Source: a virus
Lineage: Duplodnaviria > Caudoviricetes
Length of the DNA stretch: 60,315 nt
Virus record (IMG/VR): IMGVR_UViG_3300044996_000347
Span: 1 to 60,315 of that record
Direction: 5' to 3' (one strand)
Shown here piece after piece: positions 1-60,315 of the stretch. Below the pieces are notes generated by a model. The model was not told where the DNA came from. It was given only the letters and a program-made list of their open reading frames with translations, and did no database searches. Positions within the stretch are counted from its first letter, which is position 1. The number at the start of each line of letters is the position of its first letter. A program made the translations under genes and the position numbers.

Positions 1-127
1 AATAAAAGTTATAAAAAGAGCAGAAATGTTTGATAAACTTGTCATAAATGATATAAAATCTCATTTGATGAATAATCTAAACAAAAACAAGCGGGTAGAT
101 TAGCATGAAAACTAAAGAAGAAATTTT
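1..127 (+). repeat. Exact 127-bp direct repeat, copy 1 (copy 2 at 30073..30199)
   Basis: aataaaagttataaaaagagc...atgaaaactaaagaagaaatttt is identical at both positions, then the copies diverge (g vs a). Confidence 0.97.
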
Positions 128-416
128 GAAAATGAGCAAAGAGGAATTAAAGAACTATAAATGGAATAATGATTTAGACCGAAAAGGTGGTGATTGTTAT
201 AATTGTTATGATTGTTATAATTGTTATAATTGTTCTGATTGTTCTGATTGTTTTGATTGTTATAATTGTTATGATTGTTATAATTGTTCTGATTGTTATA
301 ATTGTTATTCCTGTAGAAATCTAAAAAGAGGAAGTTATTATATCTGCAATATTAAATTAACCAAAGAAGAATATGAAAAAAAATTAAAAGAACTTAAAAA
401 TGAAAAATCTAAATAA
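105..416 (+). CDS. Cys-rich (CxxCxx)n repeat protein, paralog 1
   Basis: 9-nt tandem units (a/g)attgtt(a/c/t)t; conserved MKTKEEIL N-terminus and ICNI..TKEEY C-terminus. Confidence 0.85.
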   Translation: MKTKEEILKMSKEELKNYKWNNDLDRKGGDCYNCYDCYNCYNCSDCSDCFDCYNCYDCYNCSDCYNCYSCRNLKRGSYYICNIKLTKEEYEKKLKELKNEKSK

Positions 417-433
417 AAACAGGAGGAAAAAAC

Positions 434-859
434 ATGATAGAAAAACTTAAACAACAAAGAGAAAGATTAGATAATCAGATTAGGCAATTAGAGAAAAAAG
501 AAAAATTAAGATTAGAAAAAAATAAAGACAAACCTATTTATACAAAAATACTAGAATTAGGAATAGAAATATCCCAGCAGATTTATAATGGGAAAACTTA
601 TGCAGAAATTTTGAAATTAGTAAAAGAAGAGCAAATAGCAAATCATGAAATTTTATTTAAATTAAGAAGTCTAACAAAAAAATATCCACAATTTAAAGAT
701 TTTTGGGTTTATATCCAAAATCCCGATAAAATAAGCAAGGATAATGGACATGTTGCGAGGTTCGATGCCTGTTCTGACTGGGCTAGCCTTAGCTGCGATT
801 GGCTTCCTGACGATGTCAGTCCTTCGCTTGGGGTATTTTTATGGAGAAAATTAAAATGA
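434..859 (+). CDS. Putative DGR target protein (coiled-coil N-terminus, CLec-like variable C-terminus)
   Basis: SD aggagg; C-terminal VARFxAxSxxAxLxCxxxPxxxxxSLGV is encoded by an adenine-poor, GC-rich tract. Confidence 0.75.
   Translation: MIEKLKQQRERLDNQIRQLEKKEKLRLEKNKDKPIYTKILELGIEISQQIYNGKTYAEILKLVKEEQIANHEILFKLRSLTKKYPQFKDFWVYIQNPDKISKDNGHVARFDACSDWASLSCDWLPDDVSPSLGVFLWRKLK
752..832 (+). other. DGR variable-region-like tract
   Basis: 27 consecutive codons, none ending in A; 9/81 A and 46/81 GC; scaffold codons lack A (except the Arg AGG); variable codons derivable from AAY/AGG. Confidence 0.7.
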
Positions 860-1137
860 AATACAGCAAATTTTCACTTGTAGGAATAGGAGCAGGAATA
901 ATATTTGTACTAGGAACTTTTAATAGATATTGGGTTTTACATCCCGATTTAGATAAATGTTTAGCTTATGGATTAATTGGAATACTAGTTAGTTGCGTGT
1001 CTTTTTTATATGGAAGAACTTTAATTATATCCTCTGAACTTAATACTAAATTAGATAAATTATCTTTAGAAATAGATGCAATAGAAGAAAGGTTAAATGA
1101 TATGTGGGAAAAAGAGAGAGAGGTGCAGGAAAAATGA
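856..1137 (+). CDS. Small two-TM membrane protein with coiled-coil tail
   Basis: Two hydrophobic segments; ATGA overlap with the upstream stop suggests a start at 856. Confidence 0.7.
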   Translation: MKYSKFSLVGIGAGIIFVLGTFNRYWVLHPDLDKCLAYGLIGILVSCVSFLYGRTLIISSELNTKLDKLSLEIDAIEERLNDMWEKEREVQEK

Positions 1138-1222
1138 GTTGTATACCCGCAATAACCCAACCAATAGGGGAAGATTTTAAGTTTAAAAAAAAGAAAAAAA
1201 AAGTTAAGGAGGTAACTAAAAA

Positions 1223-1474
1223 ATGCAAAATAAAATCAAAACGCTTTTAGAACTTGCTGGAATCGGTGCTTTTATTTTTACAGGCATAAAAACTTCTGGT
1301 TATATCTATTGGAATATGATAGAAAATGCTCAAACAAGAGCAAGAGAAAGAGCAACAACTCTTATGTATGATGCAAGATATAATCCCCATACACCGGAAG
1401 AACTCAAAGCAATTAAAGCTGAAATTGCAGCCCAAGTCAAGTTAGATGAAGAATATCAAAGGTTAAAGAAGTAA
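1223..1474 (+). CDS. Hypothetical membrane-anchored protein
   Basis: SD aggaggt; N-terminal hydrophobic segment. Confidence 0.7.
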   Translation: MQNKIKTLLELAGIGAFIFTGIKTSGYIYWNMIENAQTRARERATTLMYDARYNPHTPEELKAIKAEIAAQVKLDEEYQRLKK

Positions 1475-1485
1475 ATTAATCAAAA

Positions 1486-1686
1486 ATGATTGAAAAAGTA
1501 TGCCAATACCAGATATTTCCAGAGCATCAAAGGATGAAGGAAGGAATAGGATGCTGTGTAAAGTGCAAGCCAGATGAACTCAATAAGCAATGTATCTCTT
1601 ATCATCCAATTTTTGTAAGGCAATTATATTGGCTTATGTCATCAGGTTGTGTAGAAAAAATTGTGGAGGATTTAGAAAGAAGGTAA
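1486..1686 (+). CDS. Small Cys-rich protein, homolog of 34208..34405
   Basis: Shared CxYQ..P...GxCxxCK...NKxCxSYxP...LYW pattern. Confidence 0.75.
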   Translation: MIEKVCQYQIFPEHQRMKEGIGCCVKCKPDELNKQCISYHPIFVRQLYWLMSSGCVEKIVEDLERR

Positions 1687-1698
1687 AGATAGAATAAA

Positions 1699-2229
1699 AT
1701 GGAAACAATACAAAAACCAAAAAAAGCAAAAAAACTGCCCATAGCCATAACTCAAACAGAATATGAGAAGTTAATCGAAGTAACAAAATCCCAAAAGCAC
1801 AAATTAGCATTTTATTTAGGCTTTAATTCGGGTTTAAGGGTTTCAGAAGCAGTAAAATTAGAACCAAGAGATATAAATATTGAAGAAGGAAAAATATTTA
1901 TTAGGCTGGGAAAAGGAAGTAAAGATAGAATTAGTCCGCTTCCAAAGGGATTCTTAAAAAAATATTTAGACTTACTGCCTTTAGGGATTGGCTCACGGGC
2001 ATTACAAAAAGCATTTAAGATTTCTGCTAAAAAATCAGGACTATTAGAAGTTAAGCCAACAGCTCACTTTCATAGTTTAAGACACGGATTTGCGACCAAG
2101 TTTTTAGAACAGGGGGGAAATATACAACTCCTAAAGGTTTTAATGGGGCATACTAATATTTCTACAACAGACATTTATAATCAGTTAAATCCTAAGGTTG
2201 CTTTAGATGCTTACAAAGAATTATGGTAA
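1699..2229 (+). CDS. Tyrosine recombinase, XerC/D-like catalytic domain only
   Basis: GLRVSE (Arg), GKGSKDR (Lys), HSLRH, MGH and TTDIY (Tyr) motifs. Confidence 0.95.
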   Translation: METIQKPKKAKKLPIAITQTEYEKLIEVTKSQKHKLAFYLGFNSGLRVSEAVKLEPRDINIEEGKIFIRLGKGSKDRISPLPKGFLKKYLDLLPLGIGSRALQKAFKISAKKSGLLEVKPTAHFHSLRHGFATKFLEQGGNIQLLKVLMGHTNISTTDIYNQLNPKVALDAYKELW

Positions 2230-2429
2230 AATCCCCAAAAAGCGAACTAAATCTAGAATATTTTATATATAGACAATTAAATAAAGTTCGTAAAGTATAG
2301 GAAATAAGAACATAAATCTTTTCTCAAAAGTAAAAAGTTGCATTGTTAAGTTAGCGGGTGCTGGATAGAGGAAAAAAATATCCTCTAAAAATCAAGAGGA
2401 TTTAAACAAAAAATACAATTTATTAAGTT

Positions 2430-2457
2430 GGTATACCGTGGTATACCACGGTATACC
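2430..2457. repeat. Perfect 28-bp palindrome of three GGTATACC units
   Basis: ggtatacc-gt-ggtatacc-ac-ggtatacc. Confidence 0.95.
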
Positions 2458-2466
2458 CACACAAAT

Positions 2467-2562
2467 TTATAATATTTCAGCTTCTGTCATCAATAATTCA
2501 TCTTGAAAAACTGCCTGTTCATCAAGCCAATTATCGCAAATACCCGCATCTTCTTCTAACAT
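2467..2562 (-). CDS. Small acidic hypothetical protein (MLEEDAGICDNWLDE...)
   Basis: Preceded by ggggggttaaaag; a similar G-rich SD-like motif lies upstream of 3163. Confidence 0.45.
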   Translation of the reverse strand: MLEEDAGICDNWLDEQAVFQDELLMTEAEIL

Positions 2563-2579
2563 CTTTTAACCCCCCAAAT

Positions 2580-2807
2580 TTAGTTTATTGAAATAATACC
2601 AAACTTCCTATTTAGATAAGTATAAATCTGGTTTTCCATTTTAGTTAAATCTGAAAAAGCCCCGCTTTCAACAATAAAATCAGTATTATCTATATTCCTA
2701 TAAACACTTAACCAATCTATAAAGCCACTATCATTTATTAACTTAAATAAATATAGTTTTCCCTCTTTCCTTGTGACTATCGTTTTATATAATTCAAACC
2801 CGGTCAT
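2580..2807 (-). CDS. Hypothetical protein
   Basis: ORF within the minus-strand small-gene cluster. Confidence 0.55.
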   Translation of the reverse strand: MTGFELYKTIVTRKEGKLYLFKLINDSGFIDWLSVYRNIDNTDFIVESGAFSDLTKMENQIYTYLNRKFGIISIN

Positions 2808-3004
2808 TTTTCTATAATAAATAAAGGGAATACATCTAAATTTAAATCTTCAGGTTTTGAGTAACCATAAAAACTTAATACTTTCTGTTGTATTTCTTTT
2901 TTTAAATCACTTAACATAATGTCCATTTTTCTCTTTATTTCTCCTTTCAATTATAGCCGTTTTAAAGTCCGACTATTGACTTTTTGATTATAATACATCA
3001 TTCT

Positions 3005-3163
3005 TTATAGACCGATAGCTTTTAGACATTTATCCACTCTTGGCTTTTCTTCGTCTGCTATACTATCCCAATAATCTAATAAGATATTATAACCTTCTTC
3101 ATATTTCTCCAATCTCTTGACTTCTTTTAAAGTTAAATTATATTTCTCTTTCAAACTTACCAT
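3005..3163 (-). CDS. Small hypothetical protein (MVSLKEKYNLT...)
   Basis: 52 aa read by hand; G-rich SD-like motif upstream; BRE-TATA agaaaggtttataaat on the minus strand near 3271..3286. Confidence 0.55.
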   Translation of the reverse strand: MVSLKEKYNLTLKEVKRLEKYEEGYNILLDYWDSIADEEKPRVDKCLKAIGL

Positions 3164-3794
3164 TTCATTTTAACCCCCCTTTCATTTTATCTTCTTTTAA
3201 GATTTGTAGGGTTTGATTCTATCGCCCCCCTTAAATCTTCTTTTATTCTTGTTTATTTATAGTTACCACTATTTATAAACCTTTCTATTATAAAAGTGGT
3301 ATCGTCGTAGTTTCCATAAGAAGTAAAGGTAATAATTTAAAACTGCTTATGGAAACAGGCTCCTTTATTTAAAGATATAATATAAATATGGTTCGTATTA
3401 GATAAGGAATACGAACATTTTTAACTTGTTTATATTTAAATGAGGGTTAAATAAGTTCGCTTTTTGGTAGTTTCAAGCTTTCTATATATAGAATCTACTC
3501 TCTTTAAAGTAGGGGTATTTAATTGTTATTTATTTGTCTATAATATTATAGACAATTAAACGGGGTTTTCCCGCAGTTAATTCTTATTTATTTACAATTA
3601 ATTATTTGCTTTGTTTAAAAGCCATAATTCAGCAGTTAAATGAGGGCAATGATTTTTTTGATTAATTGAACCATTATTTAATTGCCTCGGGGTAGTTTTC
3701 TTGCCTTTTTTCTGGTTTTTTTCATTACTACCCCCAAATAATAATAAAAAAAACGTGCGTTGTCGTTCAAAAACACCATTTTTTCTAGTAAAAC

Positions 3795-4676
3795 TCACTC
3801 TTTTGGCTCTATTTTAGCCCATTCTCTTAATCTTATCGTCGGAACTCCAAGTATTCCAGCAAGTTCATTCTGTTTTATAATGCCTCTCGAGTATAAAAGA
3901 GTTATTTTAAATCTTAAATTATTTAATCTATTCTGAATCTCTATTTCTTTTTTGCTTTTTTTGATTCCGATTGAGCAAATCGCCATATCTTTCTGTTTTT
4001 CGTATATCTCTAGAGTCGAGTGGGGTATTTCATCAACAAAAACGTCCAACTTATCAAACTCAAAGTCCATAAAGTTAGGGAAATCTCCTCTAAACGACTT
4101 TAAAGCACTATAATTCCTTTTTCTTGTCCTATGAAAATCATTCCAAAGGGCTTCTAATCTCTTTTTACGAATATAAATAAATTTTCCATACCTTTTTCCG
4201 CTAGAATATAGATGAAGCAAACCATTGGCTCTCTCAACTACCATATATTCTGGGAATTTCCAAAACTTTGTATAGTTTATAATAAAGAAATGCCTTTTTT
4301 TTCTAATAGTCATAAATAATCTTTGCATATCTTTATTCAACGAATTTAATTGGTCGGTGGATAAAGAATCTAATGCAGGTTCGTCCCAAATTATAATCAT
4401 ATTTTCTGTTTTCTTTGCAAATTCCATCATAGGTTCTAATTTAAAGAACAAATGTATTTCTCTATTGGTCTTTGCCTTTATATAAGCGGATTCTAATATC
4501 GCCGATGAAGTTTTACCCGTACCTTCTCCGCCCTCATTGATTAGAACATTATCTATCTTCGGAGTATCTTGAGTAACTCTCTCTATCATCTTGTCTAGTT
4601 TTATGACTAATCTCTTTTCTATTGCATAAGATTCTCCATCAACAATAACCTTATTTTCAAATACAGACAAGCTCAT
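3795..4676 (-). CDS. P-loop ATPase of the type found in non-tailed archaeal viruses (putative morphogenesis/packaging), with C-terminal HTH
   Basis: Walker A GGEGTGKT, Walker B IIIWDE, IRKK followed by a hydrophobic strand; QNELAGILGV HTH-like end. Confidence 0.85.
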   Translation of the reverse strand: MSLSVFENKVIVDGESYAIEKRLVIKLDKMIERVTQDTPKIDNVLINEGGEGTGKTSSAILESAYIKAKTNREIHLFFKLEPMMEFAKKTENMIIIWDEPALDSLSTDQLNSLNKDMQRLFMTIRKKRHFFIINYTKFWKFPEYMVVERANGLLHLYSSGKRYGKFIYIRKKRLEALWNDFHRTRKRNYSALKSFRGDFPNFMDFEFDKLDVFVDEIPHSTLEIYEKQKDMAICSIGIKKSKKEIEIQNRLNNLRFKITLLYSRGIIKQNELAGILGVPTIRLREWAKIEPKE

Positions 4677-5089
4677 AATTCATCATCCTCGTCGGAATCT
4701 GGACTGTTTAAGTTATGTGAGTCTAATAATATTTTGTTATTCTTTGAGTAGATGTCTATAAGAATCATAAACTTTTGAAAATTTTCTCCATTGATAATCA
4801 TTTCTCCATTAGAATTTTGCTTTATAATTTTATTTCTTTGTACAAATTCATTGATAAGCTTTTTTATTTTATCTCCTTTTTCTCTTTCTTTAGTGCTTAA
4901 TTTTGCCCAGCACTCGTCGAGAAGTCCATCTTGTGAGCTAATCATAATCTCATAATTAAATCTAGAGAATTGTATATTAAACAGCAATGGGTTAAACCTC
5001 GCCATGTTAAATGTTCTTTGCAGTTCATCTATTCTTTCGGTCATGGCTACACCAGCATTAAATAAACTTTTTCTTCCGTTTTCTTCCAT
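4673..5089 (-). CDS. Hypothetical protein coupled to the ATPase gene
   Basis: ATGA overlap with the ATPase start. Confidence 0.75.
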   Translation of the reverse strand: MEENGRKSLFNAGVAMTERIDELQRTFNMARFNPLLFNIQFSRFNYEIMISSQDGLLDECWAKLSTKEREKGDKIKKLINEFVQRNKIIKQNSNGEMIINGENFQKFMILIDIYSKNNKILLDSHNLNSPDSDEDDEL

Positions 5090-5342
5090 CTTATCCTTCC
5101 ATTATTTTTTTAGTTGCGACGATAACCCCAAAGAGTATTCCTGCGAATATAACCATTCCAAGTAAGTCATTCATCTTTTATTAATTTAGTTTTGAGGTAA
5201 TCCTTGAAATAATCTGGATGGTTTTCTCTCCATCTTTTCATATTTTTCTTGTGCTTCTCGGGGTCTCTATGGAGTTTATTATAATCATATTTGCACATCC
5301 CCTTACAATAGATAACTTTTTCTTTCTTGCAGACGGAGCAGA

Positions 5343-5416
5343 TAGCAGTGGATGGATTTGAACCATGAACTTCAAGGTTATGAGCCTCGTGAACTGCCTG
5401 ATTATTCGACACTGCT
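5343..5416 (-). tRNA. tRNA-Met(CAT), initiator-like
   Basis: AGCAGTG/CACTGCT acceptor stem, GAAT/GTTC D stem, CGAGG-CTCATAA-CCTTG anticodon arm, TTCAAAT T loop, discriminator A; no encoded CCA; TTTATAAA about 20-27 nt upstream. Confidence 0.88.
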
Positions 5417-5554
5417 TTGAAATTATTTTTATTATTTATAAAAAAGGGTATCATAAATCTAAGAATAAACCACTATTTAAATACTTTACCATTTTTATGT
5501 TACTATTTATTAGTAGTCGTAATAATATATAAAGCATTATAATCTTACTTTAAT

Positions 5555-5773
5555 ATGGATATAATCATACCAAAAGAAGATATTCAAGAAAATGATTTAT
5601 TTGAAGATTTAAAAACAAAAGATAAAATTAAAGTTTCTATAACTCTAGATAAATCATTAGTAGATGATTTAGAAACTTATAAAAAAGAAAAGCAAATTAA
5701 AGAACTTAGTCCAATGATTAATCGTATGTTAATTGATTGGATTAAAAAGAATAAAAATAAAAATGAAAAATAA
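5555..5773 (+). CDS. Ribbon-helix-helix (CopG-like) regulator
   Basis: KIKVSITLDKSLVDDL...LSPMINRML; divergent from the tRNA; TATA upstream. Confidence 0.8.
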   Translation: MDIIIPKEDIQENDLFEDLKTKDKIKVSITLDKSLVDDLETYKKEKQIKELSPMINRMLIDWIKKNKNKNEK

Positions 5774-6122
5774 AAAAGACTTCATAAGTAATTTTTCTGA
5801 TAACCTATTCTCGATAGTTATAAATGTTCTTTATTTAATTGTCTATATCTTTCTTGGAGCAGGAGCTTTTTGTTCTATATGGTTAATATTAACTTTATTT
5901 CCAAATTCATCTGCAGCAATGGTAGTATTTTCTATTTTTAACTTAGTAGCAAATATTTTTAAAATACTTGTTTGTGTTCTTGGAATTGGACTTGTTATAT
6001 TAATTATTGCTTTAATCATAGAATCAGCTAAGAAATTAGAACAAAAACAAAAAGAAAGACGAGAGAAATTTAGGAATGAAATAGTAGAAGACATAGTTAA
6101 AAAGATTGGGAGAAAGAGATGA
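5763..6122 (+). CDS. Two-TM membrane protein
   Basis: Two long hydrophobic helices and a charged tail. Confidence 0.7.
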   Translation: MKNKKDFISNFSDNLFSIVINVLYLIVYIFLGAGAFCSIWLILTLFPNSSAAMVVFSIFNLVANIFKILVCVLGIGLVILIIALIIESAKKLEQKQKERREKFRNEIVEDIVKKIGRKR

Positions 6123-6501
6123 AACCAATAATCCATTCAGCAATGTTACTTTCAAATTATAAGCAGACAGAAATAGAAAGATTTAAAAACGAATGTGATG
6201 AAAGCAAAAAGTCTGGAGAGATAATTGCTGCAGCTTCAACTAAGACTGGTTTCTTCTCTAAACTAAGGGGGGCTATGGAATAAAATGGATTATCCGTCAA
6301 TGATTTTATCTGGAGCACTACTTTTAATTTGTGTTGTTTTTTTCTATCTTTGGGTAAAAGCAGAAAATCAATTAAAAGTATATCGAGGTAGTTAAATGGA
6401 CTGGAATACAGCTATCTGGTCTTTGATAATCGGCTTCGCAATTGGAAGAGGATATTTGATAATCAAGAAGTTTATTAAATTTACCAACGAGGAAATGAAA
6501 A

Positions 6502-6705
6502 ATGAAGCCAATAATAACCAACAAGGAAGTTCACAAAGTTGAGCAATTAAAGAAGAAAATAAAATATGCTGGAATCGCATTAATAATTATTTCTTTATTC
6601 GCAGATTTAGTTAATTTTACAGCCGGAGCAATTCTTTTGATACTTGGAGTTCTTTCTTTAGTTTATTCTTATTATATAAAGCCAGAGGAGTATTCAAATG
6701 GTTGA
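6502..6705 (+). CDS. Small two-TM membrane protein
   Basis: Hydrophobic hairpin. Confidence 0.7.
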   Translation: MKPIITNKEVHKVEQLKKKIKYAGIALIIISLFADLVNFTAGAILLILGVLSLVYSYYIKPEEYSNG

Positions 6706-7408
6706 TGCAAATGCAATAGTTTCTGGTGCAAATGAAAAGATTGTTGGTTCTTTTAAAAATATTAATTGGGTGAATACTATCGGCTGGATGTTTTTTATAA
6801 TCATAATTGTTGCTGGAGCAGTTTGGATTTGGGTTTATTACAAGAACAAAAAGGTATTTAACAAAAGAATAAACGTAAATGGAAATATTGGTGGTTTTTG
6901 GAGGAGAGTATCCAGTGATGTAGCTAAGTCTGTTAAACTTGGGATTGGTGGATTTGAAGTATTATATTTAAAAAAACTAAAGTCTTGGAAGATTGCTTAT
7001 GGGGGGAACTTTGGAGATAACATCTATGAATTTTATGTTATGCCCGATGGATATTGGTATAACTCAAGACCTTATGGAGATGTAAAATATATAGACCAAA
7101 ATAAAGGAATGGTTGCAGTGGTTACAACTAATCCATTAATGAGGGGGCAGTATACTTCCCTCGAGAAACAAATAGAAACATTGCATGGAGAAAAAGTAAA
7201 GTTTTGGGATAAATATGGAACTTGGGTTTTGGGAATTGCATTTGTATTGATTGCAGGAGTTATGTTATGGCTGAACTATAAAGAGTATGTAACTGCGACG
7301 GGCAACTTGAATACGGTCGCCGATAAGTTTGGTATGCTGATAGATAAATTAAATTTAATGCAGGGCAATACTCCGGCTGGGGGCAGTGGTCTTATTCCTG
7401 TAAAATGA
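6698..7408 (+). CDS. Membrane protein with two TMs flanking a soluble domain
   Basis: TM near aa 27-46 and aa 175-192. Confidence 0.8.
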   Translation: MVDANAIVSGANEKIVGSFKNINWVNTIGWMFFIIIIVAGAVWIWVYYKNKKVFNKRINVNGNIGGFWRRVSSDVAKSVKLGIGGFEVLYLKKLKSWKIAYGGNFGDNIYEFYVMPDGYWYNSRPYGDVKYIDQNKGMVAVVTTNPLMRGQYTSLEKQIETLHGEKVKFWDKYGTWVLGIAFVLIAGVMLWLNYKEYVTATGNLNTVADKFGMLIDKLNLMQGNTPAGGSGLIPVK

Positions 7409-7827
7409 ACCCCATAATTATATCGATAATATTATTTGGAGTATTATTAGCAATTGGATTCTGGTGGGCTGTTAGATTTTATTCAAAGCTTAAAAATATT
7501 TCAGAATATCAGAAAAATATCCCCCAAGAAGTTATCAATCAATTTAATTTTTGTGAAAGGAGGTTGGCAGAATCATTAAAAAATGGCGACGAACCAAACC
7601 CATATAACATCCTCTGGGAAATCTATCGGGGAGACAGACAGACAAATAGAAGTTTTAACTCAACAGAACCAAGAATTGCTGACGGAGAATTACGTCCTAA
7701 GTCTAGCAGACGAGAGAACATACAGGCTGAAAATACTCCAAGCATTGATGAAGATAGGAGAGAATCTGGAAGCATTAAATCTTCTGGTAGCCCGAGCTTC
7801 TGGAGTAGATTCAAAAGAAGAACCTAA
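7405..7827 (+). CDS. Membrane-anchored hypothetical protein
   Basis: N-terminal TM; ATGA overlap with the upstream gene. Confidence 0.65.
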   Translation: MNPIIISIILFGVLLAIGFWWAVRFYSKLKNISEYQKNIPQEVINQFNFCERRLAESLKNGDEPNPYNILWEIYRGDRQTNRSFNSTEPRIADGELRPKSSRRENIQAENTPSIDEDRRESGSIKSSGSPSFWSRFKRRT

Positions 7828-7840
7828 AAAGGATGACTGA
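7583..7840 (+). CDS. Coiled-coil hypothetical protein overlapping 7405..7827
   Basis: Amphipathic helical sequence in a second frame. Confidence 0.5.
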   Translation: MATNQTHITSSGKSIGETDRQIEVLTQQNQELLTENYVLSLADERTYRLKILQALMKIGENLEALNLLVARASGVDSKEEPKKDD

Positions 7841-8010
7841 AGTTATAGCCACAACAGAAATCCCTCGAGAGAAAGGTTTTATTTATTTTATTGGAACAGA
7901 CGAGAAAGGAAACTTAACTATATGCAAAACAAAGGCGGGAAGAAAAACTAGGCGATATTGGTCTAATATATTGTTATGGTATATTTAAAGAACCCTGTTG
8001 CTTATAAAAA

Positions 8011-8277
8011 ATGAAGCCAAGAGATTTTCTTTTTTACTTTTTAGTAATTCTTGTTTTTTGCGTCATTATTTATTTTATCTGGTTCACGAGGACAGAATCG
8101 TTTAATTGTATTTCTAATCCCTCTGTTTATTTTATTAAGTCTATTGAAAAACCAAGCAACTCAACCGTATCATGCAGTTGTATTTCTTATACTCCTGATA
8201 AACCTTCTGTAGCTTTTTCTATTAATGCTTCAGGAATATATCATGGTTTCTTTGAAGATTTAATTACTAATAAGTAG
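8011..8277 (+). CDS. Membrane-anchored Cys-containing protein
   Basis: N-terminal TM, C..NP...CSC; TTTAAA TATA at about -27. Confidence 0.7.
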   Translation: MKPRDFLFYFLVILVFCVIIYFIWFTRTESFNCISNPSVYFIKSIEKPSNSTVSCSCISYTPDKPSVAFSINASGIYHGFFEDLITNK

Positions 8278-8336
8278 TGTCTAATATTTAATTAATTGAA
8301 CAAAAAATTTATTAAGGAGAACAGCTTATATCAAGG

Positions 8337-11300
8337 ATGGTAGACTTAACTAATCCTGAGGTAGTAAGTAGGATTAACAATTATCTTTCAGATAGAAACC
8401 CTTCAACATGGTATCATCTTCGTTCAGATGAGAGAAATTATGTAACTTCCCTTTCTTATAAGACTGCAAGTATTCCTGTCCCAGCCGGATTTCAAGGGAT
8501 GTCTATTCAGAGTTCAACAGGTACTGGTGGAGTGGAAATATCCCCTGCAGGACAAGTAAAACAAATAGGAAAACCCGAATTGGTTTCACTGCCAAAACCT
8601 CTTCAGCAGCCAAACCAACCAACTACAATAACCTTCCAGCAAAATCAGACTACTAAAGAAGTTCCAGTTTATAATTCTACTGGGCAGGTAATAGCAGTTC
8701 AATCCCAAAAATTTCAGCAAACTATTCCGATAGCCGAATATCAAAGAAGAATAGAAAACTTGCCTCAAGAAAAGTTTTATAATCCAATCGAACAAAAGAC
8801 TTATGAAACAAGGCAGGCATTTAAGATAGGTTCAGCCGAGTTTGTCTCTACTCCGGTTAAGGTTTATACAAACCCTCAAACAGGAGAACCAATATCAGAT
8901 ATTCAACAATACCTTCTAGAACGAAGAATACCTATTCCTCCATCTCAAGAAGTTAAGCCAAAATCATTTACATCATTTCAAGATTATTTAAAAGAGCCGC
9001 CAACTTATGATATAGGCGGATTACAAATGGGGGGAGTTTATATGCAAACTCCAGAAGTAGGAACAGTAACACCAATTACTTCTGGAGATATATTTAATGT
9101 AGCTGGTGGAGGATTAGCTTTAACAAAGATTGGGGCTGGAGCAGGAATATCTTTTTTATTTAGTAAGCCAATAACAGAATTAACATCTAAGGGAATAGAC
9201 CTTATTATACCTAGGCAAGATACAGGATTTTCAATTAGAGAAATACCTGCTCAGGTTGGGAGGGGTGCTTTATTCTTAGCTTCTACTTCAATAACTGGAA
9301 TGGCTTATGGCTCTGAATTAGCTAAGGGATTACTAGAAGACCCACTAGAAACGACTGCTAGCTTGGCAAAATATGTTTTCAAGAATCCTTATGAAACAAT
9401 TACTATTGCAAAAGGAGCAAATCTTTATAAAAAAATTGATAAACTAAATGTTCAATCTCCAAAATATAAATTAATGAAAGAGTATCAAGATAGTTATTCA
9501 GACAAACAGGTATTAGAATCTTTAAATAGATTAAAGAAGTCTAGTATATATGAACCAATTATAGATATAGAAAAACAGATTCAAGAGCAAAGGAAAGTCA
9601 AAGCAGAATACTTGACAAAAAGGGCAGAAGAATTACTTCCTAGTGGATTAAAATTTGATTCAGCAACAAAAGAATTTATCACGGGACAAGTAAAAAAGAA
9701 AATGGAATCACAGATTCCAGAGATAAGACAATTAGCATTAAAGAAGGTTAAAGAACAAGCAATTAAAGAAATTGTTTTAAAGGAAATGGATAAACCATTT
9801 AATGCTTTGGAGAAAGCAAAAGAACTGGAGGCTCAAGGAAAAATAATATTAAGGGAAGTATCTAAAGAAGAAACTAAAAATATAAGCCAAGATTTAAATG
9901 CCCAAAAGCTGTTTGGTTCAGAAGAGATAGCAAAATTTGGAAAATTGAAAGTTTCCAATTTACCAGAATTAGAAGGTATTATTGTTTATAAAAAAGGAGT
10001 CCCCAAAGAAACATTAAATAAATATCTTGCAGAAGAACTTGGACATTATGAATCCAGAAATATGTTTGACTTTGGTGCAGAGAAAAATATTCCCTATGAA
10101 AAAAAACCATCTGAAATTTGGGCAAAAAATTATGCTAATCAATTATTAAATAAAGGTAAAGATAAAAGTAATTTAAAAAGTCTTACATTAAAATACCTAG
10201 ATAGAAAACTTCCAGAATTAAAGATAAATATTATAGATAAAGAATTTATTAAAGGTCAATTAAAGAAAAGGATGGAATCAAAAGATAAGGAAATATATAA
10301 TTTAGTTCTCGAAAAATTAAAGAAGAAAAAGCCGATTGAATATGATATTGATTTAGGCTTTTTAGAATCAAAGGTGAGAAATCAAATAAATAGATTAAAG
10401 TCTGGAGCAGATATAGTTAAAATAGACAAGGAAGGTATTAGAATAGAAAAAGTTCAAGAAGCAGTAAAGAAATTTAAACCAATAACATATGATATTGATT
10501 TAGGCTTTTTAGAATCAAAGGTGAGAAATCAAATAAATAGATTAAAGTCTGGAGCAGATATAGTTAAGATTAAAAAATCTGGAGAACTGAAAATAACAAG
10601 TTCAAAAAAACAAGTGCCTAAAATAGATATATATCAAAAAGCATTAAAAAGAATAAGCGAATTAAGGAAAGAACGAGTAAAAAAGATTATAAAAGATATA
10701 AGAAATGATGATTTAATGGAGATTAAATCAGGAAAGCAAGTACTAATACAAAAAATAGAGAGTCCAATAGTAAAAGAGATATTAAAAGAAAAAGTAAAAT
10801 CGCCGAAGATGGTCTTAAGAAAAACAATATCCCCGAGATTAAGGCAATCATTTGTATATAAAGAAAAAGAATTAAAACCATTAATACAAATTCAAGAATT
10901 AGAAAACAAAGAGTATCGGCGGATGAAAATAGCCGCACTTCCTTTGGAGAAACAAAAAGATTTGGGGCTGTCTAACGCCATTCATAAAATTAATAATCTA
11001 GAGAAACCAGCTGAAATAGAAAAACAAATCATAAACTCAAGATTAAATTTTGTTGAAAGAACTCAATCAAGTCAGCCCCAAGTATTTACTCAACCAATTA
11101 AAGAAAGAGTAATAGAAAAATTTGTGGGAAGTCCAAAGTATTTTGAAAGGGCAGTCATTGAACCTAAGAGAAGGAAAGAAGCTGAAGAAGATAAGAAGCG
11201 AAAACGCCGTTTAAAACAAATCCAGTTATATACTCTTCAGCTTAAAAGGAGAGGAAAGTTTAAATCAGTTAAGACAGATTTATCACGAGGAGAAGCATTA

Positions 11301-11561
11301 GCTTTAGGTTCAGACTTAACAAGAAAAGAACTAGCAAGAACTTTCAAGGTGGTAAAGACTGGAAAGGCAAGAGAAGAATTTGGAATACAAGAAAATTTCT
11401 TTCCAGATGAAAATGTGTTTAGGCAGTTCAAAATAAGAAAAGGAAAGGCTATACAAACTCCCGACGAATTTATCCAGCGGACTAAATTCAACTTGCAGAC
11501 CATTCAAGAGAAGTCAGCAATTAAAGAAGCAAGGAGACTAAGTAAACTTATCAATATGTAA
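8337..11561 (+). CDS. Large multidomain protein with ImmA/IrrE-like zincin motif and basic C-terminus
   Basis: LAEELGHY...PSEIWAKNYA; internal duplications; Lys/Arg-rich C-terminal half. Confidence 0.75.
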   Translation: MVDLTNPEVVSRINNYLSDRNPSTWYHLRSDERNYVTSLSYKTASIPVPAGFQGMSIQSSTGTGGVEISPAGQVKQIGKPELVSLPKPLQQPNQPTTITFQQNQTTKEVPVYNSTGQVIAVQSQKFQQTIPIAEYQRRIENLPQEKFYNPIEQKTYETRQAFKIGSAEFVSTPVKVYTNPQTGEPISDIQQYLLERRIPIPPSQEVKPKSFTSFQDYLKEPPTYDIGGLQMGGVYMQTPEVGTVTPITSGDIFNVAGGGLALTKIGAGAGISFLFSKPITELTSKGIDLIIPRQDTGFSIREIPAQVGRGALFLASTSITGMAYGSELAKGLLEDPLETTASLAKYVFKNPYETITIAKGANLYKKIDKLNVQSPKYKLMKEYQDSYSDKQVLESLNRLKKSSIYEPIIDIEKQIQEQRKVKAEYLTKRAEELLPSGLKFDSATKEFITGQVKKKMESQIPEIRQLALKKVKEQAIKEIVLKEMDKPFNALEKAKELEAQGKIILREVSKEETKNISQDLNAQKLFGSEEIAKFGKLKVSNLPELEGIIVYKKGVPKETLNKYLAEELGHYESRNMFDFGAEKNIPYEKKPSEIWAKNYANQLLNKGKDKSNLKSLTLKYLDRKLPELKINIIDKEFIKGQLKKRMESKDKEIYNLVLEKLKKKKPIEYDIDLGFLESKVRNQINRLKSGADIVKIDKEGIRIEKVQEAVKKFKPITYDIDLGFLESKVRNQINRLKSGADIVKIKKSGELKITSSKKQVPKIDIYQKALKRISELRKERVKKIIKDIRNDDLMEIKSGKQVLIQKIESPIVKEILKEKVKSPKMVLRKTISPRLRQSFVYKEKELKPLIQIQELENKEYRRMKIAALPLEKQKDLGLSNAIHKINNLEKPAEIEKQIINSRLNFVERTQSSQPQVFTQPIKERVIEKFVGSPKYFERAVIEPKRRKEAEEDKKRKRRLKQIQLYTLQLKRRGKFKSVKTDLSRGEALALGSDLTRKELARTFKVVKTGKAREEFGIQENFFPDENVFRQFKIRKGKAIQTPDEFIQRTKFNLQTIQEKSAIKEARRLSKLINM
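10340..10567 (+). repeat. 81-bp exact in-frame direct repeat (10340..10420 and 10487..10567)
   Basis: Encodes YDIDLGFLESKVRNQINRLKSGADIVK twice. Confidence 0.95.
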
Positions 11562-11633
11562 TCACTATGAAATTAATACATAAAGAATTAACTGAACAAT
11601 TAAATTTATATAGATGTTTTGCTACTTTGAAGT

Positions 11634-12215
11634 ATGGATAAATTAAAAAAACCAATCAATTCTTACGAACTACAAAGAAAAGTCATTAAAGATTATGAAG
11701 CAGAACAGAAATATAAACAAGGGCAAAAATATATAGAACAACAAAATAAGCTTAAAAGATATAATAAATCATTTTCTGGGAAATTTGGTTCTTTCTTAGC
11801 AAGAGGAATAGAGATTGGAGCTAAAAAAGGAAGATTTATAAAAACTTTGTATGGAAGTCAAATGCCTCAAACAAATCCTTATGGAGAAAATAAAAAGGCA
11901 AGAAAAACTATAATTGGAGGAGCGTCAAGGGGCAGAGGTAGACCTGTTGGAACTTATGATTCAAGATATGCTCGTTTTGGAGGAGTTTATGGATGGAGAA
12001 AATATCAGGCACATCAAATGAGACTGCAAAGATTAGAAGCATTAAGAAGAGCGGCAGTGAATCCTAGACAGCAGCAAATATTAAATCAAATAGAAGCTAG
12101 AGACCAAGCACAAAGAATGTCGCCAGAAGCCAAACCTATTCCAAATACATACGGACAAGTTCCTATGAAAGGTTTTATGGATGAAATAAATTTTTCAGCT
12201 AACCTCGTTCCATGA
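11634..12215 (+). CDS. Basic Arg/Gly-rich protein, possibly DNA-binding
   Basis: GRGRP AT-hook-like motif; TATA at -29. Confidence 0.7.
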   Translation: MDKLKKPINSYELQRKVIKDYEAEQKYKQGQKYIEQQNKLKRYNKSFSGKFGSFLARGIEIGAKKGRFIKTLYGSQMPQTNPYGENKKARKTIIGGASRGRGRPVGTYDSRYARFGGVYGWRKYQAHQMRLQRLEALRRAAVNPRQQQILNQIEARDQAQRMSPEAKPIPNTYGQVPMKGFMDEINFSANLVP

Positions 12216-12324
12216 ATGCTATTAAGAAACTAGAACAGATAGGCAGACTGATTAATTTTGTTGTATATATAGAAAAAAAATCAGGACTTCCAGCCAAATT
12301 TAAAATTCCAAGAGTAAAGATAAA

Positions 12325-12972
12325 ATGGCAGAAATGAGTGAAGAACAGATTATGCAAGAGTATGAAAAGGAACTTGCTTTAGCTAAAGCTCAAGGTCAAT
12401 ATTCTTCATCCCCCTATTCTCCTACTATATTTGGTGGAGGACAGAAACCGAATATTGTAGAATGGGAATTGGATTTCAAGCCGGAGCTTGAAGATATAGA
12501 AAGATTATTGAGATGCGATATAATCGCAAAAGATAAAGATGGCAACGAATACTGGACAGAGAATCCCGATAAATCAAAAGTATTCTTAAATGAACTGGGA
12601 GTTAATGATGTTCTAAGAAAGATTAGACTGCTCGTTAATAAAAATAAAGTTTTGTCCAATTATACTATTGAAGAAATAGAAGTAAGAACAAGAATAATAG
12701 GGCACGAATTAAGAATTTTGATTTATAATAATTACGAACAATATGGCATAGACAACGAATATAAAATGCACAACTATCCAATGATAGTTCTTTCTATTAT
12801 GTCTCTTGTAGAAGATGCTTATAGGAGAGCATTGGCTGGAGAGGCACATAAAGGATTAAATGAACAGAGATTATTAACCCAAAGCGAACCATTGAATCAG
12901 CCGCAATATCCTATGATGATGCCGCAATCAAAGAAACCGCATTGGTATAAACCATGGACTTGGGGGGGATAG
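12325..12972 (+). CDS. Hypothetical protein
   Basis: 215-aa ORF abutting the giant surface-protein gene. Confidence 0.75.
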   Translation: MAEMSEEQIMQEYEKELALAKAQGQYSSSPYSPTIFGGGQKPNIVEWELDFKPELEDIERLLRCDIIAKDKDGNEYWTENPDKSKVFLNELGVNDVLRKIRLLVNKNKVLSNYTIEEIEVRTRIIGHELRILIYNNYEQYGIDNEYKMHNYPMIVLSIMSLVEDAYRRALAGEAHKGLNEQRLLTQSEPLNQPQYPMMMPQSKKPHWYKPWTWGG

Positions 12973-12973
12973 T

Positions 12974-15900
12974 ATGAAAAACAGGGGGGGCATTATGTTT
13001 TTTGTTTTTTTAGGCTTGATACTTTCTGTTTTACTTGTCCCAAATGCGAGGGCAAATGCCTTTACAGAAACAATAAGCAGTGCATATAATTCTATGATAG
13101 ATTGGATAACAAGTTTTTTTACTGGAATTAAAGTTTTAGAAGATGCACATTTATTAGATGCAAACAAAAATTATGTTTCTGATATTTATAATCAAATAAA
13201 ATCCCAAGATAATAAATGGGAAACTATACCTGCTGATAATTGGATATGGATGAAGTTTGACCAGAATTTAACTAACTGCGGACATTTATTTATTTATGGA
13301 AAAGCAAAAAATAAAACAAAAGTTGAATTATATCAAGAAGGAGAAGAAAAGCCATTTGCTTATTTCTATATGAATGAAGAAAAATTATATGATATAAAAC
13401 TTAATACAATTAGAGAAGGGAGCAATATTTTATATCTAAAAACTTCTGGAGAAATAAAGGTAGATTATATTTTTGACCCTAATCCTACTTGCTCTGGAAC
13501 TTATCTTGGACAAGCTGGAACAGGGGCAATTTGCCATACTTGTTCTAACCCATGCAACTGCTATTATCAATGCGATGGCAGTGAAAGTTGCGGTGGTTTA
13601 ACTGGAATATATCATGAATGCTTCTGGGATGGGGGGCAATGCGTTGGGGGTTCAGAATGTGACGTCCCGGGAGCACAAAATGACAGTTTTGCAGGAATTA
13701 ATAACCCTCCATATTATTATAATACAACAACAAATATTTCGAGAGGATATTCTTATGTTGGAGAATTAGTTAATGTTTCTGGTTTAGTGAAAGATTTAGA
13801 AACAAATGTATCCACGGCTTGGGTTAATTCTTACTCTGAAATTAATTATACTGGAGAGAATAATTTTTCAGGGATTAAAACAGGATATCAGAACTTTGGA
13901 AGAAATTATTATGCAGCTCAAACTTTTACCGCTATTTCAGAAGATAATATCTATGGTGCTTGTGTGAATATAACAAGAAATTATGCCCTAACTTCAGCTA
14001 ATAATCTTACAATATCTATACGACAAATAATTTTAGGGGGGGTATATGGTTCAGATTTAGTAAGTGCAAAAGTATTAAATACTGCGATTAGCAATTCATC
14101 TTATAATCTGACTTGTGTTAATTTCACTTCTGTATACAAACCTTCTGCTGGAACAACTTATGGATTAGTTATATCTTCTCCAAGTTCTACCGGAGATTCT
14201 GCATATTCAGTTGCTATAGATAATTCTACAGGAACAGATGGAATGTATAAAAGATATTATGCAGGATATACTTATGACTATCCTGCAGAAGATATGCAAT
14301 ACTTTATTATTCTATACGGAACTTTTGATATTGCAACAGATTATTTTACAATAAATGGAAATGATAAATCAGTTTCAAAAGTTATAAGAACTCCATTTGC
14401 TGGAATTAATAGTTATGACTTTTGTGCAAATGACACAACAGGATTAGAAAAATGTTATACTTATTATATCAATACTCAAAATGAAACTCCCGCATCTCAA
14501 GGGTATACTCCTAATGGGCAGATAATTTCTCTTCCTAATAATACAAAAATAAATGGAGTTAATACTCTTACTTTTAATGTTTATGAAAATTCAAACCAAG
14601 TTTGCGAACAGGAATATGCAAATGTATCTACTGCTTGTGGTGGTTTATCTACTGGAAATTATGCAACTACTGGAAGTTGGAATAATGTTAGAAAATTATA
14701 TGATGGGGAATATTGGACTTATACTTATCCATACATTAATGATTCATCTCTTTTAATCAATTATACAAAACCATCTAATGCTACTAATTTATCAAAGTTA
14801 TATTATAAGGGAGGATTTACTGAAAAAGAATTAGATATACCTCAAACTTGCTGGGCATATAACGAGACAAAAATTTCTTTTAGAATAACCAGTTCATATT
14901 ATATATTAATTAAAAATTCAAGTGTTTACTGCTTTAATGGTTCTGGGTGGGTTAATATGTATTTTGCTAATGGAACTTCTGGTTTTTATGGGGTATTCTA
15001 TGAGGAAAGAATGAACTGGAGAATACCCTCTCCGGACAAAACTATTTTACAAAACATTTCTGTGTGGTTTAAAAACTCTTCAGATACGACTTATAATACT
15101 CTTGAAGCATGCAGTTCTGTTGATTTAATTACTCAAGAATGTGAATTAGATATAAGGAATACAACCAAATTTACTGAAAATGTTTCTTATAATTTTCAAT
15201 TAAGGGCTTGTGATATTTACGGCATTTGCAATAATTCAATTGATGTAAAAACATATAGAGTTGATAATGGTGCTCCATCAATAAAGAATTTAAAAATAAT
15301 TTATTCGAATAATGCAACATCTGCCAAGGCAGGAGCAGTAATTAATTTTTATATAAATGCTTCAGACAATTCTACATTAATTAATAACAGCTGGATTAAT
15401 ACTGGCGAGATTAATGGAAGTTCATTTAATTTGAATAATATATCTGGAACAAATAGAGTTGGAGAATGGAGCTACTGGAATGCTGCTGTAACAGTAAATT
15501 ACACGGAAAATCAAATTCCTGCGATTATACCTTTTTATTTTAATGATAGTGCTTCCCCACAAAACGAAAGAGATAGCGGATTTGCAGTGTATATAGACAA
15601 TTCATTTCCAAATTATTCAAATCAAATAATAAATCCATCCGTAATATATAATAATGATATAGTTTCATTTAAAATAGATGTTACTGATAATTATAGACTG
15701 AAAAAGGCAACATTAAATTTATATTACGCAAATTGGACAAGACCACCTAATTTAATCAACGCCTCAAAAAATAATGGTGGATTTGAAACAGCGGGAGCGG
15801 GGGGGGCAGATGTATTTGCTAATTGGGGGGAACAAGCTGGAAATGGGAAAATTGTTAGAGATACTGTTGATTACTACGAAGGGAGTGCGTCAGTAAGATT

Positions 15901-18900
15901 TGATACAAATACCACTAACCAATATATGTATCAAGATGTCTTGCCTGCATCTCCAAATAATTACAAAAGATACAGATATAGTTTTGCTGCAAAAACAAAT
16001 ACAACAAATGCGTATGTAAGAGTTTATTCTGGTACAGAATATACAAGACATAATTTATCAAGTAATTGGCAGAATTTTAGCGGAGAATTTTCTAATGCTT
16101 ATACCAGATTATATCTTGACCCCGAAACAGTTATAAATGTTACTCTTTGGATTGATAATTTTGAGATAGAAGAAGCATTTATTAGCAATATAACTTTAAA
16201 TGGAACAAGTGCGACCGCAACCCGTTCAATGAGATTGAAGACGGCAAATTATACTTTTAACTTTACTTTGTATGATGATGCAGGAAATACAATACAATCA
16301 GCAAGGCAAAACTTTTCTGTTTTAGGAAATGAAAATCCAATTAATATAAGTCTAATCAGTCCTGCAAATAGTGCCATAATGAAAAATCCTATAAATTTTT
16401 CATTTAATATAACGGGAGATAATGCAACAATATGTGAAGTTAATTATGATGGAAATATTTTAGGAAATATAACAAATGTTGCAGCAAATCAATTAAAAAG
16501 CTTATCAATTAATTCAAGTGAAAATTATGGAGATTGGTGGATAACTTGCGATAACGCAGATGGAAAAACTTATACAAGCAATACCTATAATCTTACTATC
16601 GATTTAACAAATCCAAATGTGTCTTATTTTAATCCTGCAAATAATATATATATAAATTCAAGTTTATATAATTTTACAGCCAACATAACAGATAATCAAG
16701 AAGTAAATAATGCAACCATAAGCATTTATAACTCATCAGGAAGCTTATTTAATAAAACAACAACCATGATTCTTGCTCCAATTTATTTTATTGGGACATT
16801 AATAGGAAATTTTATAGATGGGATATATACCTATTTTTGGGAAATTTATGATACTGCTGGAAATTATTTTCGTGGAGAGAATTATACGCTTACAGTAGAT
16901 ACAACTTATTCAAATATTAATTTTGTTTCTCCAACTCCAGATTCAGGAACTTTAACAGTAAATAGAAGTTTTATAATTAACATTTCTATAAATGAACTTA
17001 ATTTAGCTAATCTAACTTATAACTGGAATGGAACTAATTATCCTGTTTATGACAATTCTCTTTTATTGATGTATAATCTTGACAATAAAAGTTCGCTTGG
17101 AGAGAGCAGTACAGAAGTTTTTGATTTATCTCAATATGGAAATAATGGAACAGCTAATGCAGTTTGGACTTCTTCTGGAAAATATGGCGGGGCTTTCCAG
17201 TTTAATGCAACAGCTGGGCAGGGAATAGTTGTAAATACAAATAATGATTCATTTAATATAAATGACTCAACAACCGCTTCTTTAACTATAACTGCTTGGG
17301 TAAAACATTTAACTACTCCTTCTGAAAAGAATATTGTGTCAAAGGCACCGGGAGGAATTGGAAACAATAAGGGATGGTTATTCTATTTTTCTGGGTCGAG
17401 CTTTGGTGTTACATATAATAATGGTTCTGCTTCTGGGCAGTGGGTAGGGTCAGCAGCTGTTACAGCAGACACTTGGACACATTTGTCTGCAGTTTTTAAT
17501 TCAACAGGCATTGCCCTTTATATAAACGGAGTCCTTAAAAATAATCATGTATATAATAGAACAGGAAGCTTTGCCAATTCAAATGCTGTGACAATTGGGA
17601 AGCGTGGTTCTACCACAGGAACTTTCAATGGCACTATAGATGAAGTAAGAATTTGGAATAGAAGCTTAAGTGCAGACGAGGTAAACCAGATGTATAATAG
17701 AAACTTGCAGAAATACAACTCAACTCAATGGTATTTGTATGTTAATCAAAGCAAAAATTCCACAATGGGGCTTACAACTGGAAATTATACTTATCAGGCT
17801 TTCACAACTGACTTGGCAGGAAATATAAACCAGACAGAACAGAGAAGCTATGAAGTAGATATATCCCCTCCAAATTGTACATTATTAAGCAAAACACCAA
17901 GTGATATTTTAGATAATTCCACCGGAATTTTATCAATAATTCTTAATTGCACAGATAGAGCAGGAATTAATATAACCAAAATAGGCGACCATTATCCATT
18001 TTTCATCACAAGAAGTGTAGATGTTTTTATTAGTTCAGCAGGGATACCTAATTATTGGAGTACAAGATATCCTAATAACTCTTTAGCTGTAACTGGTAAT
18101 TTAACTCCGCTTTATAAAATATGGAGGGCATTAGGAAGAAATGAAGGATACTGGTATGAAAACTTGACTGAGTCGGGATTATCTGATTGTTCTGGATTAT
18201 CTCCTTGTTATGCTCCATTAAATGATACATTTTCTTATGCTATAGAAGATGGAAATTATGGGCATTTTACAGTAACTGCAGTAGATTCAACTAATACAAG
18301 TGTAATAATTAATTATACTCATCCAGCTGTAGATATATCTGCTTTCAGGCAGTCAGTTTATTTATCTTATGAGAACATGGTTAATGAAGCAAAGAAAAAC
18401 TTTACTATAAGAAATAATGCTTGGGTTTTAACAAAAAGATTTGATGCAGAAGCTTATGGGAATACATCTAATTATACAATGAATAGCTTTAGAAATTTTG
18501 GAATGGAGGATACACCAACAAAAACTTTAAGAATTTATTACTGCAATAGCTCAATAGAAAATTCCTCTGGAGGAATACCAAATGGATTTACAGCAATATC
18601 TAATTCAAATTGCAATTTAATTAATTCATTGACCTCAACTGAAATAAATAATAGAGTTTTTACAGATATAAATTCTAGTTATTCAAAAAGTGCTTATGGA
18701 ATTATTAACGGAAAGTTTGCAGGAATAACTGCGACAAGAGAATTTTATATTATGTATGAAAGCCCAGAAACTGGAGCAAATAAAGGATATAATATAAGAT
18801 ATGTTAATGGTTCTACTAATACTGACATAGGATTTAATGAAACAAGAACTGCTTGGACTTCTACTAATCAGGGCGGGGTTTGGGCTCAAACAAGCTGGAC

Positions 18901-20911
18901 ACCAGATGTATTTACTACCCAAACAAGAGCAGTAAATGACCAATTCCAATCTGGATATTATATAACAGATATGCTTGGAAATACGGGCTGGAACTTTACC
19001 TTAATTCAAGATGACATAGCATCAACTAATCATCCAATATCTTATCCATTAATTTTAGAATATAATGGAACTCTAAATCAAAATGATACTAACCTAAATT
19101 TAACACAAAAAGGAACAATACAAATTAAAGTAGGATGTGCAATAGACCCAGATAGTATAGGAAATGTAACTCATAATTTAACATTAAGAAACGAAGATGG
19201 AACTTATAATTATACAGTAAATGGTTCATTTAGATGCCCTAATGATTTAAATGTTTGGATTTCATTTGATACTTCAGCCGCTGCATCCGGCAGGTATAGA
19301 ATGAATATAACTGCAATATCTGGAGATAATTCGGCAGACATAAAATCAAGATTAACTGATAAAAATTTTACTATAGATAATAGCCCCCCATATTTTACTG
19401 CGATACCAAATAATTCATCTTTAATTTATGGCAAGGATGGTTTATCTGCGGCTTTTAATGCTTCCGATACTCTTAATCCTCCAGTAACTTATAGCATAAA
19501 CTGGACTGAAAAATTCCAGATTGATAGTTTGGGTGTTTTAACCAATACTACGACTTTATCTGGAGGAGAATATTTAATTAAAGTAATGGTTAATGACAGC
19601 ATAAATAATCAGAATAGCACTATTTATAAGGTCATAGTCAATCAAACATCAATGAATTTATCAATATCAGGAACAACTCCAATTAACTATGGAACAACTA
19701 CTGATGTAGTTGGTTCTAATTGTCCTTCTCAATTAACATGTACTTTATCTCCGTCTAATGGAGTTTATGGTGCTGGAACAAAAACATTTAATTATTCAAC
19801 TATTGGAAACGAAAATTATAGTTCAAGTTCTATTACAAAGAATATTTTGATAAATAAAATTGCAAGTTCAATCTATTTATATTTGGATGGATTAAGACAA
19901 AGCAAAACAATACACGCCTATTCAACTTTAAATTCTACGGCAGTTATAAATACAGGAAATAACATAGATATAGAATTATATGTAGCTGGAACAGGATATA
20001 TCGGGGCTTCTCCATTAGAAAATCTTTCTAAGTTTTCTACAGCCGGATTGTATAATATAACTGCTATTTATCCTTCAAGTGAAAATTACACTTCTAGTTT
20101 TGAAAGGCAGTATGTAACTGTTATAAGCAACGAATCTCAAAGTAAATGCAATATAACAAGCGGGACTTATACAAATCAGCATGGTTCTGAAAAGATGTAT
20201 AATAAATTATGCAATTCGATAGATTTTGGAGTAGTTTATACAATTAAAAGAGGTTCTGATATTTCAATTAATATCCCAATAATTGAGAATGATAATAAGA
20301 AAATGGTTGGGGGATATTGTGAAATCAGTTTAGACTATCCTAATGGAACCGCATTTATAGTTAATCAACCAATGAATGTATTTGATGGTTATGCAAGTTA
20401 TTCCTTTGAGATGATAGATTCCTCTGGTGAATTAAGGGGTGATATATATTGTAATAATGGAAAAGATACTGGAATAAGTTTATTTGGAATAGAATCTACT
20501 GCAACTGGCTCTGGGTTTTCTACAGCTAAAGCTGTAATTTATATAGTTATTTTAATTGTATCAATATTGATTTTTGGAGGATTTCTGGTCATAGGATTTT
20601 CTGTTCCATATAAAAACAAAACAGATGAGATGACTGGATATGTTATTGCATTAAGCAATCTGAAATATGTAAAAATAGGGGCTTTTGCATTTGCATATCT
20701 TGCTGCTATGTTTATATCATATTTCTCTTGGATGATTTGCTTTGCATATTTAGACATGGAATTTGTTTCAAATATGTTTAGATTTATGTTTTATGGGTTT
20801 GGAGCAGCTTTAGTTCCATTATTTATTTTGGGGGTTTATGTAGTAATCGCAAACATAGTCAGGGATAGTAAAATTGCAGACCTTTTGAGCAGGGGGATAA
20901 GAACAAAATGA
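12974..20911 (+). CDS. Giant (2645 aa) secreted, membrane-anchored adhesin with Ig-like, CBM4/9-like and LamG domains
   Basis: Signal peptide; NGGFE...W CBM-like motif; WTHL...LYING...FNGTIDEVRIWNRSLS LamG motif; three C-terminal TMs; abundant N-x-S/T sequons. Confidence 0.88.
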   Translation: MKNRGGIMFFVFLGLILSVLLVPNARANAFTETISSAYNSMIDWITSFFTGIKVLEDAHLLDANKNYVSDIYNQIKSQDNKWETIPADNWIWMKFDQNLTNCGHLFIYGKAKNKTKVELYQEGEEKPFAYFYMNEEKLYDIKLNTIREGSNILYLKTSGEIKVDYIFDPNPTCSGTYLGQAGTGAICHTCSNPCNCYYQCDGSESCGGLTGIYHECFWDGGQCVGGSECDVPGAQNDSFAGINNPPYYYNTTTNISRGYSYVGELVNVSGLVKDLETNVSTAWVNSYSEINYTGENNFSGIKTGYQNFGRNYYAAQTFTAISEDNIYGACVNITRNYALTSANNLTISIRQIILGGVYGSDLVSAKVLNTAISNSSYNLTCVNFTSVYKPSAGTTYGLVISSPSSTGDSAYSVAIDNSTGTDGMYKRYYAGYTYDYPAEDMQYFIILYGTFDIATDYFTINGNDKSVSKVIRTPFAGINSYDFCANDTTGLEKCYTYYINTQNETPASQGYTPNGQIISLPNNTKINGVNTLTFNVYENSNQVCEQEYANVSTACGGLSTGNYATTGSWNNVRKLYDGEYWTYTYPYINDSSLLINYTKPSNATNLSKLYYKGGFTEKELDIPQTCWAYNETKISFRITSSYYILIKNSSVYCFNGSGWVNMYFANGTSGFYGVFYEERMNWRIPSPDKTILQNISVWFKNSSDTTYNTLEACSSVDLITQECELDIRNTTKFTENVSYNFQLRACDIYGICNNSIDVKTYRVDNGAPSIKNLKIIYSNNATSAKAGAVINFYINASDNSTLINNSWINTGEINGSSFNLNNISGTNRVGEWSYWNAAVTVNYTENQIPAIIPFYFNDSASPQNERDSGFAVYIDNSFPNYSNQIINPSVIYNNDIVSFKIDVTDNYRLKKATLNLYYANWTRPPNLINASKNNGGFETAGAGGADVFANWGEQAGNGKIVRDTVDYYEGSASVRFDTNTTNQYMYQDVLPASPNNYKRYRYSFAAKTNTTNAYVRVYSGTEYTRHNLSSNWQNFSGEFSNAYTRLYLDPETVINVTLWIDNFEIEEAFISNITLNGTSATATRSMRLKTANYTFNFTLYDDAGNTIQSARQNFSVLGNENPINISLISPANSAIMKNPINFSFNITGDNATICEVNYDGNILGNITNVAANQLKSLSINSSENYGDWWITCDNADGKTYTSNTYNLTIDLTNPNVSYFNPANNIYINSSLYNFTANITDNQEVNNATISIYNSSGSLFNKTTTMILAPIYFIGTLIGNFIDGIYTYFWEIYDTAGNYFRGENYTLTVDTTYSNINFVSPTPDSGTLTVNRSFIINISINELNLANLTYNWNGTNYPVYDNSLLLMYNLDNKSSLGESSTEVFDLSQYGNNGTANAVWTSSGKYGGAFQFNATAGQGIVVNTNNDSFNINDSTTASLTITAWVKHLTTPSEKNIVSKAPGGIGNNKGWLFYFSGSSFGVTYNNGSASGQWVGSAAVTADTWTHLSAVFNSTGIALYINGVLKNNHVYNRTGSFANSNAVTIGKRGSTTGTFNGTIDEVRIWNRSLSADEVNQMYNRNLQKYNSTQWYLYVNQSKNSTMGLTTGNYTYQAFTTDLAGNINQTEQRSYEVDISPPNCTLLSKTPSDILDNSTGILSIILNCTDRAGINITKIGDHYPFFITRSVDVFISSAGIPNYWSTRYPNNSLAVTGNLTPLYKIWRALGRNEGYWYENLTESGLSDCSGLSPCYAPLNDTFSYAIEDGNYGHFTVTAVDSTNTSVIINYTHPAVDISAFRQSVYLSYENMVNEAKKNFTIRNNAWVLTKRFDAEAYGNTSNYTMNSFRNFGMEDTPTKTLRIYYCNSSIENSSGGIPNGFTAISNSNCNLINSLTSTEINNRVFTDINSSYSKSAYGIINGKFAGITATREFYIMYESPETGANKGYNIRYVNGSTNTDIGFNETRTAWTSTNQGGVWAQTSWTPDVFTTQTRAVNDQFQSGYYITDMLGNTGWNFTLIQDDIASTNHPISYPLILEYNGTLNQNDTNLNLTQKGTIQIKVGCAIDPDSIGNVTHNLTLRNEDGTYNYTVNGSFRCPNDLNVWISFDTSAAASGRYRMNITAISGDNSADIKSRLTDKNFTIDNSPPYFTAIPNNSSLIYGKDGLSAAFNASDTLNPPVTYSINWTEKFQIDSLGVLTNTTTLSGGEYLIKVMVNDSINNQNSTIYKVIVNQTSMNLSISGTTPINYGTTTDVVGSNCPSQLTCTLSPSNGVYGAGTKTFNYSTIGNENYSSSSITKNILINKIASSIYLYLDGLRQSKTIHAYSTLNSTAVINTGNNIDIELYVAGTGYIGASPLENLSKFSTAGLYNITAIYPSSENYTSSFERQYVTVISNESQSKCNITSGTYTNQHGSEKMYNKLCNSIDFGVVYTIKRGSDISINIPIIENDNKKMVGGYCEISLDYPNGTAFIVNQPMNVFDGYASYSFEMIDSSGELRGDIYCNNGKDTGISLFGIESTATGSGFSTAKAVIYIVILIVSILIFGGFLVIGFSVPYKNKTDEMTGYVIALSNLKYVKIGAFAFAYLAAMFISYFSWMICFAYLDMEFVSNMFRFMFYGFGAALVPLFILGVYVVIANIVRDSKIADLLSRGIRTK

Positions 20912-21135
20912 CAAGTAAATCAAATCAAAAATCAGGAGTATCATTCTGGATGTTTAAAGCTCCGGTAGCATTAAAACAAGTATTAGATAATGTTAGAAGG
21001 GAAAGAATTAAGAGAGGGAAAGATTTAGAAATGAAAAGTTATAGAAGGCTTGGACTTGCTATAGCTAGGCATAATAATCTTATTAGGGATTTAATGAATG
21101 CAGATATGAAGGAGGAAATGAAAAATGAGCAGTAA
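20908..21135 (+). CDS. Small basic hypothetical protein
   Basis: Overlaps both neighbouring genes. Confidence 0.65.
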   Translation: MTSKSNQKSGVSFWMFKAPVALKQVLDNVRRERIKRGKDLEMKSYRRLGLAIARHNNLIRDLMNADMKEEMKNEQ

Positions 21136-21661
21136 AGCACAATTCACACTATTCCACTTTATAATATTTTCTTTCTTAGCTGTGATTTTCTTTGCTGGAT
21201 TAATTTACATTATGGGTCAGTTAAATAGTGTATTTAATCAAATTGGATTAGCCAATGAAGTCAATGCAGGGCAATCAGGATATGTAAATATGAGCCAAGC
21301 ATCCCAGCAAATTTGGGGAAACGCATATCAATCTATACAAGCATTAAGAATGGTTGCGATAGTATATATTTTATCTCTTGCAGTGATAACTATAATAATC
21401 GGAGCATTTGAAAGGAAATATCCTTTCTTGTTTATAGTCTATATTTTAATAACCGTATTGGCAATAATCTTTGCACCGCAGATTTCAAATGCTTATGAGA
21501 AGATACTTGAAACAAACATATTTGGCGGAGAATTGGCAAATTTCTCAACCGCTAATTATTTATTGCTTAATCTTCCAACTATTGTCATGTTTATTGGGAT
21601 ACTTGGAACGATATTTTTATTAATAAATTTAATCAGAACAGCGGGAGAACAATCAATATGA
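21125..21661 (+). CDS. Polytopic membrane protein with class III-like leader (SKA|QF)
   Basis: Four hydrophobic segments; NxS sequons in loops. Confidence 0.8.
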   Translation: MSSKAQFTLFHFIIFSFLAVIFFAGLIYIMGQLNSVFNQIGLANEVNAGQSGYVNMSQASQQIWGNAYQSIQALRMVAIVYILSLAVITIIIGAFERKYPFLFIVYILITVLAIIFAPQISNAYEKILETNIFGGELANFSTANYLLLNLPTIVMFIGILGTIFLLINLIRTAGEQSI

Positions 21662-24084
21662 AGCATAAAATAAGCTATTATAATCGATTTATAGCCATCT
21701 TTTTTATCTGTATGATGTTTTATATGAGTTTTGTTTTAGCTTTGCCGAAGGAAATAGCAAGATGGACTTTCGATAATAATTCCACAAATTCAACTATTAC
21801 GGCTTATGGAATTAATGCAACAACTATTGGAACAGTGGGATTCAATGAAGGTGCATTAAATTCTACCCGTGGTAATTTAAATCTAACACAAGGAAAAGGA
21901 GCATTGTTTATGACTGGCAGTAATTCAGTATGTGCAAGGGTAAAGACAACAAATCACAGCCTTGCGGGTATATTTGAGTATCAATGGATTTATGAATTTA
22001 GAATTAATGGCGGTATGCTGACTTTCTCTGCTTCAGACAGCCCATCAACAAATGTTTATTCAAATACAAATCAATCAACGGGAACTTGGCAGCACTTTTG
22101 TGTTGTAAGATACGCAGGAAGTAATTATACAATGTATATAAATGGAACTTATAGAAATAGTTCAACAGATGCTATAGGAAAAGAATATTCAAATGAAATA
22201 GTTATAGGAGCAAATTATGTTCATGCAGCTCAATTTGGGGGTTTAATTGATAATATAAGAGTGTTTAATGGCTCTTTAAGTGAGTCGGAAGTTATTGATG
22301 TTTATAATAATATATTTCCAGTAGAGGTTAGTTTATCATCCCCCGCTAATAATGGTTATCTAATTAACTTTCCATATAGACTAAACGCATCTATTCAGAG
22401 CCAGAACGAAACTTTAATTAATTCTAGTTTCTATGTTTATTATTCGAACGGTTCTCTCCAAAAAATTTATAACAATACAATCACTGGAAGCTTGAATACT
22501 TCTTCAATGATGATAGACAACCTTACTTTAGGCAGTTATATTTGGAATGTTCATGCTTGTGATGCTTTGGGGTGTGCATGGTCTCCTATTAATTATACTT
22601 TTACTTCGGGGTATGCAATTAATTCTATAAATTATAATTCTACTTCAAATTCAGGTTCGTTAGAATCAATAGGAATAAATTTAACATATTCATCTATTTA
22701 TACGGGAATAAATGTTATTTTAAATTATAATGGGACAAATTATACTATGTCCGCCTTAGATACAGGAATGACTAAAAATTATTTATACAGTATAACTACT
22801 CCTTCTGTTTCTGCACAGACTAATACCCCATTCTTTTTTAAAATTATATTAACTAATTCCAATGGAACTTCAGTAATTACTACTAGTTCATATAATCAAA
22901 CTGTGAGCCCTCTTCTAATTGATAATTGCGGTTCATATACTAAAGTATTGCTGAATATGAGCATTTTAGATGAAGAATCTTTGCTTCCATTGAATGGAAC
23001 AATTATTCTTACTGCAAATATTTATACATCTGGAACAAATACTCTTATAACCTCATATAATAGTTCATTCAATTATATATACCCCACTCCTGCGAGGATT
23101 TGCTTGTCAAATATTTCCACAACTTATGATATGGATTACCAGATTCAATTTTGGTCTAATTCATCTTACTTTAAGAAATATAAAACTATCCAAAATATGC
23201 AGATAACAAATTCAACTTTGCCGCAGAATATAATATTGTACGATTTGCAGCAGTCATCGGGATATTCTTTCAGTGTGATAGTTGTAGGCAATTTATATTC
23301 TACAAATGGCAATGCAGATTTATTAGTTGATGTTCAAAAGAAATATATCTCTCAAAATAAATTTATTTCCATAGAAAGTTCAGAGACAAGTTCAGACGGG
23401 ATAGCAATAGCTCATTTAATTCCAAATTCAGAAATATATAACTTTGTTGTAAGTTATGCTGGAGTTACTTTAGGTACATTTAATAATTATCAGGTTCAAT
23501 GCCAAAATGTTGTGACCAGTTCATGTGCTATTACTTTAAATCTTGCCCAATCAACTGCTCAACTCCCAGATTTTTATAACTATGGAAATATAAGCCAAGT
23601 CCTTCAACTTGTAAATAATACCTTGTATCATACATTCAGTTCCACCGACGGAATAACACATACTATAAGAAGCTGGGTTATAAAAAATGATGGATATTCA
23701 AATACAACAATATGCAACAATACTGCTGTTGGAACATCTGGAACAATAGCATGTGATATCCCGGTGGTGTATCAAGACAGTGATTTTTGGGTGAGGACTT
23801 ATGTAGATGGAAATTACATCAGCTCAAATTTCTTTTCTCAAGGAACAAATCATAATTGGTATGGAGCAGATATAATTATAGAGATATTAATGTTTAGCTG
23901 TCTTACTTTATTACTAGTTTATCACCCTATAACTATAACCTTGGGGGCAGTCTTAGGGATGACCTTTTCTGTTCTTTTATTATTTGCAGGTCAAGGAAAT
24001 TTTGGCTCTATATTTGGAGCTGTCTTATTTTATATTATTGGAGGTATTGTTGTAATATGGCAAATATCAAGAAGACAATTATGA
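21658..24084 (+). CDS. Secreted LamG/Ig-like protein with three C-terminal TMs (putative virion spike or terminal protein)
   Basis: Signal peptide, WQHFCVV...MYING...GLIDNIRVFNGSLS, many sequons. Confidence 0.85.
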   Translation: MKHKISYYNRFIAIFFICMMFYMSFVLALPKEIARWTFDNNSTNSTITAYGINATTIGTVGFNEGALNSTRGNLNLTQGKGALFMTGSNSVCARVKTTNHSLAGIFEYQWIYEFRINGGMLTFSASDSPSTNVYSNTNQSTGTWQHFCVVRYAGSNYTMYINGTYRNSSTDAIGKEYSNEIVIGANYVHAAQFGGLIDNIRVFNGSLSESEVIDVYNNIFPVEVSLSSPANNGYLINFPYRLNASIQSQNETLINSSFYVYYSNGSLQKIYNNTITGSLNTSSMMIDNLTLGSYIWNVHACDALGCAWSPINYTFTSGYAINSINYNSTSNSGSLESIGINLTYSSIYTGINVILNYNGTNYTMSALDTGMTKNYLYSITTPSVSAQTNTPFFFKIILTNSNGTSVITTSSYNQTVSPLLIDNCGSYTKVLLNMSILDEESLLPLNGTIILTANIYTSGTNTLITSYNSSFNYIYPTPARICLSNISTTYDMDYQIQFWSNSSYFKKYKTIQNMQITNSTLPQNIILYDLQQSSGYSFSVIVVGNLYSTNGNADLLVDVQKKYISQNKFISIESSETSSDGIAIAHLIPNSEIYNFVVSYAGVTLGTFNNYQVQCQNVVTSSCAITLNLAQSTAQLPDFYNYGNISQVLQLVNNTLYHTFSSTDGITHTIRSWVIKNDGYSNTTICNNTAVGTSGTIACDIPVVYQDSDFWVRTYVDGNYISSNFFSQGTNHNWYGADIIIEILMFSCLTLLLVYHPITITLGAVLGMTFSVLLLFAGQGNFGSIFGAVLFYIIGGIVVIWQISRRQL

Positions 24085-24554
24085 ATAAAAAGGCAAGAGC
24101 ATTTGTCCAAATAGTATTGGGAATAATAGTCATTACTTTCTTTGCTATGACTTTAGTGGCATTTCCTCTTAGATTTATAGGGGAAACAAATCCAAATTCT
24201 GAAATAATCACCGAAGGAAGTTTATCCAACAGCTATTATTCAATGAACAGCTCACTTAAAAATTTAGAAAATATGAAAGATAATATTCAAGCTCAACTTT
24301 CTGGTGCTAAGGTAACCCCCGCAGATTATATATTCCTTATTTTTCAAGGAGCTTTTGAAATACCAAAAACAATGTTTTCCTTTGTAGTTTCTGGAGTAGT
24401 AAGCATATCAGAATTATTTACTGGAGGATTAGTAGCAGATTCTGGAATCAGCATGGTAATAACTACAGGAGTATCTATTTTATTTGCGGGGATAATTATA
24501 ATAATAGTCATTGCGGTTATAAAATTTATAAGGGGGAATGATGCTGAAAGATGA
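24081..24554 (+). CDS. Membrane protein with class III-like leader (KKARA|F)
   Basis: N- and C-terminal TMs; ATGA overlap suggests a start at 24081. Confidence 0.75.
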   Translation: MNKKARAFVQIVLGIIVITFFAMTLVAFPLRFIGETNPNSEIITEGSLSNSYYSMNSSLKNLENMKDNIQAQLSGAKVTPADYIFLIFQGAFEIPKTMFSFVVSGVVSISELFTGGLVADSGISMVITTGVSILFAGIIIIIVIAVIKFIRGNDAER

Positions 24555-24877
24555 CATATCCTGAATTAAATTCGACATTAGTATCAAACAACTTAGCAGA
24601 GATTCTCGTCTATGCTAATACAGTAACTCACCAATGGTTTGGTATAACTTTAGTTATCTCTTTTTTTATAACTATATTATTAGCTTCATCATTTATGCAG
24701 TTTAGATATTCTGGAAGAATAAAACCCGAAACAAGTTTTCTTGCAAGTTCATTTGCTACTTTGGGATTTGCCGTAATATTAGAGCAATATTCTGGAATCT
24801 TGAATACAACTTATTTTTTTATATTGATAGCAATAACTATTTTATGCTTCATTTGGGTAGTATTCAGTTCTGATTAA
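24551..24877 (+). CDS. Three-TM membrane protein
   Basis: Hydrophobicity pattern. Confidence 0.75.
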   Translation: MTYPELNSTLVSNNLAEILVYANTVTHQWFGITLVISFFITILLASSFMQFRYSGRIKPETSFLASSFATLGFAVILEQYSGILNTTYFFILIAITILCFIWVVFSSD

Positions 24878-24941
24878 AAGATAACTTAGTTTACGAAGTT
24901 TACAAACAATTTAAATACTTTTCAGCAGTGATATTTTTAGG

Positions 24942-24987
24942 TTTAGCAGGAAGTAGTCTAATAGCTGAACCGCTATTTCTTGCTAAA
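24942..24987 (+). promoter_or_regulatory. 15-bp stem hairpin in the 5' leader of the putative capsid gene
   Basis: tttagcaggaagtag / ctatttcttgctaaa with two G-U pairs, between TATA tttaaata (about 24910) and SD gaaaggaggt. Confidence 0.55.
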
Positions 24988-25031
24988 TTAACTTAACACA
25001 ATTTGAAAGGAGGTTTTACCTCAAAAAAACT

Positions 25032-25379
25032 ATGGATTACACAAAATTAATGTCTAAATTCAAGATGAATAGAAAGGGAGTTTTTGGATTGTCCGCAATC
25101 CAGTCTTTCTTTGTAGCTATCTTGGGTATAGGATTACTTGCTTATGTAATTGTCATAATTATGGGTTCTTTGCAAAGTGCAAATATTGTCACCAGCGGCT
25201 CATTAGCCTCTAACCAGACAAATTACATTTTGACAAATGTATCCTCTGGAGTTACAGGGTTCTTTAGCTCTATAAATCCAGTTTATGCTATACTGGCAGT
25301 ATTAGTTATAATCTTAGTACTAGTTGTTCTTGTAAGAGTTGTTCAGTCACCTGCTGGAAACTCTAGTGTTCAACTATAA
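25032..25379 (+). CDS. Putative major capsid protein (two hydrophobic helices, prepilin-like leader RKG|VF)
   Basis: Helical hairpin with NQT/NVS sequons in the loop; own promoter and strong SD. Confidence 0.7.
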   Translation: MDYTKLMSKFKMNRKGVFGLSAIQSFFVAILGIGLLAYVIVIIMGSLQSANIVTSGSLASNQTNYILTNVSSGVTGFFSSINPVYAILAVLVIILVLVVLVRVVQSPAGNSSVQL

Positions 25380-25510
25380 GGTTGTAATTAGTAGATAACG
25401 GAGGCGTGGTTTCCTCCTCTGTAACTCATTGGAAACCATTTATCATTATACTTTGTTTAAAAATGGCTTTGCAGGTAGCCTAGAATACCTGCTTTAAAAT
25501 CATTGCAAAA

Positions 25511-25642
25511 ATGCCAATCAAATTAGAAAAAAAATTAATGAAAGAAACAAGAATTAAGTTTCACTCAGTAAAATCTCCAAGAGCCAGAACTTATATTTTT
25601 AGAACTCTGCGAAAAACAGGAGGGAAACCTAGAAGAAGATGA
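25511..25642 (+). CDS. Small basic protein, putative nucleoprotein
   Basis: MPIKLEKKLMKETRIKFHSVKSPRARTYIFRTLRKTGGKPRRR; ATGA-coupled to the next ORF. Confidence 0.6.
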   Translation: MPIKLEKKLMKETRIKFHSVKSPRARTYIFRTLRKTGGKPRRR

Positions 25643-25737
25643 AAAAGTTTAACGACGATATATTAAAACCGGATGAGTATAATCTTATTAAAAAAAAGAA
25701 AAAAGCAAAAAAACACGGAAAGAAAAAGAAAAGATGA
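25639..25737 (+). CDS. Very small Lys-rich protein
   Basis: MKKFNDDILKPDEYNLIKKKKKAKKHGKKKKR; ATGA overlaps on both sides. Confidence 0.5.
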   Translation: MKKFNDDILKPDEYNLIKKKKKAKKHGKKKKR

Positions 25738-25943
25738 AATGCAAATTTGGAAGAGAATTAAGGATGGGCATGAAGATTGAGAGAAAACATGCTCATTTAT
25801 TTCCTAAAAATGTCAGGAAGGAAATAGTTAAAAGAATTGTTTTAGACCATATCAAAGAAAATCCTTGTTATTATTCAAAGGGATTAATTCCTATGGAAAG
25901 AAAATTGAAAGGGGGTTTTTATGGGAAAAGAATTATTAAATGA
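25734..25943 (+). CDS. DUF5661-like small viral protein
   Basis: ELRMGMKIE..H...IVLDHIKENPCYY pattern. Confidence 0.6.
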   Translation: MKCKFGRELRMGMKIERKHAHLFPKNVRKEIVKRIVLDHIKENPCYYSKGLIPMERKLKGGFYGKRIIK

Positions 25944-26499
25944 TAAAAGGGGAGTTTTTGGGCTGAGTGCGATTCAACTATTCTTTGTAGCTATCTTGAG
26001 TATAGGATTACTTGCTTATGTAATTGTTATAATTATGGGTTCTTTGAGTGGAACTACAATTCTCAGCAAAAGTTCTACTACCGTAGCAAATGAAACTTAT
26101 ACAGCAAGTGTTCCTGCTTGGATTAACTCTACAGGTTACACTTTAAGTAAAGCTTCAACCCAAGGATTCTCGGCAACAAGCTTATTGGTAATTAATGCCA
26201 CCGATGGGACTACAGTTCCGACAGCAAACTATACTTACACCTCTGCGGGAGTTGTTACAAATACAACACCTAAAGTTTATAGTGTTGTAAATATTACTTA
26301 TACTTACAACTATAATACTCAACACCAAAATAATTTAGAGGGAGTTCTAACCAATACTTCGAGTGGAGTTACAGGGTTCTTTAGCTCTATAAATCCAGTT
26401 TATGCTATACTGGCAGTATTAGTTATAATCTTAGTACTAGTTGTTCTTGTAAGAGTTGTTCAGTCACCTGAAAGAACTCAATCTGCACCACAGCTATAA
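25921..26499 (+). CDS. Putative minor capsid protein, paralog of 25032 with an inserted extracellular beta domain
   Basis: Same KRG|VF leader and both TMs; Thr-rich insert with several sequons. Confidence 0.7.
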   Translation: MGKELLNDKRGVFGLSAIQLFFVAILSIGLLAYVIVIIMGSLSGTTILSKSSTTVANETYTASVPAWINSTGYTLSKASTQGFSATSLLVINATDGTTVPTANYTYTSAGVVTNTTPKVYSVVNITYTYNYNTQHQNNLEGVLTNTSSGVTGFFSSINPVYAILAVLVIILVLVVLVRVVQSPERTQSAPQL

Positions 26500-26802
26500 T
26501 GGAAGTTATTTGGCACTTTCTAACTCAGCCAAATCGTTAGTGGATTTTTCGTTAAAATCCATTTTTTATTTTTACTATTTTTAAGTTGTTATAAAAATAT
26601 ATAAAGAAAAGAATTTTAAAATTAAGATGAAATTAAATGAACAAACGAAAGAATATGAAAGTAAAGATAATAACTAACTCCGGTTATAAGTATTTTGGTG
26701 AGAAGATTTCTGAAAATACAATATTTATAGAAATTATTGATGAAAAAGAAGGAAAGATAAAAGTTCCATTAGTAAATATTTCTTTTATGAAAGAGGTAAA
26801 AG

Positions 26803-28134
26803 ATGGAAACTGACCAAATTGAATTAATGAAATGCAGAAATTGTAAATTTTGCAGTATTCCTAAATGCCCTGAACTAGAACATGCTGTATTTAGATGTTC
26901 AAAAGAAATTTCAGATGATAGAAGTATTGTTCAGCTAGAATCCTCTTGTTTTAATGGATTGTTTGAAAAATTAGAGAATAGTGAAATAAAAGAAGTATAT
27001 TATGAAATAATTAATATATTAAAAGAATTTATTGAAACAAGCGAGGAAAATTACCAATTCATTGCTTTATGGATATTGGGAACTCATTTTCACGATTACT
27101 TTCAAACTTACCCCTATCTTTTCATAAATGCAATGAAAGGTTCGGGGAAAAGTCGATTACTAAAATTAATCAAAACTTTATCTTGGCATGGAGATATGTT
27201 AGCTTCTTTGTCTGAAGCAGTCTTGTTTAGAACTTCTGGAACTTTATGTATTGATGAATTTGAGGAAATAGGCGGTAAAGATAAGAATAGTTTAAGAGAA
27301 TTACTTAATACGGCATATAAAAGGGGTGGAAAGGTAAAAAGGATGAAAAAGAGGCATACTGTTGTAGGAGATGAACAAGTAGTTGAAGAATTTTCTACTT
27401 TTAGACCTATTGCTATTGCTAATATTTGGGGGATGGAAGAAGTATTGGGGGATAGATGCCTTAACATTGTTTTAGAGAAGTCTTCCAATTCTACCATTAC
27501 TCGAAAGATAGAAAACTTTGAAAATAACCCCAAAATAGCAAAAATCATAGAAAAAATAGCCAAAATCCAAATTCAGTGTCGTTTGTGTCGTGTCGTTACG
27601 CAAAAAAACATATATGAGGAGTGGAATAACTATTTAAATATAACGACACTAACAACACATACTACACTAACTACACTTACTACATTTACTACACAAACGA
27701 CACAAAACGACACTAATATCACCTTTTTTGATAAAATTATAAAAACTGATTTAGATGGAAGAAATTTAGAACTACTATTTCCACTTTTTTTAATTGCAGA
27801 AGAAATAGGAGTTATAGATATAATTATTTCTATTGGAGTTAAGATTTCACATGATAAAAAAGAAGAAGATATAAATGAAAGCAGTGATGTATTAGTTTAT
27901 AGGCTTGTTTCTAATCAGACTACAAAAGATTGGATTAAAGTATCTGATTTAGTTAATTCTTTATCTTGGGAAATGAAAAATGAGGAAACAGATAAATGGC
28001 TTAATGCAAAATGGATGGGAAAGTGTCTTAAAAGGTTAAATTTACTAATCGATAAAAAAAGATTAAGTGATGGTAGAGTGGTAAAATTAAATATAGAAAA
28101 AGCAAAGGAGAAATTAAAAATCTTTGAAAGATGA
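26803..28134 (+). CDS. Replication helicase-like AAA+ ATPase (DUF3631-like) with N-terminal Cys cluster
   Basis: AMKGSGKS Walker A, LCIDE Walker B, LGDRC Arg finger, wHTH-like C-terminus. Confidence 0.85.
   Translation: METDQIELMKCRNCKFCSIPKCPELEHAVFRCSKEISDDRSIVQLESSCFNGLFEKLENSEIKEVYYEIINILKEFIETSEENYQFIALWILGTHFHDYFQTYPYLFINAMKGSGKSRLLKLIKTLSWHGDMLASLSEAVLFRTSGTLCIDEFEEIGGKDKNSLRELLNTAYKRGGKVKRMKKRHTVVGDEQVVEEFSTFRPIAIANIWGMEEVLGDRCLNIVLEKSSNSTITRKIENFENNPKIAKIIEKIAKIQIQCRLCRVVTQKNIYEEWNNYLNITTLTTHTTLTTLTTFTTQTTQNDTNITFFDKIIKTDLDGRNLELLFPLFLIAEEIGVIDIIISIGVKISHDKKEEDINESSDVLVYRLVSNQTTKDWIKVSDLVNSLSWEMKNEETDKWLNAKWMGKCLKRLNLLIDKKRLSDGRVVKLNIEKAKEKLKIFER
27575..27714. repeat. Iteron-like 9-mer array inside the helicase gene
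   Basis: Eight (a/t)ac(g/t/a)aca-type units at 27642..27714 facing three inverted gtgtcgt units at 27575..27597. Confidence 0.8.
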
Positions 28135-28364
28135 CAACTAAATCTTCTTCAATCTGCCCCTTTTTTCAAAAAGGAGATTGTGTTCACCTTAATCCAGATT
28201 CTCTCGGAAAAAAAGATAAAAGGGTATGTATTTATAATAATCAATTAAAATGTCCAGAATTTCTTAAATGGAAGAATAAACAAACCAAATGGGATTTTGA
28301 TAACTATTGGGTTTTAAGAGAAGTTAAAAAACTTGAGGAAGAAGAGTATGATTCACAGAACTAA
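28131..28364 (+). CDS. Small Cys/His-rich protein
   Basis: CPFF...CVH...C...CPEF. Confidence 0.65.
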   Translation: MTTKSSSICPFFQKGDCVHLNPDSLGKKDKRVCIYNNQLKCPEFLKWKNKQTKWDFDNYWVLREVKKLEEEEYDSQN

Positions 28365-28561
28365 ACTTGTAGTAATTCCCAAAAGGATTAAACAATCTGA
28401 GGTCTATATTTTCTCTTTAGTGGAGAGCTCACCTCTTTTTTTTGGCAGACGACCTAATGTTTTCAGATGTCGTAGGAAGGATGACGCCAAGTTCTGTGAA
28501 AAAGTGTTACCCCTAAATAATAATTATAAATATTTAAATACTTTAATATTATAATATTATA

Positions 28562-28699
28562 ATGAAAACAATAACAATAACAGAAAAGCTTTGGGATTAT
28601 CTTTGGAATACAAAAAGGGATAATCAAATGAAATCCCTTGAAGAAGCTATATGGAGTTATATTGCTTATGAAACTAAAGAAGAGGAGCAGGAAAAATGA
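28562..28699 (+). CDS. Small RHH-like DNA-binding protein
   Basis: MKTITITEKLWDYL...SLEEAI; TATA tttaaata about 30 nt upstream, leaderless. Confidence 0.6.
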   Translation: MKTITITEKLWDYLWNTKRDNQMKSLEEAIWSYIAYETKEEEQEK

Positions 28700-29115
28700 A
28701 TTTGGTTCAATACGAGAATTACTTAAAAGATATGGGAATATCTCAAATTATTGTAAATGAGGAAATCTGTGCTTATAAAGTTCAGAAAAGCTTTATAGAA
28801 GATTTTGGAGAGAGGATATGAATCATAAAACTTGCCCATATAAAAAAAATGAAAATTGCAAACTTACAAAAGAGCAATGTACCTTGCCATCAAGATTATA
28901 TAAAATCTGTTCAGAATATCAAGAAAAAGAGGAACTAAAAAATGAATGAAAGTTATGCAAAATCTGCAGCATCAAGTATACCATGAAAACCCACATAATC
29001 TATAAAGGCAAAGCCAAAGACTGCCAGAAATACCTTGAGTTATTAGAATGCAGGTTTTATGGGTATAAGTTGGAAGATGTAATTAAAATTATAAATAACC
29101 ACAAGGAGGAAAGAC

Positions 29116-29415
29116 ATGGTAACACTAAATGATTTTGCAAAAGCATATACACCAGAAGCAACTAAAAACATATCTGATTTGAAAGAAGTTGATGTTAGTC
29201 TTGAGCTTCAGAATAGAGAAGCACAGGACAAAGATGGCAACACTTTTAAATATAAAGTAATTGTTGTTAATGGTGAAGAATACAGAGTTCCAAATTCAGT
29301 TATTGGAAGCTTGAAAGCTATACTTGAAAAGAAACCAACTTTAAAGAAGTTCAGTGTAGCAAGACAAGGCAAAACAAAAGAAGATACCAAATATACGGTC
29401 ATACCTTTGGATTAA
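29116..29415 (+). CDS. Putative ssDNA-binding (OB-fold) protein
   Basis: Beta-rich, with C-terminal RQGKTKEDTKYTV motif; SD aggag. Confidence 0.6.
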   Translation: MVTLNDFAKAYTPEATKNISDLKEVDVSLELQNREAQDKDGNTFKYKVIVVNGEEYRVPNSVIGSLKAILEKKPTLKKFSVARQGKTKEDTKYTVIPLD

Positions 29416-29513
29416 GTTCGTATAAGCTGGATTAAGAGAAGTTTAATTTCAATTTAGCATTAACAGGAAAATTTTGCTCCTGTTTCATACTCTTCCATTA
29501 AAAACCTCATTTA

Positions 29514-29572
29514 GGGGGGATTAAGGGTGGAAGAGGGGTCAAATACCTACCCTATATTACCTTAATCCCCCC
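29514..29572. other. GC-rich 13-bp perfect hairpin
   Basis: ggggggattaagg / ccttaatcccccc. Confidence 0.8.
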
Positions 29573-29588
29573 GCTATTACTTAAAAAT

Positions 29589-30023
29589 ATGGAAACAATA
29601 AACAAACAAATTGTAGAATTGGAGAAAAAGATAGATTTAATAAAAAAATTCTGGGAGAAATATCTTGAATCTGATATTTTAGAACAACGAAGACAACTTG
29701 GAGAATTGGGCTTGGTGGATGATTTAGCCCAAGAAGGATTTCCAGACTGGAAAGATATGACAAAAGAAAAACAAATTGGGCTTCGCAAGCGTATTCTTGT
29801 AACAATATTACATGGATACTTAGATGATATGAGAAGCACTATTAAAGAAGCTATTATTGAAGATGCTTTTGAGAAGTTGAAAAAAAGAATTAGTATACAA
29901 GGTAATCTATCTCATAGGATTGTAGAAATAAATGGAGAATATAAACATCTTCATGATTATGTTCTTAATGAAATTGTAATAGATATTATCAATGAAATAA
30001 AATCAGAGGTAATAGGAAAATGA
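29589..30023 (+). CDS. Hypothetical helical protein
   Basis: 144-aa ORF. Confidence 0.7.
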   Translation: METINKQIVELEKKIDLIKKFWEKYLESDILEQRRQLGELGLVDDLAQEGFPDWKDMTKEKQIGLRKRILVTILHGYLDDMRSTIKEAIIEDAFEKLKKRISIQGNLSHRIVEINGEYKHLHDYVLNEIVIDIINEIKSEVIGK

Positions 30024-30072
30024 AGTTAACTGATTCTCAGCTATATAACTATGGGATAATTGGACAAGAATT

Positions 30073-30199
30073 AATAAAAGTTATAAAAAGAGCAGAAATG
30101 TTTGATAAACTTGTCATAAATGATATAAAATCTCATTTGATGAATAATCTAAACAAAAACAAGCGGGTAGATTAGCATGAAAACTAAAGAAGAAATTTT
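30073..30199 (+). repeat. Exact 127-bp direct repeat, copy 2
   Basis: Identical to 1..127. Confidence 0.97.
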
Positions 30200-30680
30200 A
30201 AGGATGAATAAAAAAGAATTATTTGCTTATAAATGGAATGACGATTTTGATGAAGAAGATGATTGTTCTGATTGTTATAATTGTTCAAATTGTGCTCATT
30301 GCCATAATTGTAATGATTGTTCTGATTGTTTTAATTGTTCAAATTGTGATGGTTGTTTTGATTGTGATGGTTGTTTTTATTGTTTTAATTGTTATTGCTG
30401 TAGAAATCTAAGAAGAGAAAGTTATTGTATCTGCAATATTAAATTAACTAGAGAAGAATATGAGAGGAAAATGGAGGAGTTGAAAAATGATAGAGAAGAT
30501 AAAGAATTAGGATTGAAGATCGCAACGAGTAGAGCAGAGCAGATATGGGGCAATGTCCTGAAAGAAGCAGAGCAGTTAATCATGCAATCTAAGGACAATA
30601 TTGTTATCCAAGAAGCTCTTGAGAAGTTAGCTAGGGATAAACTTAAAGAATTGGAGAATGAAAACAAGCGGGTAGATTAG
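30177..30680 (+). CDS. Cys-rich repeat protein paralog 2, fused to a helical domain
   Basis: CxxCxx repeats followed by EDKELGLKIAT... Confidence 0.8.
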   Translation: MKTKEEILRMNKKELFAYKWNDDFDEEDDCSDCYNCSNCAHCHNCNDCSDCFNCSNCDGCFDCDGCFYCFNCYCCRNLRRESYCICNIKLTREEYERKMEELKNDREDKELGLKIATSRAEQIWGNVLKEAEQLIMQSKDNIVIQEALEKLARDKLKELENENKRVD

Positions 30681-30681
30681 C

Positions 30682-31038
30682 ATGAAAACTAAAGAAGAAA
30701 TCTTGAAGATGAGCAAGCAAGAGTTATTTAATTATAAATGGACTGATGATTTAGCTCCAAAAAATTACTGCTCTAATTGCTTCAATTGCTCTGATTGCTT
30801 CAATTGCTCTGATTGCTCTTATTGCACTGATTGCTTCAATTGCTCTGATTGCTCTGATTGCTCTTATTGCTTTTATTGCTCTGATTGCTCTTATTGCTCT
30901 TATTGCTTCAATTGCTCTAATTGCTCTTATTGCAGGAACTTACACAATAAAAAAACAGGTTATTATATCTGCAATATAGAAGTAACTAAAGAAGAATACG
31001 AGAAGAAAATGGAGGAACTAAAAAATGATAGAAGATAA
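30682..31038 (+). CDS. Cys-rich repeat protein paralog 3
   Basis: 9-nt units using TGC codons. Confidence 0.85.
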   Translation: MKTKEEILKMSKQELFNYKWTDDLAPKNYCSNCFNCSDCFNCSDCSYCTDCFNCSDCSDCSYCFYCSDCSYCSYCFNCSNCSYCRNLHNKKTGYYICNIEVTKEEYEKKMEELKNDRR

Positions 31039-31110
31039 AGAATTAGAACAAGCTTTTGATGAATTGGAAAAAGAAATAATCGATAAAATAAAAGCAGAGG
31101 CAATGGGATA

Positions 31111-31317
31111 ATGAAATTAACTGAAAAAAAGAAAAAATTGCTTAGAGAATTTGTTGATTTTAAATGTGAAAATTGCCATAAACACGAAACTATAACTGGA
31201 ACTTTATGGATTCATCACATTAATAGAAAATGCCATGGAGGATCAGATAATTTTAGAAATCTAAAGGTAATATGTTCAGCATGTTCTAAATTAATTCATT
31301 ATAAAGAATGGAAATAA
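31111..31317 (+). CDS. HNH endonuclease
   Basis: CENC...HHINR...GG...NL...CSAC...H. Confidence 0.85.
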   Translation: MKLTEKKKKLLREFVDFKCENCHKHETITGTLWIHHINRKCHGGSDNFRNLKVICSACSKLIHYKEWK

Positions 31318-31621
31318 TAATTAAAGCAATCATTATGCATAAAAAACCAGAAATAATGTCAATTAGAGTTAATGAATTAAACTGGAAAAAAATATTTTTA
31401 AAATTAGAATTCGAAAAAAGAAAAATCATAAACCAATTAAAAAGATATGAAAAGCAAGGATTAATTAAATCAATATTTATTCCAAAAAATAAAAAAATAC
31501 AATCAAAGTTAAATCAATTAATAGAATGTAAAAGAATTATCACTAAATCGTTACAACAAATAGATAGTGTATTTAATTAATTAATCAAAAGATTTATATA
31601 TATACTTTTATTAAAACTTAA

Positions 31622-31828
31622 ATGAGATTAAAATTAAGAAAGGTGATGTCTTGTAAAAAACAAATAGTATATGGTTTAACAGTACCAAATGAGATAGCTA
31701 TTTTTTTTAAAGGAATTGAATTTGATGTTGAAAAATCAGGATGTTCTATTATATATACTTCTGGAGGAAATTCGATAATTACAACAAAAGAATTAAAAGA
31801 TTATAAATTTGAAGACGCAAAAATATGA
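31622..31828 (+). CDS. AbrB-like small DNA-binding protein
   Basis: KLRKV...YGLTVPNEIA; TATA upstream. Confidence 0.55.
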   Translation: MRLKLRKVMSCKKQIVYGLTVPNEIAIFFKGIEFDVEKSGCSIIYTSGGNSIITTKELKDYKFEDAKI

Positions 31829-33051
31829 AAAAGATAATAACAGTTTTATCAGATGCTCCATTCATCCCAACAGGATATAGAAATCAAGCAATACAACTTA
31901 TTCAACACCTTGAAAATGACGGGCATGAGATTCATTATCTGGCAAATGCATATATTGGAGCAACAATGAATGGTATAGAACTAACAGATGGAACAAAAAT
32001 AAAAGCAAAAATATACGGAAGTGCATACGGACAAGATTATTTTAGAAATCAATTAAGCCAGCATTTGAAAGAAACAAAGAGTGATATATTAATTATTTTG
32101 CTCGATACATTCATGCTTTATCCATGGTTATTAGAATTAGATTTAAGCCCAGCAAAAACTTATTTTTGGTTCCCATCAGATGGTGGTGGTGGAATGCCAA
32201 AAGGATGTGAAAACATACTAAAAAAAGTAGATTGTCCTGTCGCGATGTCCAAATTTGGACAAAAACAGGTATTTGATTATTATCAGATAAAGGCAGATTA
32301 TATACCTCACGGAATAGATAAAAAAAGATTTTTTAGGTTACCTGATAAGGAAAGAAATGAATTAAGAGCAAGATGGGGATTTAATGATAAATTTGTGATT
32401 GGAGTAGTTGCAAGAAATCAACCAAGAAAATTTCTTGATAGAACATTCAAAATAATGAGAATAATAAAAGAAAAAATACCCCATGCTGTTCTATTTCTTC
32501 ATTTGGACCCCAATGATGCCGCACAATCATTTAATATGGCTAGTGTAATTCAAAAATACGGACTTGAAAATAGAGTAATATTCTCTGGAATGCAAGCACA
32601 TAAAGGATTTGATTGGAATAAAATGAATGAAATATATAATTTAATGGACGTTTTTCTATTGACAACAAGCGGGGAAGGATTTGGAATACCCATAATAGAA
32701 GCAATGAGTTGTGAAGTTCCAGTGCTTATGACAGATTATACAACTTGCCAGGAATTAGTGAAAGATAATCAATCTGGAATAGGAATAGACTTAAGTGGGG
32801 TAGAAACAATTAATTGGAATGATATAAACTTGCAAGAAGCAGACATAAAATCTATTAATGGAACTATTATGGGAAGTTGGGAAGTTGAAAGAGGATGTTG
32901 TTCTATCACTGATGGAGCAGAAAAAATTATAAAACTTTACTTAAATCAAAATACAATAAAAGAATTAGGTAAAAATGGAAGAATTGCAGTTGAAAGAGAA
33001 TATGATTTTGGAAAAGTATATGAAAAATGGAAAAAAACATTATTTATTTAA
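31825..33051 (+). CDS. GT4 (GT-B) glycosyltransferase
   Basis: TGY, IPHG, ARNQPRK, GEGFGIPIIEAMSC. Confidence 0.93.
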   Translation: MKKIITVLSDAPFIPTGYRNQAIQLIQHLENDGHEIHYLANAYIGATMNGIELTDGTKIKAKIYGSAYGQDYFRNQLSQHLKETKSDILIILLDTFMLYPWLLELDLSPAKTYFWFPSDGGGGMPKGCENILKKVDCPVAMSKFGQKQVFDYYQIKADYIPHGIDKKRFFRLPDKERNELRARWGFNDKFVIGVVARNQPRKFLDRTFKIMRIIKEKIPHAVLFLHLDPNDAAQSFNMASVIQKYGLENRVIFSGMQAHKGFDWNKMNEIYNLMDVFLLTTSGEGFGIPIIEAMSCEVPVLMTDYTTCQELVKDNQSGIGIDLSGVETINWNDINLQEADIKSINGTIMGSWEVERGCCSITDGAEKIIKLYLNQNTIKELGKNGRIAVEREYDFGKVYEKWKKTLFI

Positions 33052-34217
33052 TTAACCCAAGTGAAGAAGGAATACTTGAGCATGCAGGAGATAGAGTACC
33101 TATAGGGTTAATTAGTATAGCAGGAAATTTAAGGAAACACGGATTCAAGCCAAAAGTTTTTGATTTAAACCATCAAGGTAGAGAAGAAGTAATACAGCAA
33201 GCATATCGTGAAAGACCACGAGCTATAGGGATATCTGCTTATACAAGTTGTATGTATGATCGTGCTGTTGACTTAGCAGAAAACTTAGAAGAAACTGAAG
33301 CAAGACTTATAGCTGGGGGATATCATGCAACATTCATGCCAGAAACATTGACAGATTATTTTGATGCAGTAGTCCAAGGAGAAGGAGAAGATGCAATGAT
33401 TGAAGCATTAGACCAGGACGGGATTATTAAGGCAAGTAGAGTTAATCTTGCAACAATACCACCATTAGATTTTAGATTTATTGACTTAAGAAAATATGGG
33501 ATAGGAAAAAAACAAGCAACAATGATAACAAGTAGAGGATGTCCATATTCATGTTCATTTTGTGGAAATATGGAACATCAAGTCAGATATAATACTCTTG
33601 ATGACATATTTAATCAATTTGAGCAAATAGATAGGGCAGGATTTGAATCAGTTTATTTTCTTGATGATGTATTCACAATGAATATGGAAAGAATGAGATC
33701 AGTTTTAAGTGGATTAAATATGCCATTTAGAGTAACAACAAGAGCTAATTTACTTAATCCTGCAAAATTGGATGAATTAGCAGATTCTGGATGCGAATGG
33801 TTAAGCATGGGGATAGAATCAGGAAACGATGACATTTTATTAAATTCAAGAAAAGGAATGACAACATTAGATAATTATATTGCAGTTAGGGAAGCATATA
33901 GAAGAGGAATAAAGACCAAGGGATTTTTCATAATTGGACTGCCAGGAGAGACAGAACAAACTGCAATGCAAACCATAGATTTCTCAAAAAGGTTAAGAGA
34001 TGTTGGACTTACAACAGCAGATTTCTATTATTTAATGCCATTCCCTGGTACACCAATATTCAGAAATCCAGAAAGATTTGGATTAAAAATTGTAGATAAT
34101 AATTGGAGAAATTATCTTCAAGCAGGGAAGAATGCCAAACCTGTTGTAGAAACAGAAAAATTAAAATTAAGCAAAATTGAGGAATTAGTAACTAAAGCAA
34201 GAGAACTATGGAAATAA
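33027..34217 (+). CDS. B12-binding radical SAM enzyme (class B methyltransferase-like)
   Basis: GGYHAT, GEGE, TSRGCPYSCSFC, GIESG, IIGLPGET. Confidence 0.93.
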   Translation: MEKNIIYLINPSEEGILEHAGDRVPIGLISIAGNLRKHGFKPKVFDLNHQGREEVIQQAYRERPRAIGISAYTSCMYDRAVDLAENLEETEARLIAGGYHATFMPETLTDYFDAVVQGEGEDAMIEALDQDGIIKASRVNLATIPPLDFRFIDLRKYGIGKKQATMITSRGCPYSCSFCGNMEHQVRYNTLDDIFNQFEQIDRAGFESVYFLDDVFTMNMERMRSVLSGLNMPFRVTTRANLLNPAKLDELADSGCEWLSMGIESGNDDILLNSRKGMTTLDNYIAVREAYRRGIKTKGFFIIGLPGETEQTAMQTIDFSKRLRDVGLTTADFYYLMPFPGTPIFRNPERFGLKIVDNNWRNYLQAGKNAKPVVETEKLKLSKIEELVTKARELWK

Positions 34218-34405
34218 TATGCATATATCAATTCAATCCAGAATTAATTGCATCAAAAGATCATGGAGATTGCAATCATTGTAAATCAAATGAAAGAAAT
34301 AAAATATGTAGATCATATACCCCAGTAAAAATAAAAGACCTTTATTGGATGTTTAATAGGCAATATGTTGAAAGCAGATTAAAGGAAATAACAGATGGAC
34401 AATAA
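34208..34405 (+). CDS. Small Cys-rich protein, homolog of 1486..1686
   Basis: Shared Cys/LYW pattern. Confidence 0.75.
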   Translation: MEIICIYQFNPELIASKDHGDCNHCKSNERNKICRSYTPVKIKDLYWMFNRQYVESRLKEITDGQ

Positions 34406-34853
34406 GACAAAAGGAAGAAAAAATAGGCAAAAAGGGAAAGAATTTGAGCGCAAAATTAGAGAAGACCTTGAAAAAAAAGGATGGATAGTTATAAGATGGG
34501 ATAAAAATATTGATTTAATTAATAAAAAATTGATAAATTCAAAGCCAAAGTTTAATCCATTTACAAAAAGTTTAATTATGAATTCTGGAGGATTTCCAGA
34601 CTTTTTATGCATAAAATTTAAGACAAATGGATATGGAATACAATGTCTTCCTAAAGGAAAATGGAATATGAATATTACTCCAATTTTTGATATTCGATTA
34701 GTAGAATGCAAGATTAATGGTTATCTTACACCAGAAGAAAGAGAAAAATGCAAATGGATAAAAATAAATTTAAAGATACCTATAGTTATTGCAAGCAAGA
34801 ATAAAAAAGAGATTAAATATGAAGAATTTAAATTAAATGAAGAAATTGGTTGA
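34395..34853 (+). CDS. hjc: Archaeal-type Holliday junction resolvase
   Basis: GKEFERKIREDLEKKGW...PDFL...LVECK (PD-(D/E)xK). Confidence 0.8.
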   Translation: MDNKTKGRKNRQKGKEFERKIREDLEKKGWIVIRWDKNIDLINKKLINSKPKFNPFTKSLIMNSGGFPDFLCIKFKTNGYGIQCLPKGKWNMNITPIFDIRLVECKINGYLTPEEREKCKWIKINLKIPIVIASKNKKEIKYEEFKLNEEIG

Positions 34854-35049
34854 TGTAACAATGAATGAAGATATAAGGCTACAAAATACCTATGGAACGG
34901 ACGCAATATGTGGATATATCAGAAATCCTAAAAGATATAATCAAATTATAGTTGGAACTTGTGCATTAGACAGCAAATATTGCTCAAAAAGACTTCCAAT
35001 GGATGAATTAAACTGCAGGAGGCAAATACAATATTTCTTTTTTAACTGA
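34837..35049 (+). CDS. Small Cys-containing hypothetical protein
   Basis: Coupled ORF in the operon. Confidence 0.55.
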   Translation: MKKLVDVTMNEDIRLQNTYGTDAICGYIRNPKRYNQIIVGTCALDSKYCSKRLPMDELNCRRQIQYFFFN

Positions 35050-36371
35050 TGGAAAAATTAATTGTAGTTATAATGGGGCAGGATTGTGAAAGATTTATAA
35101 AAATGAATATTAAAAGTATTAAAGATGCAGATGCCGTAGTATTCTGTGATGGAGGAAGTAAAGACAAGTCACAAGATATAGTAATTGAAAATACCAGAAA
35201 AGATAGAGAGGTTATAATAATAAAAAATGATTATAATCAAGAAGATAAAGCAATGAATGGAAAACAAAGAAATTTTTATTTAAATTATCTTAAAGAATTT
35301 CATCCAAATGACTGGGCATTATGTATTGATGCAGATGAAGTAGTTGAAGATATAGATAAAATAAAAGAATTTATTCAAAAAGCAATACCAAATTTATATT
35401 CAGTTAAAATGAGGCATTTCATTGGTGATCTCGGACATGAAGATGCAACCCAAAAAGAACATTATGTATTAAATAGATTATTCAAAATAAGCGAAGCCAG
35501 ATCATATCCAGAAGTTGAGCATCCAGTATTGCAAAATAATGATACTAAAAAAGTAAGTGCATTCACAGATTGTACAACAATATGGCATATAGCATATGCT
35601 CCAAATATGTGGGAATTAAAAAAAAGATATGAAAACCATATGAAAAAATCAAATATGCATACTCCAGAATATCTAAAAAATTGGTATTATTCTCATTTAT
35701 TTGGAAAATATCCAAAATCAGAAATTAATCCCATAGAAATCCCATCAATTATTTTAAATGAATTTGGAATAGATAAAGATGAATTCTATTTTCAAGGGCG
35801 TTACTTAGAAGTTAAACATTTTATTATGATGAAGCAATGGGTAGATTATATTAAAAAAGAGTTAGCAATGCCAATAGATTATAATCCATACATTCTTGAA
35901 TATGGTGCGGGATTAGGACCATATGGGGTTGCAGCAAAATTCGCAAATGCAATATATTCAGGAATTGAAATAAGCAAATATGCAATAATGTTTAATCCAT
36001 TTAAAGTAGATTTAATTCACGGAAATATAATAAATACAAACACAAAAAAACAACCAGATATGGTATTATGTATAGATGTACTTGAACATTTAAATAATGA
36101 AGAATTAGAACTTGCATTAGAAAATATAAAAGAGGATTGTATATTTATATTTAGCATTCCATTTATTGGAGATCCAAATCTTGAAGCAGATAATACGCAT
36201 AAACAATTTAAGACAAAAGAAGAATGGATAAAAAAGTTTAATGATCATGAATTTGAAATAAGGGAGGCTCCTAAAGATTGGTTATTTAACCAGCAAATAT
36301 TAATAGGATATTTAAAGAATGGTATTTATAATCGTAAAATGCAAATGCAACAACAATCAAATAACAAATGA
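35049..36371 (+). CDS. GT2 glycosyltransferase fused to a class I SAM methyltransferase
   Basis: DGGSKD, IDADE; ILEYGAGLG, DVLEHL. Confidence 0.9.
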   Translation: MEKLIVVIMGQDCERFIKMNIKSIKDADAVVFCDGGSKDKSQDIVIENTRKDREVIIIKNDYNQEDKAMNGKQRNFYLNYLKEFHPNDWALCIDADEVVEDIDKIKEFIQKAIPNLYSVKMRHFIGDLGHEDATQKEHYVLNRLFKISEARSYPEVEHPVLQNNDTKKVSAFTDCTTIWHIAYAPNMWELKKRYENHMKKSNMHTPEYLKNWYYSHLFGKYPKSEINPIEIPSIILNEFGIDKDEFYFQGRYLEVKHFIMMKQWVDYIKKELAMPIDYNPYILEYGAGLGPYGVAAKFANAIYSGIEISKYAIMFNPFKVDLIHGNIINTNTKKQPDMVLCIDVLEHLNNEELELALENIKEDCIFIFSIPFIGDPNLEADNTHKQFKTKEEWIKKFNDHEFEIREAPKDWLFNQQILIGYLKNGIYNRKMQMQQQSNNK

Positions 36372-36437
36372 TACATCAACAATTATGGTTAAATGTAAAA
36401 TCTGTAAAAGAATATTAACATTTCCTCAAGGAGGAAA

Positions 36438-37067
36438 ATGTATAATAAATGGAAGAATAATAGAAAAACTATGGTAAAATTTATATTTGAAAATAATGAA
36501 ATAGATTTTAATCAAGAAAAGAATGAAATATTGGCAAATGATGAACTAATGAGAATGATGGAAACAAATTCAGATTTATCAGCAAGATTTCATAAAGAAT
36601 TAAGAAAATACTATAAATCAGATAAAATTAAATTAAATATAGGTAGCGGATTCAGACCAAAAATAGATTTTATTAATTTGGATTATGATGAAAAGACATA
36701 CCCCGATATAATAAGAAATATAGATGAAGGATTGCCTTTTGATTCAGATAAATTTGATGAAATATACACAAGTCATGTAATTGAACATGTAAAAGATATA
36801 TTTCTTTTTATATATGAAATGTGGAGAGTAACAAAAAATAAAGGAACAATAACAATAATATGCCCTAATGGACATAATGTGTTTGCATCAATTCAACCAG
36901 ACCATTTAAGGCAGATTAGTTATTCATATTTTGATAGATGGAGACCAGAGCATAGAAGTGTTCAAAATGAATTAAAACAAACCAGAGGAGCATTCTTCAA
37001 TATAATTAAAAGAGAATTATTTAATGAAGAAAGAGAAATTAAATTTATTTTGGAAGTAGTAAAATGA
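36438..37067 (+). CDS. Class I SAM methyltransferase (type 11-like)
   Basis: LNIGSG, LPF, SHVIEHV, WRVTKNKG. Confidence 0.88.
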   Translation: MYNKWKNNRKTMVKFIFENNEIDFNQEKNEILANDELMRMMETNSDLSARFHKELRKYYKSDKIKLNIGSGFRPKIDFINLDYDEKTYPDIIRNIDEGLPFDSDKFDEIYTSHVIEHVKDIFLFIYEMWRVTKNKGTITIICPNGHNVFASIQPDHLRQISYSYFDRWRPEHRSVQNELKQTRGAFFNIIKRELFNEEREIKFILEVVK

Positions 37068-38167
37068 GCGAGTGGTCAGATTCAATAAATCCTTTTAATA
37101 GTATGAAAAGCTTAGTACATTCTGCGCATTATGAAGCAATATTAAAAGGAAAACCATTGAACCCAATAGTTGTTAATTTTGATATGACAAATAAATGCAA
37201 CTATAAATGCAGATTTTGCATGTTTGGGGGAAGAAAAAGAGCAGATAAAACAAGTGAAATATTCAGAAACGACAACTCAGAACTTAATTCATTTCATATA
37301 AAAAAATTACCAAAATTATGGAAAAGATGGGGAATTAAAGCAGAATGTGTTGGAGGTGGTGGAGAGCCAACAATGCATCCTTATTGTTTTGATCATTTGT
37401 TGGATTCTCATAAACAAGGAATAGATATAGGATTTGTAAGTAATGGATTTTTAGTGAATAATGAAAGGAAATGGAATATTGTAATAAAAACATGCAAATG
37501 GGTTGGATTTAGCATTGATGCTGGAAACGAAGAGACATACTCAGCAGTCAAAGGAGTGCCAAAATGCCAATTTAATACAGTTATAAATAATATTAGGGGA
37601 TTAGTAAAAACAAAGGAAAAAATGAAATCAAAATGTAACATTGGATTTAAATTCTTATTGGACGAAGAAAATTATCAAACAATATATCAAGCCGCAAAAT
37701 TAGCAAAAGAAATAGGATGCAATACATTCCAATTCAGACCAGCAATTAATATAGATTATCATTTTGATATGGGTCAGATAGAAATGATAAAACAGCAAAT
37801 AAATAGAGCTCAAAAAGAACTTGATTGTGATAATTTTAAAGTTTTTGGAGTTACTCATAAATTTAATTCAGATTTTTCAAAAAAACACGATTTTAAAAAA
37901 TGCAGAGCAACAATGTTGACAACAACATGGTGTGCAGATGGAAAAGTATATATGTGCACCGATTCAAGAGGAAATCCATGGGCATATTTATGCGACCATT
38001 ATCCCAATCCTGAAAAAGTAATAAAATATTGGGGAAGTAAAGATCATTTTAAGAAGGTTAAAAAAATAAATTTTAAGAAAAATTGTGATAGATGTACCTT
38101 AGAAATGCCAAATCAATTTTTTGAAAAAGTATTTATTCAAGATAAAATGGAGAGATTTTTAGTATGA
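37064..38167 (+). CDS. Radical SAM enzyme with SPASM/twitch domain
   Basis: CNYKCRFC, GGGEP, C...DGKVYMC...CDRC. Confidence 0.92.
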   Translation: MSEWSDSINPFNSMKSLVHSAHYEAILKGKPLNPIVVNFDMTNKCNYKCRFCMFGGRKRADKTSEIFRNDNSELNSFHIKKLPKLWKRWGIKAECVGGGGEPTMHPYCFDHLLDSHKQGIDIGFVSNGFLVNNERKWNIVIKTCKWVGFSIDAGNEETYSAVKGVPKCQFNTVINNIRGLVKTKEKMKSKCNIGFKFLLDEENYQTIYQAAKLAKEIGCNTFQFRPAINIDYHFDMGQIEMIKQQINRAQKELDCDNFKVFGVTHKFNSDFSKKHDFKKCRATMLTTTWCADGKVYMCTDSRGNPWAYLCDHYPNPEKVIKYWGSKDHFKKVKKINFKKNCDRCTLEMPNQFFEKVFIQDKMERFLV

Positions 38168-38841
38168 TAGAAAAACCAGTAGCAATTATATTGCCTTGTC
38201 ATAATTCTGGAAAATACATTCAGATAGCAATAGACGCATTAATAAATAGAACACAATATCCATTTAAACTTATTTTAATAGAATCAGAAAGCACAGATGG
38301 AACAGCAGAAGTATGCGATTTTTATGCAGATACAAATAAAGATATAATTGTTTATCATACAAAAAAAGAAGGATTAGTAAAAGCAATAAACTATGGAATA
38401 CAAATGGCGGAAGATTTAGACGTCTATTTAATGCAGGATGACATAATTGTACCTAGATTATTTGAAAGAGATTGGCTTGCAGAATTAGTGAAAGCGAGTA
38501 AAGAAAAAGATTGCGGAATAGTTGTAACATTAAATGCTGGGGGGATTAGTGGACCAGATTATATAAATGGATTATTTTGGGCAGGAACTTGGAGTACATT
38601 TATTCCTAGATCAACAATAAATAAAATAGGATTATTTGACGAAAATTTTTCTCCAGGATGCGGAGATGACATTGATTATTCATACCGAATTTATAAAGAT
38701 GGATTAAGATTATATATGACAGATTTCTGGGTAGAACACCATAGAAAAACAGAACATTTTAATCAATCAGAAGAACTAAAAAAAGAACATGCAAAATTAT
38801 TCAGAAAAAAATGGAAACTCGGAGAATTTAAAGATGAATGA
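38164..38841 (+). CDS. GT2 glycosyltransferase
   Basis: STDGT, QDD, GLFDENF, DDIDYSYR. Confidence 0.92.
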   Translation: MIEKPVAIILPCHNSGKYIQIAIDALINRTQYPFKLILIESESTDGTAEVCDFYADTNKDIIVYHTKKEGLVKAINYGIQMAEDLDVYLMQDDIIVPRLFERDWLAELVKASKEKDCGIVVTLNAGGISGPDYINGLFWAGTWSTFIPRSTINKIGLFDENFSPGCGDDIDYSYRIYKDGLRLYMTDFWVEHHRKTEHFNQSEELKKEHAKLFRKKWKLGEFKDE

Positions 38842-39706
38842 AACAGCAATACTCATAAACGTACTTGATAGACCCACAGAAATAAGTTTATTGCTTCAAA
38901 GTTTAAGAACTTCAGATTATAAAAAATTTGATATATTTATTTTAGATGATTGTTCTGGGAACTCACTGTTTAACTATCATTTCTTTAATTGTATGATAAA
39001 TAGATTAAAAATGGAAGACCACAAAGTATTTATTAAAAGAACAGATTTTAATCTTGGAGTAACAAAAGCCAGGCAGGAAATAGTTAACTGGGCAATGTCT
39101 ATAAACGATTATAAATACCTATGCAGATTAGATGACGACACGATACTTCAACCAGATTATTTAAGTAGATTAATTAATGTTATAGAACAAGGATATGATA
39201 TGGCCACAGGAGTCACAGTTCCAATGATAACTCCAACTTTTATAAGAGAATCAAAGTTTTTAAAAGGAATAGCAAATAGAGTTATACTTGATGAAGAAGG
39301 AAACTATATAATGAATGCAGATGACTGCGGACAAGAATACACAGAAAGTGTTATAATCCCAGCACATCATTTCAGATCATGTTGCTTATATAAAAGCGAG
39401 ATACATAAAAAGGCGAATTATCTTCCAACAAGACTAAGTAAGAATGGATTCCGTGAAGAACAAATATTTAGTTATAGGGTGCTTATGGCAGGATTTAAAA
39501 TTGGATGTGACACTGGAGCAATTAATTATCATTTAATTTGTCCATCTGGTGGAGAAAGACCAACAATGAATCTTGTACCATTCAATCAACAAATACTCGA
39601 AGAATTCACAAAAGAAAATAAAGAAGAATTAAATAAATTATTTACTCATGAAAATATGCCAGATAAATTGGAATTGCAGAAGGAGAATAATCTTGTTAAA
39701 AAATGA
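38834..39706 (+). CDS. GT2 glycosyltransferase
   Basis: ILDDCS, RLDDD, FREE; start likely at MNETAIL. Confidence 0.85.
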   Translation: MNETAILINVLDRPTEISLLLQSLRTSDYKKFDIFILDDCSGNSLFNYHFFNCMINRLKMEDHKVFIKRTDFNLGVTKARQEIVNWAMSINDYKYLCRLDDDTILQPDYLSRLINVIEQGYDMATGVTVPMITPTFIRESKFLKGIANRVILDEEGNYIMNADDCGQEYTESVIIPAHHFRSCCLYKSEIHKKANYLPTRLSKNGFREEQIFSYRVLMAGFKIGCDTGAINYHLICPSGGERPTMNLVPFNQQILEEFTKENKEELNKLFTHENMPDKLELQKENNLVKK

Positions 39707-40824
39707 TAAATTGTATAGGATCATTGTTTGGACAATCAGGATATGATATTCATTTTAGACAATTAGTAAATGCTTTAAACAAATTAATACCATGCAAAAT
39801 AACAACTAATCTTCATCCAAATTGGTTAAGAGAAGTAAATGATCAAGAACTTGAAATGATCAAAAGGAAGGAAGATTATGAAGTCAATTTGATTATTACA
39901 CATCCAATATTCTGGAGAATAAATGCATATGCTAAGAAGAATATTACTTATTTAGTATGGGAAGGAGATAGAATACCAGAAAGTTTTATTAAAGAATGCT
40001 TAAATCCAAATATACATAAAATTATTGTTCCAAGTAAACATACAGAACAAGCATTATTAAATACTCTATTTCAATATCATAAAAAATTAGACCAATTTGA
40101 TAAAAATGAACTTGGGACTACAATTTTTAATTCTGGATTATGGCATTATAGAGGAATTCTAATGTGGGATAAAATTATAATAATCCCACATGGAGTAGAT
40201 TCAAATTTATTTTATCCAAAAGAAACAAAAAAAGATAAATTTACATTTCTTATGAATAAAGGACTTAGAAATTTAGAAGATAGAGGTGGAATACAATATG
40301 GAATTAAAGCATATTTAGAAGAATTTACAGACAAAGATAATGTACGCATGATTGTTAAGATTAATTCTGCTTATGGAATTCCTGATATAGATAATTTAAT
40401 CAAACAAATTACAGACAAAAAAGAAAATCTTCCAGAATTTTTGATAGATCTAAATAATTATCAATACAATGAAATGATTAATTTCTATAATAAAGGAGAT
40501 GTATTCATAAGTCCAACCAGAGCAGAGGCATTTAATTTGCCATGCATAGAAGCAATGAGTTGTGGATTGCCAATAATAACAACAGACTTCGGAGGTCAAG
40601 CAGAATATGCAATAGGTTGCTTAATTCCGTATACCCTAGCAGAAGTAAAACACGAAGTGCAATATGAAGGAATAAATTGGGCAATCCCAGATATAGATGC
40701 ACTAAAAAAGTCGCTCAGAGAGGCTTATAATGGGAATTTGAGGAATTTAAGGGAACAATGTATCTCTAAAGCAAAAGAAATGAGTTGGGATAAAACAGCA
40801 CAAGAAATATTAAAATTAATATGA
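39703..40824 (+). CDS. GT4 glycosyltransferase
   Basis: SGY, VPS, IPHGVD, EAFNLPCIEAMSCG. Confidence 0.92.
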   Translation: MINCIGSLFGQSGYDIHFRQLVNALNKLIPCKITTNLHPNWLREVNDQELEMIKRKEDYEVNLIITHPIFWRINAYAKKNITYLVWEGDRIPESFIKECLNPNIHKIIVPSKHTEQALLNTLFQYHKKLDQFDKNELGTTIFNSGLWHYRGILMWDKIIIIPHGVDSNLFYPKETKKDKFTFLMNKGLRNLEDRGGIQYGIKAYLEEFTDKDNVRMIVKINSAYGIPDIDNLIKQITDKKENLPEFLIDLNNYQYNEMINFYNKGDVFISPTRAEAFNLPCIEAMSCGLPIITTDFGGQAEYAIGCLIPYTLAEVKHEVQYEGINWAIPDIDALKKSLREAYNGNLRNLREQCISKAKEMSWDKTAQEILKLI

Positions 40825-41474
40825 AAATATTAAATCTTTATGCTGGAATAGGGGGAAATAGAAAGTTATGGGAAGATCATCAAATTGATGCAGTAGAATT
40901 AAATCCAGAAATAGCATATGTGTATAAAAACTTATTTCCAAAAGATAATGTATTTATCATGGATGCACATGAATTTTTATTAAAATATTTTAAAAATTAT
41001 GATTTTATATGGAGCAGTCCTCCATGTCAAAGTCATTCTGGTTGCAATCATTTTTTAAAAGGACAAGGAATATTCAGATACCCAGACATGAAATTATATG
41101 AAGAAATAATTTTTTTAAAGCATTTTTTTAAAGGAAAATGGGTAGTTGAAAATGTTAAACCATATTACAAACCATTAATCGAACCCCAGCGAATTGGAAG
41201 GCATTGTTTTTGGTCAAATTTTAAAATTGATTCGATTAAAGTAGATTATCAAATAGGAACAATGAATAGAAAAGCTAGTAGAGATTCTCAACGAAAAGCT
41301 ATTATACGAGAAGCGCAAATACCAGAGTTAATAGATTTACACGGATTGAATAATTTAAATTTAAAATTAAAAAATAAAAGGCAAGTTCTGAGAAATTGTG
41401 TATTGCCTCAAATAGGAAAACATATACTAGAGTGTGCGATACGGGCGTCCCCTTGCACACAATCAAATAAATAA
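40821..41474 (+). CDS. Compact C5-cytosine DNA methyltransferase
   Basis: LYAGIGG, SPPCQ, ENV motifs. Confidence 0.9.
   Translation: MKILNLYAGIGGNRKLWEDHQIDAVELNPEIAYVYKNLFPKDNVFIMDAHEFLLKYFKNYDFIWSSPPCQSHSGCNHFLKGQGIFRYPDMKLYEEIIFLKHFFKGKWVVENVKPYYKPLIEPQRIGRHCFWSNFKIDSIKVDYQIGTMNRKASRDSQRKAIIREAQIPELIDLHGLNNLNLKLKNKRQVLRNCVLPQIGKHILECAIRASPCTQSNK
41432..41460 (+). terminator. GC-rich hairpin at the end of the modification operon
   Basis: gtgtgcga...ttgcacac, with T-rich runs about 25-45 nt downstream. Confidence 0.4.
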
Positions 41475-41559
41475 AGTATGTATTCTTTATAAACTTTTCT
41501 ATTTTAAAGTAGTATCATAAAAACACAAAGTTTATAAACAAGCAATTAATTAATTAATT

Positions 41560-41751
41560 ATGGATATCAAACATATAATCAAAAGAATTGCTCATGGAGC
41601 TTCATTCATAATTTTTTTATATGCATTATTTGGATTTAATCGATTTGAACCAATTTCAGCAATACAAGAATCAACAATTGCATTATGGCAGATTAAATGG
41701 GTGCTAATTTCTATTTTAATAGAATTAGGAATAATTGCAGCAAAAGAATAA
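41560..41751 (+). CDS. Small two-TM membrane protein
   Basis: BRE/TATA aaagtttataaa at about -30; two hydrophobic helices. Confidence 0.65.
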   Translation: MDIKHIIKRIAHGASFIIFLYALFGFNRFEPISAIQESTIALWQIKWVLISILIELGIIAAKE

Positions 41752-41752
41752 A

Positions 41753-41923
41753 ATGGGAAAACATATAAATCCAAAAGATAAAATAGTTCAAAGATCTATC
41801 GGTTTTAAATTCAGACAAATAGAATTTTTTAATGATTATCCAGAATTTAAACCAGATCAATTCTGCAGACAAATTATAGATGAACAAATTCAGCAAATAA
41901 ATCCAAAATATCTTGAAAATTAA
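41753..41923 (+). CDS. Small RHH-like protein
   Basis: VQRSIGF...FCRQIIDEQI. Confidence 0.5.
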   Translation: MGKHINPKDKIVQRSIGFKFRQIEFFNDYPEFKPDQFCRQIIDEQIQQINPKYLEN

Positions 41924-41928
41924 ATAAA

Positions 41929-42246
41929 ATGAAAAGACAATTAACAGAAACTGAAAAAGAATTAACTTTGAAAGGTATAGAAAAAAATAAAGAACAATTA
42001 ATTAATTTAAATAATTCATTAGAAATAATGCAATTACATAAAGAATTTTTAATTAAAAAAAGAGCATATGAAGATAAAGTAAGACCATTTAATCGTGAAA
42101 AAGAAGATTTAGAAATAGAAAACTCTATAGTAGGATATAATGCAGAGATAAAACTAAAAGAAGATATAATTAAAGAATTAAATAATCAACTTAATGAGGG
42201 CGTAGAGATGAAAGAAAATAGTGATATGCCTACAGGAGTTGGCTAA
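41929..42246 (+). CDS. Coiled-coil hypothetical protein
   Basis: ORF with heptad pattern. Confidence 0.7.
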   Translation: MKRQLTETEKELTLKGIEKNKEQLINLNNSLEIMQLHKEFLIKKRAYEDKVRPFNREKEDLEIENSIVGYNAEIKLKEDIIKELNNQLNEGVEMKENSDMPTGVG

Positions 42247-42255
42247 GGAGGTAGC

Positions 42256-42753
42256 ATGGAAGACGGAATAATTAGAACACCCACAGAATCAGAAAAAAAA
42301 GATTTTATCCCTATTGTAAATCCCTCAAGAAGGGAAAAAACAGAAATAGAAAAATTTAATGAAGAATTAGGAAAAAAGATGCAAATATGTATATCTAATG
42401 GCGTTCCATTTTGTGATAAAGCCGCAAGAGATGATTTTAAGGATTACTGGGAAGATGAAGTTAAAAAGAATGTAAGGAAGAATGGATATCTTAAACCAGA
42501 AGAAATAAAACCATTCAAAATAAACTGGACAAAATATTCAGACTTAAACAACTTTGAAATAATAGATGAAAAAGAAGTAAGTGATGAATATGAGACTAAA
42601 AAGCATCCTGGATTAGATATAAAGTTCAAGACTACAATATATAAATTCAAGGGATATTCAAATACATATTCTGTAATGGAAGATAAGCCAAGTGCAATTA
42701 GGCGAGCTAGAGAAAAGCTAAAAGAACTTGAAGAAGTAACAAAGAAAAAGTGA
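42256..42753 (+). CDS. Hypothetical protein
   Basis: SD aggaggt. Confidence 0.75.
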   Translation: MEDGIIRTPTESEKKDFIPIVNPSRREKTEIEKFNEELGKKMQICISNGVPFCDKAARDDFKDYWEDEVKKNVRKNGYLKPEEIKPFKINWTKYSDLNNFEIIDEKEVSDEYETKKHPGLDIKFKTTIYKFKGYSNTYSVMEDKPSAIRRAREKLKELEEVTKKK

Positions 42754-44057
42754 TCATGGAATATGAACAGATTGACATTGAATCAGTCAAAGAGGCAGAT
42801 TATAATCCAAGAAAGATAAGTGAAAAAGATTTTAATAATTTAAAAAAGAGTATTAAAGAACATGGTCAACTTAGACCATTAATTATAAACAAGAATTCTG
42901 GAAATTTAATAAGCGGTCATCAAATGCTAAAAGTAGCAAAAGAATTAAACTGGAAAAAATTAGATGTTATTTATAAAGAATTATCAATAGAGCAAGAAAA
43001 AGCACTTAATATCGCAATGAATAAAATATCTGGTCAATTTGATGAAGATAAACTTATAGACTTATTAATGGATATAGATGAGAAAAATGAAGACCTACTA
43101 GGATCAACAGGATTCAGTACTGAAGAAATTAATTATTTATTGGGATTAAAAGAAAGAGACAAAGAAGATATGTTTGCTGTTAGTGTTGAAGATGAATATA
43201 CAGGAAAGAATAAATATGGAATTCAAGAAGGGGATATAATTAAATTAGATAATCATACAATTATATGCGGGGATTCATCTAAAATAGAAACATGGCAGAA
43301 ACTAATAGGAGATAACAAGATAGATTTGATTATTACTAGTCCACCATATAATCTTGATATTTCATATGGTAAATATCAAGATAAACAACCATTAAATGAT
43401 TACCTTAAAATGATTAAGCAAGTATTTGAGAATGGTCAGCAATTCATGAAAAAAGGCAGATACATATGCAATAATATTGGAAGAGAATGGGGGCCAATTA
43501 ATATGCCAGCAAAATATGATCAGATATTTGAAGAATTGGGATATACTTTTTTTAGGAATATTTATTGGAAAAAACCAAGCGGTTCAGCCAGGGGAACAAT
43601 AACAACAAGAAATCCATTTCCAAGATATTATGTTCCAAAAGTACAAACAGAAATAATACAAATTTATGCAAATGAAGAACAGCCAGAATTAATTAATCAG
43701 ATGATAACTTATAAATATGGGGATTCAGAAAAATTAAGAAAAGAACAGATACCAAACATATTATTGAATAAATTCGCAGGAAATGTATGGGAAATGATGA
43801 CAGAAACAACATTAAGCGGAGATCATCCAGCGCCATTTCCCATAGATTTGCCTTTTAATTGCATAAGATTCTTCACATTTGAAAATGAGAATGTATTGGA
43901 TTGCTTTCATGGATCAGGATCAAGTATGATCGCAAGTGATCAATTAAATAGAAAATACTATGGAATAGATATAGATCCAGATTACATTAGTTTATCAATT
44001 GAGAGATTTTTAATGTATAAACCAAATACAAAAATGGAGATTATACATGGAAATTAA
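42750..44057 (+). CDS. ParB/Srx domain fused to an amino-methyltransferase (SPPY, N4-mC-like)
   Basis: YNPR...GHQ ParB-like motif; TSPPY, HPAPFP, LDCFHGSGS. Confidence 0.92.
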   Translation: MIMEYEQIDIESVKEADYNPRKISEKDFNNLKKSIKEHGQLRPLIINKNSGNLISGHQMLKVAKELNWKKLDVIYKELSIEQEKALNIAMNKISGQFDEDKLIDLLMDIDEKNEDLLGSTGFSTEEINYLLGLKERDKEDMFAVSVEDEYTGKNKYGIQEGDIIKLDNHTIICGDSSKIETWQKLIGDNKIDLIITSPPYNLDISYGKYQDKQPLNDYLKMIKQVFENGQQFMKKGRYICNNIGREWGPINMPAKYDQIFEELGYTFFRNIYWKKPSGSARGTITTRNPFPRYYVPKVQTEIIQIYANEEQPELINQMITYKYGDSEKLRKEQIPNILLNKFAGNVWEMMTETTLSGDHPAPFPIDLPFNCIRFFTFENENVLDCFHGSGSSMIASDQLNRKYYGIDIDPDYISLSIERFLMYKPNTKMEIIHGN

Positions 44058-44703
44058 TAAAGTTTATTGTATGGATGCATTGCAATTTTTAAAACAATTG
44101 CCAGATAAATTTGCAGATTTATGCTTAACAGACCCACCATATGGGGTAGGGATAAAAGAGTGGGATAAAAAGGTTCCTTTAGTTTGGTGTGATGAAATTA
44201 GCAGAGTTATGGCGGATGATGCCTCTCTTTTAGTATTCTGTGGAAAACAAAACCGACTTGAAGTTGAACAAAGATTAAGAAAGGCAGGATTAATTTTCTG
44301 GCAAGAGCTAATATGGTATTACCGTAATGGAGGAATACAAAGAAAAAGGTCTTATAATGGACATCACGAACCGATTTTGTGGTTTGTTAAAAACCCTGGT
44401 AATTTTCATTTTGATACAAAAAATAAGTTATGGATAGATAATTGGACAGTTATAGAAAAATCTCGACCACAAAGAAATTTCAAAAAGGATAAGAAAATCC
44501 ATCCAACACAAAAGTCTCTTGAAGTTGTCAAACATTTAATAGAAAATCACTCAAAAGAAGGAGATATCGTACTAGACCCATTTATGGGTAGCGGAACAAC
44601 CGCCTTAGCCGCTCAAATGACTAAAAGAAATTTCATTGGATGTGATATAATTCAAAAATATGTAGATATTACAAATAGGAGGCTTCAAAATCCATGGATA
44701 TAA
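44047..44703 (+). CDS. Beta-class N6-adenine/N4-cytosine DNA methyltransferase
   Basis: DPPY, HPTQK, LDPFMGSGTT. Confidence 0.93.
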   Translation: MEINKVYCMDALQFLKQLPDKFADLCLTDPPYGVGIKEWDKKVPLVWCDEISRVMADDASLLVFCGKQNRLEVEQRLRKAGLIFWQELIWYYRNGGIQRKRSYNGHHEPILWFVKNPGNFHFDTKNKLWIDNWTVIEKSRPQRNFKKDKKIHPTQKSLEVVKHLIENHSKEGDIVLDPFMGSGTTALAAQMTKRNFIGCDIIQKYVDITNRRLQNPWI

Positions 44704-45431
44704 AAGAAGGAAATAAATTCATACTTGGGAAACATGTATTAATGTGCGGAAATAGTTTAAAATTAACAGATGTAAATAAATTATTAGATGGACAGAAAGC
44801 AGACATGATATGGACAGATCCGCCTTATTCAATTAATTATATTCCAGAATCTAGGAGAAAAGGCGGAAGAAGTATGCATAAACTTGGAGGAATCATGAAT
44901 GATATAAACTTTCAAATTTTAACACTCTTAAATTTAATTCATACTGGAATAGTCAAAGGAGCAGTTTATATGTGTTGTGGAACTAATCAAATTGAATTAA
45001 TATATCCCTGGTGCATGAAAAACTTGGGATATAGACCAACTTTTATTATGTGGATAAAGAATGGATTCAGCATTTTAGCTAGAGATTATCATAGTCAATA
45101 CGAACCAATGCTTTATTTTTATTATCCTGAAAAGAAATTTAGAGGAAATAGGGGGCAAACAGACTGCTGGTTCATAAAAAGACGACCCACAGGCAAATAT
45201 ACACATCCTACATGTAAACCTGTCGCACTTGTACAAAAATGCATAATAAATAGTTCAGATGAAAATGATATTGTATTAGATCTATTCCTTGGTTCAGGAA
45301 CAAGTCTAATAGCATGTGAAAATACTAATCGAAGATGTTATGCCATGGAATTAGATCCAAGATATGTCGAAGTAGCAATTAAAAGATGGGAAGACTTAAC
45401 TAAACAAAAAGCAATTAAGATAAATACATAA
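44694..45431 (+). CDS. Beta-class N6-adenine/N4-cytosine DNA methyltransferase
   Basis: DPPY, HPTCKP, LDLFLGSGTS. Confidence 0.93.
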   Translation: MDIKEGNKFILGKHVLMCGNSLKLTDVNKLLDGQKADMIWTDPPYSINYIPESRRKGGRSMHKLGGIMNDINFQILTLLNLIHTGIVKGAVYMCCGTNQIELIYPWCMKNLGYRPTFIMWIKNGFSILARDYHSQYEPMLYFYYPEKKFRGNRGQTDCWFIKRRPTGKYTHPTCKPVALVQKCIINSSDENDIVLDLFLGSGTSLIACENTNRRCYAMELDPRYVEVAIKRWEDLTKQKAIKINT

Positions 45432-45434
45432 TTT

Positions 45435-45905
45435 ATGGAAGAAATTCATAAAATATTCACAAAAGAAGTTTTAGAAAGAAGAAACAAAATACTCGAATTA
45501 ATCAAAAAAGTTGGACTTTGGAATATAGACACAAAATTATTGGCCAAACAATTTGAAGTAAGTACTAGGACTATATTTAAAGATTTAAATTGGATTAAAG
45601 GGCATTACAGGCCAAAAGATATAAAAGAAATAAAAATACAAATGAATGTAATTGGAGATAGAATAGTTAATGAAGCTTTAATTGCTGCAACAAATCAAGA
45701 TCCTAAAATAAAAATACAGGCAATAGATCTATTAATTAAAGCTCAAAAATCTTATAGGGAAGAATTAGAAAATTGGGGATATAAAGAAAAAATAGCAGAT
45801 AAACATGAACACAATATTAGAGGATATAGATTTGAACTTATTGAAGTGCCAAGTACAGCTGAGCAAAAAGCAGAAGCAAGCTCTAATGATACTCCAAGAC
45901 AATGA
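45435..45905 (+). CDS. terS: Terminase small subunit
   Basis: HTH (LAKQFEVSTRTIFKDL), directly upstream of TerL. Confidence 0.75.
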   Translation: MEEIHKIFTKEVLERRNKILELIKKVGLWNIDTKLLAKQFEVSTRTIFKDLNWIKGHYRPKDIKEIKIQMNVIGDRIVNEALIAATNQDPKIKIQAIDLLIKAQKSYREELENWGYKEKIADKHEHNIRGYRFELIEVPSTAEQKAEASSNDTPRQ

Positions 45906-47184
45906 AACAACAGAAGTTTTATATGGAGGTGGCGCGGGTGGAGGAAAATCTGTACTTGGATGTCTTTGGCTTATTTTATCATGCTTGAAATATCAAGGAA
46001 GCAGATGGCTAATGGGCAGGGCCATACTTAAAACATTAAAAGAGAGTACATTATTAACTTTTTTTAGATTATGTTCTATTTATGGATTAAAAAATGGAAT
46101 AGATTTTAAATATAATTCTATGAGTGGAATAGTTACATGGTTCAATGGAAGTGAAATATATCTGAAGGATTTATTTTTATATCCGAGTGATCCTGAGTTC
46201 GATGAACTTGGAAGTACTGAATATACTGGAGCATTTATAGATGAAGCAAGCCAGGTAAGCCATAAGGCCTATTTAATTGTAATGTCAAGAATAAGATATA
46301 GACTTGATGAATTTGGATTGATCCCAAAATTATTGACTGCAACAAATCCTACAAAAAACTTTTTATATCAAGAATTTTATAAAGCAGAAAAAGAAGGAAA
46401 TTTATTAAAACATAGGAAATTTGTGCACGCATTAGTCACGGACAATCCATTTATATCTAAACATTATATAGAAAATCTTCACAAATTAGACAAAAATTCA
46501 AAAGAAAGATTGCTTTTTGGAAACTGGGAATATGATGAAGATCCCACAAAATTATTTGATTATGATAAAATATTAGATATGTTCACAAATAATTATATAG
46601 AAACTCCAAAAGAACAAAAATACATAACGTGTGATGTGGCTAGATTCGGAGAAGATAAAACAGTTATTATATTATGGCAACATTTTCATATTATTAAATT
46701 GTCAGTATTTCAGAACAAAAGTCTAAAAGAAACAAGGACCTTCTTAGAATGGTTAGCCAGCAAAGAGGGAATACCCCGATCAAATATAGTAGTTGATGAA
46801 GATGGCATAGGTGGTGGCATAGTTGACGAAATGAAGGGGATAAAAGGATTTGTGAACAATTCTAAGGCTCTTGAAAGGCTTAATCATAAGGATATAGCAA
46901 ACTACAAAAACCTTAAATCACAATGCTATTTTTATCTTTCTGAGATGGTTAATAGTGGAAAAATAAGTATCTATAAAGAAATAGATCCAAAACATAAAGA
47001 ATTAATTATCGGAGACTTAGAGCAGATAAAGAATCATAATGCAGACAAAGATCAACCGCTTCAAGTAACGCCAAAAGAAAATATAAAAGAATTAATAGGA
47101 AGATCTTCAGATTTTGGAGATGCAATAATGATGCGAATGTATTTTATTCTAAAGAAACCATTGAAGCCATATATTTCAGTTTAA
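45805..47184 (+). CDS. terL: Terminase large subunit
   Basis: YGGGAGGGKS, FIDEA, ATNP, CDVARFG, DFGDA nuclease motifs. Confidence 0.95.
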   Translation: MNTILEDIDLNLLKCQVQLSKKQKQALMILQDNETTEVLYGGGAGGGKSVLGCLWLILSCLKYQGSRWLMGRAILKTLKESTLLTFFRLCSIYGLKNGIDFKYNSMSGIVTWFNGSEIYLKDLFLYPSDPEFDELGSTEYTGAFIDEASQVSHKAYLIVMSRIRYRLDEFGLIPKLLTATNPTKNFLYQEFYKAEKEGNLLKHRKFVHALVTDNPFISKHYIENLHKLDKNSKERLLFGNWEYDEDPTKLFDYDKILDMFTNNYIETPKEQKYITCDVARFGEDKTVIILWQHFHIIKLSVFQNKSLKETRTFLEWLASKEGIPRSNIVVDEDGIGGGIVDEMKGIKGFVNNSKALERLNHKDIANYKNLKSQCYFYLSEMVNSGKISIYKEIDPKHKELIIGDLEQIKNHNADKDQPLQVTPKENIKELIGRSSDFGDAIMMRMYFILKKPLKPYISV

Positions 47185-47216
47185 AATATATATAATTAAA
47201 ATCAATTAATTTAAAT
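47185..47216 (+). promoter_or_regulatory. Conserved late-promoter motif, copy 1
   Basis: AATATATATAA-N2-AAAATCAA-N3-ATTTAAAT, ending 21 nt before the portal ATG. Confidence 0.75.
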
Positions 47217-47236
47217 TGCAAAAATCTTGATTATTA

Positions 47237-49315
47237 ATGAAAATAACACCATATATGGCCGTTTCTGAAAAAGATAAGTCATTATACTTTAAAGAAGAAT
47301 TTAAATCGCAAGTAGAAAACGATATTGAAAAATGGCCAAATGAACTTGGAGAAAAGCACCCCTTCAATTTTGAAGATGCAGAAAAGGTATATAAAACAGT
47401 TGGAATTGTTTCCGCTTTTATAAATAAGATCGTAGATAACATTGTTGGAGAATTTTCTATAAAAGCAAAGAATAAAAACTCGTTAGCATTAATTAAATCA
47501 TTTATTCATGAATCAAATCTGACAGTAATTCTTAGAGAATGGATAAGGGAAGCATTGAAGAAAGGCAATGGATTTATGGAAATTGATTTAAAAAATCAGA
47601 AAGTTAGAGCTTTAAATGCAAATTATATGTATGTACAAAGAAACAACAAAGGAACAATAGAAGGATATAATCAATTTATTCTGAATCCAAAAAGATTTAC
47701 TATAACATCAAGAAAATTAATACCATTTAAATCACATGAAATATGTCATCTTAAGATTAATGCAAGTCCAGGAGAGGCATATGGTTGGGGATTAATAATG
47801 CCAAATGAAAGAGTAATAGAAAATACAATACTGAATGAGGCAGATTATCAAAAGATGATCACAAGGAAAGCGGGAGCTCCTATACACGTTCAAGTTGGAA
47901 TAGAGGGAGAAAATACAGATTCAAATGCAGTAGATTCTATCAAAAATAGTTTAGTATATATGACAAATAGAACTGAATGGGTAACTGATGGAAATGTCAA
48001 AATGAATGTACTCGACTTTGGTGAAATAGGCAAGAATATAACAGATAATTTAATGCATAATTTCAGAATGTTAGTTGCAGGATTTGAAGTTCCTGAAGTT
48101 ATGATGGGATCTGGCCAATTGAATGAAGGAATAGCAAAAGTGCAACTTGAAACATTCCAAAGAAAGATTGCCAGTTGGCAGGAAGAAATTGAAACAATAA
48201 TAGAGCAACAGATATTCAGACCATTATTGAGAGAAAATAAGTTAGATGAAAAAATAGAATTTATATGGAATCTTCCAAGCGAGGAAGAAATAAACAATAG
48301 AATATCTCAATTAAATATGCTAATGCAGAATATGTATTTATCAAATGCAATGAAATTAAAAATACAGGAAGAAATAGCAAGACTTCTTAATTTTGAAAAT
48401 ATAGATCAAATTATGATAGATTCAGAAAAAGAACAAGAAGCACAAATAGAACAACCAGAAGTACCTGGAGCAAAACCAAATGCAAAAGAGAAACAAGAAG
48501 AACACATCGAAGAAAATAAAAGTGTAACTTTGGAAACACCTATATTAACAGAAACAGAAAAAAATGTTAATATAGAAAAAAATGATATATGTCAACATAA
48601 GATAACGGAATTTATTAAAAAAATTGGTGATGAATGGTGTGTATTTTCTCATCAAACAGGAAAAAACTTTGGATGCTATAAATCTAAAAAAGAAGCTGAA
48701 GATAGACTTGCTCAAATAAGTAAATTTAAGGATGAAGCAGAAGTATGCAAATGTTCAGAAGAAATAAATAAAATAAAGCCATTTGAAGAAATGACTATAC
48801 AAGAATTCTCAAACTTGCAGGAAATTTCAGGATTTAACTATTCTGATTATCTATTAAATATTTTAAGTAGATTAAAAATAGATGAATTTAATGATTTAAA
48901 GGCCATAACAGAAGCAGATGTTGAAAATGGATTATTATCAAATGAACAAATAGAAAAATTGAGGACAATATTAAAGAATGGATTTAAGAAAAATAAATCT
49001 ATGAGAGATATAGAAAACGATATAAAAGATAGTTTAAAACTTAAAGATAGAATAAAAGAAGATGGGGGGATTATTCCAAAAGAAGAGAGACCAGTAATGA
49101 TAAGTAGAACAGAAACAATAAGACTTGCTAATCTTGGACTTTTAGATACTTACAAAGAAAATGATATTGAGGAAGTAAGATGGCTATCAGCATTATCAGA
49201 TAGAACTTGTGATTTATGCGACAGCGAGAATGGAAAAGTCTATAAATTAAATGAAAGTTATGGATTGATTCCAAAACATATAAATTGCAGATGCACTTGG
49301 TTGAGCGTAATATGA
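47237..49315 (+). CDS. Portal protein fused to a MuF/SPP1 gp7-like head morphogenesis domain
   Basis: Portal GNGFME/YGWGL region; C-terminal ISRTE...DRTCDLC...PKHINCRC. Confidence 0.88.
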   Translation: MKITPYMAVSEKDKSLYFKEEFKSQVENDIEKWPNELGEKHPFNFEDAEKVYKTVGIVSAFINKIVDNIVGEFSIKAKNKNSLALIKSFIHESNLTVILREWIREALKKGNGFMEIDLKNQKVRALNANYMYVQRNNKGTIEGYNQFILNPKRFTITSRKLIPFKSHEICHLKINASPGEAYGWGLIMPNERVIENTILNEADYQKMITRKAGAPIHVQVGIEGENTDSNAVDSIKNSLVYMTNRTEWVTDGNVKMNVLDFGEIGKNITDNLMHNFRMLVAGFEVPEVMMGSGQLNEGIAKVQLETFQRKIASWQEEIETIIEQQIFRPLLRENKLDEKIEFIWNLPSEEEINNRISQLNMLMQNMYLSNAMKLKIQEEIARLLNFENIDQIMIDSEKEQEAQIEQPEVPGAKPNAKEKQEEHIEENKSVTLETPILTETEKNVNIEKNDICQHKITEFIKKIGDEWCVFSHQTGKNFGCYKSKKEAEDRLAQISKFKDEAEVCKCSEEINKIKPFEEMTIQEFSNLQEISGFNYSDYLLNILSRLKIDEFNDLKAITEADVENGLLSNEQIEKLRTILKNGFKKNKSMRDIENDIKDSLKLKDRIKEDGGIIPKEERPVMISRTETIRLANLGLLDTYKENDIEEVRWLSALSDRTCDLCDSENGKVYKLNESYGLIPKHINCRCTWLSVI

Positions 49316-49470
49316 GCGAATTATTAAACGTGCCAAAATGCCACAATTTTGAAAGATGCGGAAACAGAGCGATTTCATTAATCAATGGAATGTGGCTATG
49401 TGGAAATTGTGTAATAAAAGTTTCTGAAAAAGTAAGACAATTAAAAGAGAAAATTCTCTTGGAGGAATAA
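49312..49470 (+). CDS. Small zinc-finger protein
   Basis: CHNFERC...LCGNC. Confidence 0.6.
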   Translation: MSELLNVPKCHNFERCGNRAISLINGMWLCGNCVIKVSEKVRQLKEKILLEE

Positions 49471-51150
49471 ATGCAGATTACTGGATATCCCATGGGAAGC
49501 CCAGGGGCAATAGTAGATACAAACGGAAGATTATATGTTGATGCAGTTATTTCAGGGTTGCCTACAGTTGCCGTAAGCGGAAATATAATTATTGGAAGTG
49601 TAAGCGCAAATGTAGATTCGATATATGTTCAATCAGGAACAATGTATGTATCAAGTGGGAATTTTATTGGTAGTGTTTTTCAATCAACAAATCCATGGAT
49701 TACATCTGGAACAAGTACAGTTGCTGGAAGTATATATGCAACGGGAAGCATAAATGTAGCAAATTATAACGGTAGTACAGTTGTATCAAATTTTCCATCA
49801 TTGTACACTATACAACAGAATGCCACCCAAGATAATAATAATAGTTCATCTGGAATATTGATAGCAGGAGGATCATTTGTTGGATCAGCAACTTCTACAC
49901 TTGGAGTTAATGCAATTCAAGTGAGCTTAAAAACAGATAGAAATTGCAAGATATTTGTAGAACAATCACCAGATGGAAGTAATTGGGATTTATCTGATTC
50001 CTATAATTATTATAAAAGTTTAGGTAATTTTGGATTAACAGTTCAGGCAATAAATAGTTATGTTAGAGTTAGAGTAAATAATCAGGATACAACTGGTTCT
50101 ACTTCATATTTTAGATTACAGACAGTTCTATGTCCAATAGTTGAAGCATTGCCAAGAAGTTTAGATGAAAATGGAAATTTAAAAGTCGGAATTAAAGGTA
50201 TAGAAGATTCATATGGATTCGGAGCTGAAAATACTCCCACAGGAGAAATAAGAAGCGTAACTCCATATAGATTAGTTGGAGCAACATTTAATGGAACTAC
50301 AATAGATCCTAATTTTTGGACAAGTACAACAATAAGCGGAGCATCAAATAATCAATCAAATGCACAAATAGTTTTATCTGCAGGGAGTTTAGCCAATTCA
50401 AAAGCAACAATTCAATCAATAAGAACAGCAAGATATCTTGGGGCATCATCAAATAGATTTAGAAGTGTTATAAGAATTCCAGATACAGCAGTATCGAATA
50501 ACCAAAAAAGATGGGGAGCATTTAATGGAAGCGACGGGGCATTTTTTCAATTAAGCGGGGTATCTTTTGGTGTTGGATTATTAAAGGGAGGAAGTGAAAC
50601 AGTCATAAATACTGGAAGTTTCAATGGAATTTTAGGAGATACATATTCAATTGGAAGTCAAGTAAAAACATATGAAATATATTGGACAAATTCCAAAGTA
50701 TGGTATGTTATTGGAGATGATACAATTCATACATATTCTGCTAGTGATACAACATGGTCAACAACAATGAATCTTCCAATAAGGATAGAAAATCATAATA
50801 TTAATAATGGAAGTACTGCATCTGATATAAATGTTAGAGTTGCTACAATAAGCAGATTAGGACCATTGCAATCAGCACCAACATATTATCATAATGCAGG
50901 AAGTGGAAATTATATATTAAAATATGGTCCAGGCGTATTGCAACAATTGAACTTTAATAGTGCGGGGGCGGGAGGAGCAACATTAAATATTTATGATAAT
51001 GTATCTGCATCAGGAGCATTAATTGCAGTATTTGACGCATCAAAAATATCTTCTCCATCAAGTATGAATTATGGTCAAGGAGCAACATTTAATAATGGAT
51101 TGACACTAGGACAAATAGGAAGTTTTGATATAACGGTGATATACGAATGA
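49471..51150 (+). CDS. Ser/Gly/Thr-rich virion structural protein (head fibre or lectin-like)
   Basis: Beta-rich composition; located between portal and protease. Confidence 0.7.
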   Translation: MQITGYPMGSPGAIVDTNGRLYVDAVISGLPTVAVSGNIIIGSVSANVDSIYVQSGTMYVSSGNFIGSVFQSTNPWITSGTSTVAGSIYATGSINVANYNGSTVVSNFPSLYTIQQNATQDNNNSSSGILIAGGSFVGSATSTLGVNAIQVSLKTDRNCKIFVEQSPDGSNWDLSDSYNYYKSLGNFGLTVQAINSYVRVRVNNQDTTGSTSYFRLQTVLCPIVEALPRSLDENGNLKVGIKGIEDSYGFGAENTPTGEIRSVTPYRLVGATFNGTTIDPNFWTSTTISGASNNQSNAQIVLSAGSLANSKATIQSIRTARYLGASSNRFRSVIRIPDTAVSNNQKRWGAFNGSDGAFFQLSGVSFGVGLLKGGSETVINTGSFNGILGDTYSIGSQVKTYEIYWTNSKVWYVIGDDTIHTYSASDTTWSTTMNLPIRIENHNINNGSTASDINVRVATISRLGPLQSAPTYYHNAGSGNYILKYGPGVLQQLNFNSAGAGGATLNIYDNVSASGALIAVFDASKISSPSSMNYGQGATFNNGLTLGQIGSFDITVIYE

Positions 51151-51306
51151 TTAAAAAAATATATAAAAATCTTTATTTTGACGATCAGACTAGTAGATAC
51201 TTCTTTCAGAAGGGAAAAGATAAAATGGAAGTAGTAATGCAGGAGGCTTATTTAATGATTTATATTCTAGAAAATTTATTGGAATTAAAACAAAAGAATA
51301 AAGGAG

Positions 51307-51621
51307 ATGGTCGTATTTATTGATCCAATTACAAGGCAAAGAGTAGTTGCAGATAAGCATAGTTGTGACATTACATATGATCTTCAAGGAGATGATGCAA
51401 TAGCCAAAGAAGATGTACCTCTTATAGGAAATTGGGAAGATTGGACAGGATCAGCAATAGTAAGTTCAAGAAGCCAAATGCAATTTGCATCTAGAGAAAA
51501 TGAGCTACAGGGAACAGATGCTCAGATCGAAGGAAATGCAAAACTTCCAAATCTATCAGTAATTGGAACAAATCTTGCAACACATAGAAGAAGAATAATA
51601 AAAAGATACAAAAAGTTTTAA
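51307..51621 (+). CDS. Hypothetical protein
   Basis: SD aggag. Confidence 0.7.
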   Translation: MVVFIDPITRQRVVADKHSCDITYDLQGDDAIAKEDVPLIGNWEDWTGSAIVSSRSQMQFASRENELQGTDAQIEGNAKLPNLSVIGTNLATHRRRIIKRYKKF

Positions 51622-51651
51622 TATATATAATAAAAATCAATATATTTAAAT
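51620..51651 (+). promoter_or_regulatory. Conserved late-promoter motif, copy 2
   Basis: Same consensus, ending 21 nt before the protease ATG. Confidence 0.75.
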
Positions 51652-51671
51652 AAATTATTTATATAACTTTT

Positions 51672-52535
51672 ATGGACTTAAAATATTCTATTCCTATTAC
51701 AGAAAGCCTGGGTGAATGTACTGATTTTATAATTCAAGGAATAGCAATTAATGAAACAATTACTTCTAATAATCATAAATTTATAGCAGAAGAACTAAAG
51801 AATGCAGCAGGAACATTGATGGGAGTTCCACTTTTAGTAGATCACGAAAATAAAGTAGAAAATATAAAAGGCAGAGTTATTAACAGCTCATTTGATGAAA
51901 CATTTAATAGAATTCCATTCAAAGCAAAAGTTATGGATGAATTATGCAAACAAATGATTAAAGACGGACGCCTTAATTCTGTTAGTGTTGGAGCTGTGGT
52001 TAAATCAGTAGAAGAAGATGGAGAAGGACATCTTATACCTCGAGGATTAGAATTTAAAGAACTAAGTCTTGTTGCAGTCCCAGCAGATTCAAATGCAACA
52101 TTCACAATTGCACTCAAAGAAGCATATCAATCAACAAAAACCGCACTCCCAACGGAACAAAAAGTTACAGAAGTTACAGATGCAAGTAACGATGTGAAAG
52201 TAAGTAAAGAAGAAAAGCAAGAGATGATTAAATGTGAAAATTGTGGAAAGATGATTAAGAAAGAAGAAATGAAAAAGCATATGGAAGAATGCGAAGAATC
52301 AAATTCAAATAAATCAACAGATAAACTGAAAGGAGGTAATCAGATGAGTGAAACAACCGAACAGGTTGATACTAAATTACTTCTTGAAAAGATTGAATCT
52401 TTAGGAAAAGAGCTTGCAGAAATGAAAGCTTCTAAAGTTGAATCTAAAGCAGAAGTAAAAGTAGAAGAAGAAACTTTGCCTTATAGAATTGTATCCGACT
52501 ATAATTCATTTTCACTTATCCAGAACAAATACTGA
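51672..52535 (+). CDS. HK97-type prohead protease with zinc finger and C-terminal scaffold
   Basis: LLVDH, SVSVGA, ELSLVAVPAD; CENC...H...C. Confidence 0.9.
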   Translation: MDLKYSIPITESLGECTDFIIQGIAINETITSNNHKFIAEELKNAAGTLMGVPLLVDHENKVENIKGRVINSSFDETFNRIPFKAKVMDELCKQMIKDGRLNSVSVGAVVKSVEEDGEGHLIPRGLEFKELSLVAVPADSNATFTIALKEAYQSTKTALPTEQKVTEVTDASNDVKVSKEEKQEMIKCENCGKMIKKEEMKKHMEECEESNSNKSTDKLKGGNQMSETTEQVDTKLLLEKIESLGKELAEMKASKVESKAEVKVEEETLPYRIVSDYNSFSLIQNKY

Positions 52536-52987
52536 TGACAAATCCATTGGGTGCTGTCTGTGTATTTGACGGCGATTCTCCTAGAACTTTTACAGGAAAG
52601 GCTAGGACAACGATATCTGGAGGTAATTTGGTTGTAGTAAGCGGTGCAGCAAATGGTATAGGATCTGGAGCAGATACATTCGCAACAAGTGATATTGTTG
52701 TAGATCTACTTGCAAACTCAGATACTTGCAATGGTATAGCTCTGCATAATGCTGCTTCTGGGGCTAATGTCACAGTAGCAACAAGAGGATCTTATATTGT
52801 AAGATGCGGCGGAGTCGTAAGCGGTGGAAACTTAGTTATTCCAGTATCTGGAACAACACAATGTGTAGCTTTATATGGTCACGTAGGTTCACCAAACTAT
52901 GCATTGACAGGAACACCAATAGGACGAGCGCAAATTGCATCTGCATCAGGAACAGCTCTATATACACTTGTCTCACTTAATGTATAA
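52535..52987 (+). CDS. Head decoration/cement protein
   Basis: Small Gly/Ala/Val beta protein directly before the MCP; GIAL..A..G..V.V...G pattern. Confidence 0.75.
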   Translation: MTNPLGAVCVFDGDSPRTFTGKARTTISGGNLVVVSGAANGIGSGADTFATSDIVVDLLANSDTCNGIALHNAASGANVTVATRGSYIVRCGGVVSGGNLVIPVSGTTQCVALYGHVGSPNYALTGTPIGRAQIASASGTALYTLVSLNV

Positions 52988-53856
52988 TGGCATTCAAGAA
53001 AATACAGGAATATATTGGAACAGAGGATGGAACCGCTGGAACATTATTAATTCCTAAGCTAATTATGCCTACTTTGATTGAAGCAGTTCAGAAAGCTTTA
53101 GTGCCTAGAGAAATGGCTGCTGAAGTATGGGGACCAAATCAAATTCAAGGTAGTTCATTTAGTGTAAATCTTGAAACACCAAATACTATGATTGTTAGAG
53201 AAGTTGGCGAAGCAGCAGAAATTCCATTGGATGCATTAGACTTCAGTTCAGTAACCTTCACACCAGTTAAATATGGTGTTGCAATTAGAATCACAAGAGA
53301 AATGATGGAGGACGCTCAATTCGATGTTCTGCAAAGGAACATAAGAACAGCAGGTGTAAGACTTGCTGAAAACGAAACAAAACTAATCCTGACTGCTCTT
53401 GATGGTGCTAATTCAACAGTTGCTGGTGGAGCATCAGCTACAATAGCTAATATAACAGAAGCTATGTACAATGTTGAAGGCCCAAATGTCGATTTTAAAG
53501 CTACAGATATGTTAATAGGACCTGAATTCTTAAACGATTTAAGGAATATTGATGTTTTTGTTGAAGCAAATAAATTCGGAAATAGAGAAATGATGGATAG
53601 AGGCTTTGCAGGAGTAATCTATGGAATGAATGTTGCAAAATTCTCTGGTTCTACTACGGTAGTTCCAGCCGCAGCAAATGCTAAATATGCTTATGTTTTT
53701 GATAGAACACAGGCATATGGTATTGCTATTAAGAGGGACATTACAGTAGAAAACTTCAAACTTCCAACATTCGATTTGGAAGGTGCAGCAATAACTATGA
53801 GAATTGATGTAAAGCTACTTAAATCAACCGCAGTATCAAGAATTACAACCTCGTAA
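52987..53856 (+). CDS. Major capsid protein (HK97 fold)
   Basis: GTLLIP, VGEAAEIP, KYGVAIRITREMMED, G.IYGMNV. Confidence 0.92.
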   Translation: MAFKKIQEYIGTEDGTAGTLLIPKLIMPTLIEAVQKALVPREMAAEVWGPNQIQGSSFSVNLETPNTMIVREVGEAAEIPLDALDFSSVTFTPVKYGVAIRITREMMEDAQFDVLQRNIRTAGVRLAENETKLILTALDGANSTVAGGASATIANITEAMYNVEGPNVDFKATDMLIGPEFLNDLRNIDVFVEANKFGNREMMDRGFAGVIYGMNVAKFSGSTTVVPAAANAKYAYVFDRTQAYGIAIKRDITVENFKLPTFDLEGAAITMRIDVKLLKSTAVSRITTS

Positions 53857-53961
53857 GAGTAAAAGTAGGGTGTTAAGTTGAACACCATATATTAATCAAA
53901 TAATATATGAGGACCTTAATATAAATCCCTATTTCATAATCAATTAAATCAAGGAGAAAAT

Positions 53962-54204
53962 ATGGCAGTTTTAACCACAGGAAGTACAGTACTTGGATGC
54001 ATTAAAGGAATGAACTCATATACTTATGCGTCTGGAACTTATAATATAGTCCCAGATTTATATGTAGTTCAAGGAAATCCAAATGCAAAAGTAACTTCCA
54101 CAAAAGTCAGCGGATTGGCATATGATATATCAACAGGAGAAGTATATATTGCTGTTGGAACAAATGTGTCTGCTGGCGGAAGCACTTGGAGAGTATTAGT
54201 ATAG
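53962..54204 (+). CDS. Small virion protein
   Basis: SD aggag; position after the MCP. Confidence 0.7.
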   Translation: MAVLTTGSTVLGCIKGMNSYTYASGTYNIVPDLYVVQGNPNAKVTSTKVSGLAYDISTGEVYIAVGTNVSAGGSTWRVLV

Positions 54205-54212
54205 GAGGCTAA

Positions 54213-54581
54213 ATGACAACCACAACTGGAAGTCTAGCCTTATTTCTAAATGAAAATTTTGTAAGCTTACCTGCTGGACTTTCTGGGAATATGATTGAAA
54301 TAGTAGATTACGCCAGGCAACATGTTGCTAATTGGGTAGGTTATACAATTGATGCTAACGGAATTGATGATAAATATATACCGCCAATCTTAGATTTCGC
54401 AAAAGCAGATTTAATTGATTTAAAAAACGCAAATGGTGACGGCGGAACATTGAGTATAGGAGAGTTATCAATAAATGATGCAGGCGCACAATTAAGTGCA
54501 GAACAATACAGACTTTTAGGAGAAATGAAGTTAAAAGGAATAGGAAGAAAAATAAATTGGGCTAGAAGCCTTTCATTTTAA
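54213..54581 (+). CDS. Head-tail adaptor
   Basis: Helical, about 120 aa, synteny, SIGELSI motif. Confidence 0.7.
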   Translation: MTTTTGSLALFLNENFVSLPAGLSGNMIEIVDYARQHVANWVGYTIDANGIDDKYIPPILDFAKADLIDLKNANGDGGTLSIGELSINDAGAQLSAEQYRLLGEMKLKGIGRKINWARSLSF

Positions 54582-54582
54582 A

Positions 54583-55008
54583 ATGTATGATACACGATTT
54601 ATTAAAGGGTTCAATAGGCTGTTAGACAAAGCATCACAACCAATTAAGATTAGATATTTTACTCCTACAATAGGAAGTGTATGGGATGATGAAGTAACAT
54701 TGACACAATCGGGTACCGATTTATGGACAAGTGGAATTCCTCAATCTTTAGAACTATCAAGAGGTTCAATAGACAGCAATCTTCTTGAGCAGGGGAAATT
54801 AATTTATAATGATTCAAAATTATTTATTCCTGGAAGCATTATATTAACTGGATCAACATATATGATCAAAATACAGATCGGAAGTCCAACTGGAGAAAAT
54901 TATACAATGATTCCTGAAGGTACAGATGATTATACAGTTGAAGGAACACCAACTCACAAAAAAGCATACATAAGAAGAATAACAACTGGATCGCTGTTGG
55001 GAGAATAA
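54583..55008 (+). CDS. Head closure/stopper protein
   Basis: Synteny, beta-rich. Confidence 0.65.
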   Translation: MYDTRFIKGFNRLLDKASQPIKIRYFTPTIGSVWDDEVTLTQSGTDLWTSGIPQSLELSRGSIDSNLLEQGKLIYNDSKLFIPGSIILTGSTYMIKIQIGSPTGENYTMIPEGTDDYTVEGTPTHKKAYIRRITTGSLLGE

Positions 55009-55009
55009 A

Positions 55010-55375
55010 ATGGTTTCTATTGAAATGGATATCAGTAAGTTTAAGAAATTTATGGAAAATAAACAGAAACAAATGAAAGAAAAAATACCTGAATCTGTGA
55101 AACAAGCAACTCTTTATATGCATAATCAAGTCAAAGAAAGCATAGCAAGAGGAATAAATGCTCCTGTTGCCGTTGATACAGGAAGATTTGTCAATTCAGT
55201 AGATTTTGAAAGTACAGGAGAAAATGAAGCAAAAGTATTCAGCGAGTTGGAATATGCAAAATTCATAGAATATGGAACAAGCAAAATGGCATCAAGACCA
55301 CACTTCAGGAATACTGCAAATAAAGAAAAATCACAAGTCAAGGAAATAATGAAAGCAAATGTAAGGTTTAAATAA
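55010..55375 (+). CDS. HK97 gp10-like tail completion protein
   Basis: VDTGR...S...YAKFIEYGTSKMASRPHF. Confidence 0.9.
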   Translation: MVSIEMDISKFKKFMENKQKQMKEKIPESVKQATLYMHNQVKESIARGINAPVAVDTGRFVNSVDFESTGENEAKVFSELEYAKFIEYGTSKMASRPHFRNTANKEKSQVKEIMKANVRFK

Positions 55376-55405
55376 TATATATAACCAAAATCAAGTTATT
55401 TAAAT
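55374..55405 (+). promoter_or_regulatory. Conserved late-promoter motif, copy 3
   Basis: Same consensus, upstream of the tail operon. Confidence 0.7.
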
Positions 55406-55461
55406 TTAGATTATTGACTAATTAAGTCTTAAAGCGATAAGACAAATTTCAAGCGAGAAAC

Positions 55462-55905
55462 ATGGCATCAAAAGATACACTACTAAGAGATATACTCTAT
55501 TTTCTAAAGAATGATTTAAGCGCAAATATAACAGATCCATTGAATAGAACAAATGGAATAGGTTTTATAATGACTAGTTATCCTCAAAGAAATGTCAAAT
55601 ATCCAGTAATTACAATTAAATGCACAAATCTAAAAGCTCCAAGATCAGGTATGCAAACTACACTTCAAGACATAACAATAACAATAGAAATAAGAATATG
55701 GGCCAGAAATGAAAAAGAAAAAGATACATTATTTAATCAAGTAATGAGCAGGTTGACAAATATCCAGTTTACTGCATCAACAGGAAGTGTAGCAAATGAT
55801 TTTCATAATTTTGATATATTAAGTGGAATAGAAATAGATGAAGAAGGAGATGGTGGAATAAAATCAAGAATACTTCAAATTAAATATAACTTTTATAATC
55901 TATGA
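55462..55905 (+). CDS. Tail terminator protein
   Basis: YPVITI...IEIRIWA; synteny. Confidence 0.75.
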   Translation: MASKDTLLRDILYFLKNDLSANITDPLNRTNGIGFIMTSYPQRNVKYPVITIKCTNLKAPRSGMQTTLQDITITIEIRIWARNEKEKDTLFNQVMSRLTNIQFTASTGSVANDFHNFDILSGIEIDEEGDGGIKSRILQIKYNFYNL

Positions 55906-55918
55906 AAGGAGGTAAAAA

Positions 55919-56920
55919 ATGACGAGATTTGTAAATGATCAAAATAAGGTAATAATGTTCTGTGAATCTGGAACTTATGCTACTGCAAGTGGAACTGCTG
56001 GGCTTTGGATAGGATTAGTTGAAAATAATACTCTTGACGATGCTGAAAATAAAATGGAAACACGTTTTGTTGGAGCAAGTACAAGAAGTTTTTCTCAAAT
56101 GATACCTGGACCAAGAGATATAAAAGGAACATTAACATACGCTCCTCAAGATATGAGACTCCCATTTTTATCGATAGGAAGCGTAGTTGATGGTGGTACA
56201 ACAAACAAATACACACATCTTGCAACACAAATAAACAACGATGTGAGGCAATCTCCTTTTACGAGCGGTACTTTAAACCCACCAACAAGTTTTACTATAG
56301 AAGATAGTAAAACATCAACAGGAGCAAATAATACATTTATTAGAACAATAAATGGATGCATAACTGATTCGACTAAAATTACTGCAACTCAAAGTGAAAA
56401 AGTTAGAATAGATATAGATTATATCGGACAAACTTTAAATTTTACTTCTGGAACAGCAAGCTCAACAACAGTCAGCACTACAACACCATACCTATGGAAT
56501 AACTGCAGTCTGACAATGAGTGGAACTTCAATCACAACAGCAAAAGAAGTAATACTTGAGATTAATCAGAATCTTGAAGCACCACATTACTTAAATGGAT
56601 CAAGAGATATAAGTGTTCCTTTCTTTAAGAATAGGGAAAACAAAATGACTGTAACATTAGACTTAGATGCTCCAACAAGCAGTTTATTGTATAATGGATT
56701 ATACAAAAATAATGCGCAGTTTGACACTACATTCGATATGAATGCAGATGTTACTGCAACAGGAAGCCAACATACAATATTCTTCTTAAGCGGATGCAGG
56801 ATAACTTCTATGGATGCTCCAAGCGAAGTAGAAGGAGTAACAGAATCTACTCTTGAAATGAGTTGCCCTATTTTGATAGGAAGTGCGTTTGATAACGTTC
56901 AGAAATATTGCTATTGGTAG
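55919..56920 (+). CDS. Major tail tube protein
   Basis: Strong SD; ESGTY..., LEINQNLE motifs; synteny. Confidence 0.85.
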   Translation: MTRFVNDQNKVIMFCESGTYATASGTAGLWIGLVENNTLDDAENKMETRFVGASTRSFSQMIPGPRDIKGTLTYAPQDMRLPFLSIGSVVDGGTTNKYTHLATQINNDVRQSPFTSGTLNPPTSFTIEDSKTSTGANNTFIRTINGCITDSTKITATQSEKVRIDIDYIGQTLNFTSGTASSTTVSTTTPYLWNNCSLTMSGTSITTAKEVILEINQNLEAPHYLNGSRDISVPFFKNRENKMTVTLDLDAPTSSLLYNGLYKNNAQFDTTFDMNADVTATGSQHTIFFLSGCRITSMDAPSEVEGVTESTLEMSCPILIGSAFDNVQKYCYW

Positions 56921-56953
56921 TAATATTTATACTATATAAAGATTTATTAAGGT

Positions 56954-57457
56954 ATGTGCCTTACTATTTTTATGGCGCAAAAAGGAATTCCTTTAACAGA
57001 GGAACATAAAAAGAAGATTGCAGAAACAATCAGGCAAAGACATATGCTTGGTCTTCAACCGAAGATTGAAAGGTGTCTTGTTTGTAAACGATTTGTTCAT
57101 CCAAATCAAACTTGCGAAGAACTTAATCAACAAGTAAGAGAAAAGAAACTTGCTAATCCAACAAGATATTGGTTAGGCAAAAAGAGAGATAAAAAGACTT
57201 GCGAAGCAATAAGTAAAGCCCAATCAACAAGAGAACATACAAAAGGAATAGAGAGTCCTTGTTGGGTTGGTGGTTGGATGTGGTATCATAAGCAAGCAAG
57301 AGAGATAATGGAAGGACAAATAGGAAGAAAATTAAATCGTAAAGAAATAATCCACCATATAGATAAAAATTGGAAAAATAACGATTTAAAAAATTTACAA
57401 ATAATGAGTCGTGCAGAACATGTAAGAATACATAAACCGCGACTAAAAAATAACTAA
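56954..57457 (+). CDS. NUMOD3/HNH homing endonuclease
   Basis: LTEEHKKKIAE; YHKQAREIME..IGRKL...IIHHIDKN..NN...NL...H...H. Confidence 0.88.
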   Translation: MCLTIFMAQKGIPLTEEHKKKIAETIRQRHMLGLQPKIERCLVCKRFVHPNQTCEELNQQVREKKLANPTRYWLGKKRDKKTCEAISKAQSTREHTKGIESPCWVGGWMWYHKQAREIMEGQIGRKLNRKEIIHHIDKNWKNNDLKNLQIMSRAEHVRIHKPRLKNN

Positions 57458-57470
57458 ATTGGAGGAAAAA

Positions 57471-57683
57471 ATGGAAAAAGAAATAGATGTAAATGGAAGA
57501 AAGTTTAAAATAAGAGAACTTCTAGCAATAGAACTTGATGACATTAATTGGGATGACAAAAAAGAAGCAATAAAGAAACAAGTTATTTTGAGTACAGGAC
57601 TAAATGATGCAGATTATTTTAAACTAACTGTAAAGGAAAGATTATCCATTATAAAAGAGATTAATCAATTAAATGGTTTTTAG
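57471..57683 (+). CDS. Tail assembly chaperone
   Basis: SD ggagg before ATG 57471; lies between tail tube and tape measure. Confidence 0.8.
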   Translation: MEKEIDVNGRKFKIRELLAIELDDINWDDKKEAIKKQVILSTGLNDADYFKLTVKERLSIIKEINQLNGF

Positions 57684-57847
57684 GATGCCAGCTAAGTAAA
57701 GGAGAAGAAACTCGCCTTAAAATATGCGAATACTTCGGCTGGCAAAAAGACTATGTTGATAGTCTCACACTCTATGAAGTCCAATTAATCTGTTTATACA
57801 TAAACAAAATGAATAAAGACAGAAAAAAACAATATGGCAGAAGATGA
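57677..57847 (+). CDS. -1 frameshift extension of the tail assembly chaperone
   Basis: GGT TTT TAG; the -1 frame reads FLGCQ...ICEYFGW...VDSLTLYEV... up to the tape measure start. Confidence 0.7.
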   Translation, partial: FLGCQLSKGEETRLKICEYFGWQKDYVDSLTLYEVQLICLYINKMNKDRKKQYGRR

Positions 57848-58991
57848 AAGAATAGAGATTTTAATAAAAGCAGTTGATGAAGCAAGTCAAACATTAAAAA
57901 ATATAGAGAAGCAAATACAAACAACAGCAAAGAATTCTGAAAAAGCAAATGTTTCTCTTGGAGATTCATTTAAAAAAGTTCAAGGAGCAATGCTTAATCT
58001 TGGTCAGGTAGCACAAGGAATACACAACATATTTGAAACAAATGAAAGAGCAACAAGAAATCTTGAAAATGCGCAGGATAGACTTGAAAACGCAACACTT
58101 AGATTAAAGCAGGCACAACAGGATTTAAGTGATGTAGAGAAAAATCATGCAAGGGACAGTTTAACATTAGAAAAAGCAACAATAGCCAATACGCGCGCAC
58201 AAGAAGATTTAAGATTTTATACTAACAGATTAGAGCAAGGAATAACATTTACTGGAGAAAAATTAAAAAATTATCAAGATGCTCAAATAAGAGCAAAAGA
58301 AGCCGCACTTGACTTGGCAGATGCACAACAACTAAGTACAGATAAGGCAAAAGAACTAAAAGACAAACAAGATGCATTAATTATTGCCACTAATAACGTA
58401 GATCGAGCAACAAGAGGATTAGAAAAAGCTCAAGGAGATGCTAAATGGGCTATGGTTGATATGGGGGTACAAGCAATAAGTGTTGCTGGAAATTTGGGAT
58501 CATTAGCAACAGCGATCGGTGGAACTGGAGGATTAACTTCTATGTTTACATCCTTGACTACAGCAGTTGGAGTGGGAGGATTATTGGCAACAGGAGGAAC
58601 AGTTGCTGCAATCGTTGGATTAATTACTGTATTGGGAATGTTAACTCCAGAAACACCCTCATATGTTGCAGCTATACAAACAAGAATTGCAAATTTAGAA
58701 GAATTAAGAAAAAAGGCAGATGAAACAGAAAAAGCATTTTATGATCTAATGATTCAAGAACAAAAACTAAAATCATTTCAATATCTAACTGGGTCGGGTC
58801 AATATGGAGGAAGAGTTACTCAATCAGGTTATACTCCCAAAGGTATGGAAAGGGCGCCATCATATATTCCGATAATACCCACAGCTCCAAAATTCACAGT
58901 AATTAATAATATTGGAACAATACAAGGAATAAGTGCAACACAAATAAGCAGATCCTTATCAAATGAATTAAATAACAAATTATCACTATGA
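57834..58991 (+). CDS. Short tape measure protein
   Basis: IEILIKAVDEAS N-terminus, coiled coil, Gly/Ala hydrophobic segment. Confidence 0.85.
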   Translation: MAEDERIEILIKAVDEASQTLKNIEKQIQTTAKNSEKANVSLGDSFKKVQGAMLNLGQVAQGIHNIFETNERATRNLENAQDRLENATLRLKQAQQDLSDVEKNHARDSLTLEKATIANTRAQEDLRFYTNRLEQGITFTGEKLKNYQDAQIRAKEAALDLADAQQLSTDKAKELKDKQDALIIATNNVDRATRGLEKAQGDAKWAMVDMGVQAISVAGNLGSLATAIGGTGGLTSMFTSLTTAVGVGGLLATGGTVAAIVGLITVLGMLTPETPSYVAAIQTRIANLEELRKKADETEKAFYDLMIQEQKLKSFQYLTGSGQYGGRVTQSGYTPKGMERAPSYIPIIPTAPKFTVINNIGTIQGISATQISRSLSNELNNKLSL

Positions 58992-60315
58992 TTAAGACAA
59001 AAATGACTGTGAATGGGACAGAATTCTCTGATTATCAAAATCTAATTATTAGCAAAACTATGGATGAAGCAAATGCATCGAGTTCATTTAATGCAATATT
59101 TGATTCTCCTTATGGAAGGCATAAATCTGATTTTTCTGTTGGACAAGAAGTAATTATATACGCAGATAAAGATGCAGAAGCAACAACAATAATATTTAAA
59201 GGAATACTAGAAAAAATTGTATTTAGTGGAGAAGAAACAGAACAAACAGTTGAATTATCTGGTAGAGATTATACCGTCAGATTAATGGATATCACAGTAG
59301 AGCCAATTGTATTCTCTGAAACAGAAATATCAGACATTGTTAAAAATATCTTAACAAATAACAATGTTCCTGATATAACAACAACGAATGTGCAAAATAC
59401 AGGAAAAACATTAAAAAGAATAGGATTTAATCATACTCCAATTTTTGATGCATTAAAACAATTAGCAGATCTAGCAGGATTTATTTTTTATGTCGATGTA
59501 AATAAGGACTTGCACTTTGAGCAAGCAGATACATCCAGTTCAGGAATTACATTAAATAATTCAAATTTAATTAAAATTGATTATGACAAATCCAGGCAGG
59601 GAATGGCTAATAAGATATGGGTTTATGGAGATAGATATTTATCAGAAGTACCAGCAGAACAATTCACAATGGGAAGTCCTTTAGGTGGAAGTGCAATAAC
59701 ATTGACATATAAGCCACACAATACAACAGTCACTTATCTTGGGAATATACTTAAAGGAGCAGTTGAAGGTATGACTTTAATTCCTACAAGTGGACAAGAT
59801 TACGGTGTATCATTTGATGATAGACAAATTTTATTTTATTCTGGTGGAGATTTTCCAAACTTTCCTGCAAGTGGAGGAAGTGTGATTGTTAATTATTATA
59901 GAGATTTGCCTATAGTTAAATATGGTCAAGACGATAATTCAATAGCATTATATGGACCAAAAAATCTTAAAATACAAGATAGTACAATAAAAGATCCTCA
60001 AACTGCACTAGATATATTAAAACAGAAGTTAAATGACGTAAATCCATTTAATAGAGTAGAATGCATTTTGAAAGGATGGTATTCTATATTGCCAGGACAA
60101 ACTATAGATATTCAACTTGATCATTTTGGATTAACAGATACATTATCAATATTAGAAGTTAATTATAGACTTGACAAAAATTCCGTACAATCAGAAAATG
60201 TTTTAAATTTAATTATTAATAAAAAGTTTTTAGACATAACAGATAAAATCAAAGAAATAAATAGAAGATTAACATTATTAGAAACACAGAACCTTCAAGA
60301 TTCTGATATCCTTAG
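58988..60315 (+). CDS. Baseplate hub/tail tip protein, truncated at the window end
   Basis: MIKTKMTVNG...FKGILEK...LSGRDY...FDALKQLADLAGFIFYVD...LHF; appears open to the window end. Confidence 0.8.
   Translation, partial: MIKTKMTVNGTEFSDYQNLIISKTMDEANASSSFNAIFDSPYGRHKSDFSVGQEVIIYADKDAEATTIIFKGILEKIVFSGEETEQTVELSGRDYTVRLMDITVEPIVFSETEISDIVKNILTNNNVPDITTTNVQNTGKTLKRIGFNHTPIFDALKQLADLAGFIFYVDVNKDLHFEQADTSSSGITLNNSNLIKIDYDKSRQGMANKIWVYGDRYLSEVPAEQFTMGSPLGGSAITLTYKPHNTTVTYLGNILKGAVEGMTLIPTSGQDYGVSFDDRQILFYSGGDFPNFPASGGSVIVNYYRDLPIVKYGQDDNSIALYGPKNLKIQDSTIKDPQTALDILKQKLNDVNPFNRVECILKGWYSILPGQTIDIQLDHFGLTDTLSILEVNYRLDKNSVQSENVLNLIINKKFLDITDKIKEINRRLTLLETQNLQDSDIL

Follow-up and report, generated by a model that had tools for sequence, protein, structure and literature searches.

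A set of membrane proteins encoded within a 60,315-nucleotide stretch of DNA (IMG/VR record IMGVR_UViG_3300044996_000347, the whole of which is called the window here) raises the question of whether the coat or envelope subunits of a virus-like element can be matured in the manner of pilins, and if so, by whose enzyme. The sequence-only reading of this DNA pointed to four N-termini resembling class III (prepilin-type) leaders, at positions 21125, 24081, 25032, and 25921. All four are present in the sequence as it described. A hydrophobic helix comes after each leader, and every one of the proteins has at least one further C-terminal transmembrane (TM) segment. The observation is thus confirmed, and its interpretation is partly supported by the analysis that follows: the two-helix proteins at the center of this module are probably matured by a prepilin-type peptidase, as judged from the conservation of their leaders and from gene linkage in relatives.

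The element and its membrane protein module

The window is a composite. Its first part, from about 1 to 30.2 kb, is a non-tailed element that resembles the complete 25-kb relative G001 (25,074 bp, with a 92-nt terminal repeat) in collinearity, and its remainder, from 31.3 to 60.3 kb (31308-60315), holds part of a head-tailed virus that runs collinear with G084, a complete 42-kb tailed relative (41,998 bp, with an 81-nt terminal repeat). Caudoviricetes markers (terminase large subunit, portal, HK97-fold capsid, and tail tube) occur in this right-hand part, and collinearity is divided in the same way, the left part following G001 and the right part G084 and G085, with a clean homology break at 28-31 kb. 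The two parts are joined by a shared repeat (29865..30185), and read depth differs between them. The depth of the repeat unitig equals the sum of its two sides in both runs, at 99 in run X7 (68-72 plus 24) and 67 in run X1 (39 plus 28), and depth across this 321-bp unitig differs 3-fold in X7 and 1.4-fold in X1. It could be argued that no separate element exists and that the four proteins serve the head-tailed virus in lysis, exclusion, or modification of the host surface, as a single 60-kb contig carries them along with terminase, portal, HK97 capsid, and tail tube genes, and CheckV rates the record 99% complete. We regard this as very improbable, because the complete G001 possesses the module and a search of it found no terminase, no HK97 capsid, and no tailed-virus genes, because a G-family gene was not found in G084 and four other tailed relatives (a search run without a parallel positive control), and because both homology and depth change where the two parts meet.

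The membrane and structural module of the element spans about 8.3 to 26.5 kb, all on the plus strand; a capsid hallmark is missing from it, and searches of deposited virus genomes and PHROGs gave no match. It opens with three soluble proteins of 1074, 193, and 215 aa (8337..12972) that are conserved in relatives, basic, and almost without N-x-S/T sequons; family searches gave no match for them, and they may have an internal or DNA-associated role. A giant surface protein of 2645 aa follows (12974..20911), with a signal peptide, Laminin_G_3 and Big_13 domains, 133 sequons, and C-terminal TM anchors. Protein B (20908..21135), soluble, basic, and 75 aa long, overlaps the start of C (21125..21661), a protein of 178 aa with approximately four TM segments. 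The 808-aa surface protein D (21658..24084; PF13385, E 5.7e-16) combines a Sec-type signal and a Laminin_G_3 domain with 35 sequons and C-terminal TM anchors. Protein E (24081..24554) has 157 aa, with one N-terminal and two C-terminal TM segments, and F (24551..24877) is a leaderless two-TM protein of 108 aa with 58 family members in the loci, in which a conserved N-terminal sequon suggests an N-out topology. Protein G (25032..25379; 115 aa) has 389 homologues at E<=0.01 and is built, past its leader, as a hairpin in which a loop bearing conserved sequons separates helices 1 and 2 and a short basic tail closes the chain; its AlphaFold2 model (pLDDT 75) places helices at residues 20-49, 58-80, and 83-104. 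Its paralogue H (25921..26499; 192 aa), linked to G by repeats D6 and D8, shares the N- and C-terminal helices of G and carries a Thr/Ser/Asn-rich loop insertion of about 75 aa, with seven sequons in the protein. Related loci contain long members of the G/H family (180-219 aa) together with short ones (100-119 aa). Sequon density per 100 aa reaches 5.0 in the giant protein, 4.3 in D, 3.6 in H, and 2.6 in G and is only 0.3 in the soluble 1074-aa protein, which supports a topology in which the loops of G and H would face outward.

Two further genes lie on either side. Downstream, a P-loop protein of 443 aa (26803..28134, plus strand) with a homologue in G001 has a DUF3631-like (primase-associated helicase) fold and is likely the replication protein of the element. 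On the minus strand, a 293-aa ATPase with Walker A and B motifs (3795..4676) has conserved counterparts in G001 and in two further loci; as to its class, a Zot-like cluster with an 18% share offers no more than a lead.

Leaders and conservation of the predicted cut site

An N-terminal hydrophobic segment is found in 11 of the 60 open reading frames (ORFs) of the window, and in five of these it is directly preceded by [KR][GA], a pattern that exceeds chance. The five are C, E, G, H, and the 2645-aa protein, although the motif of the last (NRG↓G, the arrow marking the predicted cut) is not kept among its homologues. In the four others, the hydrophobic segment begins 3-10 residues past the site on the Kyte-Doolittle scale. 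The predicted leaders are 16 aa in G (..NRKG↓VFGL, 25032-25079), 11 aa in H (..DKRG↓VFGL, 25921-25953), and MSSKA↓Q in C (21125-21139). For E, homology gives MNKKA↓R (24081-24095), so that a cut at KKA↓R is more likely than the ARA↓F originally read there. The ORF of E may open at 24057 (giving 165 aa), and the ATG at 24081, which shares the letters ATGA with the stop codon of the 808-aa gene and yields MNKKARAFVQI, agrees with homologues that begin MNKK[GA]. Homologues of E have GL after the site and the E protein of the window does not, which is a point against this reading.

The conservation of the K/R-G site in homologues, which the sequence-only reading had named as a check, was found to be strong in two families and divided in the third. 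Among 201 unique G/H sequences, 198 could be anchored, and positions -2/-1 are [KR][GA] in 183 of them; the residue at -1 is small in all 198 (Gly in 182, Ala in 13, and Ser in 3). Residues F18, G19, and L20 of G do not vary across the 50 sequences aligned, and divergent members (33-49% identity) retain K[GAS]↓[VI]LGL. The C family (n = 21) has [KR][GA][QE] in 18 members, KS↓Q in one, and SG↓[DQ] in two. In five of 21 relatives, B and C are fused in frame, and the site is still present, with [KR][GA]↓Q (or SG↓[DQ]) at the junction with the upstream 75-aa domain. In the E family, 17 of the 38 members with an N-terminus carry [KR][GA], another 18 lack a leader and open at the predicted mature N-terminus, and three are of other kinds. 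That about half of this family begins where the mature protein would begin fits the expectation of leader removal.

Basic residues ahead of a first TM helix are predicted by the positive-inside rule in any case, and it could therefore be proposed that these N-termini are ordinary uncleaved signal anchors in which Lys/Arg reflect that rule and Gly/Ala is simply a conserved residue of the protein. Consistent with this, six of the 11 window ORFs with an N-terminal TM segment have basic flanks without the motif, G and H are 63-83% identical to their homologues among the 120 listed, such that many columns are conserved, and hidden Markov model searches gave no pilin, archaellin, or class III match. 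It is nevertheless an unlikely explanation: conservation begins sharply at -4/-2, information content dropping upstream of -5, even though G/H leaders vary from 7 to 60 aa (taking the longest ORF). The same leader feature is also common to three unrelated families of one module, and neither the leaderless half of the E family nor the peptidase gene that adjoins G/H in 10 contigs (see below) would be expected of a plain anchor.

A second possibility is that helix 1 is itself a class I signal peptide of the Sec type, which signal peptidase I would cut off behind the hydrophobic stretch and which the mature proteins would therefore be without, as the neighboring D and the 2645-aa protein have Sec-type signals. 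This appears hardly credible for G and H, since helix 1 is about 30 residues long and, unlike disposable signal peptides, ranks with the best conserved regions of the chain, with F26, F27, L31, G32, L36, A37, M44, and G45 invariant, and since no site of the A-x-A type follows it.

The leaders are instead supported, from their sequence features, as behaving like class III signal peptides. As in archaellins and pilins, G and H have a short charged leader that ends in a basic residue at -2 and a small one at -1, and then a hydrophobic helix. A rule described for pre-archaellins in PMC10117864 specifies Gly at -1, charged residues at -2/-3, and Gly at +3, and the +3 Gly is also invariant in G/H. 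Comparable leaders (M..[KR]G↓[IL]S) are found in the Pilin_N proteins of the putative host. When the G profile was searched against PDB sequences at E<=10, the only two matches were archaellins, whose KG and +3 Gly line up with those of G, at E values (0.58 and 1.9) that are not significant. The proteins themselves differ from substrates of FlaK/ArlK, PibD, and EppA in having C-terminal TM helices and no globular beta-rich domain: the plan of type IV pilins and archaellins, a single N-terminal helix with a globular domain, is found in none of G, H, C, and E, with G and H carrying a second, C-terminal TM helix and C and E more. In line with this, a Pfam scan at E<=0.1 assigned no pilin, archaellin, or class III family to the four proteins, PF07790 (Pilin_N) and PF04021 (Class_IIIsignal) detected nothing in the window, PF07790 having detected host pilins, and hhalign gave no match to host pilins.

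Source of the peptidase

The window encodes no prepilin peptidase or pilus ATPase, as the sequence-only reading had noted. Searches with PF01478 (E<=10) and PF00437 both came back empty, and a jackhmmer profile of the viral A24 peptidase found no match in the window. A different picture emerges from relatives, where a minimal A24 peptidase of 142-156 residues (about 150) is encoded near the G/H genes on 10 related contigs, at a distance of 86-1106 nt in eight and 3.2-7.2 kb in two. With flanks examined up to 10 kb, it was found in seven of the 22 loci whose downstream flank reaches 3 kb or more (on 21 distinct contigs, one of them the window), all seven on distinct contigs, and on three short contigs; 14 of the 21 distinct contigs have no peptidase downstream of G/H. 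The linkage is thus partial, and about one relative in three comes with its own enzyme.

Sequence and predicted structure both point to the prepilin peptidase family for these small proteins. One example (L001, 11099-11560) matches PF01478 at E 2e-10 with 41.5 bits, the cut-off being 26.5, and another copy (contig C9 of G003) does so at 36.5 bits. D26 and G78-G79-x-D81-x-K83 are invariant in 8/8 copies and align with the host enzyme, so that both catalytic Asp residues are kept, as is the IPF.P motif. In a predicted model (pLDDT 86, six predicted helices), the top Foldseek match is FlaK (3s0x_B; probability 0.98, TM 0.55), with an E value of only 0.17, and the next match has a probability of 0.13. 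The closest known enzyme is FlaK (PDB 3S0X; PF01478), with which they share the two Asp motifs of the active site and a C-terminal IPF.P.

For the element in the window, cleavage would require a host enzyme, because the window itself has no peptidase. Two G-family loci sit on contigs assigned to metagenome-assembled genomes (MAGs) of Ca. Woesearchaeota, one of which encodes a 275-aa host A24 besides the viral one, with an insert of about 95 residues that the form of about 150 residues is without. The putative host is therefore of Woesearchaeota type, an assignment that rests on these two MAG contigs, which may be mis-binned viral contigs. Within the putative host order, 79 of 81 genomes have a PF01478 match above cut-off.

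The carriage by a mobile element of a prepilin peptidase together with class III substrates has a parallel in the thaumarchaeal integrative-conjugative elements described in PMC6563490, for which prepilin peptidase and pilins are reported as cargo. It could accordingly be supposed that the present element is plasmid-like or integrative and that A24-processed G/H build or anchor a filament or adhesion structure on the cell surface, with the giant lectin-domain proteins as adhesins and the type IV filament ATPase and platform of the host as the assembly machinery. The T2SSE ATPase family (PF00437) is indeed present in the host MAGs, no capsid hallmark was found in the 25-kb G001, and the weak in-register resemblance to archaellin N-termini would agree with such a role. 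We nonetheless hold it to be improbable. A second C-terminal TM helix, with only about 35 residues between the helices, is unfit for an extractable pilin. No assembly ATPase or platform gene was recognized on the element, PF00437 being absent from both the window and G001, and VirB4/VirD4-type ATPases and other conjugation genes, which the thaumarchaeal elements also bear according to PMC6563490, were not found in G001 or the window. Gene order and architecture match those of a fusellovirus structural module (see below), and IMG/VR classes the records as viral, which is weak evidence.

Likeness to fusellovirus VP1 and VP3 and a proposed route of maturation

The module order D-E-F-G-H corresponds in order and TM architecture to C792-B78-C166-VP1-VP3 of the fusellovirus SSV1. 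In both, a protein of about 800 aa with a signal and C-terminal TM helices and two small multi-TM proteins lie upstream, and a paralogue with a Thr/Ser-rich loop insertion (VP3 or H) lies directly downstream of its shorter partner. VP1/VP3 and G/H alike have two long hydrophobic helices, N-x-S/T sequons in the loop that joins them, and a Pro at the start of helix 2. As in the element, the leader of VP1 varies in length and ends in a basic and a small residue, with [KR][GA]↓E in nine of nine fuselloviruses examined, and the mapped cut in SSV1 VP1 follows KG (KG↓E). Experiments reported in PMC5748691 place SSV1 processing at Glu66, with a leader of 15-66 aa and the five residues before the cut essential, and the protease is given there as unknown.

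This correspondence of hairpin, leader, paralogue pair, and place in the module is best taken as one of architecture and is no proof of homology. PF06281 (VP1_VP3) found nothing in the window or G001 at E<=10 and recovered the SSV1 controls at 2.5e-40 and 1.1e-21; in hhalign comparisons, SSV1 VP1/VP3 reached probabilities below 2%; E and F did not match C166 and B78; and a PHROGs search gave no match supporting a capsid or spindle identity. Looking for a fold shared with a solved spindle-virus coat protein, Foldseek with the G model gave no match, and the best VIA-align Z, 6.6, lies within the noise expected of helical hairpins. Fuselloviruses universally have Glu after the cut, where G/H have V/I, C has Q/E, and E varies, and fuselloviruses have a Sulfolobales host and a genome of about 15 kb, whereas the element has a mesophilic DPANN host and 25-30 kb.

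Taken together, we consider it likely that the left 30.2 kb or so is an uncultured, non-tailed virus-like element of Woesearchaeota-type DPANN archaea whose hairpin proteins are cut by an A24 peptidase and contribute to a coat. Motif conservation, the linkage of the A24 gene in relatives, and the availability of a host enzyme were observed, and from these we infer cleavage, virion location, and morphology. G and H, and probably C and E, would be made with a short, Lys-rich cytoplasmic leader and would insert N-in into the host membrane, where a GxGD aspartyl peptidase of the PibD/FlaK type could cut after [KR][GA]; for this element the enzyme would be that of the host, with about a third of relatives supplying the version of about 150 residues. 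The cut hairpins, with their loops and N-glycosylation sequons directed outward, may then assemble with the large lectin-domain proteins, held by C-terminal TM anchors, into a VP1/VP3-like particle envelope or coat. The earlier proposal that capsid subunits are cut by the host prepilin peptidase stands as regards the class III-like leaders, the lack of a peptidase in the window, and the PF01478 enzymes of the host order; it needs amending where relatives encode their own A24, and the terms "capsid" and "spindle-type" find no support in PF06281, PHROGs, or hhalign.

The proposal also called such a route one not known to be described for spindle-type capsids. In agreement with this, our literature searches found no paper that connects a prepilin-type peptidase with the SSV1 VP1 cut, but the position of that cut after KG arguably means that a pilin-type maturation route is prefigured in fuselloviruses. 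By analogy, our analysis suggests a prepilin-type peptidase as a testable candidate for the protease that processes SSV1 VP1.

Composition of the contig and of its leader-protein module

The 60-kb contig is a composite of two replicons. Proteins encoded between 3.8 and 28.1 kb are collinear with those of G001, a non-tailed relative of 25,074 bp with a 92-nt terminal repeat that carries the whole module discussed here together with a resolvase and a DUF3631-like helicase, and in which a terminase and an HK97 capsid were looked for and not found. Proteins encoded between 31.3 and 60.3 kb are collinear with those of two head-tailed relatives, G084 (41,998 bp, 81-nt terminal repeat) and G085. Unitig depth in public lake-water run X7 is 68-72 left of 29.9 kb versus 24 right of 30.9 kb (3-fold), and in run X1 38-41 versus 28-32 (1.4-fold); runs X8 and X9, which contained just scattered fragments at low depth, were left out. 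The depth of a 321-bp unitig at 29865-30185 is the sum of both sides, and the split therefore reflects two replicons of independent abundance with a common short repeat, the 60-kb path through which probably represents either a join made during assembly or a minority form. Because the contig joins two replicons and also begins inside a diverged copy of the repeat region (1-490 versus 30073-30560, 86% and 81% identity), its CheckV completeness of 99% is misleading. The four proteins with putative class III leaders belong to the left, non-tailed element, and no gene of the family of one of them, protein G, was found in G084 or G085.

Several other features were recorded on the two parts. Three paralogous genes (105-416, 30177-30680, and 30682-31038) consist largely of 9-nt repeats encoding Cys-x-x-Cys-type repeats, and homologues of all three are present in a related G-type contig, L054. 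A tRNA-Met gene lies within the non-tailed element at 5343-5416 on the minus strand; a scan of seven related loci detected none, and the gene may be either cargo or what is left of an integration. The gene at 3795-4676 (minus strand) encodes a Walker A/B ATPase of 293 aa with a C-terminal helix-turn-helix-like tail, and both it and its upstream partner (4673-5089, minus strand) are kept in G001 and in related loci L029 and L043. This ATPase, which may function in morphogenesis or packaging, has no match among PDB sequences, and its protein-atlas neighbours are viral, one Zot-like cluster (18% share) being a lead only. In the head-tailed part, 31825-41474 holds a long block of glycosyltransferases (GT1, GT2, and GT4) and methyltransferases with two radical SAM proteins, one of which contains a B12-binding domain; the block is partly common to G084 and G085 and may be a glycan-modification cassette.

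The module itself is a same-strand run of seven open reading frames, B to H, spanning 20.9-26.5 kb. It opens with B (20908-21135; 75 aa, small and basic), C (21125-21661; 178 aa, about four transmembrane segments), and D (21658-24084; 808 aa, with a Laminin_G_3 domain), and continues with E, which is 165 aa if read from 24057 or 157 aa from an ATG at 24081 that overlaps the stop of D. The remaining proteins are F (108 aa), G (115 aa; leader at 25032), and H (192 aa; leader at 25921), of which G and H are paralogues with common N- and C-terminal helices (repeats D6 and D8). Upstream of the run, 12974-20911 encodes a protein of 2645 aa in which Laminin_G_3 and Big_13 domains were recognised. C, E, F, G, and H fall in no Pfam, PHROG, or NCBIfam family: a PHROGs search with all proteins of the module returned no matches or matches at E > 0.01 only, and the NCBIfam search gave none. 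Deposited phage and virus genomes were likewise without a match to the 20.5-28 kb region by blastn or to G by tblastn.

The N-termini of C, E, G, and H, which the sequence-only reading had quoted as prepilin-like leaders, are all present as written; the mature proteins would begin at V17 (G), V12 (H), Q6 (C), and R or F (E). An N-terminal hydrophobic segment occurs in 11 of the 60 open reading frames of the window, five of which also have a [KR][GA] motif. The NRG/G of the 2645-aa protein (a slash here and below marks the predicted cut site) was considered as a fifth leader and ruled out, as its homologues have Sec-type signals and do not keep the motif.

Conservation of the leader sites

The proposed K/R-G site is retained among homologues, most clearly in the G/H family. 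Public data contain 389 homologues of G at E ≤ 0.01 (63-83% identity among the 120 listed), and these 120 combined with family members from 85 related loci gave 201 unique sequences, 198 of which could be anchored on the mature start [VILMA][FL]G[LIMV]. Positions -2/-1 are [KR][GA] in 183 of the 198, with G (182), A (13), or S (3) at -1. The leader is 7 to 60 residues long when the longest open reading frame is taken, and column information falls upstream of -5. The anchor itself imposes Gly at +3, so a count of that residue from the anchored set is not independent; F18, G19, and L20 are, however, invariant in a 50-sequence MAFFT alignment of G that is independent of the anchor. Distant members, at 33-49% identity, retain K[GAS]/[VI]LGL. 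Pre-archaellins are described, in a review of archaellation, as having Gly at -1, charged residues at -2/-3, and a nearly invariant Gly at +3, with PibD tolerating leaders down to 3 residues (PMC10117864), and G and H fit this leader rule.

The C and E families are also informative, and an impression from a single relative that their motifs are not conserved was overturned by family-wide counts. In the C family, [KR][GA][QE] is found in 18 of 21 members, KS/Q in one, and SG/[DQ] in two; in five of the 21, an in-frame fusion places the B domain before the site. Of the 38 E-family members whose N-terminus is available, 17 bear a leader of the KK[GA] type, 3 are of other kinds, and 18 are leaderless, their first residue lying at or close to the predicted start of the mature protein, a few residues away at most (M-x-GL[RNS]P...). 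This either/or pattern, a leader or a start at the mature end, is as expected for a removable leader.

In the five C-family fusions B is joined in frame to C, the two being separate overlapping frames in the window, and a [KR][GA]/Q-type site falls exactly at the joint (for example, at 4238-5023 of related locus L001 and 14143-14913 of G001). A cut there would detach a cytoplasmic, soluble domain from its membrane-protein partner.

Comparison of G with known pilins and archaellins was less productive. An hhalign comparison of the G profile with eight host pilins gave no meaningful alignment, and its sole matches at E ≤ 10 among PDB sequences are two archaellins (E 0.58 and 1.9), in which the register is kept at KG and at the +3 Gly; we take this as a hint and not as evidence.

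Candidate peptidases in hosts and relatives

The statement that no prepilin peptidase or pilus ATPase is encoded holds for the window, which has no match to PF01478 (Peptidase_A24, the PibD/FlaK-type family) at E ≤ 10 and none to PF00437. Contigs binned to Ca. Woesearchaeota metagenome-assembled genomes carry two of the G-family loci, a host assignment that depends on binning and is tentative. One of these genomes, G003, has a 275-aa A24 protein apart from the viral contig (on contig C54), and PF01478 scores above cut-off in 79 of 81 sampled genomes of its order, in open reading frames of about 260-360 aa. The Pilin_N proteins of G003 begin M..[KR]G/[IL]S, which makes a host enzyme with fitting specificity at -2, -1, and +1 plausible. 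A 2026 survey describes complete type IV filament systems as rare in DPANN (PMC13705601); this presents no conflict, because a peptidase alone would suffice here.

Some relatives bring an enzyme of their own. In L001, a 153-aa protein encoded at 11099-11560 on the opposite strand, 499 nt downstream of the H gene, matches Peptidase_A24 above the gathering score, and G003 has a short peptidase on its viral contig. A jackhmmer profile detects viral A24 proteins on 10 distinct contigs and has no match in the window or G001. They occur in 7 of 22 loci that reach at least 3 kb past G/H (21 distinct contigs, as L003 and L037 are one record) and on three short contigs, 86-112 nt from G/H; no deposited phage or virus genome was matched by the viral peptidase in a tblastn search. 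All eight full-length copies retain the first Asp, the GG[AG]D.K motif, and IPF.P, and the viral form lacks an insert of about 95 residues present in the 275-aa host enzyme. The top Foldseek match of its AF2 model (pLDDT 86) is FlaK (3s0x_B; probability 0.98, TM 0.55, E only 0.17), the second match having a probability of 0.13.

Loci L050 and L075 are the two ends of a single 48,268-bp metagenome contig, each with G-family genes, and at one end a minimal A24 peptidase lies 99 nt from such a gene; the contig may contain a tandem pair of elements or exceed one genome length.

Processing of the leader proteins by an A24 peptidase is our best reading, and a reasonably probable one. The leader observation has been confirmed and strengthened, and the interpretation that the host peptidase matures the subunits is partly supported: it fits this element, for which the enzyme would come from the host, but relatives carry their own.

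Relation to spindle-type coat proteins

The terms capsid and spindle, as applied to the four proteins, are inferences from architecture. PF06281 (VP1_VP3) has no match in this element, the SSV1 control being matched, and hhalign gave a probability of 0.6-2% for the G profile against SSV1 VP1/VP3 and nothing when the E and F families were compared with SSV1 C166 and B78. Foldseek returned no PDB matches for the G model; in a wide VIA-align search the best hits (Z 6.6) are generic helical hairpins, and the archaeal conjugative pilin 8dft_A, at rank 16 (Z 5.0), lies inside the noise. As G is itself a helical hairpin, these fold searches are uninformative. By the comparison that follows, the architecture of the module does match that of SSV1. 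The large surface protein has a signal and three C-terminal transmembrane segments in SSV1 (C792) and a signal and C-terminal transmembrane sequence in D, and the small membrane proteins B78 (two segments) then C166 (four) correspond to E (about three) then F (two). VP1 and G each consist of a leader and two helices, and the paralogues VP3 and H each have two helices with a loop insertion, Thr/Ser-rich in VP3 and Thr/Ser/Asn-rich in H.

N-x-S/T sequons number 133 (5.0 per 100 aa) in the 12974-20911 protein and 35 (4.3) in D, and overall reach 2.6-5.0 per 100 aa in the large and loop-bearing proteins versus 0.3 (3 sequons) in a soluble 1074-aa protein (8337-11561). The sequon density is the reason for placing the loops and large proteins outside. 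The contrast occurs inside one AT-rich element, in which the two large proteins bear signals, and suggests that N-glycosylation of the surface proteins is heavy.

In the SSV1 VP1 frame, ..KLTKG precedes EATNIGVLLGL.., and, according to the published study, virion VP1 begins at Glu66, the protease is unknown, the five residues ahead of the cut are essential, Glu66 itself is changeable, and leaders span 15 to 66 residues (PMC5748691). We re-derived the VP1 alignment (compare Figure 1 of that study) from nine genome records, and [KR][GA] forms the two residues before the cut-site Glu in all nine. A pibD mutant of Sulfolobus islandicus is reported to adsorb SSV9 and yield no virus, which the authors of that work attribute to missing pilins (PMC7217056). 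A full-text literature search, with most subscription journals outside its reach, found no paper that ties a prepilin peptidase to coat maturation.

To our knowledge, the only role described for class III leaders and A24 peptidases is in maturing archaeal pili and archaella along with some surface proteins. In widespread uncultured DPANN elements, the same cut site is kept on those small proteins of structural type that are most abundant, and one third of the relatives have a stripped-down peptidase beside the G/H genes. It could be speculated, with somewhat less than even confidence, that leader removal by a PibD/FlaK-type peptidase is a general maturation step for two-helix coat proteins in archaeal viruses of the spindle type, from DPANN elements to Sulfolobus SSV1, that some viruses captured and minimised the peptidase and so became independent of the host, and that the coat hairpin either descends from the design of type IV filament subunits or converged on it. 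The conserved site and the linked peptidase offer a concrete hypothesis, with enzyme and substrate named, for how virions mature in a virus group without a cultured member, and it carries over to a tractable model, SSV1, with the same [KR][GA] context at its VP1 cut site.

Follow-up and report, generated by a model that had tools for sequence, protein, structure and literature searches.

Spindle-shaped viruses are built from tiny hydrophobic hairpins, which have to be inserted, matured and assembled. In the SSV1 record, a 61-bp 'direct repeat 3' is present at 12926-12986 (VP1) and at 13212-13272 (VP3), and the basic VP2 follows, in agreement with what the original prediction had stated of this virus. 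According to the available part of the SSV19 report (PMC9351363), VP1 is a two-helix hairpin with its loop outside, VP4 and B210 provide a three-helix hydrophobic bundle seating VP1, and C131 is a four-helix bundle. In the accessible text of a preprint (Zhou et al., bioRxiv 10.1101/2025.02.15.638363), the 21-22-kb genomes of the nanohaloarchaeal spindle viruses DNSV-1 and DNSV-2 are described as encoding a pair of paralogous capsid hairpins, a tyrosine integrase and an AAA+ ATPase, and as containing a gene that exceeds 1900 codons.

Here we describe a pair of hairpin genes in a window of 60,315 nucleotides, i.e. the whole stretch of DNA that was analyzed. The pair lies on element A, a circular integrative genome of ~30 kb (window 1-30072). 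On balance we favor the reading that both genes encode shell proteins of a non-tailed archaeal virus, probably one that is spindle-shaped or of similar build, in which the short protein would be the major component and the long one a loop-decorated form. The features of the pair are as follows.

25032-25379, + strand: short paralog of the hairpin pair (115 aa); a basic leader containing ..RKG is followed by helix 1, a short loop, helix 2 and a short tail
25107-25172, + strand: 5' repeat, copy 1, coding for helix 1; 64 of 66 bases equal those of 25981-26046
25247-25353, + strand: exact 107-bp repeat from the repeat search, copy 1, coding for helix 2
25511-25943, + strand: three small basic ORFs between the paralogs (43, 32 and 69 aa)
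25511-25642, + strand: 43-aa basic ORF, 16 K+R; present in 5 related loci
25639-25737, + strand: 32-aa basic ORF, 15 K+R; in no related locus
25734-25943, + strand: 69-aa basic ORF, 20 K+R; in 19 related loci
25921-26499, + strand: long hairpin paralog, 192 aa; leader and helices as in the short form, loop larger by ~80 aa
25981-26046, + strand: 5' repeat, copy 2, partner of 25107-25172
26364-26470, + strand: exact 107-bp repeat, copy 2, identical to 25247-25353

The ORF and repeat coordinates confirm the description in the original prediction, namely two paralogs with a 107-bp identical 3' repeat and a 66-bp near-identical 5' repeat (exact runs of 18, 28 and 18 bases between its copies), differing loops, a second protein longer by 77 aa, and small basic ORFs between the two genes. 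Each paralog has two hydrophobic helices, which cover stretches 16-54 and 74-111 of the short form; the AlphaFold model of that form has helices at 3-49, 58-80 and 83-104 (mean pLDDT 74.6). Two conserved N-glycosylation sequons are present in the loop of the short paralog, and the expanded loop of the long one contains seven NxS/T sequons. The 69-aa basic ORF matches the Pfam family DUF5661 (E 4.7e-7, 30.5 bits, cut-off 27). The 107-bp stretch forms a unitig of its own at about twice the flank depth in three of four lake-water runs (Logan contigs; depths of 155.5/172.9/386.1 vs 77.9/86/173.6 in the flanks), where the count of doublings refers to runs X2, X4 and X6, the unitig being absent from the pieces listed for run X1. 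The shared repeats of the pair are no chance feature.

Hairpin relatives were detected at E<=0.01 for 389 of 450 candidates, and the family comprises 343 clusters at 50% identity (E<=1e-3). The 35 other aligned members are 64-79% identical to the short protein of the window and their helices are invariant. Loop inserts of up to 800 aa occur in relatives. Between the window and a 25-kb relative, the hairpin is 66% identical and the neighboring proteins 26-48%. Orthologous hairpin codons in other genomes differ at synonymous sites. The DNA identity of paralogs is 0.84 within a genome vs 0.69-0.75 between genomes, a comparison somewhat inflated by the codon usage common to within-genome paralogs, and none of 10,000 permutations reached the observed within-genome value. 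Nine of 23 genomes contain exact intragenomic runs of 80-290 bp, located either 5' or 3' in the genes. The gene conversion predicted for this pair is supported and recurs across genomes. The locus provides a clean natural case of concerted evolution, in which the lattice helices are homogenised repeatedly and the exposed loop diverges.

Two related contigs have been binned into Woesearchaeota MAGs, and this binning makes DPANN archaea a possible host. Three MAG contigs (L007, L008, G007:C3) carry element genes only and look wholly viral. The hairpin gene is not a core cellular gene, being found in 2 of 201 genomes from the order to which the MAG belongs.

Gene content of element A and searches for known relatives

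Besides the pair, element A and its gene module include the following features.

1-30072, + strand: element A, one turn of a ~30-kb circular element; its first 127 bases recur at 30073-30199 (assembly branch vertex)
1699-2229, + strand: tyrosine integrase, 176 aa, catalytic part
3795-4676, - strand: P-loop ATPase, 293 aa; Walker A and B, C-terminal HTH-like helix pair
5343-5416, - strand: tRNA-Met gene carried by element A
8337-12972, + strand: start of the module, with three conserved proteins that are not membrane proteins: one of 1074 aa (very basic), one of 193 aa (basic) and one of 215 aa
12974-20911, + strand: 2645-aa glycoprotein with 133 sequons; a signal-like helix, domains of the Laminin_G_3 and Ig-like types, and three hydrophobic helices at the C-terminus
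21125-21661, + strand: 178-aa protein encoded between the giant glycoproteins; four hydrophobic helices
21658-24084, + strand: 808-aa glycoprotein with 35 sequons; a signal-like helix at the N-terminus, a lectin domain of the ConA-like type, and three hydrophobic helices at the C-terminus
24057-24554, + strand: 165-aa protein; one N-terminal and two C-terminal hydrophobic helices
24551-24877, + strand: 108-aa membrane protein; 2-3 hydrophobic helices, conserved beside the hairpins
26803-28134, + strand: 443-aa P-loop protein; weak primase/MCM-like matches, also in the 25-kb relative

The 443-aa protein is a probable replication protein, and the 293-aa ATPase may correspond to the AAA+ ATPase found in spindle-shaped viruses. 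In a divergent relative, the tRNA-Met gene lies directly beside the integrase.

The module at 8337-26499 is conserved across related loci. Among 85 loci, many of them short, which bears on the counts, the 108-aa protein is present in 57, the 808-aa glycoprotein in 34, the 165-aa protein in 31, and the 2645-aa and 178-aa proteins in 23 each. No TerL or HK97 capsid gene was found within 10 kb on either side of the hairpins in any of these 85 loci. The 25-kb stand-alone relative, G001, measures 25,074 bp and has an end repeat of 92 bp. It is collinear with the window over 3795-28134 and carries a single hairpin gene; it contains no TerL, no other capsid gene and no tailed-virus genes of any kind. 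These widespread 21-30-kb elements with giant lectin glycoproteins enlarge a little-known mobilome, tentatively tied to DPANN archaea. Only two related loci are found within IMG/VR, which suggests that virus callers mostly miss such elements.

Homology to the capsid proteins of fuselloviruses and His1, as implied in the original prediction, was not borne out. There was no match at E<=10 to the Pfam families PF06281 (VP1_VP3; six frames of the window) and PF25665 (His1_capsid), and the hhalign probabilities of the family alignment stayed below 3%, at 0.8-2% against SSV1 VP1/VP3 and 0.6% against His1 VP21. PHROGs gave no match for the hairpin or the small membrane proteins, tblastn of the hairpin against 50,697 phage and archaeal-virus records gave none at E<=10, and a PDB sequence search with the hairpin profile likewise returned 0 matches at E<=10. 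In the protein atlas, the nearest named clusters are VP1_VP3 (0.84) and His1_capsid (0.83), which serves as a lead only. The structural comparison suggested along with the prediction yielded nothing specific: Foldseek of the hairpin model returned 0 matches in PDB and one meaningless match in BFVD, and VIA-align wide returned coiled coils only (Z<=5.5). These fold searches are uninformative because the query is a bare helical hairpin. When 12 module families were compared by hhalign with 27 SSV1 and His1 proteins, the ATPase alone gave matches, the best two among the 27 being B251 (29.5%) and ORF16 (16%), or 23% and 4% with a deeper alignment, all of them weak. In BFVD, the ATPase matched generic AAA ATPases, with a Nitrosopumilus spindle-virus protein first at rank 33.

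The missing sequence tie to spindle-virus capsid proteins would also suit an element that makes membrane-bounded pleomorphic particles or vesicles (pleolipovirus- or vesicle-plasmid-like), in which the hairpins would be envelope proteins and the glycoproteins spikes. Every structural candidate of element A is a membrane protein, the large glycoproteins have C-terminal anchors like those of spike proteins, and a P-loop ATPase is present. We nevertheless consider this explanation unlikely, given that the Pfam and PHROGs scans gave no pleolipovirus family match, that both the three-helix anchors and the very strong conservation of the two helices have a parallel in SSV19, and that the elements, at 21-30 kb and with a giant gene, are similar to the spindle viruses of nanohaloarchaea.

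Prepilin-like leaders and A24 peptidase genes

By applying the generally known class III signal consensus to the hairpin leaders, we found a [KR][GA] motif followed by helix 1 in 115 of 120 and in 110 of 150 family members (two sets, at the motif level). This apparently prepilin-like motif is a new point of the present analysis. Genes for A24 prepilin peptidases, with both Asp motifs present, were identified near the pair in 10 of 83 related loci, at a distance of 78-1106 bp in nine loci and of 7.2 kb in the tenth. The peptidase encoded in relatives such as L032 or L059 has ~150 aa. Among the 34 loci with at least 1.5 kb of downstream sequence, an A24 gene is nearby in 7 and not in 27, and there is none in the window itself.

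The archaeal prepilin peptidase PibD reads positions -2/-1 of its substrates and tolerates +1. In the SSV1 record, the VP1 ORF has K-G directly ahead of the Glu that starts mature VP1. In the available excerpts of a mutational report on SSV1 (PMC5748691), the five residues upstream of the VP1 cut are essential, the Glu is changeable, and the protease that trims VP1 is stated as unknown. This mutation pattern fits a peptidase that reads -2/-1 and tolerates +1. In a pibD mutant, SSV9 was adsorbed and not propagated, which the authors explained by pilins (PMC7217056). No published link between prepilin peptidases and the maturation of spindle-virus capsids was found in our literature search, and the words peptidase, prepilin and pilin are absent from the accessible text of the nanohaloarchaeal preprint.

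We tentatively suggest that spindle-type hairpin shell proteins may be pilin-like preproteins whose leader is removed by an A24 peptidase, and that in this family the gene for it is often supplied by the virus, beside the capsid genes. If true, the same reasoning would identify the protease that processes fusellovirus VP1 and would link pilin-type membrane insertion to the origin of hairpin capsids. With its motif and an often adjacent prepilin peptidase gene, this large and well-conserved hairpin family provides a concrete, testable candidate for the capsid maturation step of spindle-shaped viruses.

A leader combined with a prepilin peptidase is also what a pilin would have, and this counts against reading the hairpins as capsid proteins. 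They might then be subunits of a type IV-like filament (an adhesion pilus) of a mobile element, cleaved by the prepilin peptidase and polymerised by host machinery, with the lectin proteins as tip or surface adhesins. The class III signal-like motif ahead of helix 1, the A24 genes near the pair in relatives and the glycosylated lectin neighbors all speak for such a filament. It is made rather improbable by the invariant second, C-terminal hydrophobic helix, which is unlike pilins, by a short form without a globular domain, and by the rarity of the gene in the order (2 of 201 genomes). Furthermore, a Pfam scan revealed no pilus-assembly ATPase or platform protein in 60 ORFs of the window, nor in the eight largest ORFs on the downstream side of loci that carry a peptidase gene. 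Pilin matches together with a transfer apparatus had been named in advance as evidence that would overturn the capsid prediction; a pilin-like leader and, in relatives, a prepilin peptidase did emerge, whereas pilus-assembly and transfer genes did not among the ORFs scanned.

Two replicons in one record

Part B of the record (bases 30200-60315) is an incomplete piece of a head-tailed virus. A complete HK97 head module with capsid, terminase and portal is located at 45805-56920 and was overlooked in the original prediction. Its presence raises the question of whether the hairpins are accessory membrane proteins (holin, exclusion, host-surface remodelling) of the head-tailed virus that shares the 60-kb record with them. 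The HK97 capsid, terminase, portal and tail-tube genes share the contig and the strand with the hairpins, and proteins of both halves occur on an equal number of contigs, the longest of 60,898 bp. In addition, the final ORF continues in frame across the junction into base 1, over 34 codons, and its alignment with the homolog in a 42-kb relative extends 4 residues past the junction. Against this, the two halves differ in contig depth, with 46.3/77.9/86/173.6 at 26441-29894 vs 19.6/28.5/51.1/38.2 at 30170-30690 in the four runs (A/B ratios of 2.4/2.7/1.7/4.5). The 127-bp repeat is located at the contig start, and 127 is the usual largest k of metaSPAdes. A unitig across 29865-30185 has the summed depth and is unbroken at 30073. 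The 42-kb relative (G002; 41,998 bp with an end repeat) matches only 31825-60313 and lacks the hairpin and all of 1-31580, just as the 25-kb relative lacks tailed-virus genes. A tailed-virus accessory role of the hairpins is thus very improbable.

The record is a composite of two replicons, A and B, and the HK97 head module belongs to the replicon other than that of the hairpins; they are separate because their depths differ 1.7-4.5-fold and neither half occurs in the stand-alone relative of the other. A segment of ~340 bp common to both replicons (29857-30199) joins them in a 60-kb 'complete' virus record, and the completeness figure and any host or lifestyle call for the whole record are consequently unsafe. 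A 60-kb circle as the main form was set aside in view of the differing depths and the unbroken unitig across 30073. A minority cointegrate of both replicons may exist.

It is extremely doubtful that the pair encodes VirB2/Ced-like conjugative pilins and that element A is an integrative conjugative element, as their ~100-aa two-helix form with the look of a cleaved leader and the integrase of element A might suggest, since the 60 ORFs scanned gave no match to a VirB4-type ATPase, a coupling protein or a VirB6-like protein, and the loop has conserved glycosylation sequons and takes inserts of up to 800 aa in relatives.

The proposed shell of element A and its likeness to known systems

If the pair encodes the shell proteins of a non-tailed virus, as we favor, each hairpin would be synthesized with a leader that is short and basic, has [KR][GA] at its end and abuts the first hydrophobic helix. 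The leader would be cut off by a class III signal peptidase of the prepilin (A24) type, which some of the related viruses encode themselves and which the host would supply here. The two helices would then pack side by side into a hydrophobic lattice, with the N-glycosylated loop on the outside and both termini toward the DNA. Anchored in this lattice by their three C-terminal hydrophobic helices, the giant lectin glycoproteins would act in attachment. Repeated gene conversion would keep the helix-coding ends of the paralogs alike and leave the loop free to vary. We infer that the proteins occur in virions and are cleaved, and likewise their topology, the particle shape and the host. As to the predicted spindle-shaped-like virus of a DPANN host, the architecture and gene order run parallel to those of spindle-shaped viruses, and the DPANN part stands on the two Woesearchaeota-binned contigs.

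Archaeal type IV pilins and their class III signal peptidases (PibD/FlaK, Peptidase_A24) share with this system the [KR][GA] leader before a hydrophobic helix and, in the relatives, a dedicated A24 gene that adjoins the substrate genes. In contrast to type IV pilins, the hairpins have a second C-terminal hydrophobic helix and no assembly ATPase or platform gene, and their gene sits on viral-type elements and is rare in cellular genomes.

His1 (Halspiviridae) resembles element A in having a two-helix capsid protein, VP21, followed by membrane proteins and anchored glycoproteins, as well as an ATPase with a C-terminal HTH (DnaA-like in His1) or, in element A, an HTH-like helix pair. It differs in that its genome is linear, has only one capsid gene and encodes a protein-primed polymerase, and its capsid HMM gave no match.

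The likeness to SSV1 and SSV19 extends over several features. Their VP1/VP3 proteins (PF06281) are also two-helix hydrophobic hairpins with a glycosylated loop, and in SSV1 the paralogs likewise share an identical 3' DNA repeat (61 bp, compared with 107 bp here) and adjoin a small basic protein. An ~800-aa tail glycoprotein and small membrane proteins precede the pair in both systems (C792-B78-C166-VP1-VP3-VP2 in SSV1), and the hairpin ORF has an N-terminal leader in both. As far as the available part of the SSV19 report describes its tail, the three C-terminal helices of both giant glycoproteins and the four helices of the 178-aa protein agree in number with the helices of the SSV19 bundles. 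Unlike SSV1 and SSV19, element A shows no sequence or profile similarity in these proteins, its long paralog has a loop insert of ~80 aa, its genome is twice as large and encodes a 2645-aa glycoprotein, its relatives carry an A24 peptidase, and its likely host is a mesophilic lake archaeon.

The nanohaloarchaeal DNSV-1/2 and the Asgard Wyrdviridae of Zhou et al., compared by their description in the accessible preprint text only, share all four gene kinds with element A: the paired hairpins, the ATPase (in element A a candidate for the AAA+ ATPase), the integrase and the giant gene. According to the same text, the giant gene of the nanohaloarchaeal viruses has a glycoside-hydrolase domain, in place of which ConA-like lectin domains are found here. 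A DPANN host, possible for element A, would be a further likeness to this group (bioRxiv 10.1101/2025.02.15.638363, available text).

Hairpin genes and gene conversion

The two genes considered here encode hydrophobic paralogs of different length:

25032-25379, same strand as the long paralog: short paralog, 115 aa
25921-26499, same strand as the short paralog: long paralog, 192 aa

The ORF list and a base-by-base comparison bear out every number in the original prediction, including the exact 107-bp match (25247-25353 and 26364-26470), the 66-bp 5' match with two mismatches (25107-25172 and 25981-26046), and the very basic ORFs, three short ones, between the paralogs; a repeat listing gives both pairs as 126 nt at 93% and 104 nt at 86%. 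Each paralog has two long hydrophobic stretches, and the AlphaFold model of the short one (36 relatives as input; mean pLDDT 74.6, pTM 0.39) is a helical hairpin with helices at 3-49, 58-80 and 83-104. What was stated there about the spindle-shaped virus SSV1 also stands, the SSV1 record annotating a 61-bp direct repeat in VP1 and VP3, with VP2 next after them. In run X1 only, one contig matches 25123-25944, a stretch that begins in helix 1 of the short paralog and extends into the first part of the long paralog; its flanks are unrelated and GC-richer, so it could come from a related element or be an artefact of assembly.

Among 450 candidates, 389 are related to the short protein at E<=0.01; most have 105-125 aa, and none of the 389 carries a Pfam domain. 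A profile search of 1.84 billion cluster representatives gave 343 matches at E<=1e-3 and 111 at E<=1e-10. The 35 other aligned members are 64-79% identical to the short protein of the window, and distant members keep the same overall plan; in the family alignment helices 1 and 2 are near-invariant and two sequons in the loop are conserved. A few proteins of 350-930 aa have in common either the last helix only or both helices, flanking a very large insert. Four of them (P0283, P0305, P0373 and P0386; 670-930 aa) end in the invariant helix of the hairpins, and some have the leader and helix 1 at their start; inserts of several hundred residues can therefore be accommodated in the hairpin. Related loci number only two in IMG/VR and two among MAG contigs titled Candidatus Woesearchaeota, while the best 80 of 87 JGI metagenome loci were used. 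The short-then-long pair occurs in 35 of 83 hairpin loci, most others being cut by contig ends. This makes it an old, conserved pair, as VP1/VP3 is.

The suggestion of ongoing gene conversion is upheld. In 9 of the 23 genomes having both paralogs, the longest exact intragenomic match between them spans 80-290 bp, located at the 3' end (the window and locus L039), at the 5' end (L007, L014, L016, L026, L049 and L052) or over nearly the whole gene (L008). Short and long genes from the same genome have a mean DNA identity of 0.84 in helix 1 (32 codons compared) and 0.84 in helix 2 (24 codons); when the short and the long gene are taken from different genomes, the means are 0.69 and 0.75. In 10,000 re-pairings, 0 reach the within-genome means. 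Same-residue codons are identical in 70% and 62% of cases within genomes versus 43% and 46% between them, the within-genome identity being somewhat inflated by codon usage common to one genome. Exact 100-bp runs cannot be explained by shared codon usage; conversion is therefore recurrent, acts on either helix and spares the loop. Its documentation as a recurrent process seems to be new.

A composite record

The window is an entire IMG/VR record of 60,315 bp, labelled linear and 99% complete, and its right half codes for a head-tailed virus:

45805-47184: terminase
47237-49315: portal with Mu F domain
52987-53856: HK97 capsid protein
55010-55375: gp10-like connector
55919-56920: tail tube

At first sight these genes argue against a fusellovirus-like capsid, but the two halves, here called A and B, are separate replicons. 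An exact second copy of bases 1-127 is present at 30073-30199. The repeat length, 127, is the usual maximum k of metaSPAdes, and the repeat lies at the very start of the contig, as expected of a branch vertex. Logan contigs from four lake-water runs were mapped on 24500-30800. By per-contig k-mer depths, which are rough, the contig at 26441-29894 (3454 bp; 46.3, 77.9, 86 and 173.6) exceeds that at 30170-30690 (19.6, 28.5, 51.1 and 38.2) by ratios of 2.4, 2.7, 1.7 and 4.5. A unitig at 29865-30185 (321 bp), unbroken at 30073, has about the summed depth (60.8, 103.4, 133.5 and 234.4), and another contig with B-like depth links 29627 to 29857.

The matter is settled by two stand-alone relatives. 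The relative of A, G001, has 25,074 bp including an end repeat of 92 bp; its genes are collinear with those of window 3795-28134, and it lacks a terminase. The relative of B, G002, has 41,998 bp and an end repeat of 81 bp. Collinear with 31825-60313 and with a capsid protein 66% identical, it gives zero match to window 1-31580 and lacks a hairpin gene; beyond the homolog of the window's last ORF it carries ~10 kb of tail genes that the window lacks. We conclude that element A is a circle of ~30 kb, with 1-30072 making up one turn, that 30200-60315 is an incomplete tailed-virus genome B, and that the contig crosses from A to B via a ~340-bp segment common to both (29857-30199). Proteins of either half were found on 6-7 contigs each, the longest of 60,898 bp; the same join therefore arose at least twice. 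A cointegrate may exist as a minority form, and the tailed virus and the hairpin element seem to share a recently exchanged cassette (~29857-30199). The composite nature of the record appears to be a new point.

Three paralogous Cys-rich proteins (15-20 Cys; 105-416, 30177-30680 and 30682-31038) lie on either side of the shared segment; tandem 9-bp units produce their repeated C-x-x pattern, and the repeat number differs in one run's contig, which goes back 35 at 30799. In B, the block at 31825-41474, partly common to G002, encodes glycosyltransferases GT1, GT2 and GT4, two radical SAM proteins (one B12-binding) and methyltransferases, and looks like a virus-borne glycan-modification cluster. 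Four consecutive DNA methyltransferase genes (one C5, three N6/N4) occupy 40821-45431, one of the N6/N4 enzymes being fused to a ParB N-terminal domain. The tail tube gene and the tail gene that follows it are separated by an inserted HNH endonuclease gene (56954-57457), and a 385-aa ORF is all that the window has in place of a tape-measure-like gene (836 aa) and four further tail genes of G002.

Element A and a putative leader peptidase

Comparison of all window ORFs with 85 loci by tblastn delimits a conserved module around the hairpins (8337-26499), in this order:

from 8337: 1074-aa protein, very basic
after the 1074-aa gene: 193-aa and 215-aa proteins
fourth gene: 2645-aa protein
after the 2645-aa gene: 178-aa protein
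after the 178-aa gene: 808-aa protein
before the hairpins: 165-aa and 108-aa membrane proteins
to 26499: hairpins

The 2645-aa and 808-aa proteins each have a signal-like N-terminus, lectin domains of the ConA-like type (Laminin_G_3; E 3.8e-26 and 5.7e-16), N-glycosylation sequons (133 and 35) and, at the C-terminal end, exactly three hydrophobic helices; the 178-aa protein has four hydrophobic helices. Element A also codes for a tyrosine integrase, a 443-aa P-loop protein with faint primase/MCM matches, and a P-loop ATPase of 293 aa that has both Walker motifs (A and B) and, at its C-terminus, an HTH-like pair of helices. When this ATPase is compared with 27 SSV1 and His1 proteins, two DnaA-like ATPases, B251 and ORF16, match it best, but weakly: the probabilities are 29.5% and 16%, and a deeper alignment gives 23% and 4%. 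The 443-aa protein (26803-28134) contains a Thr-rich low-complexity insert of T-T-x repeats at ~27600-27700. A full tRNA-Met gene, probably an attachment site or a spare tRNA, is present in element A (5343-5416, minus strand) and in a divergent 21.6-kb relative from one MAG (G007:C3; 10122-10196, minus strand), which has the same gene set and where it adjoins a 304-aa integrase. Downstream of hairpin/peptidase genes, relatives of element A encode SPFH/Band 7 proteins and, in one case, an ice-binding-like protein (E 1e-58); the genes concerned are L005 13401-14234, L034 8261-9145 and L034 6024-7574, all minus strand.

A basic stretch ending in [KR][GA] precedes helix 1 in 115 of 120 and 110 of 150 members, and the archaeal class III (prepilin) signal peptide consensus resembles it. 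One MAG contig encodes a Peptidase_A24 protein above the cut-off (E 1.7e-8), and by an iterative search 10 of the 83 loci carry homologs of it, which are ~150 aa long and have both Asp motifs; Pfam confirmed two more of these peptidases. In nine loci the gene lies 78-1106 bp past the long paralog on the opposite strand; it is present in 7 of the 34 loci having at least 1.5 kb downstream, and absent from the window.

We lean, by a modest margin, towards the two gene products being shell proteins, one the main and the other the decorated form, of an archaeal virus that has no tail and ~30 kb of DNA and belongs to a widespread, poorly catalogued group. The original finding is real and its core reading reasonable; particle shape, leader cleavage and, from binning only, a Woesearchaeota host are inferred. 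The strongest competitor makes the hairpin an envelope protein of a pleomorphic particle. A pilin, which the prepilin-type leader would suit, comes second: pilus-assembly ATPase, platform and VirB4-like proteins were absent among 60 window ORFs and among the 8 largest ORFs downstream of peptidase-bearing loci, and of 201 genomes from the MAG's order only 2 have the hairpin gene. The peptidase therefore reads as a maturation enzyme of the shell proteins and not a pilus part, and would cleave the hairpin leader. An accessory protein of the tailed virus, as the joined record might suggest, ranks third, the replicons being separate. A conjugative pilin ranks last, the scanned ORFs having yielded no VirB4-like protein.

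In the SSV1 VP1 ORF, K-G directly precedes the Glu that starts the mature 73-aa protein, so a prepilin-type leader with an A24 peptidase bears on VP1 processing. Iverson et al. (PMC5748691) call the protease behind this cut unknown; in their account the five residues preceding the cut are essential, and the Glu following it tolerates replacement by Gln or Ala. Rowland et al. (PMC7217056) report a pibD mutant that adsorbs SSV9 without propagating it, an effect they ascribed to the pilins. Our literature searches returned no paper tying prepilin peptidases to capsid maturation, and the leader with its adjacent A24 peptidase seems to be new. The hairpin group itself may already have been described by Wu et al. 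2024.

Comparison with spindle-shaped viruses

As a claim of family membership, the fusellovirus-like capsid is not established. The Pfam VP1_VP3 and His1_capsid profiles give zero match at E<=10, Pfam and PHROGs scans of the proteins stay below cut-off, hhalign probabilities against SSV1 VP1, SSV1 VP3 and His1 VP21 are <3%, and PDB sequence search, Foldseek and VIA-align return no specific match to the hairpin. The nearest named clusters in a protein-language-model atlas are VP1_VP3 (0.84) and His1_capsid (0.83), only a lead by that tool's calibration.

The architecture and context nevertheless parallel those of spindle-virus capsid proteins. In the solved SSV19 virion (PMC9351363), VP1 is a curved two-helix hairpin with its loop outward, tailspike VP4 and adaptor B210 each have a Z-shaped three-helix bundle on which VP1 stacks, and nozzle C131 is a four-helix bundle; the likeness to element A is limited to helix counts and order. 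The nanohaloarchaeal spindle-shaped viruses described by Zhou et al. (bioRxiv 10.1101/2025.02.15.638363) have genomes of 21-22 kb that encode a tyrosine integrase, an AAA+ ATPase and a pair of paralogous hairpin capsid proteins, and one of their genes exceeds 1900 codons. Compared by that description, element A corresponds to them gene for gene, and as far as architecture and context show, its hairpins would work like spindle-virus capsid proteins.

Follow-up and report, generated by a model that had tools for sequence, protein, structure and literature searches.

An excess of serine-glycine pairs in the small virion proteins of an archaeal tailed virus: possible turn residues or glycan acceptors

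In glycosylated mycobacteriophages the sugars reportedly sit at the C-terminal ends of the major capsid and tail tube subunits, and the glycosyltransferases (GTs) that modify glycocins belong to family GT2. Beta-turns have residue preferences of their own: Gly followed by Ser, Thr or Asn in type II' hairpins, and Ser, Asn or Asp followed by Gly in type I turns with a G1 bulge. Virion O-glycosylation by phage-encoded GTs has been described for mycobacteriophages Che8, Corndog and Myrna (Freeman et al. 2023, as cited in the excerpts of PMC12363180 and PMC13445384). According to the excerpted text of PMC6405829, the target of the glycocin S-/O-glycosyltransferases SunS, ThuS and PalS is a Cys or Ser within a loop that Gly flanks (Gly-Cys-Gly-Gly/Ser); the peptides they modify are small, bear a leader and offer one or two sites. 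The GT genes of DPANN and CPR viruses are presented in the excerpts of PMC12647753 and PMC11310336 as auxiliary genes that serve to modify the surface of the host, and those excerpts name no virion target or acceptor motif for them.

The window analyzed here is the whole 60,315-nt stretch of a tailed-virus record (IMGVR_UViG_3300044996_000347). Upstream of the virion genes it carries a cluster of GT genes, the viral glycosyltransferases that the initial annotation refers to, given here by position:

31825..40824, + strand: glycosyltransferase cluster (Pfam)
31825: GT4
33027: B12-binding radical SAM protein
35049: GT2 plus methyltransferase
36438: methyltransferase
37064: radical SAM protein
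38164: GT2
38789: GT2
39703: GT4

No cluster protein has a TM-like segment, and their NCBIfam matches are generic only, all well under the curated cut-offs. Like Che8 and Corndog, the virus encodes GTs and a methyltransferase near its structural genes and assembles its virion in the cytoplasm; in Corndog, gp35-38 lie between the portal and the major capsid protein (MCP). BLASTP of Corndog gp35-38 against the eight cluster proteins found no homologous GT, the best E value, 0.006, belonging to an unrelated pair. The GTs are conserved alongside the virion genes, as in a Che8/Corndog-type system: GT2b/GT4b homologues occur in all 18 relatives whose sequence extends 7 kb or more upstream of the portal, and GT genes also in the records of four of four long relatives, two of them with terminal repeats. 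Since all 18 judgeable relatives carry GT2/GT4, the family offers no GT-less member for comparison. Radical SAM homologues are found in few relatives (five loci for the radical SAM protein, three for the B12-binding one). Portal relatives of the window carry the names of Nanoarchaeota and Woesearchaeota MAG contigs; these GT genes resemble those of the excerpted DPANN studies in belonging to viruses tied to DPANN archaea. Unlike the auxiliary GTs of those excerpts, they form a conserved multi-gene cluster beside DNA methylases and packaging genes.

The virion genes are as follows:

47237..49315, + strand: portal fused to a Mu-F-like domain (Pfam); negative case for SG/GS
49471..51150, + strand: virion structural protein, 559 aa (phrog_1645, E 3.6e-12)
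51307..51621, + strand: conserved head-module ORF, 104 aa, with one TGS and homologues in 65 loci
51672..52535, + strand: prohead protease/scaffold-like protein (PHROG); negative case
52535..52987, + strand: capsid decoration protein, beta-tulip / phi29 gp8.5-base fold (AF2, Foldseek)
52987..53856, + strand: HK97-fold MCP (Pfam PF25209/PF05065); negative case
53962..54204, + strand: 80-aa protein, no family assigned; four SG/GS, three conserved
54213..54581, + strand: head-tail protein, 122 aa, no family assigned; TTGS at 4-7 and LSG at 23-25
54583..55008, + strand: head-completion stopper (AF2 pLDDT 84.8, Foldseek); eight SG/GS, all conserved
55010..55375, + strand: HK97 gp10-like tail component (Pfam PF04883); negative case
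55462..55905, + strand: tail-terminator-like protein (phrog_176, weak, E 0.0015)
55919..56920, + strand: tail tube protein (Pfam PF18906, E 3.1e-13); 10 SG/GS, six SGT/TGS
58988..60313, + strand: baseplate hub / distal tail protein, truncated where the contig ends (phrog_177, E 3.4e-16)

Pfam backs the MCP, tube, gp10-like, TerL and portal calls. The decoration protein is assigned by its predicted fold (AF2 pLDDT 88), which matches the phi29 gp8.5 base (Foldseek E 1.9e-5), HFTV1 capsid chains (TM 0.64-0.67, E up to 6.9e-5), TW1, T1 and Pam3, and by its gene, which lies directly upstream of the MCP. This is the fold of the beta-tulip decoration proteins (phi29 gp8.5 base, HFTV1 gp18, TW1 gp56, T1, Pam3), and the gene order, between protease/scaffold and MCP, is that of HFTV1, BLv36 and lambda. 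The stopper has a fold of the SPP1 gp16 / lambda gpFII type and a position between the 54213 gene and the gp10-like gene. Its Foldseek matches are modest (phiCD508 neck E 3.4e-4, SPP1 connector 6.9e-3, and the T1 stopper; E to 0.03, TM 0.45-0.54), and this call is backed more weakly than that of the decoration protein.

The initial annotation held that Ser in the virion proteins sits preferentially beside Gly, and this preference is real. Its hand counts for the decoration protein (9 of 14 Ser, 3.8 expected) and the stopper (8 of 13, 2.5 expected) are exact; when residues were permuted within each protein, 2000 times per ORF, these counts gave p=0.003 and p=0.0005. The same shuffles gave 27 Ser beside Gly against 15.3 expected in the 49471 protein (p=0.0005), 10 against 4.2 in the tail tube (p=0.003), 9 against 4.1 in the hub (p=0.014), 3 against 0.95 in the 55462 protein (p=0.054) and 4 against 1.8 in the 53962 protein (p=0.075). 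They found no excess in the protease/scaffold (0 vs 2.2), gp10-like protein (0 vs 0.7), portal (2 vs 3.4), MCP (3 vs 1.6) or TMP (3 vs 3.2). Taken together, the 14 structural ORFs contain 85 against 48.6 expected (O/E 1.75, z 5.8), while other X-G pairs in these ORFs are unenriched (TG 1.13, AG 1.12, NG 0.92, DG 0.77). In an unbiased scan of the virion module SG/GS comes out on top among 185 dipeptide classes, with a z of 5.3 against 3.0 for the runner-up. Among 4200 mirror tripeptide classes the leader is SGT/TGS, with 22 observed against 4.4 expected (z 8.4; the second class reaches 5.2). The excess survives both composition-preserving shuffles and the dipeptide and tripeptide scans, and in the small capsid, neck and tail proteins it is genuine. 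The strings ASGT, TSGT, TGS and GSP recur as claimed, except that the hub has GSP and lacks SGT/TGS. In the proposed comparison with non-structural ORFs, the 32 such ORFs of 26.8-47 kb also have a raised value (O/E 1.56, 49 vs 31.3 expected), largely driven by the ParB-methylase (9 vs 2.9).

The excess recurs among 82 relatives, where it is limited to small beta-rich proteins encoded downstream of the portal; SGT/TGS stand at 520 against 127.8 expected downstream and 39 against 23.1 upstream. The enriched families are those of the decoration protein, 53962, stopper, terminator and tube; the excess peaks in the neck, where stopper and terminator reach the highest densities. SGT/TGS counts are 82 vs 13.1 in the tube family, 21 vs 2.5 in that of 53962, 14 vs 1.8 in that of 55462 and 29 vs 7.4 in that of 51307, which has no conserved SG/GS column. 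In the relatives there is no excess in the MCP (50 sequences; SG/GS 0.93, SGT/TGS 1 vs 8.8), the portal (0.69; 5 vs 12.3), the protease (0.77; in the window, 0 of 23 Ser beside Gly), the terminase or the ORFs of at least 400 aa (118 vs 117.8, 1.00). The gp10-like protein has 0 of 10 Ser beside Gly in the window, and its relatives give 0.25, with SGT/TGS at 0 vs 1.6. NG and DG are unenriched in the relatives (0.96, 1.01). The 49471 protein holds 28 SG/GS dipeptides and five SGT/TGS, with SG/GS every 6-9 residues in its N-terminal ~100 aa; it has three BLAST homologues among the relatives, and its Atlas look-alikes are only viral hypothetical proteins.

Alignment of the families shows that the sites are held in place. 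All eight window sites of the stopper are present in 52-100% of 25 sequences, seven of the ten tube sites in at least 89% of 19, sites 7, 24 and 73 of the 53962 protein in 80-90% of 10, and both sites of the 54213 protein, which is depleted elsewhere, in 86-89% of 35; the 55462 protein has one invariant GS, at position 108 within STGS. The decoration protein carries 10 SG/GS dipeptides and an internal repeat, I/V-S-G-G-N-L-V..V-S-G, and of the 103 representatives of its family 88 have S28, 80 have S36, 93 have S44, 100 have S75 and 83 have S138. Gly columns at motif sites are 72-100% conserved. Masking the conserved columns leaves no excess in most families (residual O/E 0.50 for stopper, 0.80 for tube, 0.66 for 53962, 0.32 for 54213, 1.15 for decoration), and therefore no new sites are being gained. 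In the AF2 models 15 of the 18 dipeptides lie in coil, 9 of 10 in the decoration protein and 6 of 8 in the stopper, and eight and four of these, respectively, are at most two residues from a strand or helix end; this is the canonical beta-turn placement, in loops or turns beside strands with conserved Gly. The other two stopper dipeptides, the invariant S50-G51 among them, fall in strand rather than coil. These results lean against the glycan shield proposed in the initial annotation: the sites are fixed, without gain or turnover, and the MCP and ORFs of at least 400 aa are unenriched, so a shifting shield is unlikely.

The motif also lacks the direction that a sequon in the N-x-S/T sense would have. 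SG and GS are about equally common in the window's virion proteins (41 and 44), Thr is enriched 3.3x after SG and 3.1x before GS, and hydrophobic residues flank the Ser side, giving the mirror images hydrophobic-S-G-T and T-G-S-hydrophobic. Selection acts at the protein level, because in the relatives SGT is encoded by 52 and TGS by 53 distinct 9-mers and both Ser codon families are used. In 33 Ser columns (906 cells), where a canonical turn position would interchange Ser with Asn, Asp, Thr or Gly, Ser fills 752 cells, T 32, A 26, G 23, N 22 and D 9, and free interchange is not seen. The excess is a protein-level feature, positionally conserved, mostly in coil beside strands and confined to the named families.

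An excess of this size is not seen in other phages. SG/GS O/E is 0.91-1.29 in eight other tailed viruses, 0.99 and 0.98 in the AT-rich phages TP901-1 and phiCD119, and 1.11 in a Nanoarchaeota MAG (317 ORFs; SGT/TGS 1.17). In four matching protein classes the window reaches SG/GS 31 vs 11.9 and SGT/TGS 12 vs 1.5, against 47 vs 38.5 (O/E 1.22) and 4 vs 3.2 in seven pooled comparators, whose stopper rows sum by hand to 12 vs about 6.7. The haloviruses HFTV1 and BLv36, the GT-less homologues compared, whose genomes have no GT2/GT4 match, lack an overall excess (1.11, 1.15) but keep one to three SG sites of the decoration protein. Aligned to the decoration family, HFTV1 gp18 retains three of its sites, as S-A-G, S-G and S-G (hhalign prob 70.6), and BLv36 ORF45 keeps S75-G76 and S138, with T-G at 36-37 (prob 90.9); S75-G76 is common to HFTV1, BLv36 and the window protein. 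SG/GS per protein is 4-11 in 103 of 103 members of the window's decoration family, four in HFTV1 gp18, two in BLv36 ORF45 and one in lambda gpD.

There is about an even chance that these Ser-Gly pairs are fixed residues of turns and strand ends and belong to the folds of a few small beta-rich virion proteins; on the same even footing, such a reading covers the decoration and 80-aa proteins, the stopper and terminator, the tube and hub, and the repeat at the N-terminus of 49471. Gly would provide the backbone angles that a tight turn requires, the neighboring Ser would occupy the turn, and a beta-branched Thr or hydrophobic residue would begin or end the adjoining strand, yielding hydrophobic-S-G-T and its mirror T-G-S-hydrophobic; folding and assembly, not modification, would then be the reason for conservation. 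Coil position, fixity, mirror context, the neck bias, the halovirus sites and, less clearly, the mild excess in other phages speak for fixed turns, and the dipeptides resemble textbook beta-turns in lying beside strands with highly conserved Gly and a beta-branched or hydrophobic flank. They depart from textbook turns in that the expected N-G, D-G and G-N excesses are absent and the pairs are about twice as dense as in the same classes of seven other phages. The size of the excess is peculiar to this lineage, and turn geometry by itself does not predict a Ser bias without an NG/DG excess, Asn and Asp replacing Ser in only 22 and 9 of the 906 cells. The strand placement of S50-G51 and one more stopper site also sits awkwardly with turns. 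Excess-free haloviruses are GT-less and the motif-rich lineage always has GTs, a pattern that the glycosylation reading would also predict.

A tentative and rather doubtful alternative is that Ser in S-G(-T) or (T-)G-S at hairpin tips accepts O-glycans in the cytoplasm from the soluble GT2/GT4 enzymes; the cluster's methyltransferases and radical SAM enzymes would tailor the sugar, and fixed sites would serve stability, assembly or adhesion and form no shifting shield. None of the three refuting results named in the initial annotation has clearly come out. Of all di- and tripeptide classes in the virion module the motif is the strongest outlier, and it is Ser-specific and selected at the protein level; in the 82 relatives the SGT/TGS excess is specific to the genes that follow the portal, it is absent from the eight other viruses and the MAG, and the GTs are as constant, and as free of TM-like segments, as described above. 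Precedents exist in the phage-encoded GTs that modify mycobacteriophage capsid and tail tube (excerpt of PMC12363180, citing Freeman 2023) and in glycocin GTs (excerpt of PMC6405829), likewise cytoplasmic and acting on a hydroxyl- or thiol-bearing residue that has Gly neighbors in an exposed loop. Against this, the sites show no turnover, the most exposed parts (MCP, large ORFs) are unenriched, and the densest proteins, stopper and terminator, would, judging by their fold matches, sit between other rings as in solved phage necks. The motif is mirror-symmetric, Thr stands in for Ser in only 32 of 906 cells, some sites occur in GT-less haloviruses, and the window GTs belong to generic families without BLASTP similarity to Corndog gp35-38. 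The glycosylating phages Che8 and Corndog have no SG excess in capsid or tube; unlike theirs, the candidate sites here are internal, many per protein and fixed. The Che8 MCP and tube, the Corndog MCP and the HK97 MCP end in G-S, as no window virion protein does, MCP and tube included, so C-terminal targeting of that type is not seen, although a G-S ending is not diagnostic because HK97 shares it. The excerpts of the DPANN-virus papers (PMC12647753, PMC11310336) assign such GTs to the host surface.

Improbable by comparison is a reader other than a GT, either another modification (radical SAM or methyltransferase) or a shared assembly or chaperone contact of parts added after the procapsid. In other tailed phages decoration, neck, tube and hub proteins join after procapsid formation, and MCP, portal and protease/scaffold are procapsid components. 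The former set is enriched here and the latter depleted, and the cluster encodes two radical SAM enzymes, one of them B12-binding; yet these occur in only five and three loci (radical SAM and B12-binding, respectively) while the motif is family-wide, and no candidate reader protein was identified. It is very improbable that composition, AT-rich coding, a DNA motif or a host proteome habit produced the excess as a side effect. The raised non-structural ORFs and the commoner AGY codons at Ser beside Gly (45/81, vs 76/219 at other Ser) lean that way, but such an origin is largely refuted by the shuffles, the AT-rich phages, the MAG, the diverse motif codons and the upstream ORFs of the 82 relatives (1.15).

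Fixed turn residues remain our preferred account of the Ser-Gly pairs. Should glycosylation apply after all, which we consider possible but unlikely, a whole lineage of tailed viruses linked to DPANN-type archaea would O-glycosylate, in the cytoplasm, Ser beside Gly at hairpin tips of its decoration, neck and tube proteins through a conserved, soluble GT2-GT2-GT4 set, the adjacent methyltransferase and radical SAM genes supplying sugars that are methylated or tailored in other ways, and the motif would be the first acceptor rule for archaeal-virus virion glycosylation, readable from sequence alone.

The record of 60,315 bases has a GC content of about 30%, and the part to the right of 26.8 kb carries glycosyltransferase (GT) genes and the genes of a tailed virion:

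31.8-40.8 kb: GT cluster (soluble GT4, B12-radical SAM, GT2 plus methyltransferase, methyltransferase, radical SAM, GT2, GT2, GT4)
right of 26.8 kb: DNA methylases, one C5 and three N6/N4
right of 26.8 kb: large terminase; portal fused to a Mu-F domain; 559-aa virion protein (ORF 49471, ORFs being named by their start)
right of 26.8 kb: protease/scaffold; 150-aa protein (52535-52987); HK97-fold major capsid protein (MCP); small head-tail proteins
right of 26.8 kb: gp10-like protein, terminator-like protein, tail tube, HNH endonuclease, tape measure, and hub, truncated at the end of the contig

The closest named relatives of the MCP are haloarchaeal tailed viruses (23-28% identity), and some of the relatives found through the portal are contigs labelled Nanoarchaeota and Woesearchaeota MAGs. 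Structural models support two gene names used earlier: the 150-aa "decoration" protein (pLDDT 88) adopts a fold similar to that of the phi29 gp8.5 base and of decoration proteins from HFTV1, TW1, T1 and Pam3, while the 141-aa "stopper" (pLDDT 84.8) is similar to stopper proteins of the neck, with modest TM-scores (0.45-0.54). A tblastn search of a phage collection with the decoration protein gives no matches. Residues 27-37 and 95-106 of this protein form an internal repeat, I/V-S-G-G-N-L-V-x-x-V-S-G, which suggests a duplication as the origin of its two strand-turn units. The HNH endonuclease gene (56954-57457) follows the tail tube gene, ahead of the small ORF that precedes the tape measure, and has a homologue in only 1 of 82 loci of relatives. 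Hint/intein and HNH domains (PF07591, PF14890, PF01844) in the 904-aa portal of one relative, P0051, suggest an intein within that gene.

The left half had been described as a separate virus. This two-virus view is doubtful, though not settled, because the window is catalogued as one virus record and the domains of its 2645-aa protein (12974-20911) recur in ORFs of relatives' structural modules (L035:17245-21864, L021:17403-18881), the best match being a 1540-aa ORF of L035 (E 2.7e-40). A single virus may thus account for both halves. An 808-aa lectin-domain protein has no matches in four relatives' records. Pro-Gly/Gly-Pro pairs are nearly absent from the large left-half proteins (2 versus 25.2 expected, 8337-26499), and are also low in non-structural ORFs (8 versus 23.5) and in relatives (observed over expected, O/E, 0.63-0.65).

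Serines of the virion proteins stand next to glycine more often than expected. The initial hand counts are reproduced exactly: 9 of 14 serines in the decoration protein (3.8 expected, p=0.003) and 8 of 13 in the stopper (2.5 expected, p=0.0005) adjoin a glycine, and the same within-protein residue shuffles reveal a comparable excess in 49471, the tube and the hub. Across all 14 structural ORFs, taken unselected, Ser-Gly dipeptides in either order (SG/GS) number 85 against 48.6 expected (z 5.8), and TG, AG, NG and DG are without excess. A scan of every class ranks SG/GS first of 185 dipeptide classes (z 5.3) and SGT/TGS first of 4200 mirror tripeptide classes (22 versus 4.4, z 8.4). The flanks of these tripeptides mirror each other, as hydrophobic-S-G-T and T-G-S-hydrophobic; SGS, TGT and AGT/TGA are not enriched in the window's structural ORFs. 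AGT/AGC codons are commoner for serines beside glycine (45 of 81) than for other serines (76 of 219) in 49471-60313.

The window's 32 non-structural ORFs are also high (49 versus 31.3, O/E 1.56), which counts against a purely virion-specific reading. Much of this excess comes from one protein with 9 serines beside glycine against 2.9 expected. It is a non-virion ParB-N6/N4 DNA methylase fusion (42750-44057, p<0.0005), and its 8 homologues in relatives have an O/E of 1.71.

Composition alone is rejected as the source, since within-protein shuffles hold it fixed, and an artefact of this kind is extremely improbable. AT-rich coding is rejected as well: pooled structural SG/GS O/E is 0.99 in TP901-1 (36% GC) and 0.98 in phiCD119 (30% GC). 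The same measure is 1.11 in HFTV1, 1.29 in lambda, 1.03 in SPP1, 0.91 in HK97, 1.16 in Che8 and 1.15 in BLv36. A DNA-level motif fails because SGT and TGS are encoded by 52 and 53 distinct 9-mers; these diverse codon combinations, drawn from both serine codon families, show selection at the protein level. A habit of the host proteome was also discarded, as a Nanoarchaeota MAG (317 ORFs, three contigs), which also contains a relative's contig and represents the host lineage only by assumption, gives 1.11 for SG/GS and 1.17 for SGT/TGS.

A portal alignment search gathered 82 loci of relatives (27-40% GC), while single-protein portal searches found none. Downstream of the portal, these loci show SG/GS at 1.54 (2324 versus 1506) and SGT/TGS at 4.07 (520 versus 127.8); upstream, without the terminase, the values are 1.15 and 1.69. 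Among the relatives' families, SG/GS is high in the decoration protein (1.89), stopper (2.34), tube (2.07), terminator (2.34), the 80-aa ORF 53962 (2.19) and 49471 (2.47), and not enriched in the MCP (0.93), portal (0.69), terminase (0.80), protease (0.77) or gp10-like protein (0.25). SGT/TGS reaches 6.3 in their tubes, 6.8 in stoppers and 4.5 in decoration proteins, and is low in the MCP (0.11, 1 versus 8.8), the portal (0.41) and GT4b, a GT4 of the cluster (0 versus 2.3). Among downstream ORFs that have no BLAST match in the window, enrichment is limited to small ones (50-200 aa): their excess sits in small clusters with median lengths of 75-156 aa, and the 14 of at least 400 aa give 1.00 for SG/GS and 1.17 for SGT/TGS. 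As these short ORFs probably belong to the same families in diverged form, they were dropped as an independent replicate.

The sites themselves are strongly conserved. In a set of 25 stopper sequences (median identity to the window 45%), each of the 8 sites recurs in 52-100%; for the tube, 7 of 10 sites recur in 89% or more of 19 sequences. One stopper homologue (L074:15093-15662) is extended at its C-terminus by about 45 residues, unlike the other 24. SG/GS lies above expectation in all 103 decoration representatives, of which 88 keep S28, 80 keep S36, 93 keep S44, 100 keep S75 and 83 keep S138. With conserved columns masked, the residual O/E is 0.50 in the stopper, 0.80 in the tube, 0.66 in 53962, 0.32 in the 122-aa ORF 54213 and 1.15 in the decoration protein; none of them has an excess left, and the pattern is inherited, not renewed. 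The 906 cells of 33 conserved serine columns hold Ser 752 times, Thr 32, Ala 26, Gly 23 and Asn 22. DSSP strings of the two models place 15 of 18 dipeptides in coil, mostly no more than 2 residues from the end of a strand or helix. Two modelled stopper sites, the invariant S50-G51 among them, lie in a long strand.

Homologues of GT4b or of GT2b, a GT2 of the cluster, occur in all 18 relatives whose sequence extends 7 kb or more upstream of the portal, in 17 of them within the locus and in L081 higher up the contig, and each of four long records (two with terminal repeats) has 2-4 GT2 and 2-3 GT4 matches. Four loci considered as GT-less members were rejected: the L081 contig carries GT2/GT4 10-28 kb upstream of its portal, and L030, L024 and L063 are fragments of 11-16.5 kb, with 4.3-6.3 kb upstream, too short to judge GT content. 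The window's GTs match only generic GT2/GT4 models, and specific names were dropped since their NCBIfam matches, SdgA/SdgB and GtfA among them, are generic and below threshold. A PDB sequence search links GT4b to sucrose-phosphate-synthase-like proteins and Gtf1 (E 1e-4 to 6e-4) and gives no match for GT2b. The cluster enzymes lack transmembrane-like segments and are not similar to Corndog gp35-38 by BLASTP. For the second radical SAM enzyme (37064-38167), the second-best NCBIfam match is a sub-threshold lead to the prokaryotic viperin family (E 1.9e-19, 69.9 bits against a cut-off of 180).

The haloviruses HFTV1 and BLv36, whose complete records contain no GT2 or GT4 match, offer a comparison that cuts both ways and rests on two halophilic, deeply diverged genomes only. 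In both, the decoration homologue matches the family profile (probability 70.6 and 90.9, respectively) and has S75-G76; HFTV1 retains S36-G37 too, and S28 as S-A-G, and BLv36 keeps S138 and has T-G at 36-37. Some of the pairs are therefore ancient elements of this fold that do not depend on a GT. The overall excess, however, is absent from both (HFTV1 gp18, 4 versus 2.7; BLv36 ORF45, 2 versus 3.5).

Folding and assembly would fix Ser-Gly turn residues in small virion proteins, and the chance that the pairs are such residues is about even. The fixity of the sites, their placement in coil beside strands, the mirror symmetry, the concentration in the neck and the absence from the MCP and large ORFs all favour this over a shifting version of the glycan shield proposed in the initial annotation, which is unlikely: the sites are fixed, the neck proteins richest, and the MCP and large ORFs not enriched. 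Yet turns alone leave unexplained the density, the near-exclusive use of Ser over Asn/Asp and the constant GT cluster in the motif-rich lineage. In the same protein classes, SG/GS stands at 31 versus 11.9 in the window and 47 versus 38.5 in seven other phages, roughly a twofold density in the lineage. That the serines are putative glycosylation acceptors is a tentative and rather unlikely alternative, favoured by the fact that the motif-rich lineage also always carries the GT cluster. Another reader or modification of the motif is more doubtful still, at a very low probability.

Virion glycosylation has precedents: excerpts of PMC12363180 and PMC13445384, citing Freeman 2023, describe mycobacteriophages whose own GTs glycosylate capsid and tail tube. 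Of four such proteins from the reported glycosylators Che8 (L087, 5051-5872 and 7613-8422) and Corndog (L110, 20547-21779 and 24316-25131), three have G-S at the C-terminus and one has G-D-S; among 12 MCP and tube proteins of six other viruses, only the HK97 MCP ends in G-S. Glycocin glycosyltransferases, according to passages of PMC6405829, target a loop Cys or Ser with Gly neighbours. DPANN virus GT genes are discussed as host-surface genes in passages of PMC12647753 and PMC11310336. A limited literature search found no paper on a Ser-Gly or S-G-T virion motif, nor any that gives such an acceptor rule for tailed viruses of archaea.

GT clusters occur in many uncultivated archaeal and DPANN viruses, and the signature in the virion module of one such lineage makes a virion role cheaply testable. 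If the SG serines do carry sugars, virion glycosylation would become predictable from metagenomes. If they do not, the pattern would represent an unusually clean, fixed Ser-Gly(-Thr) turn idiom across unrelated small virion folds, relevant for structure prediction and as a caution against taking motif excess for a sequon.
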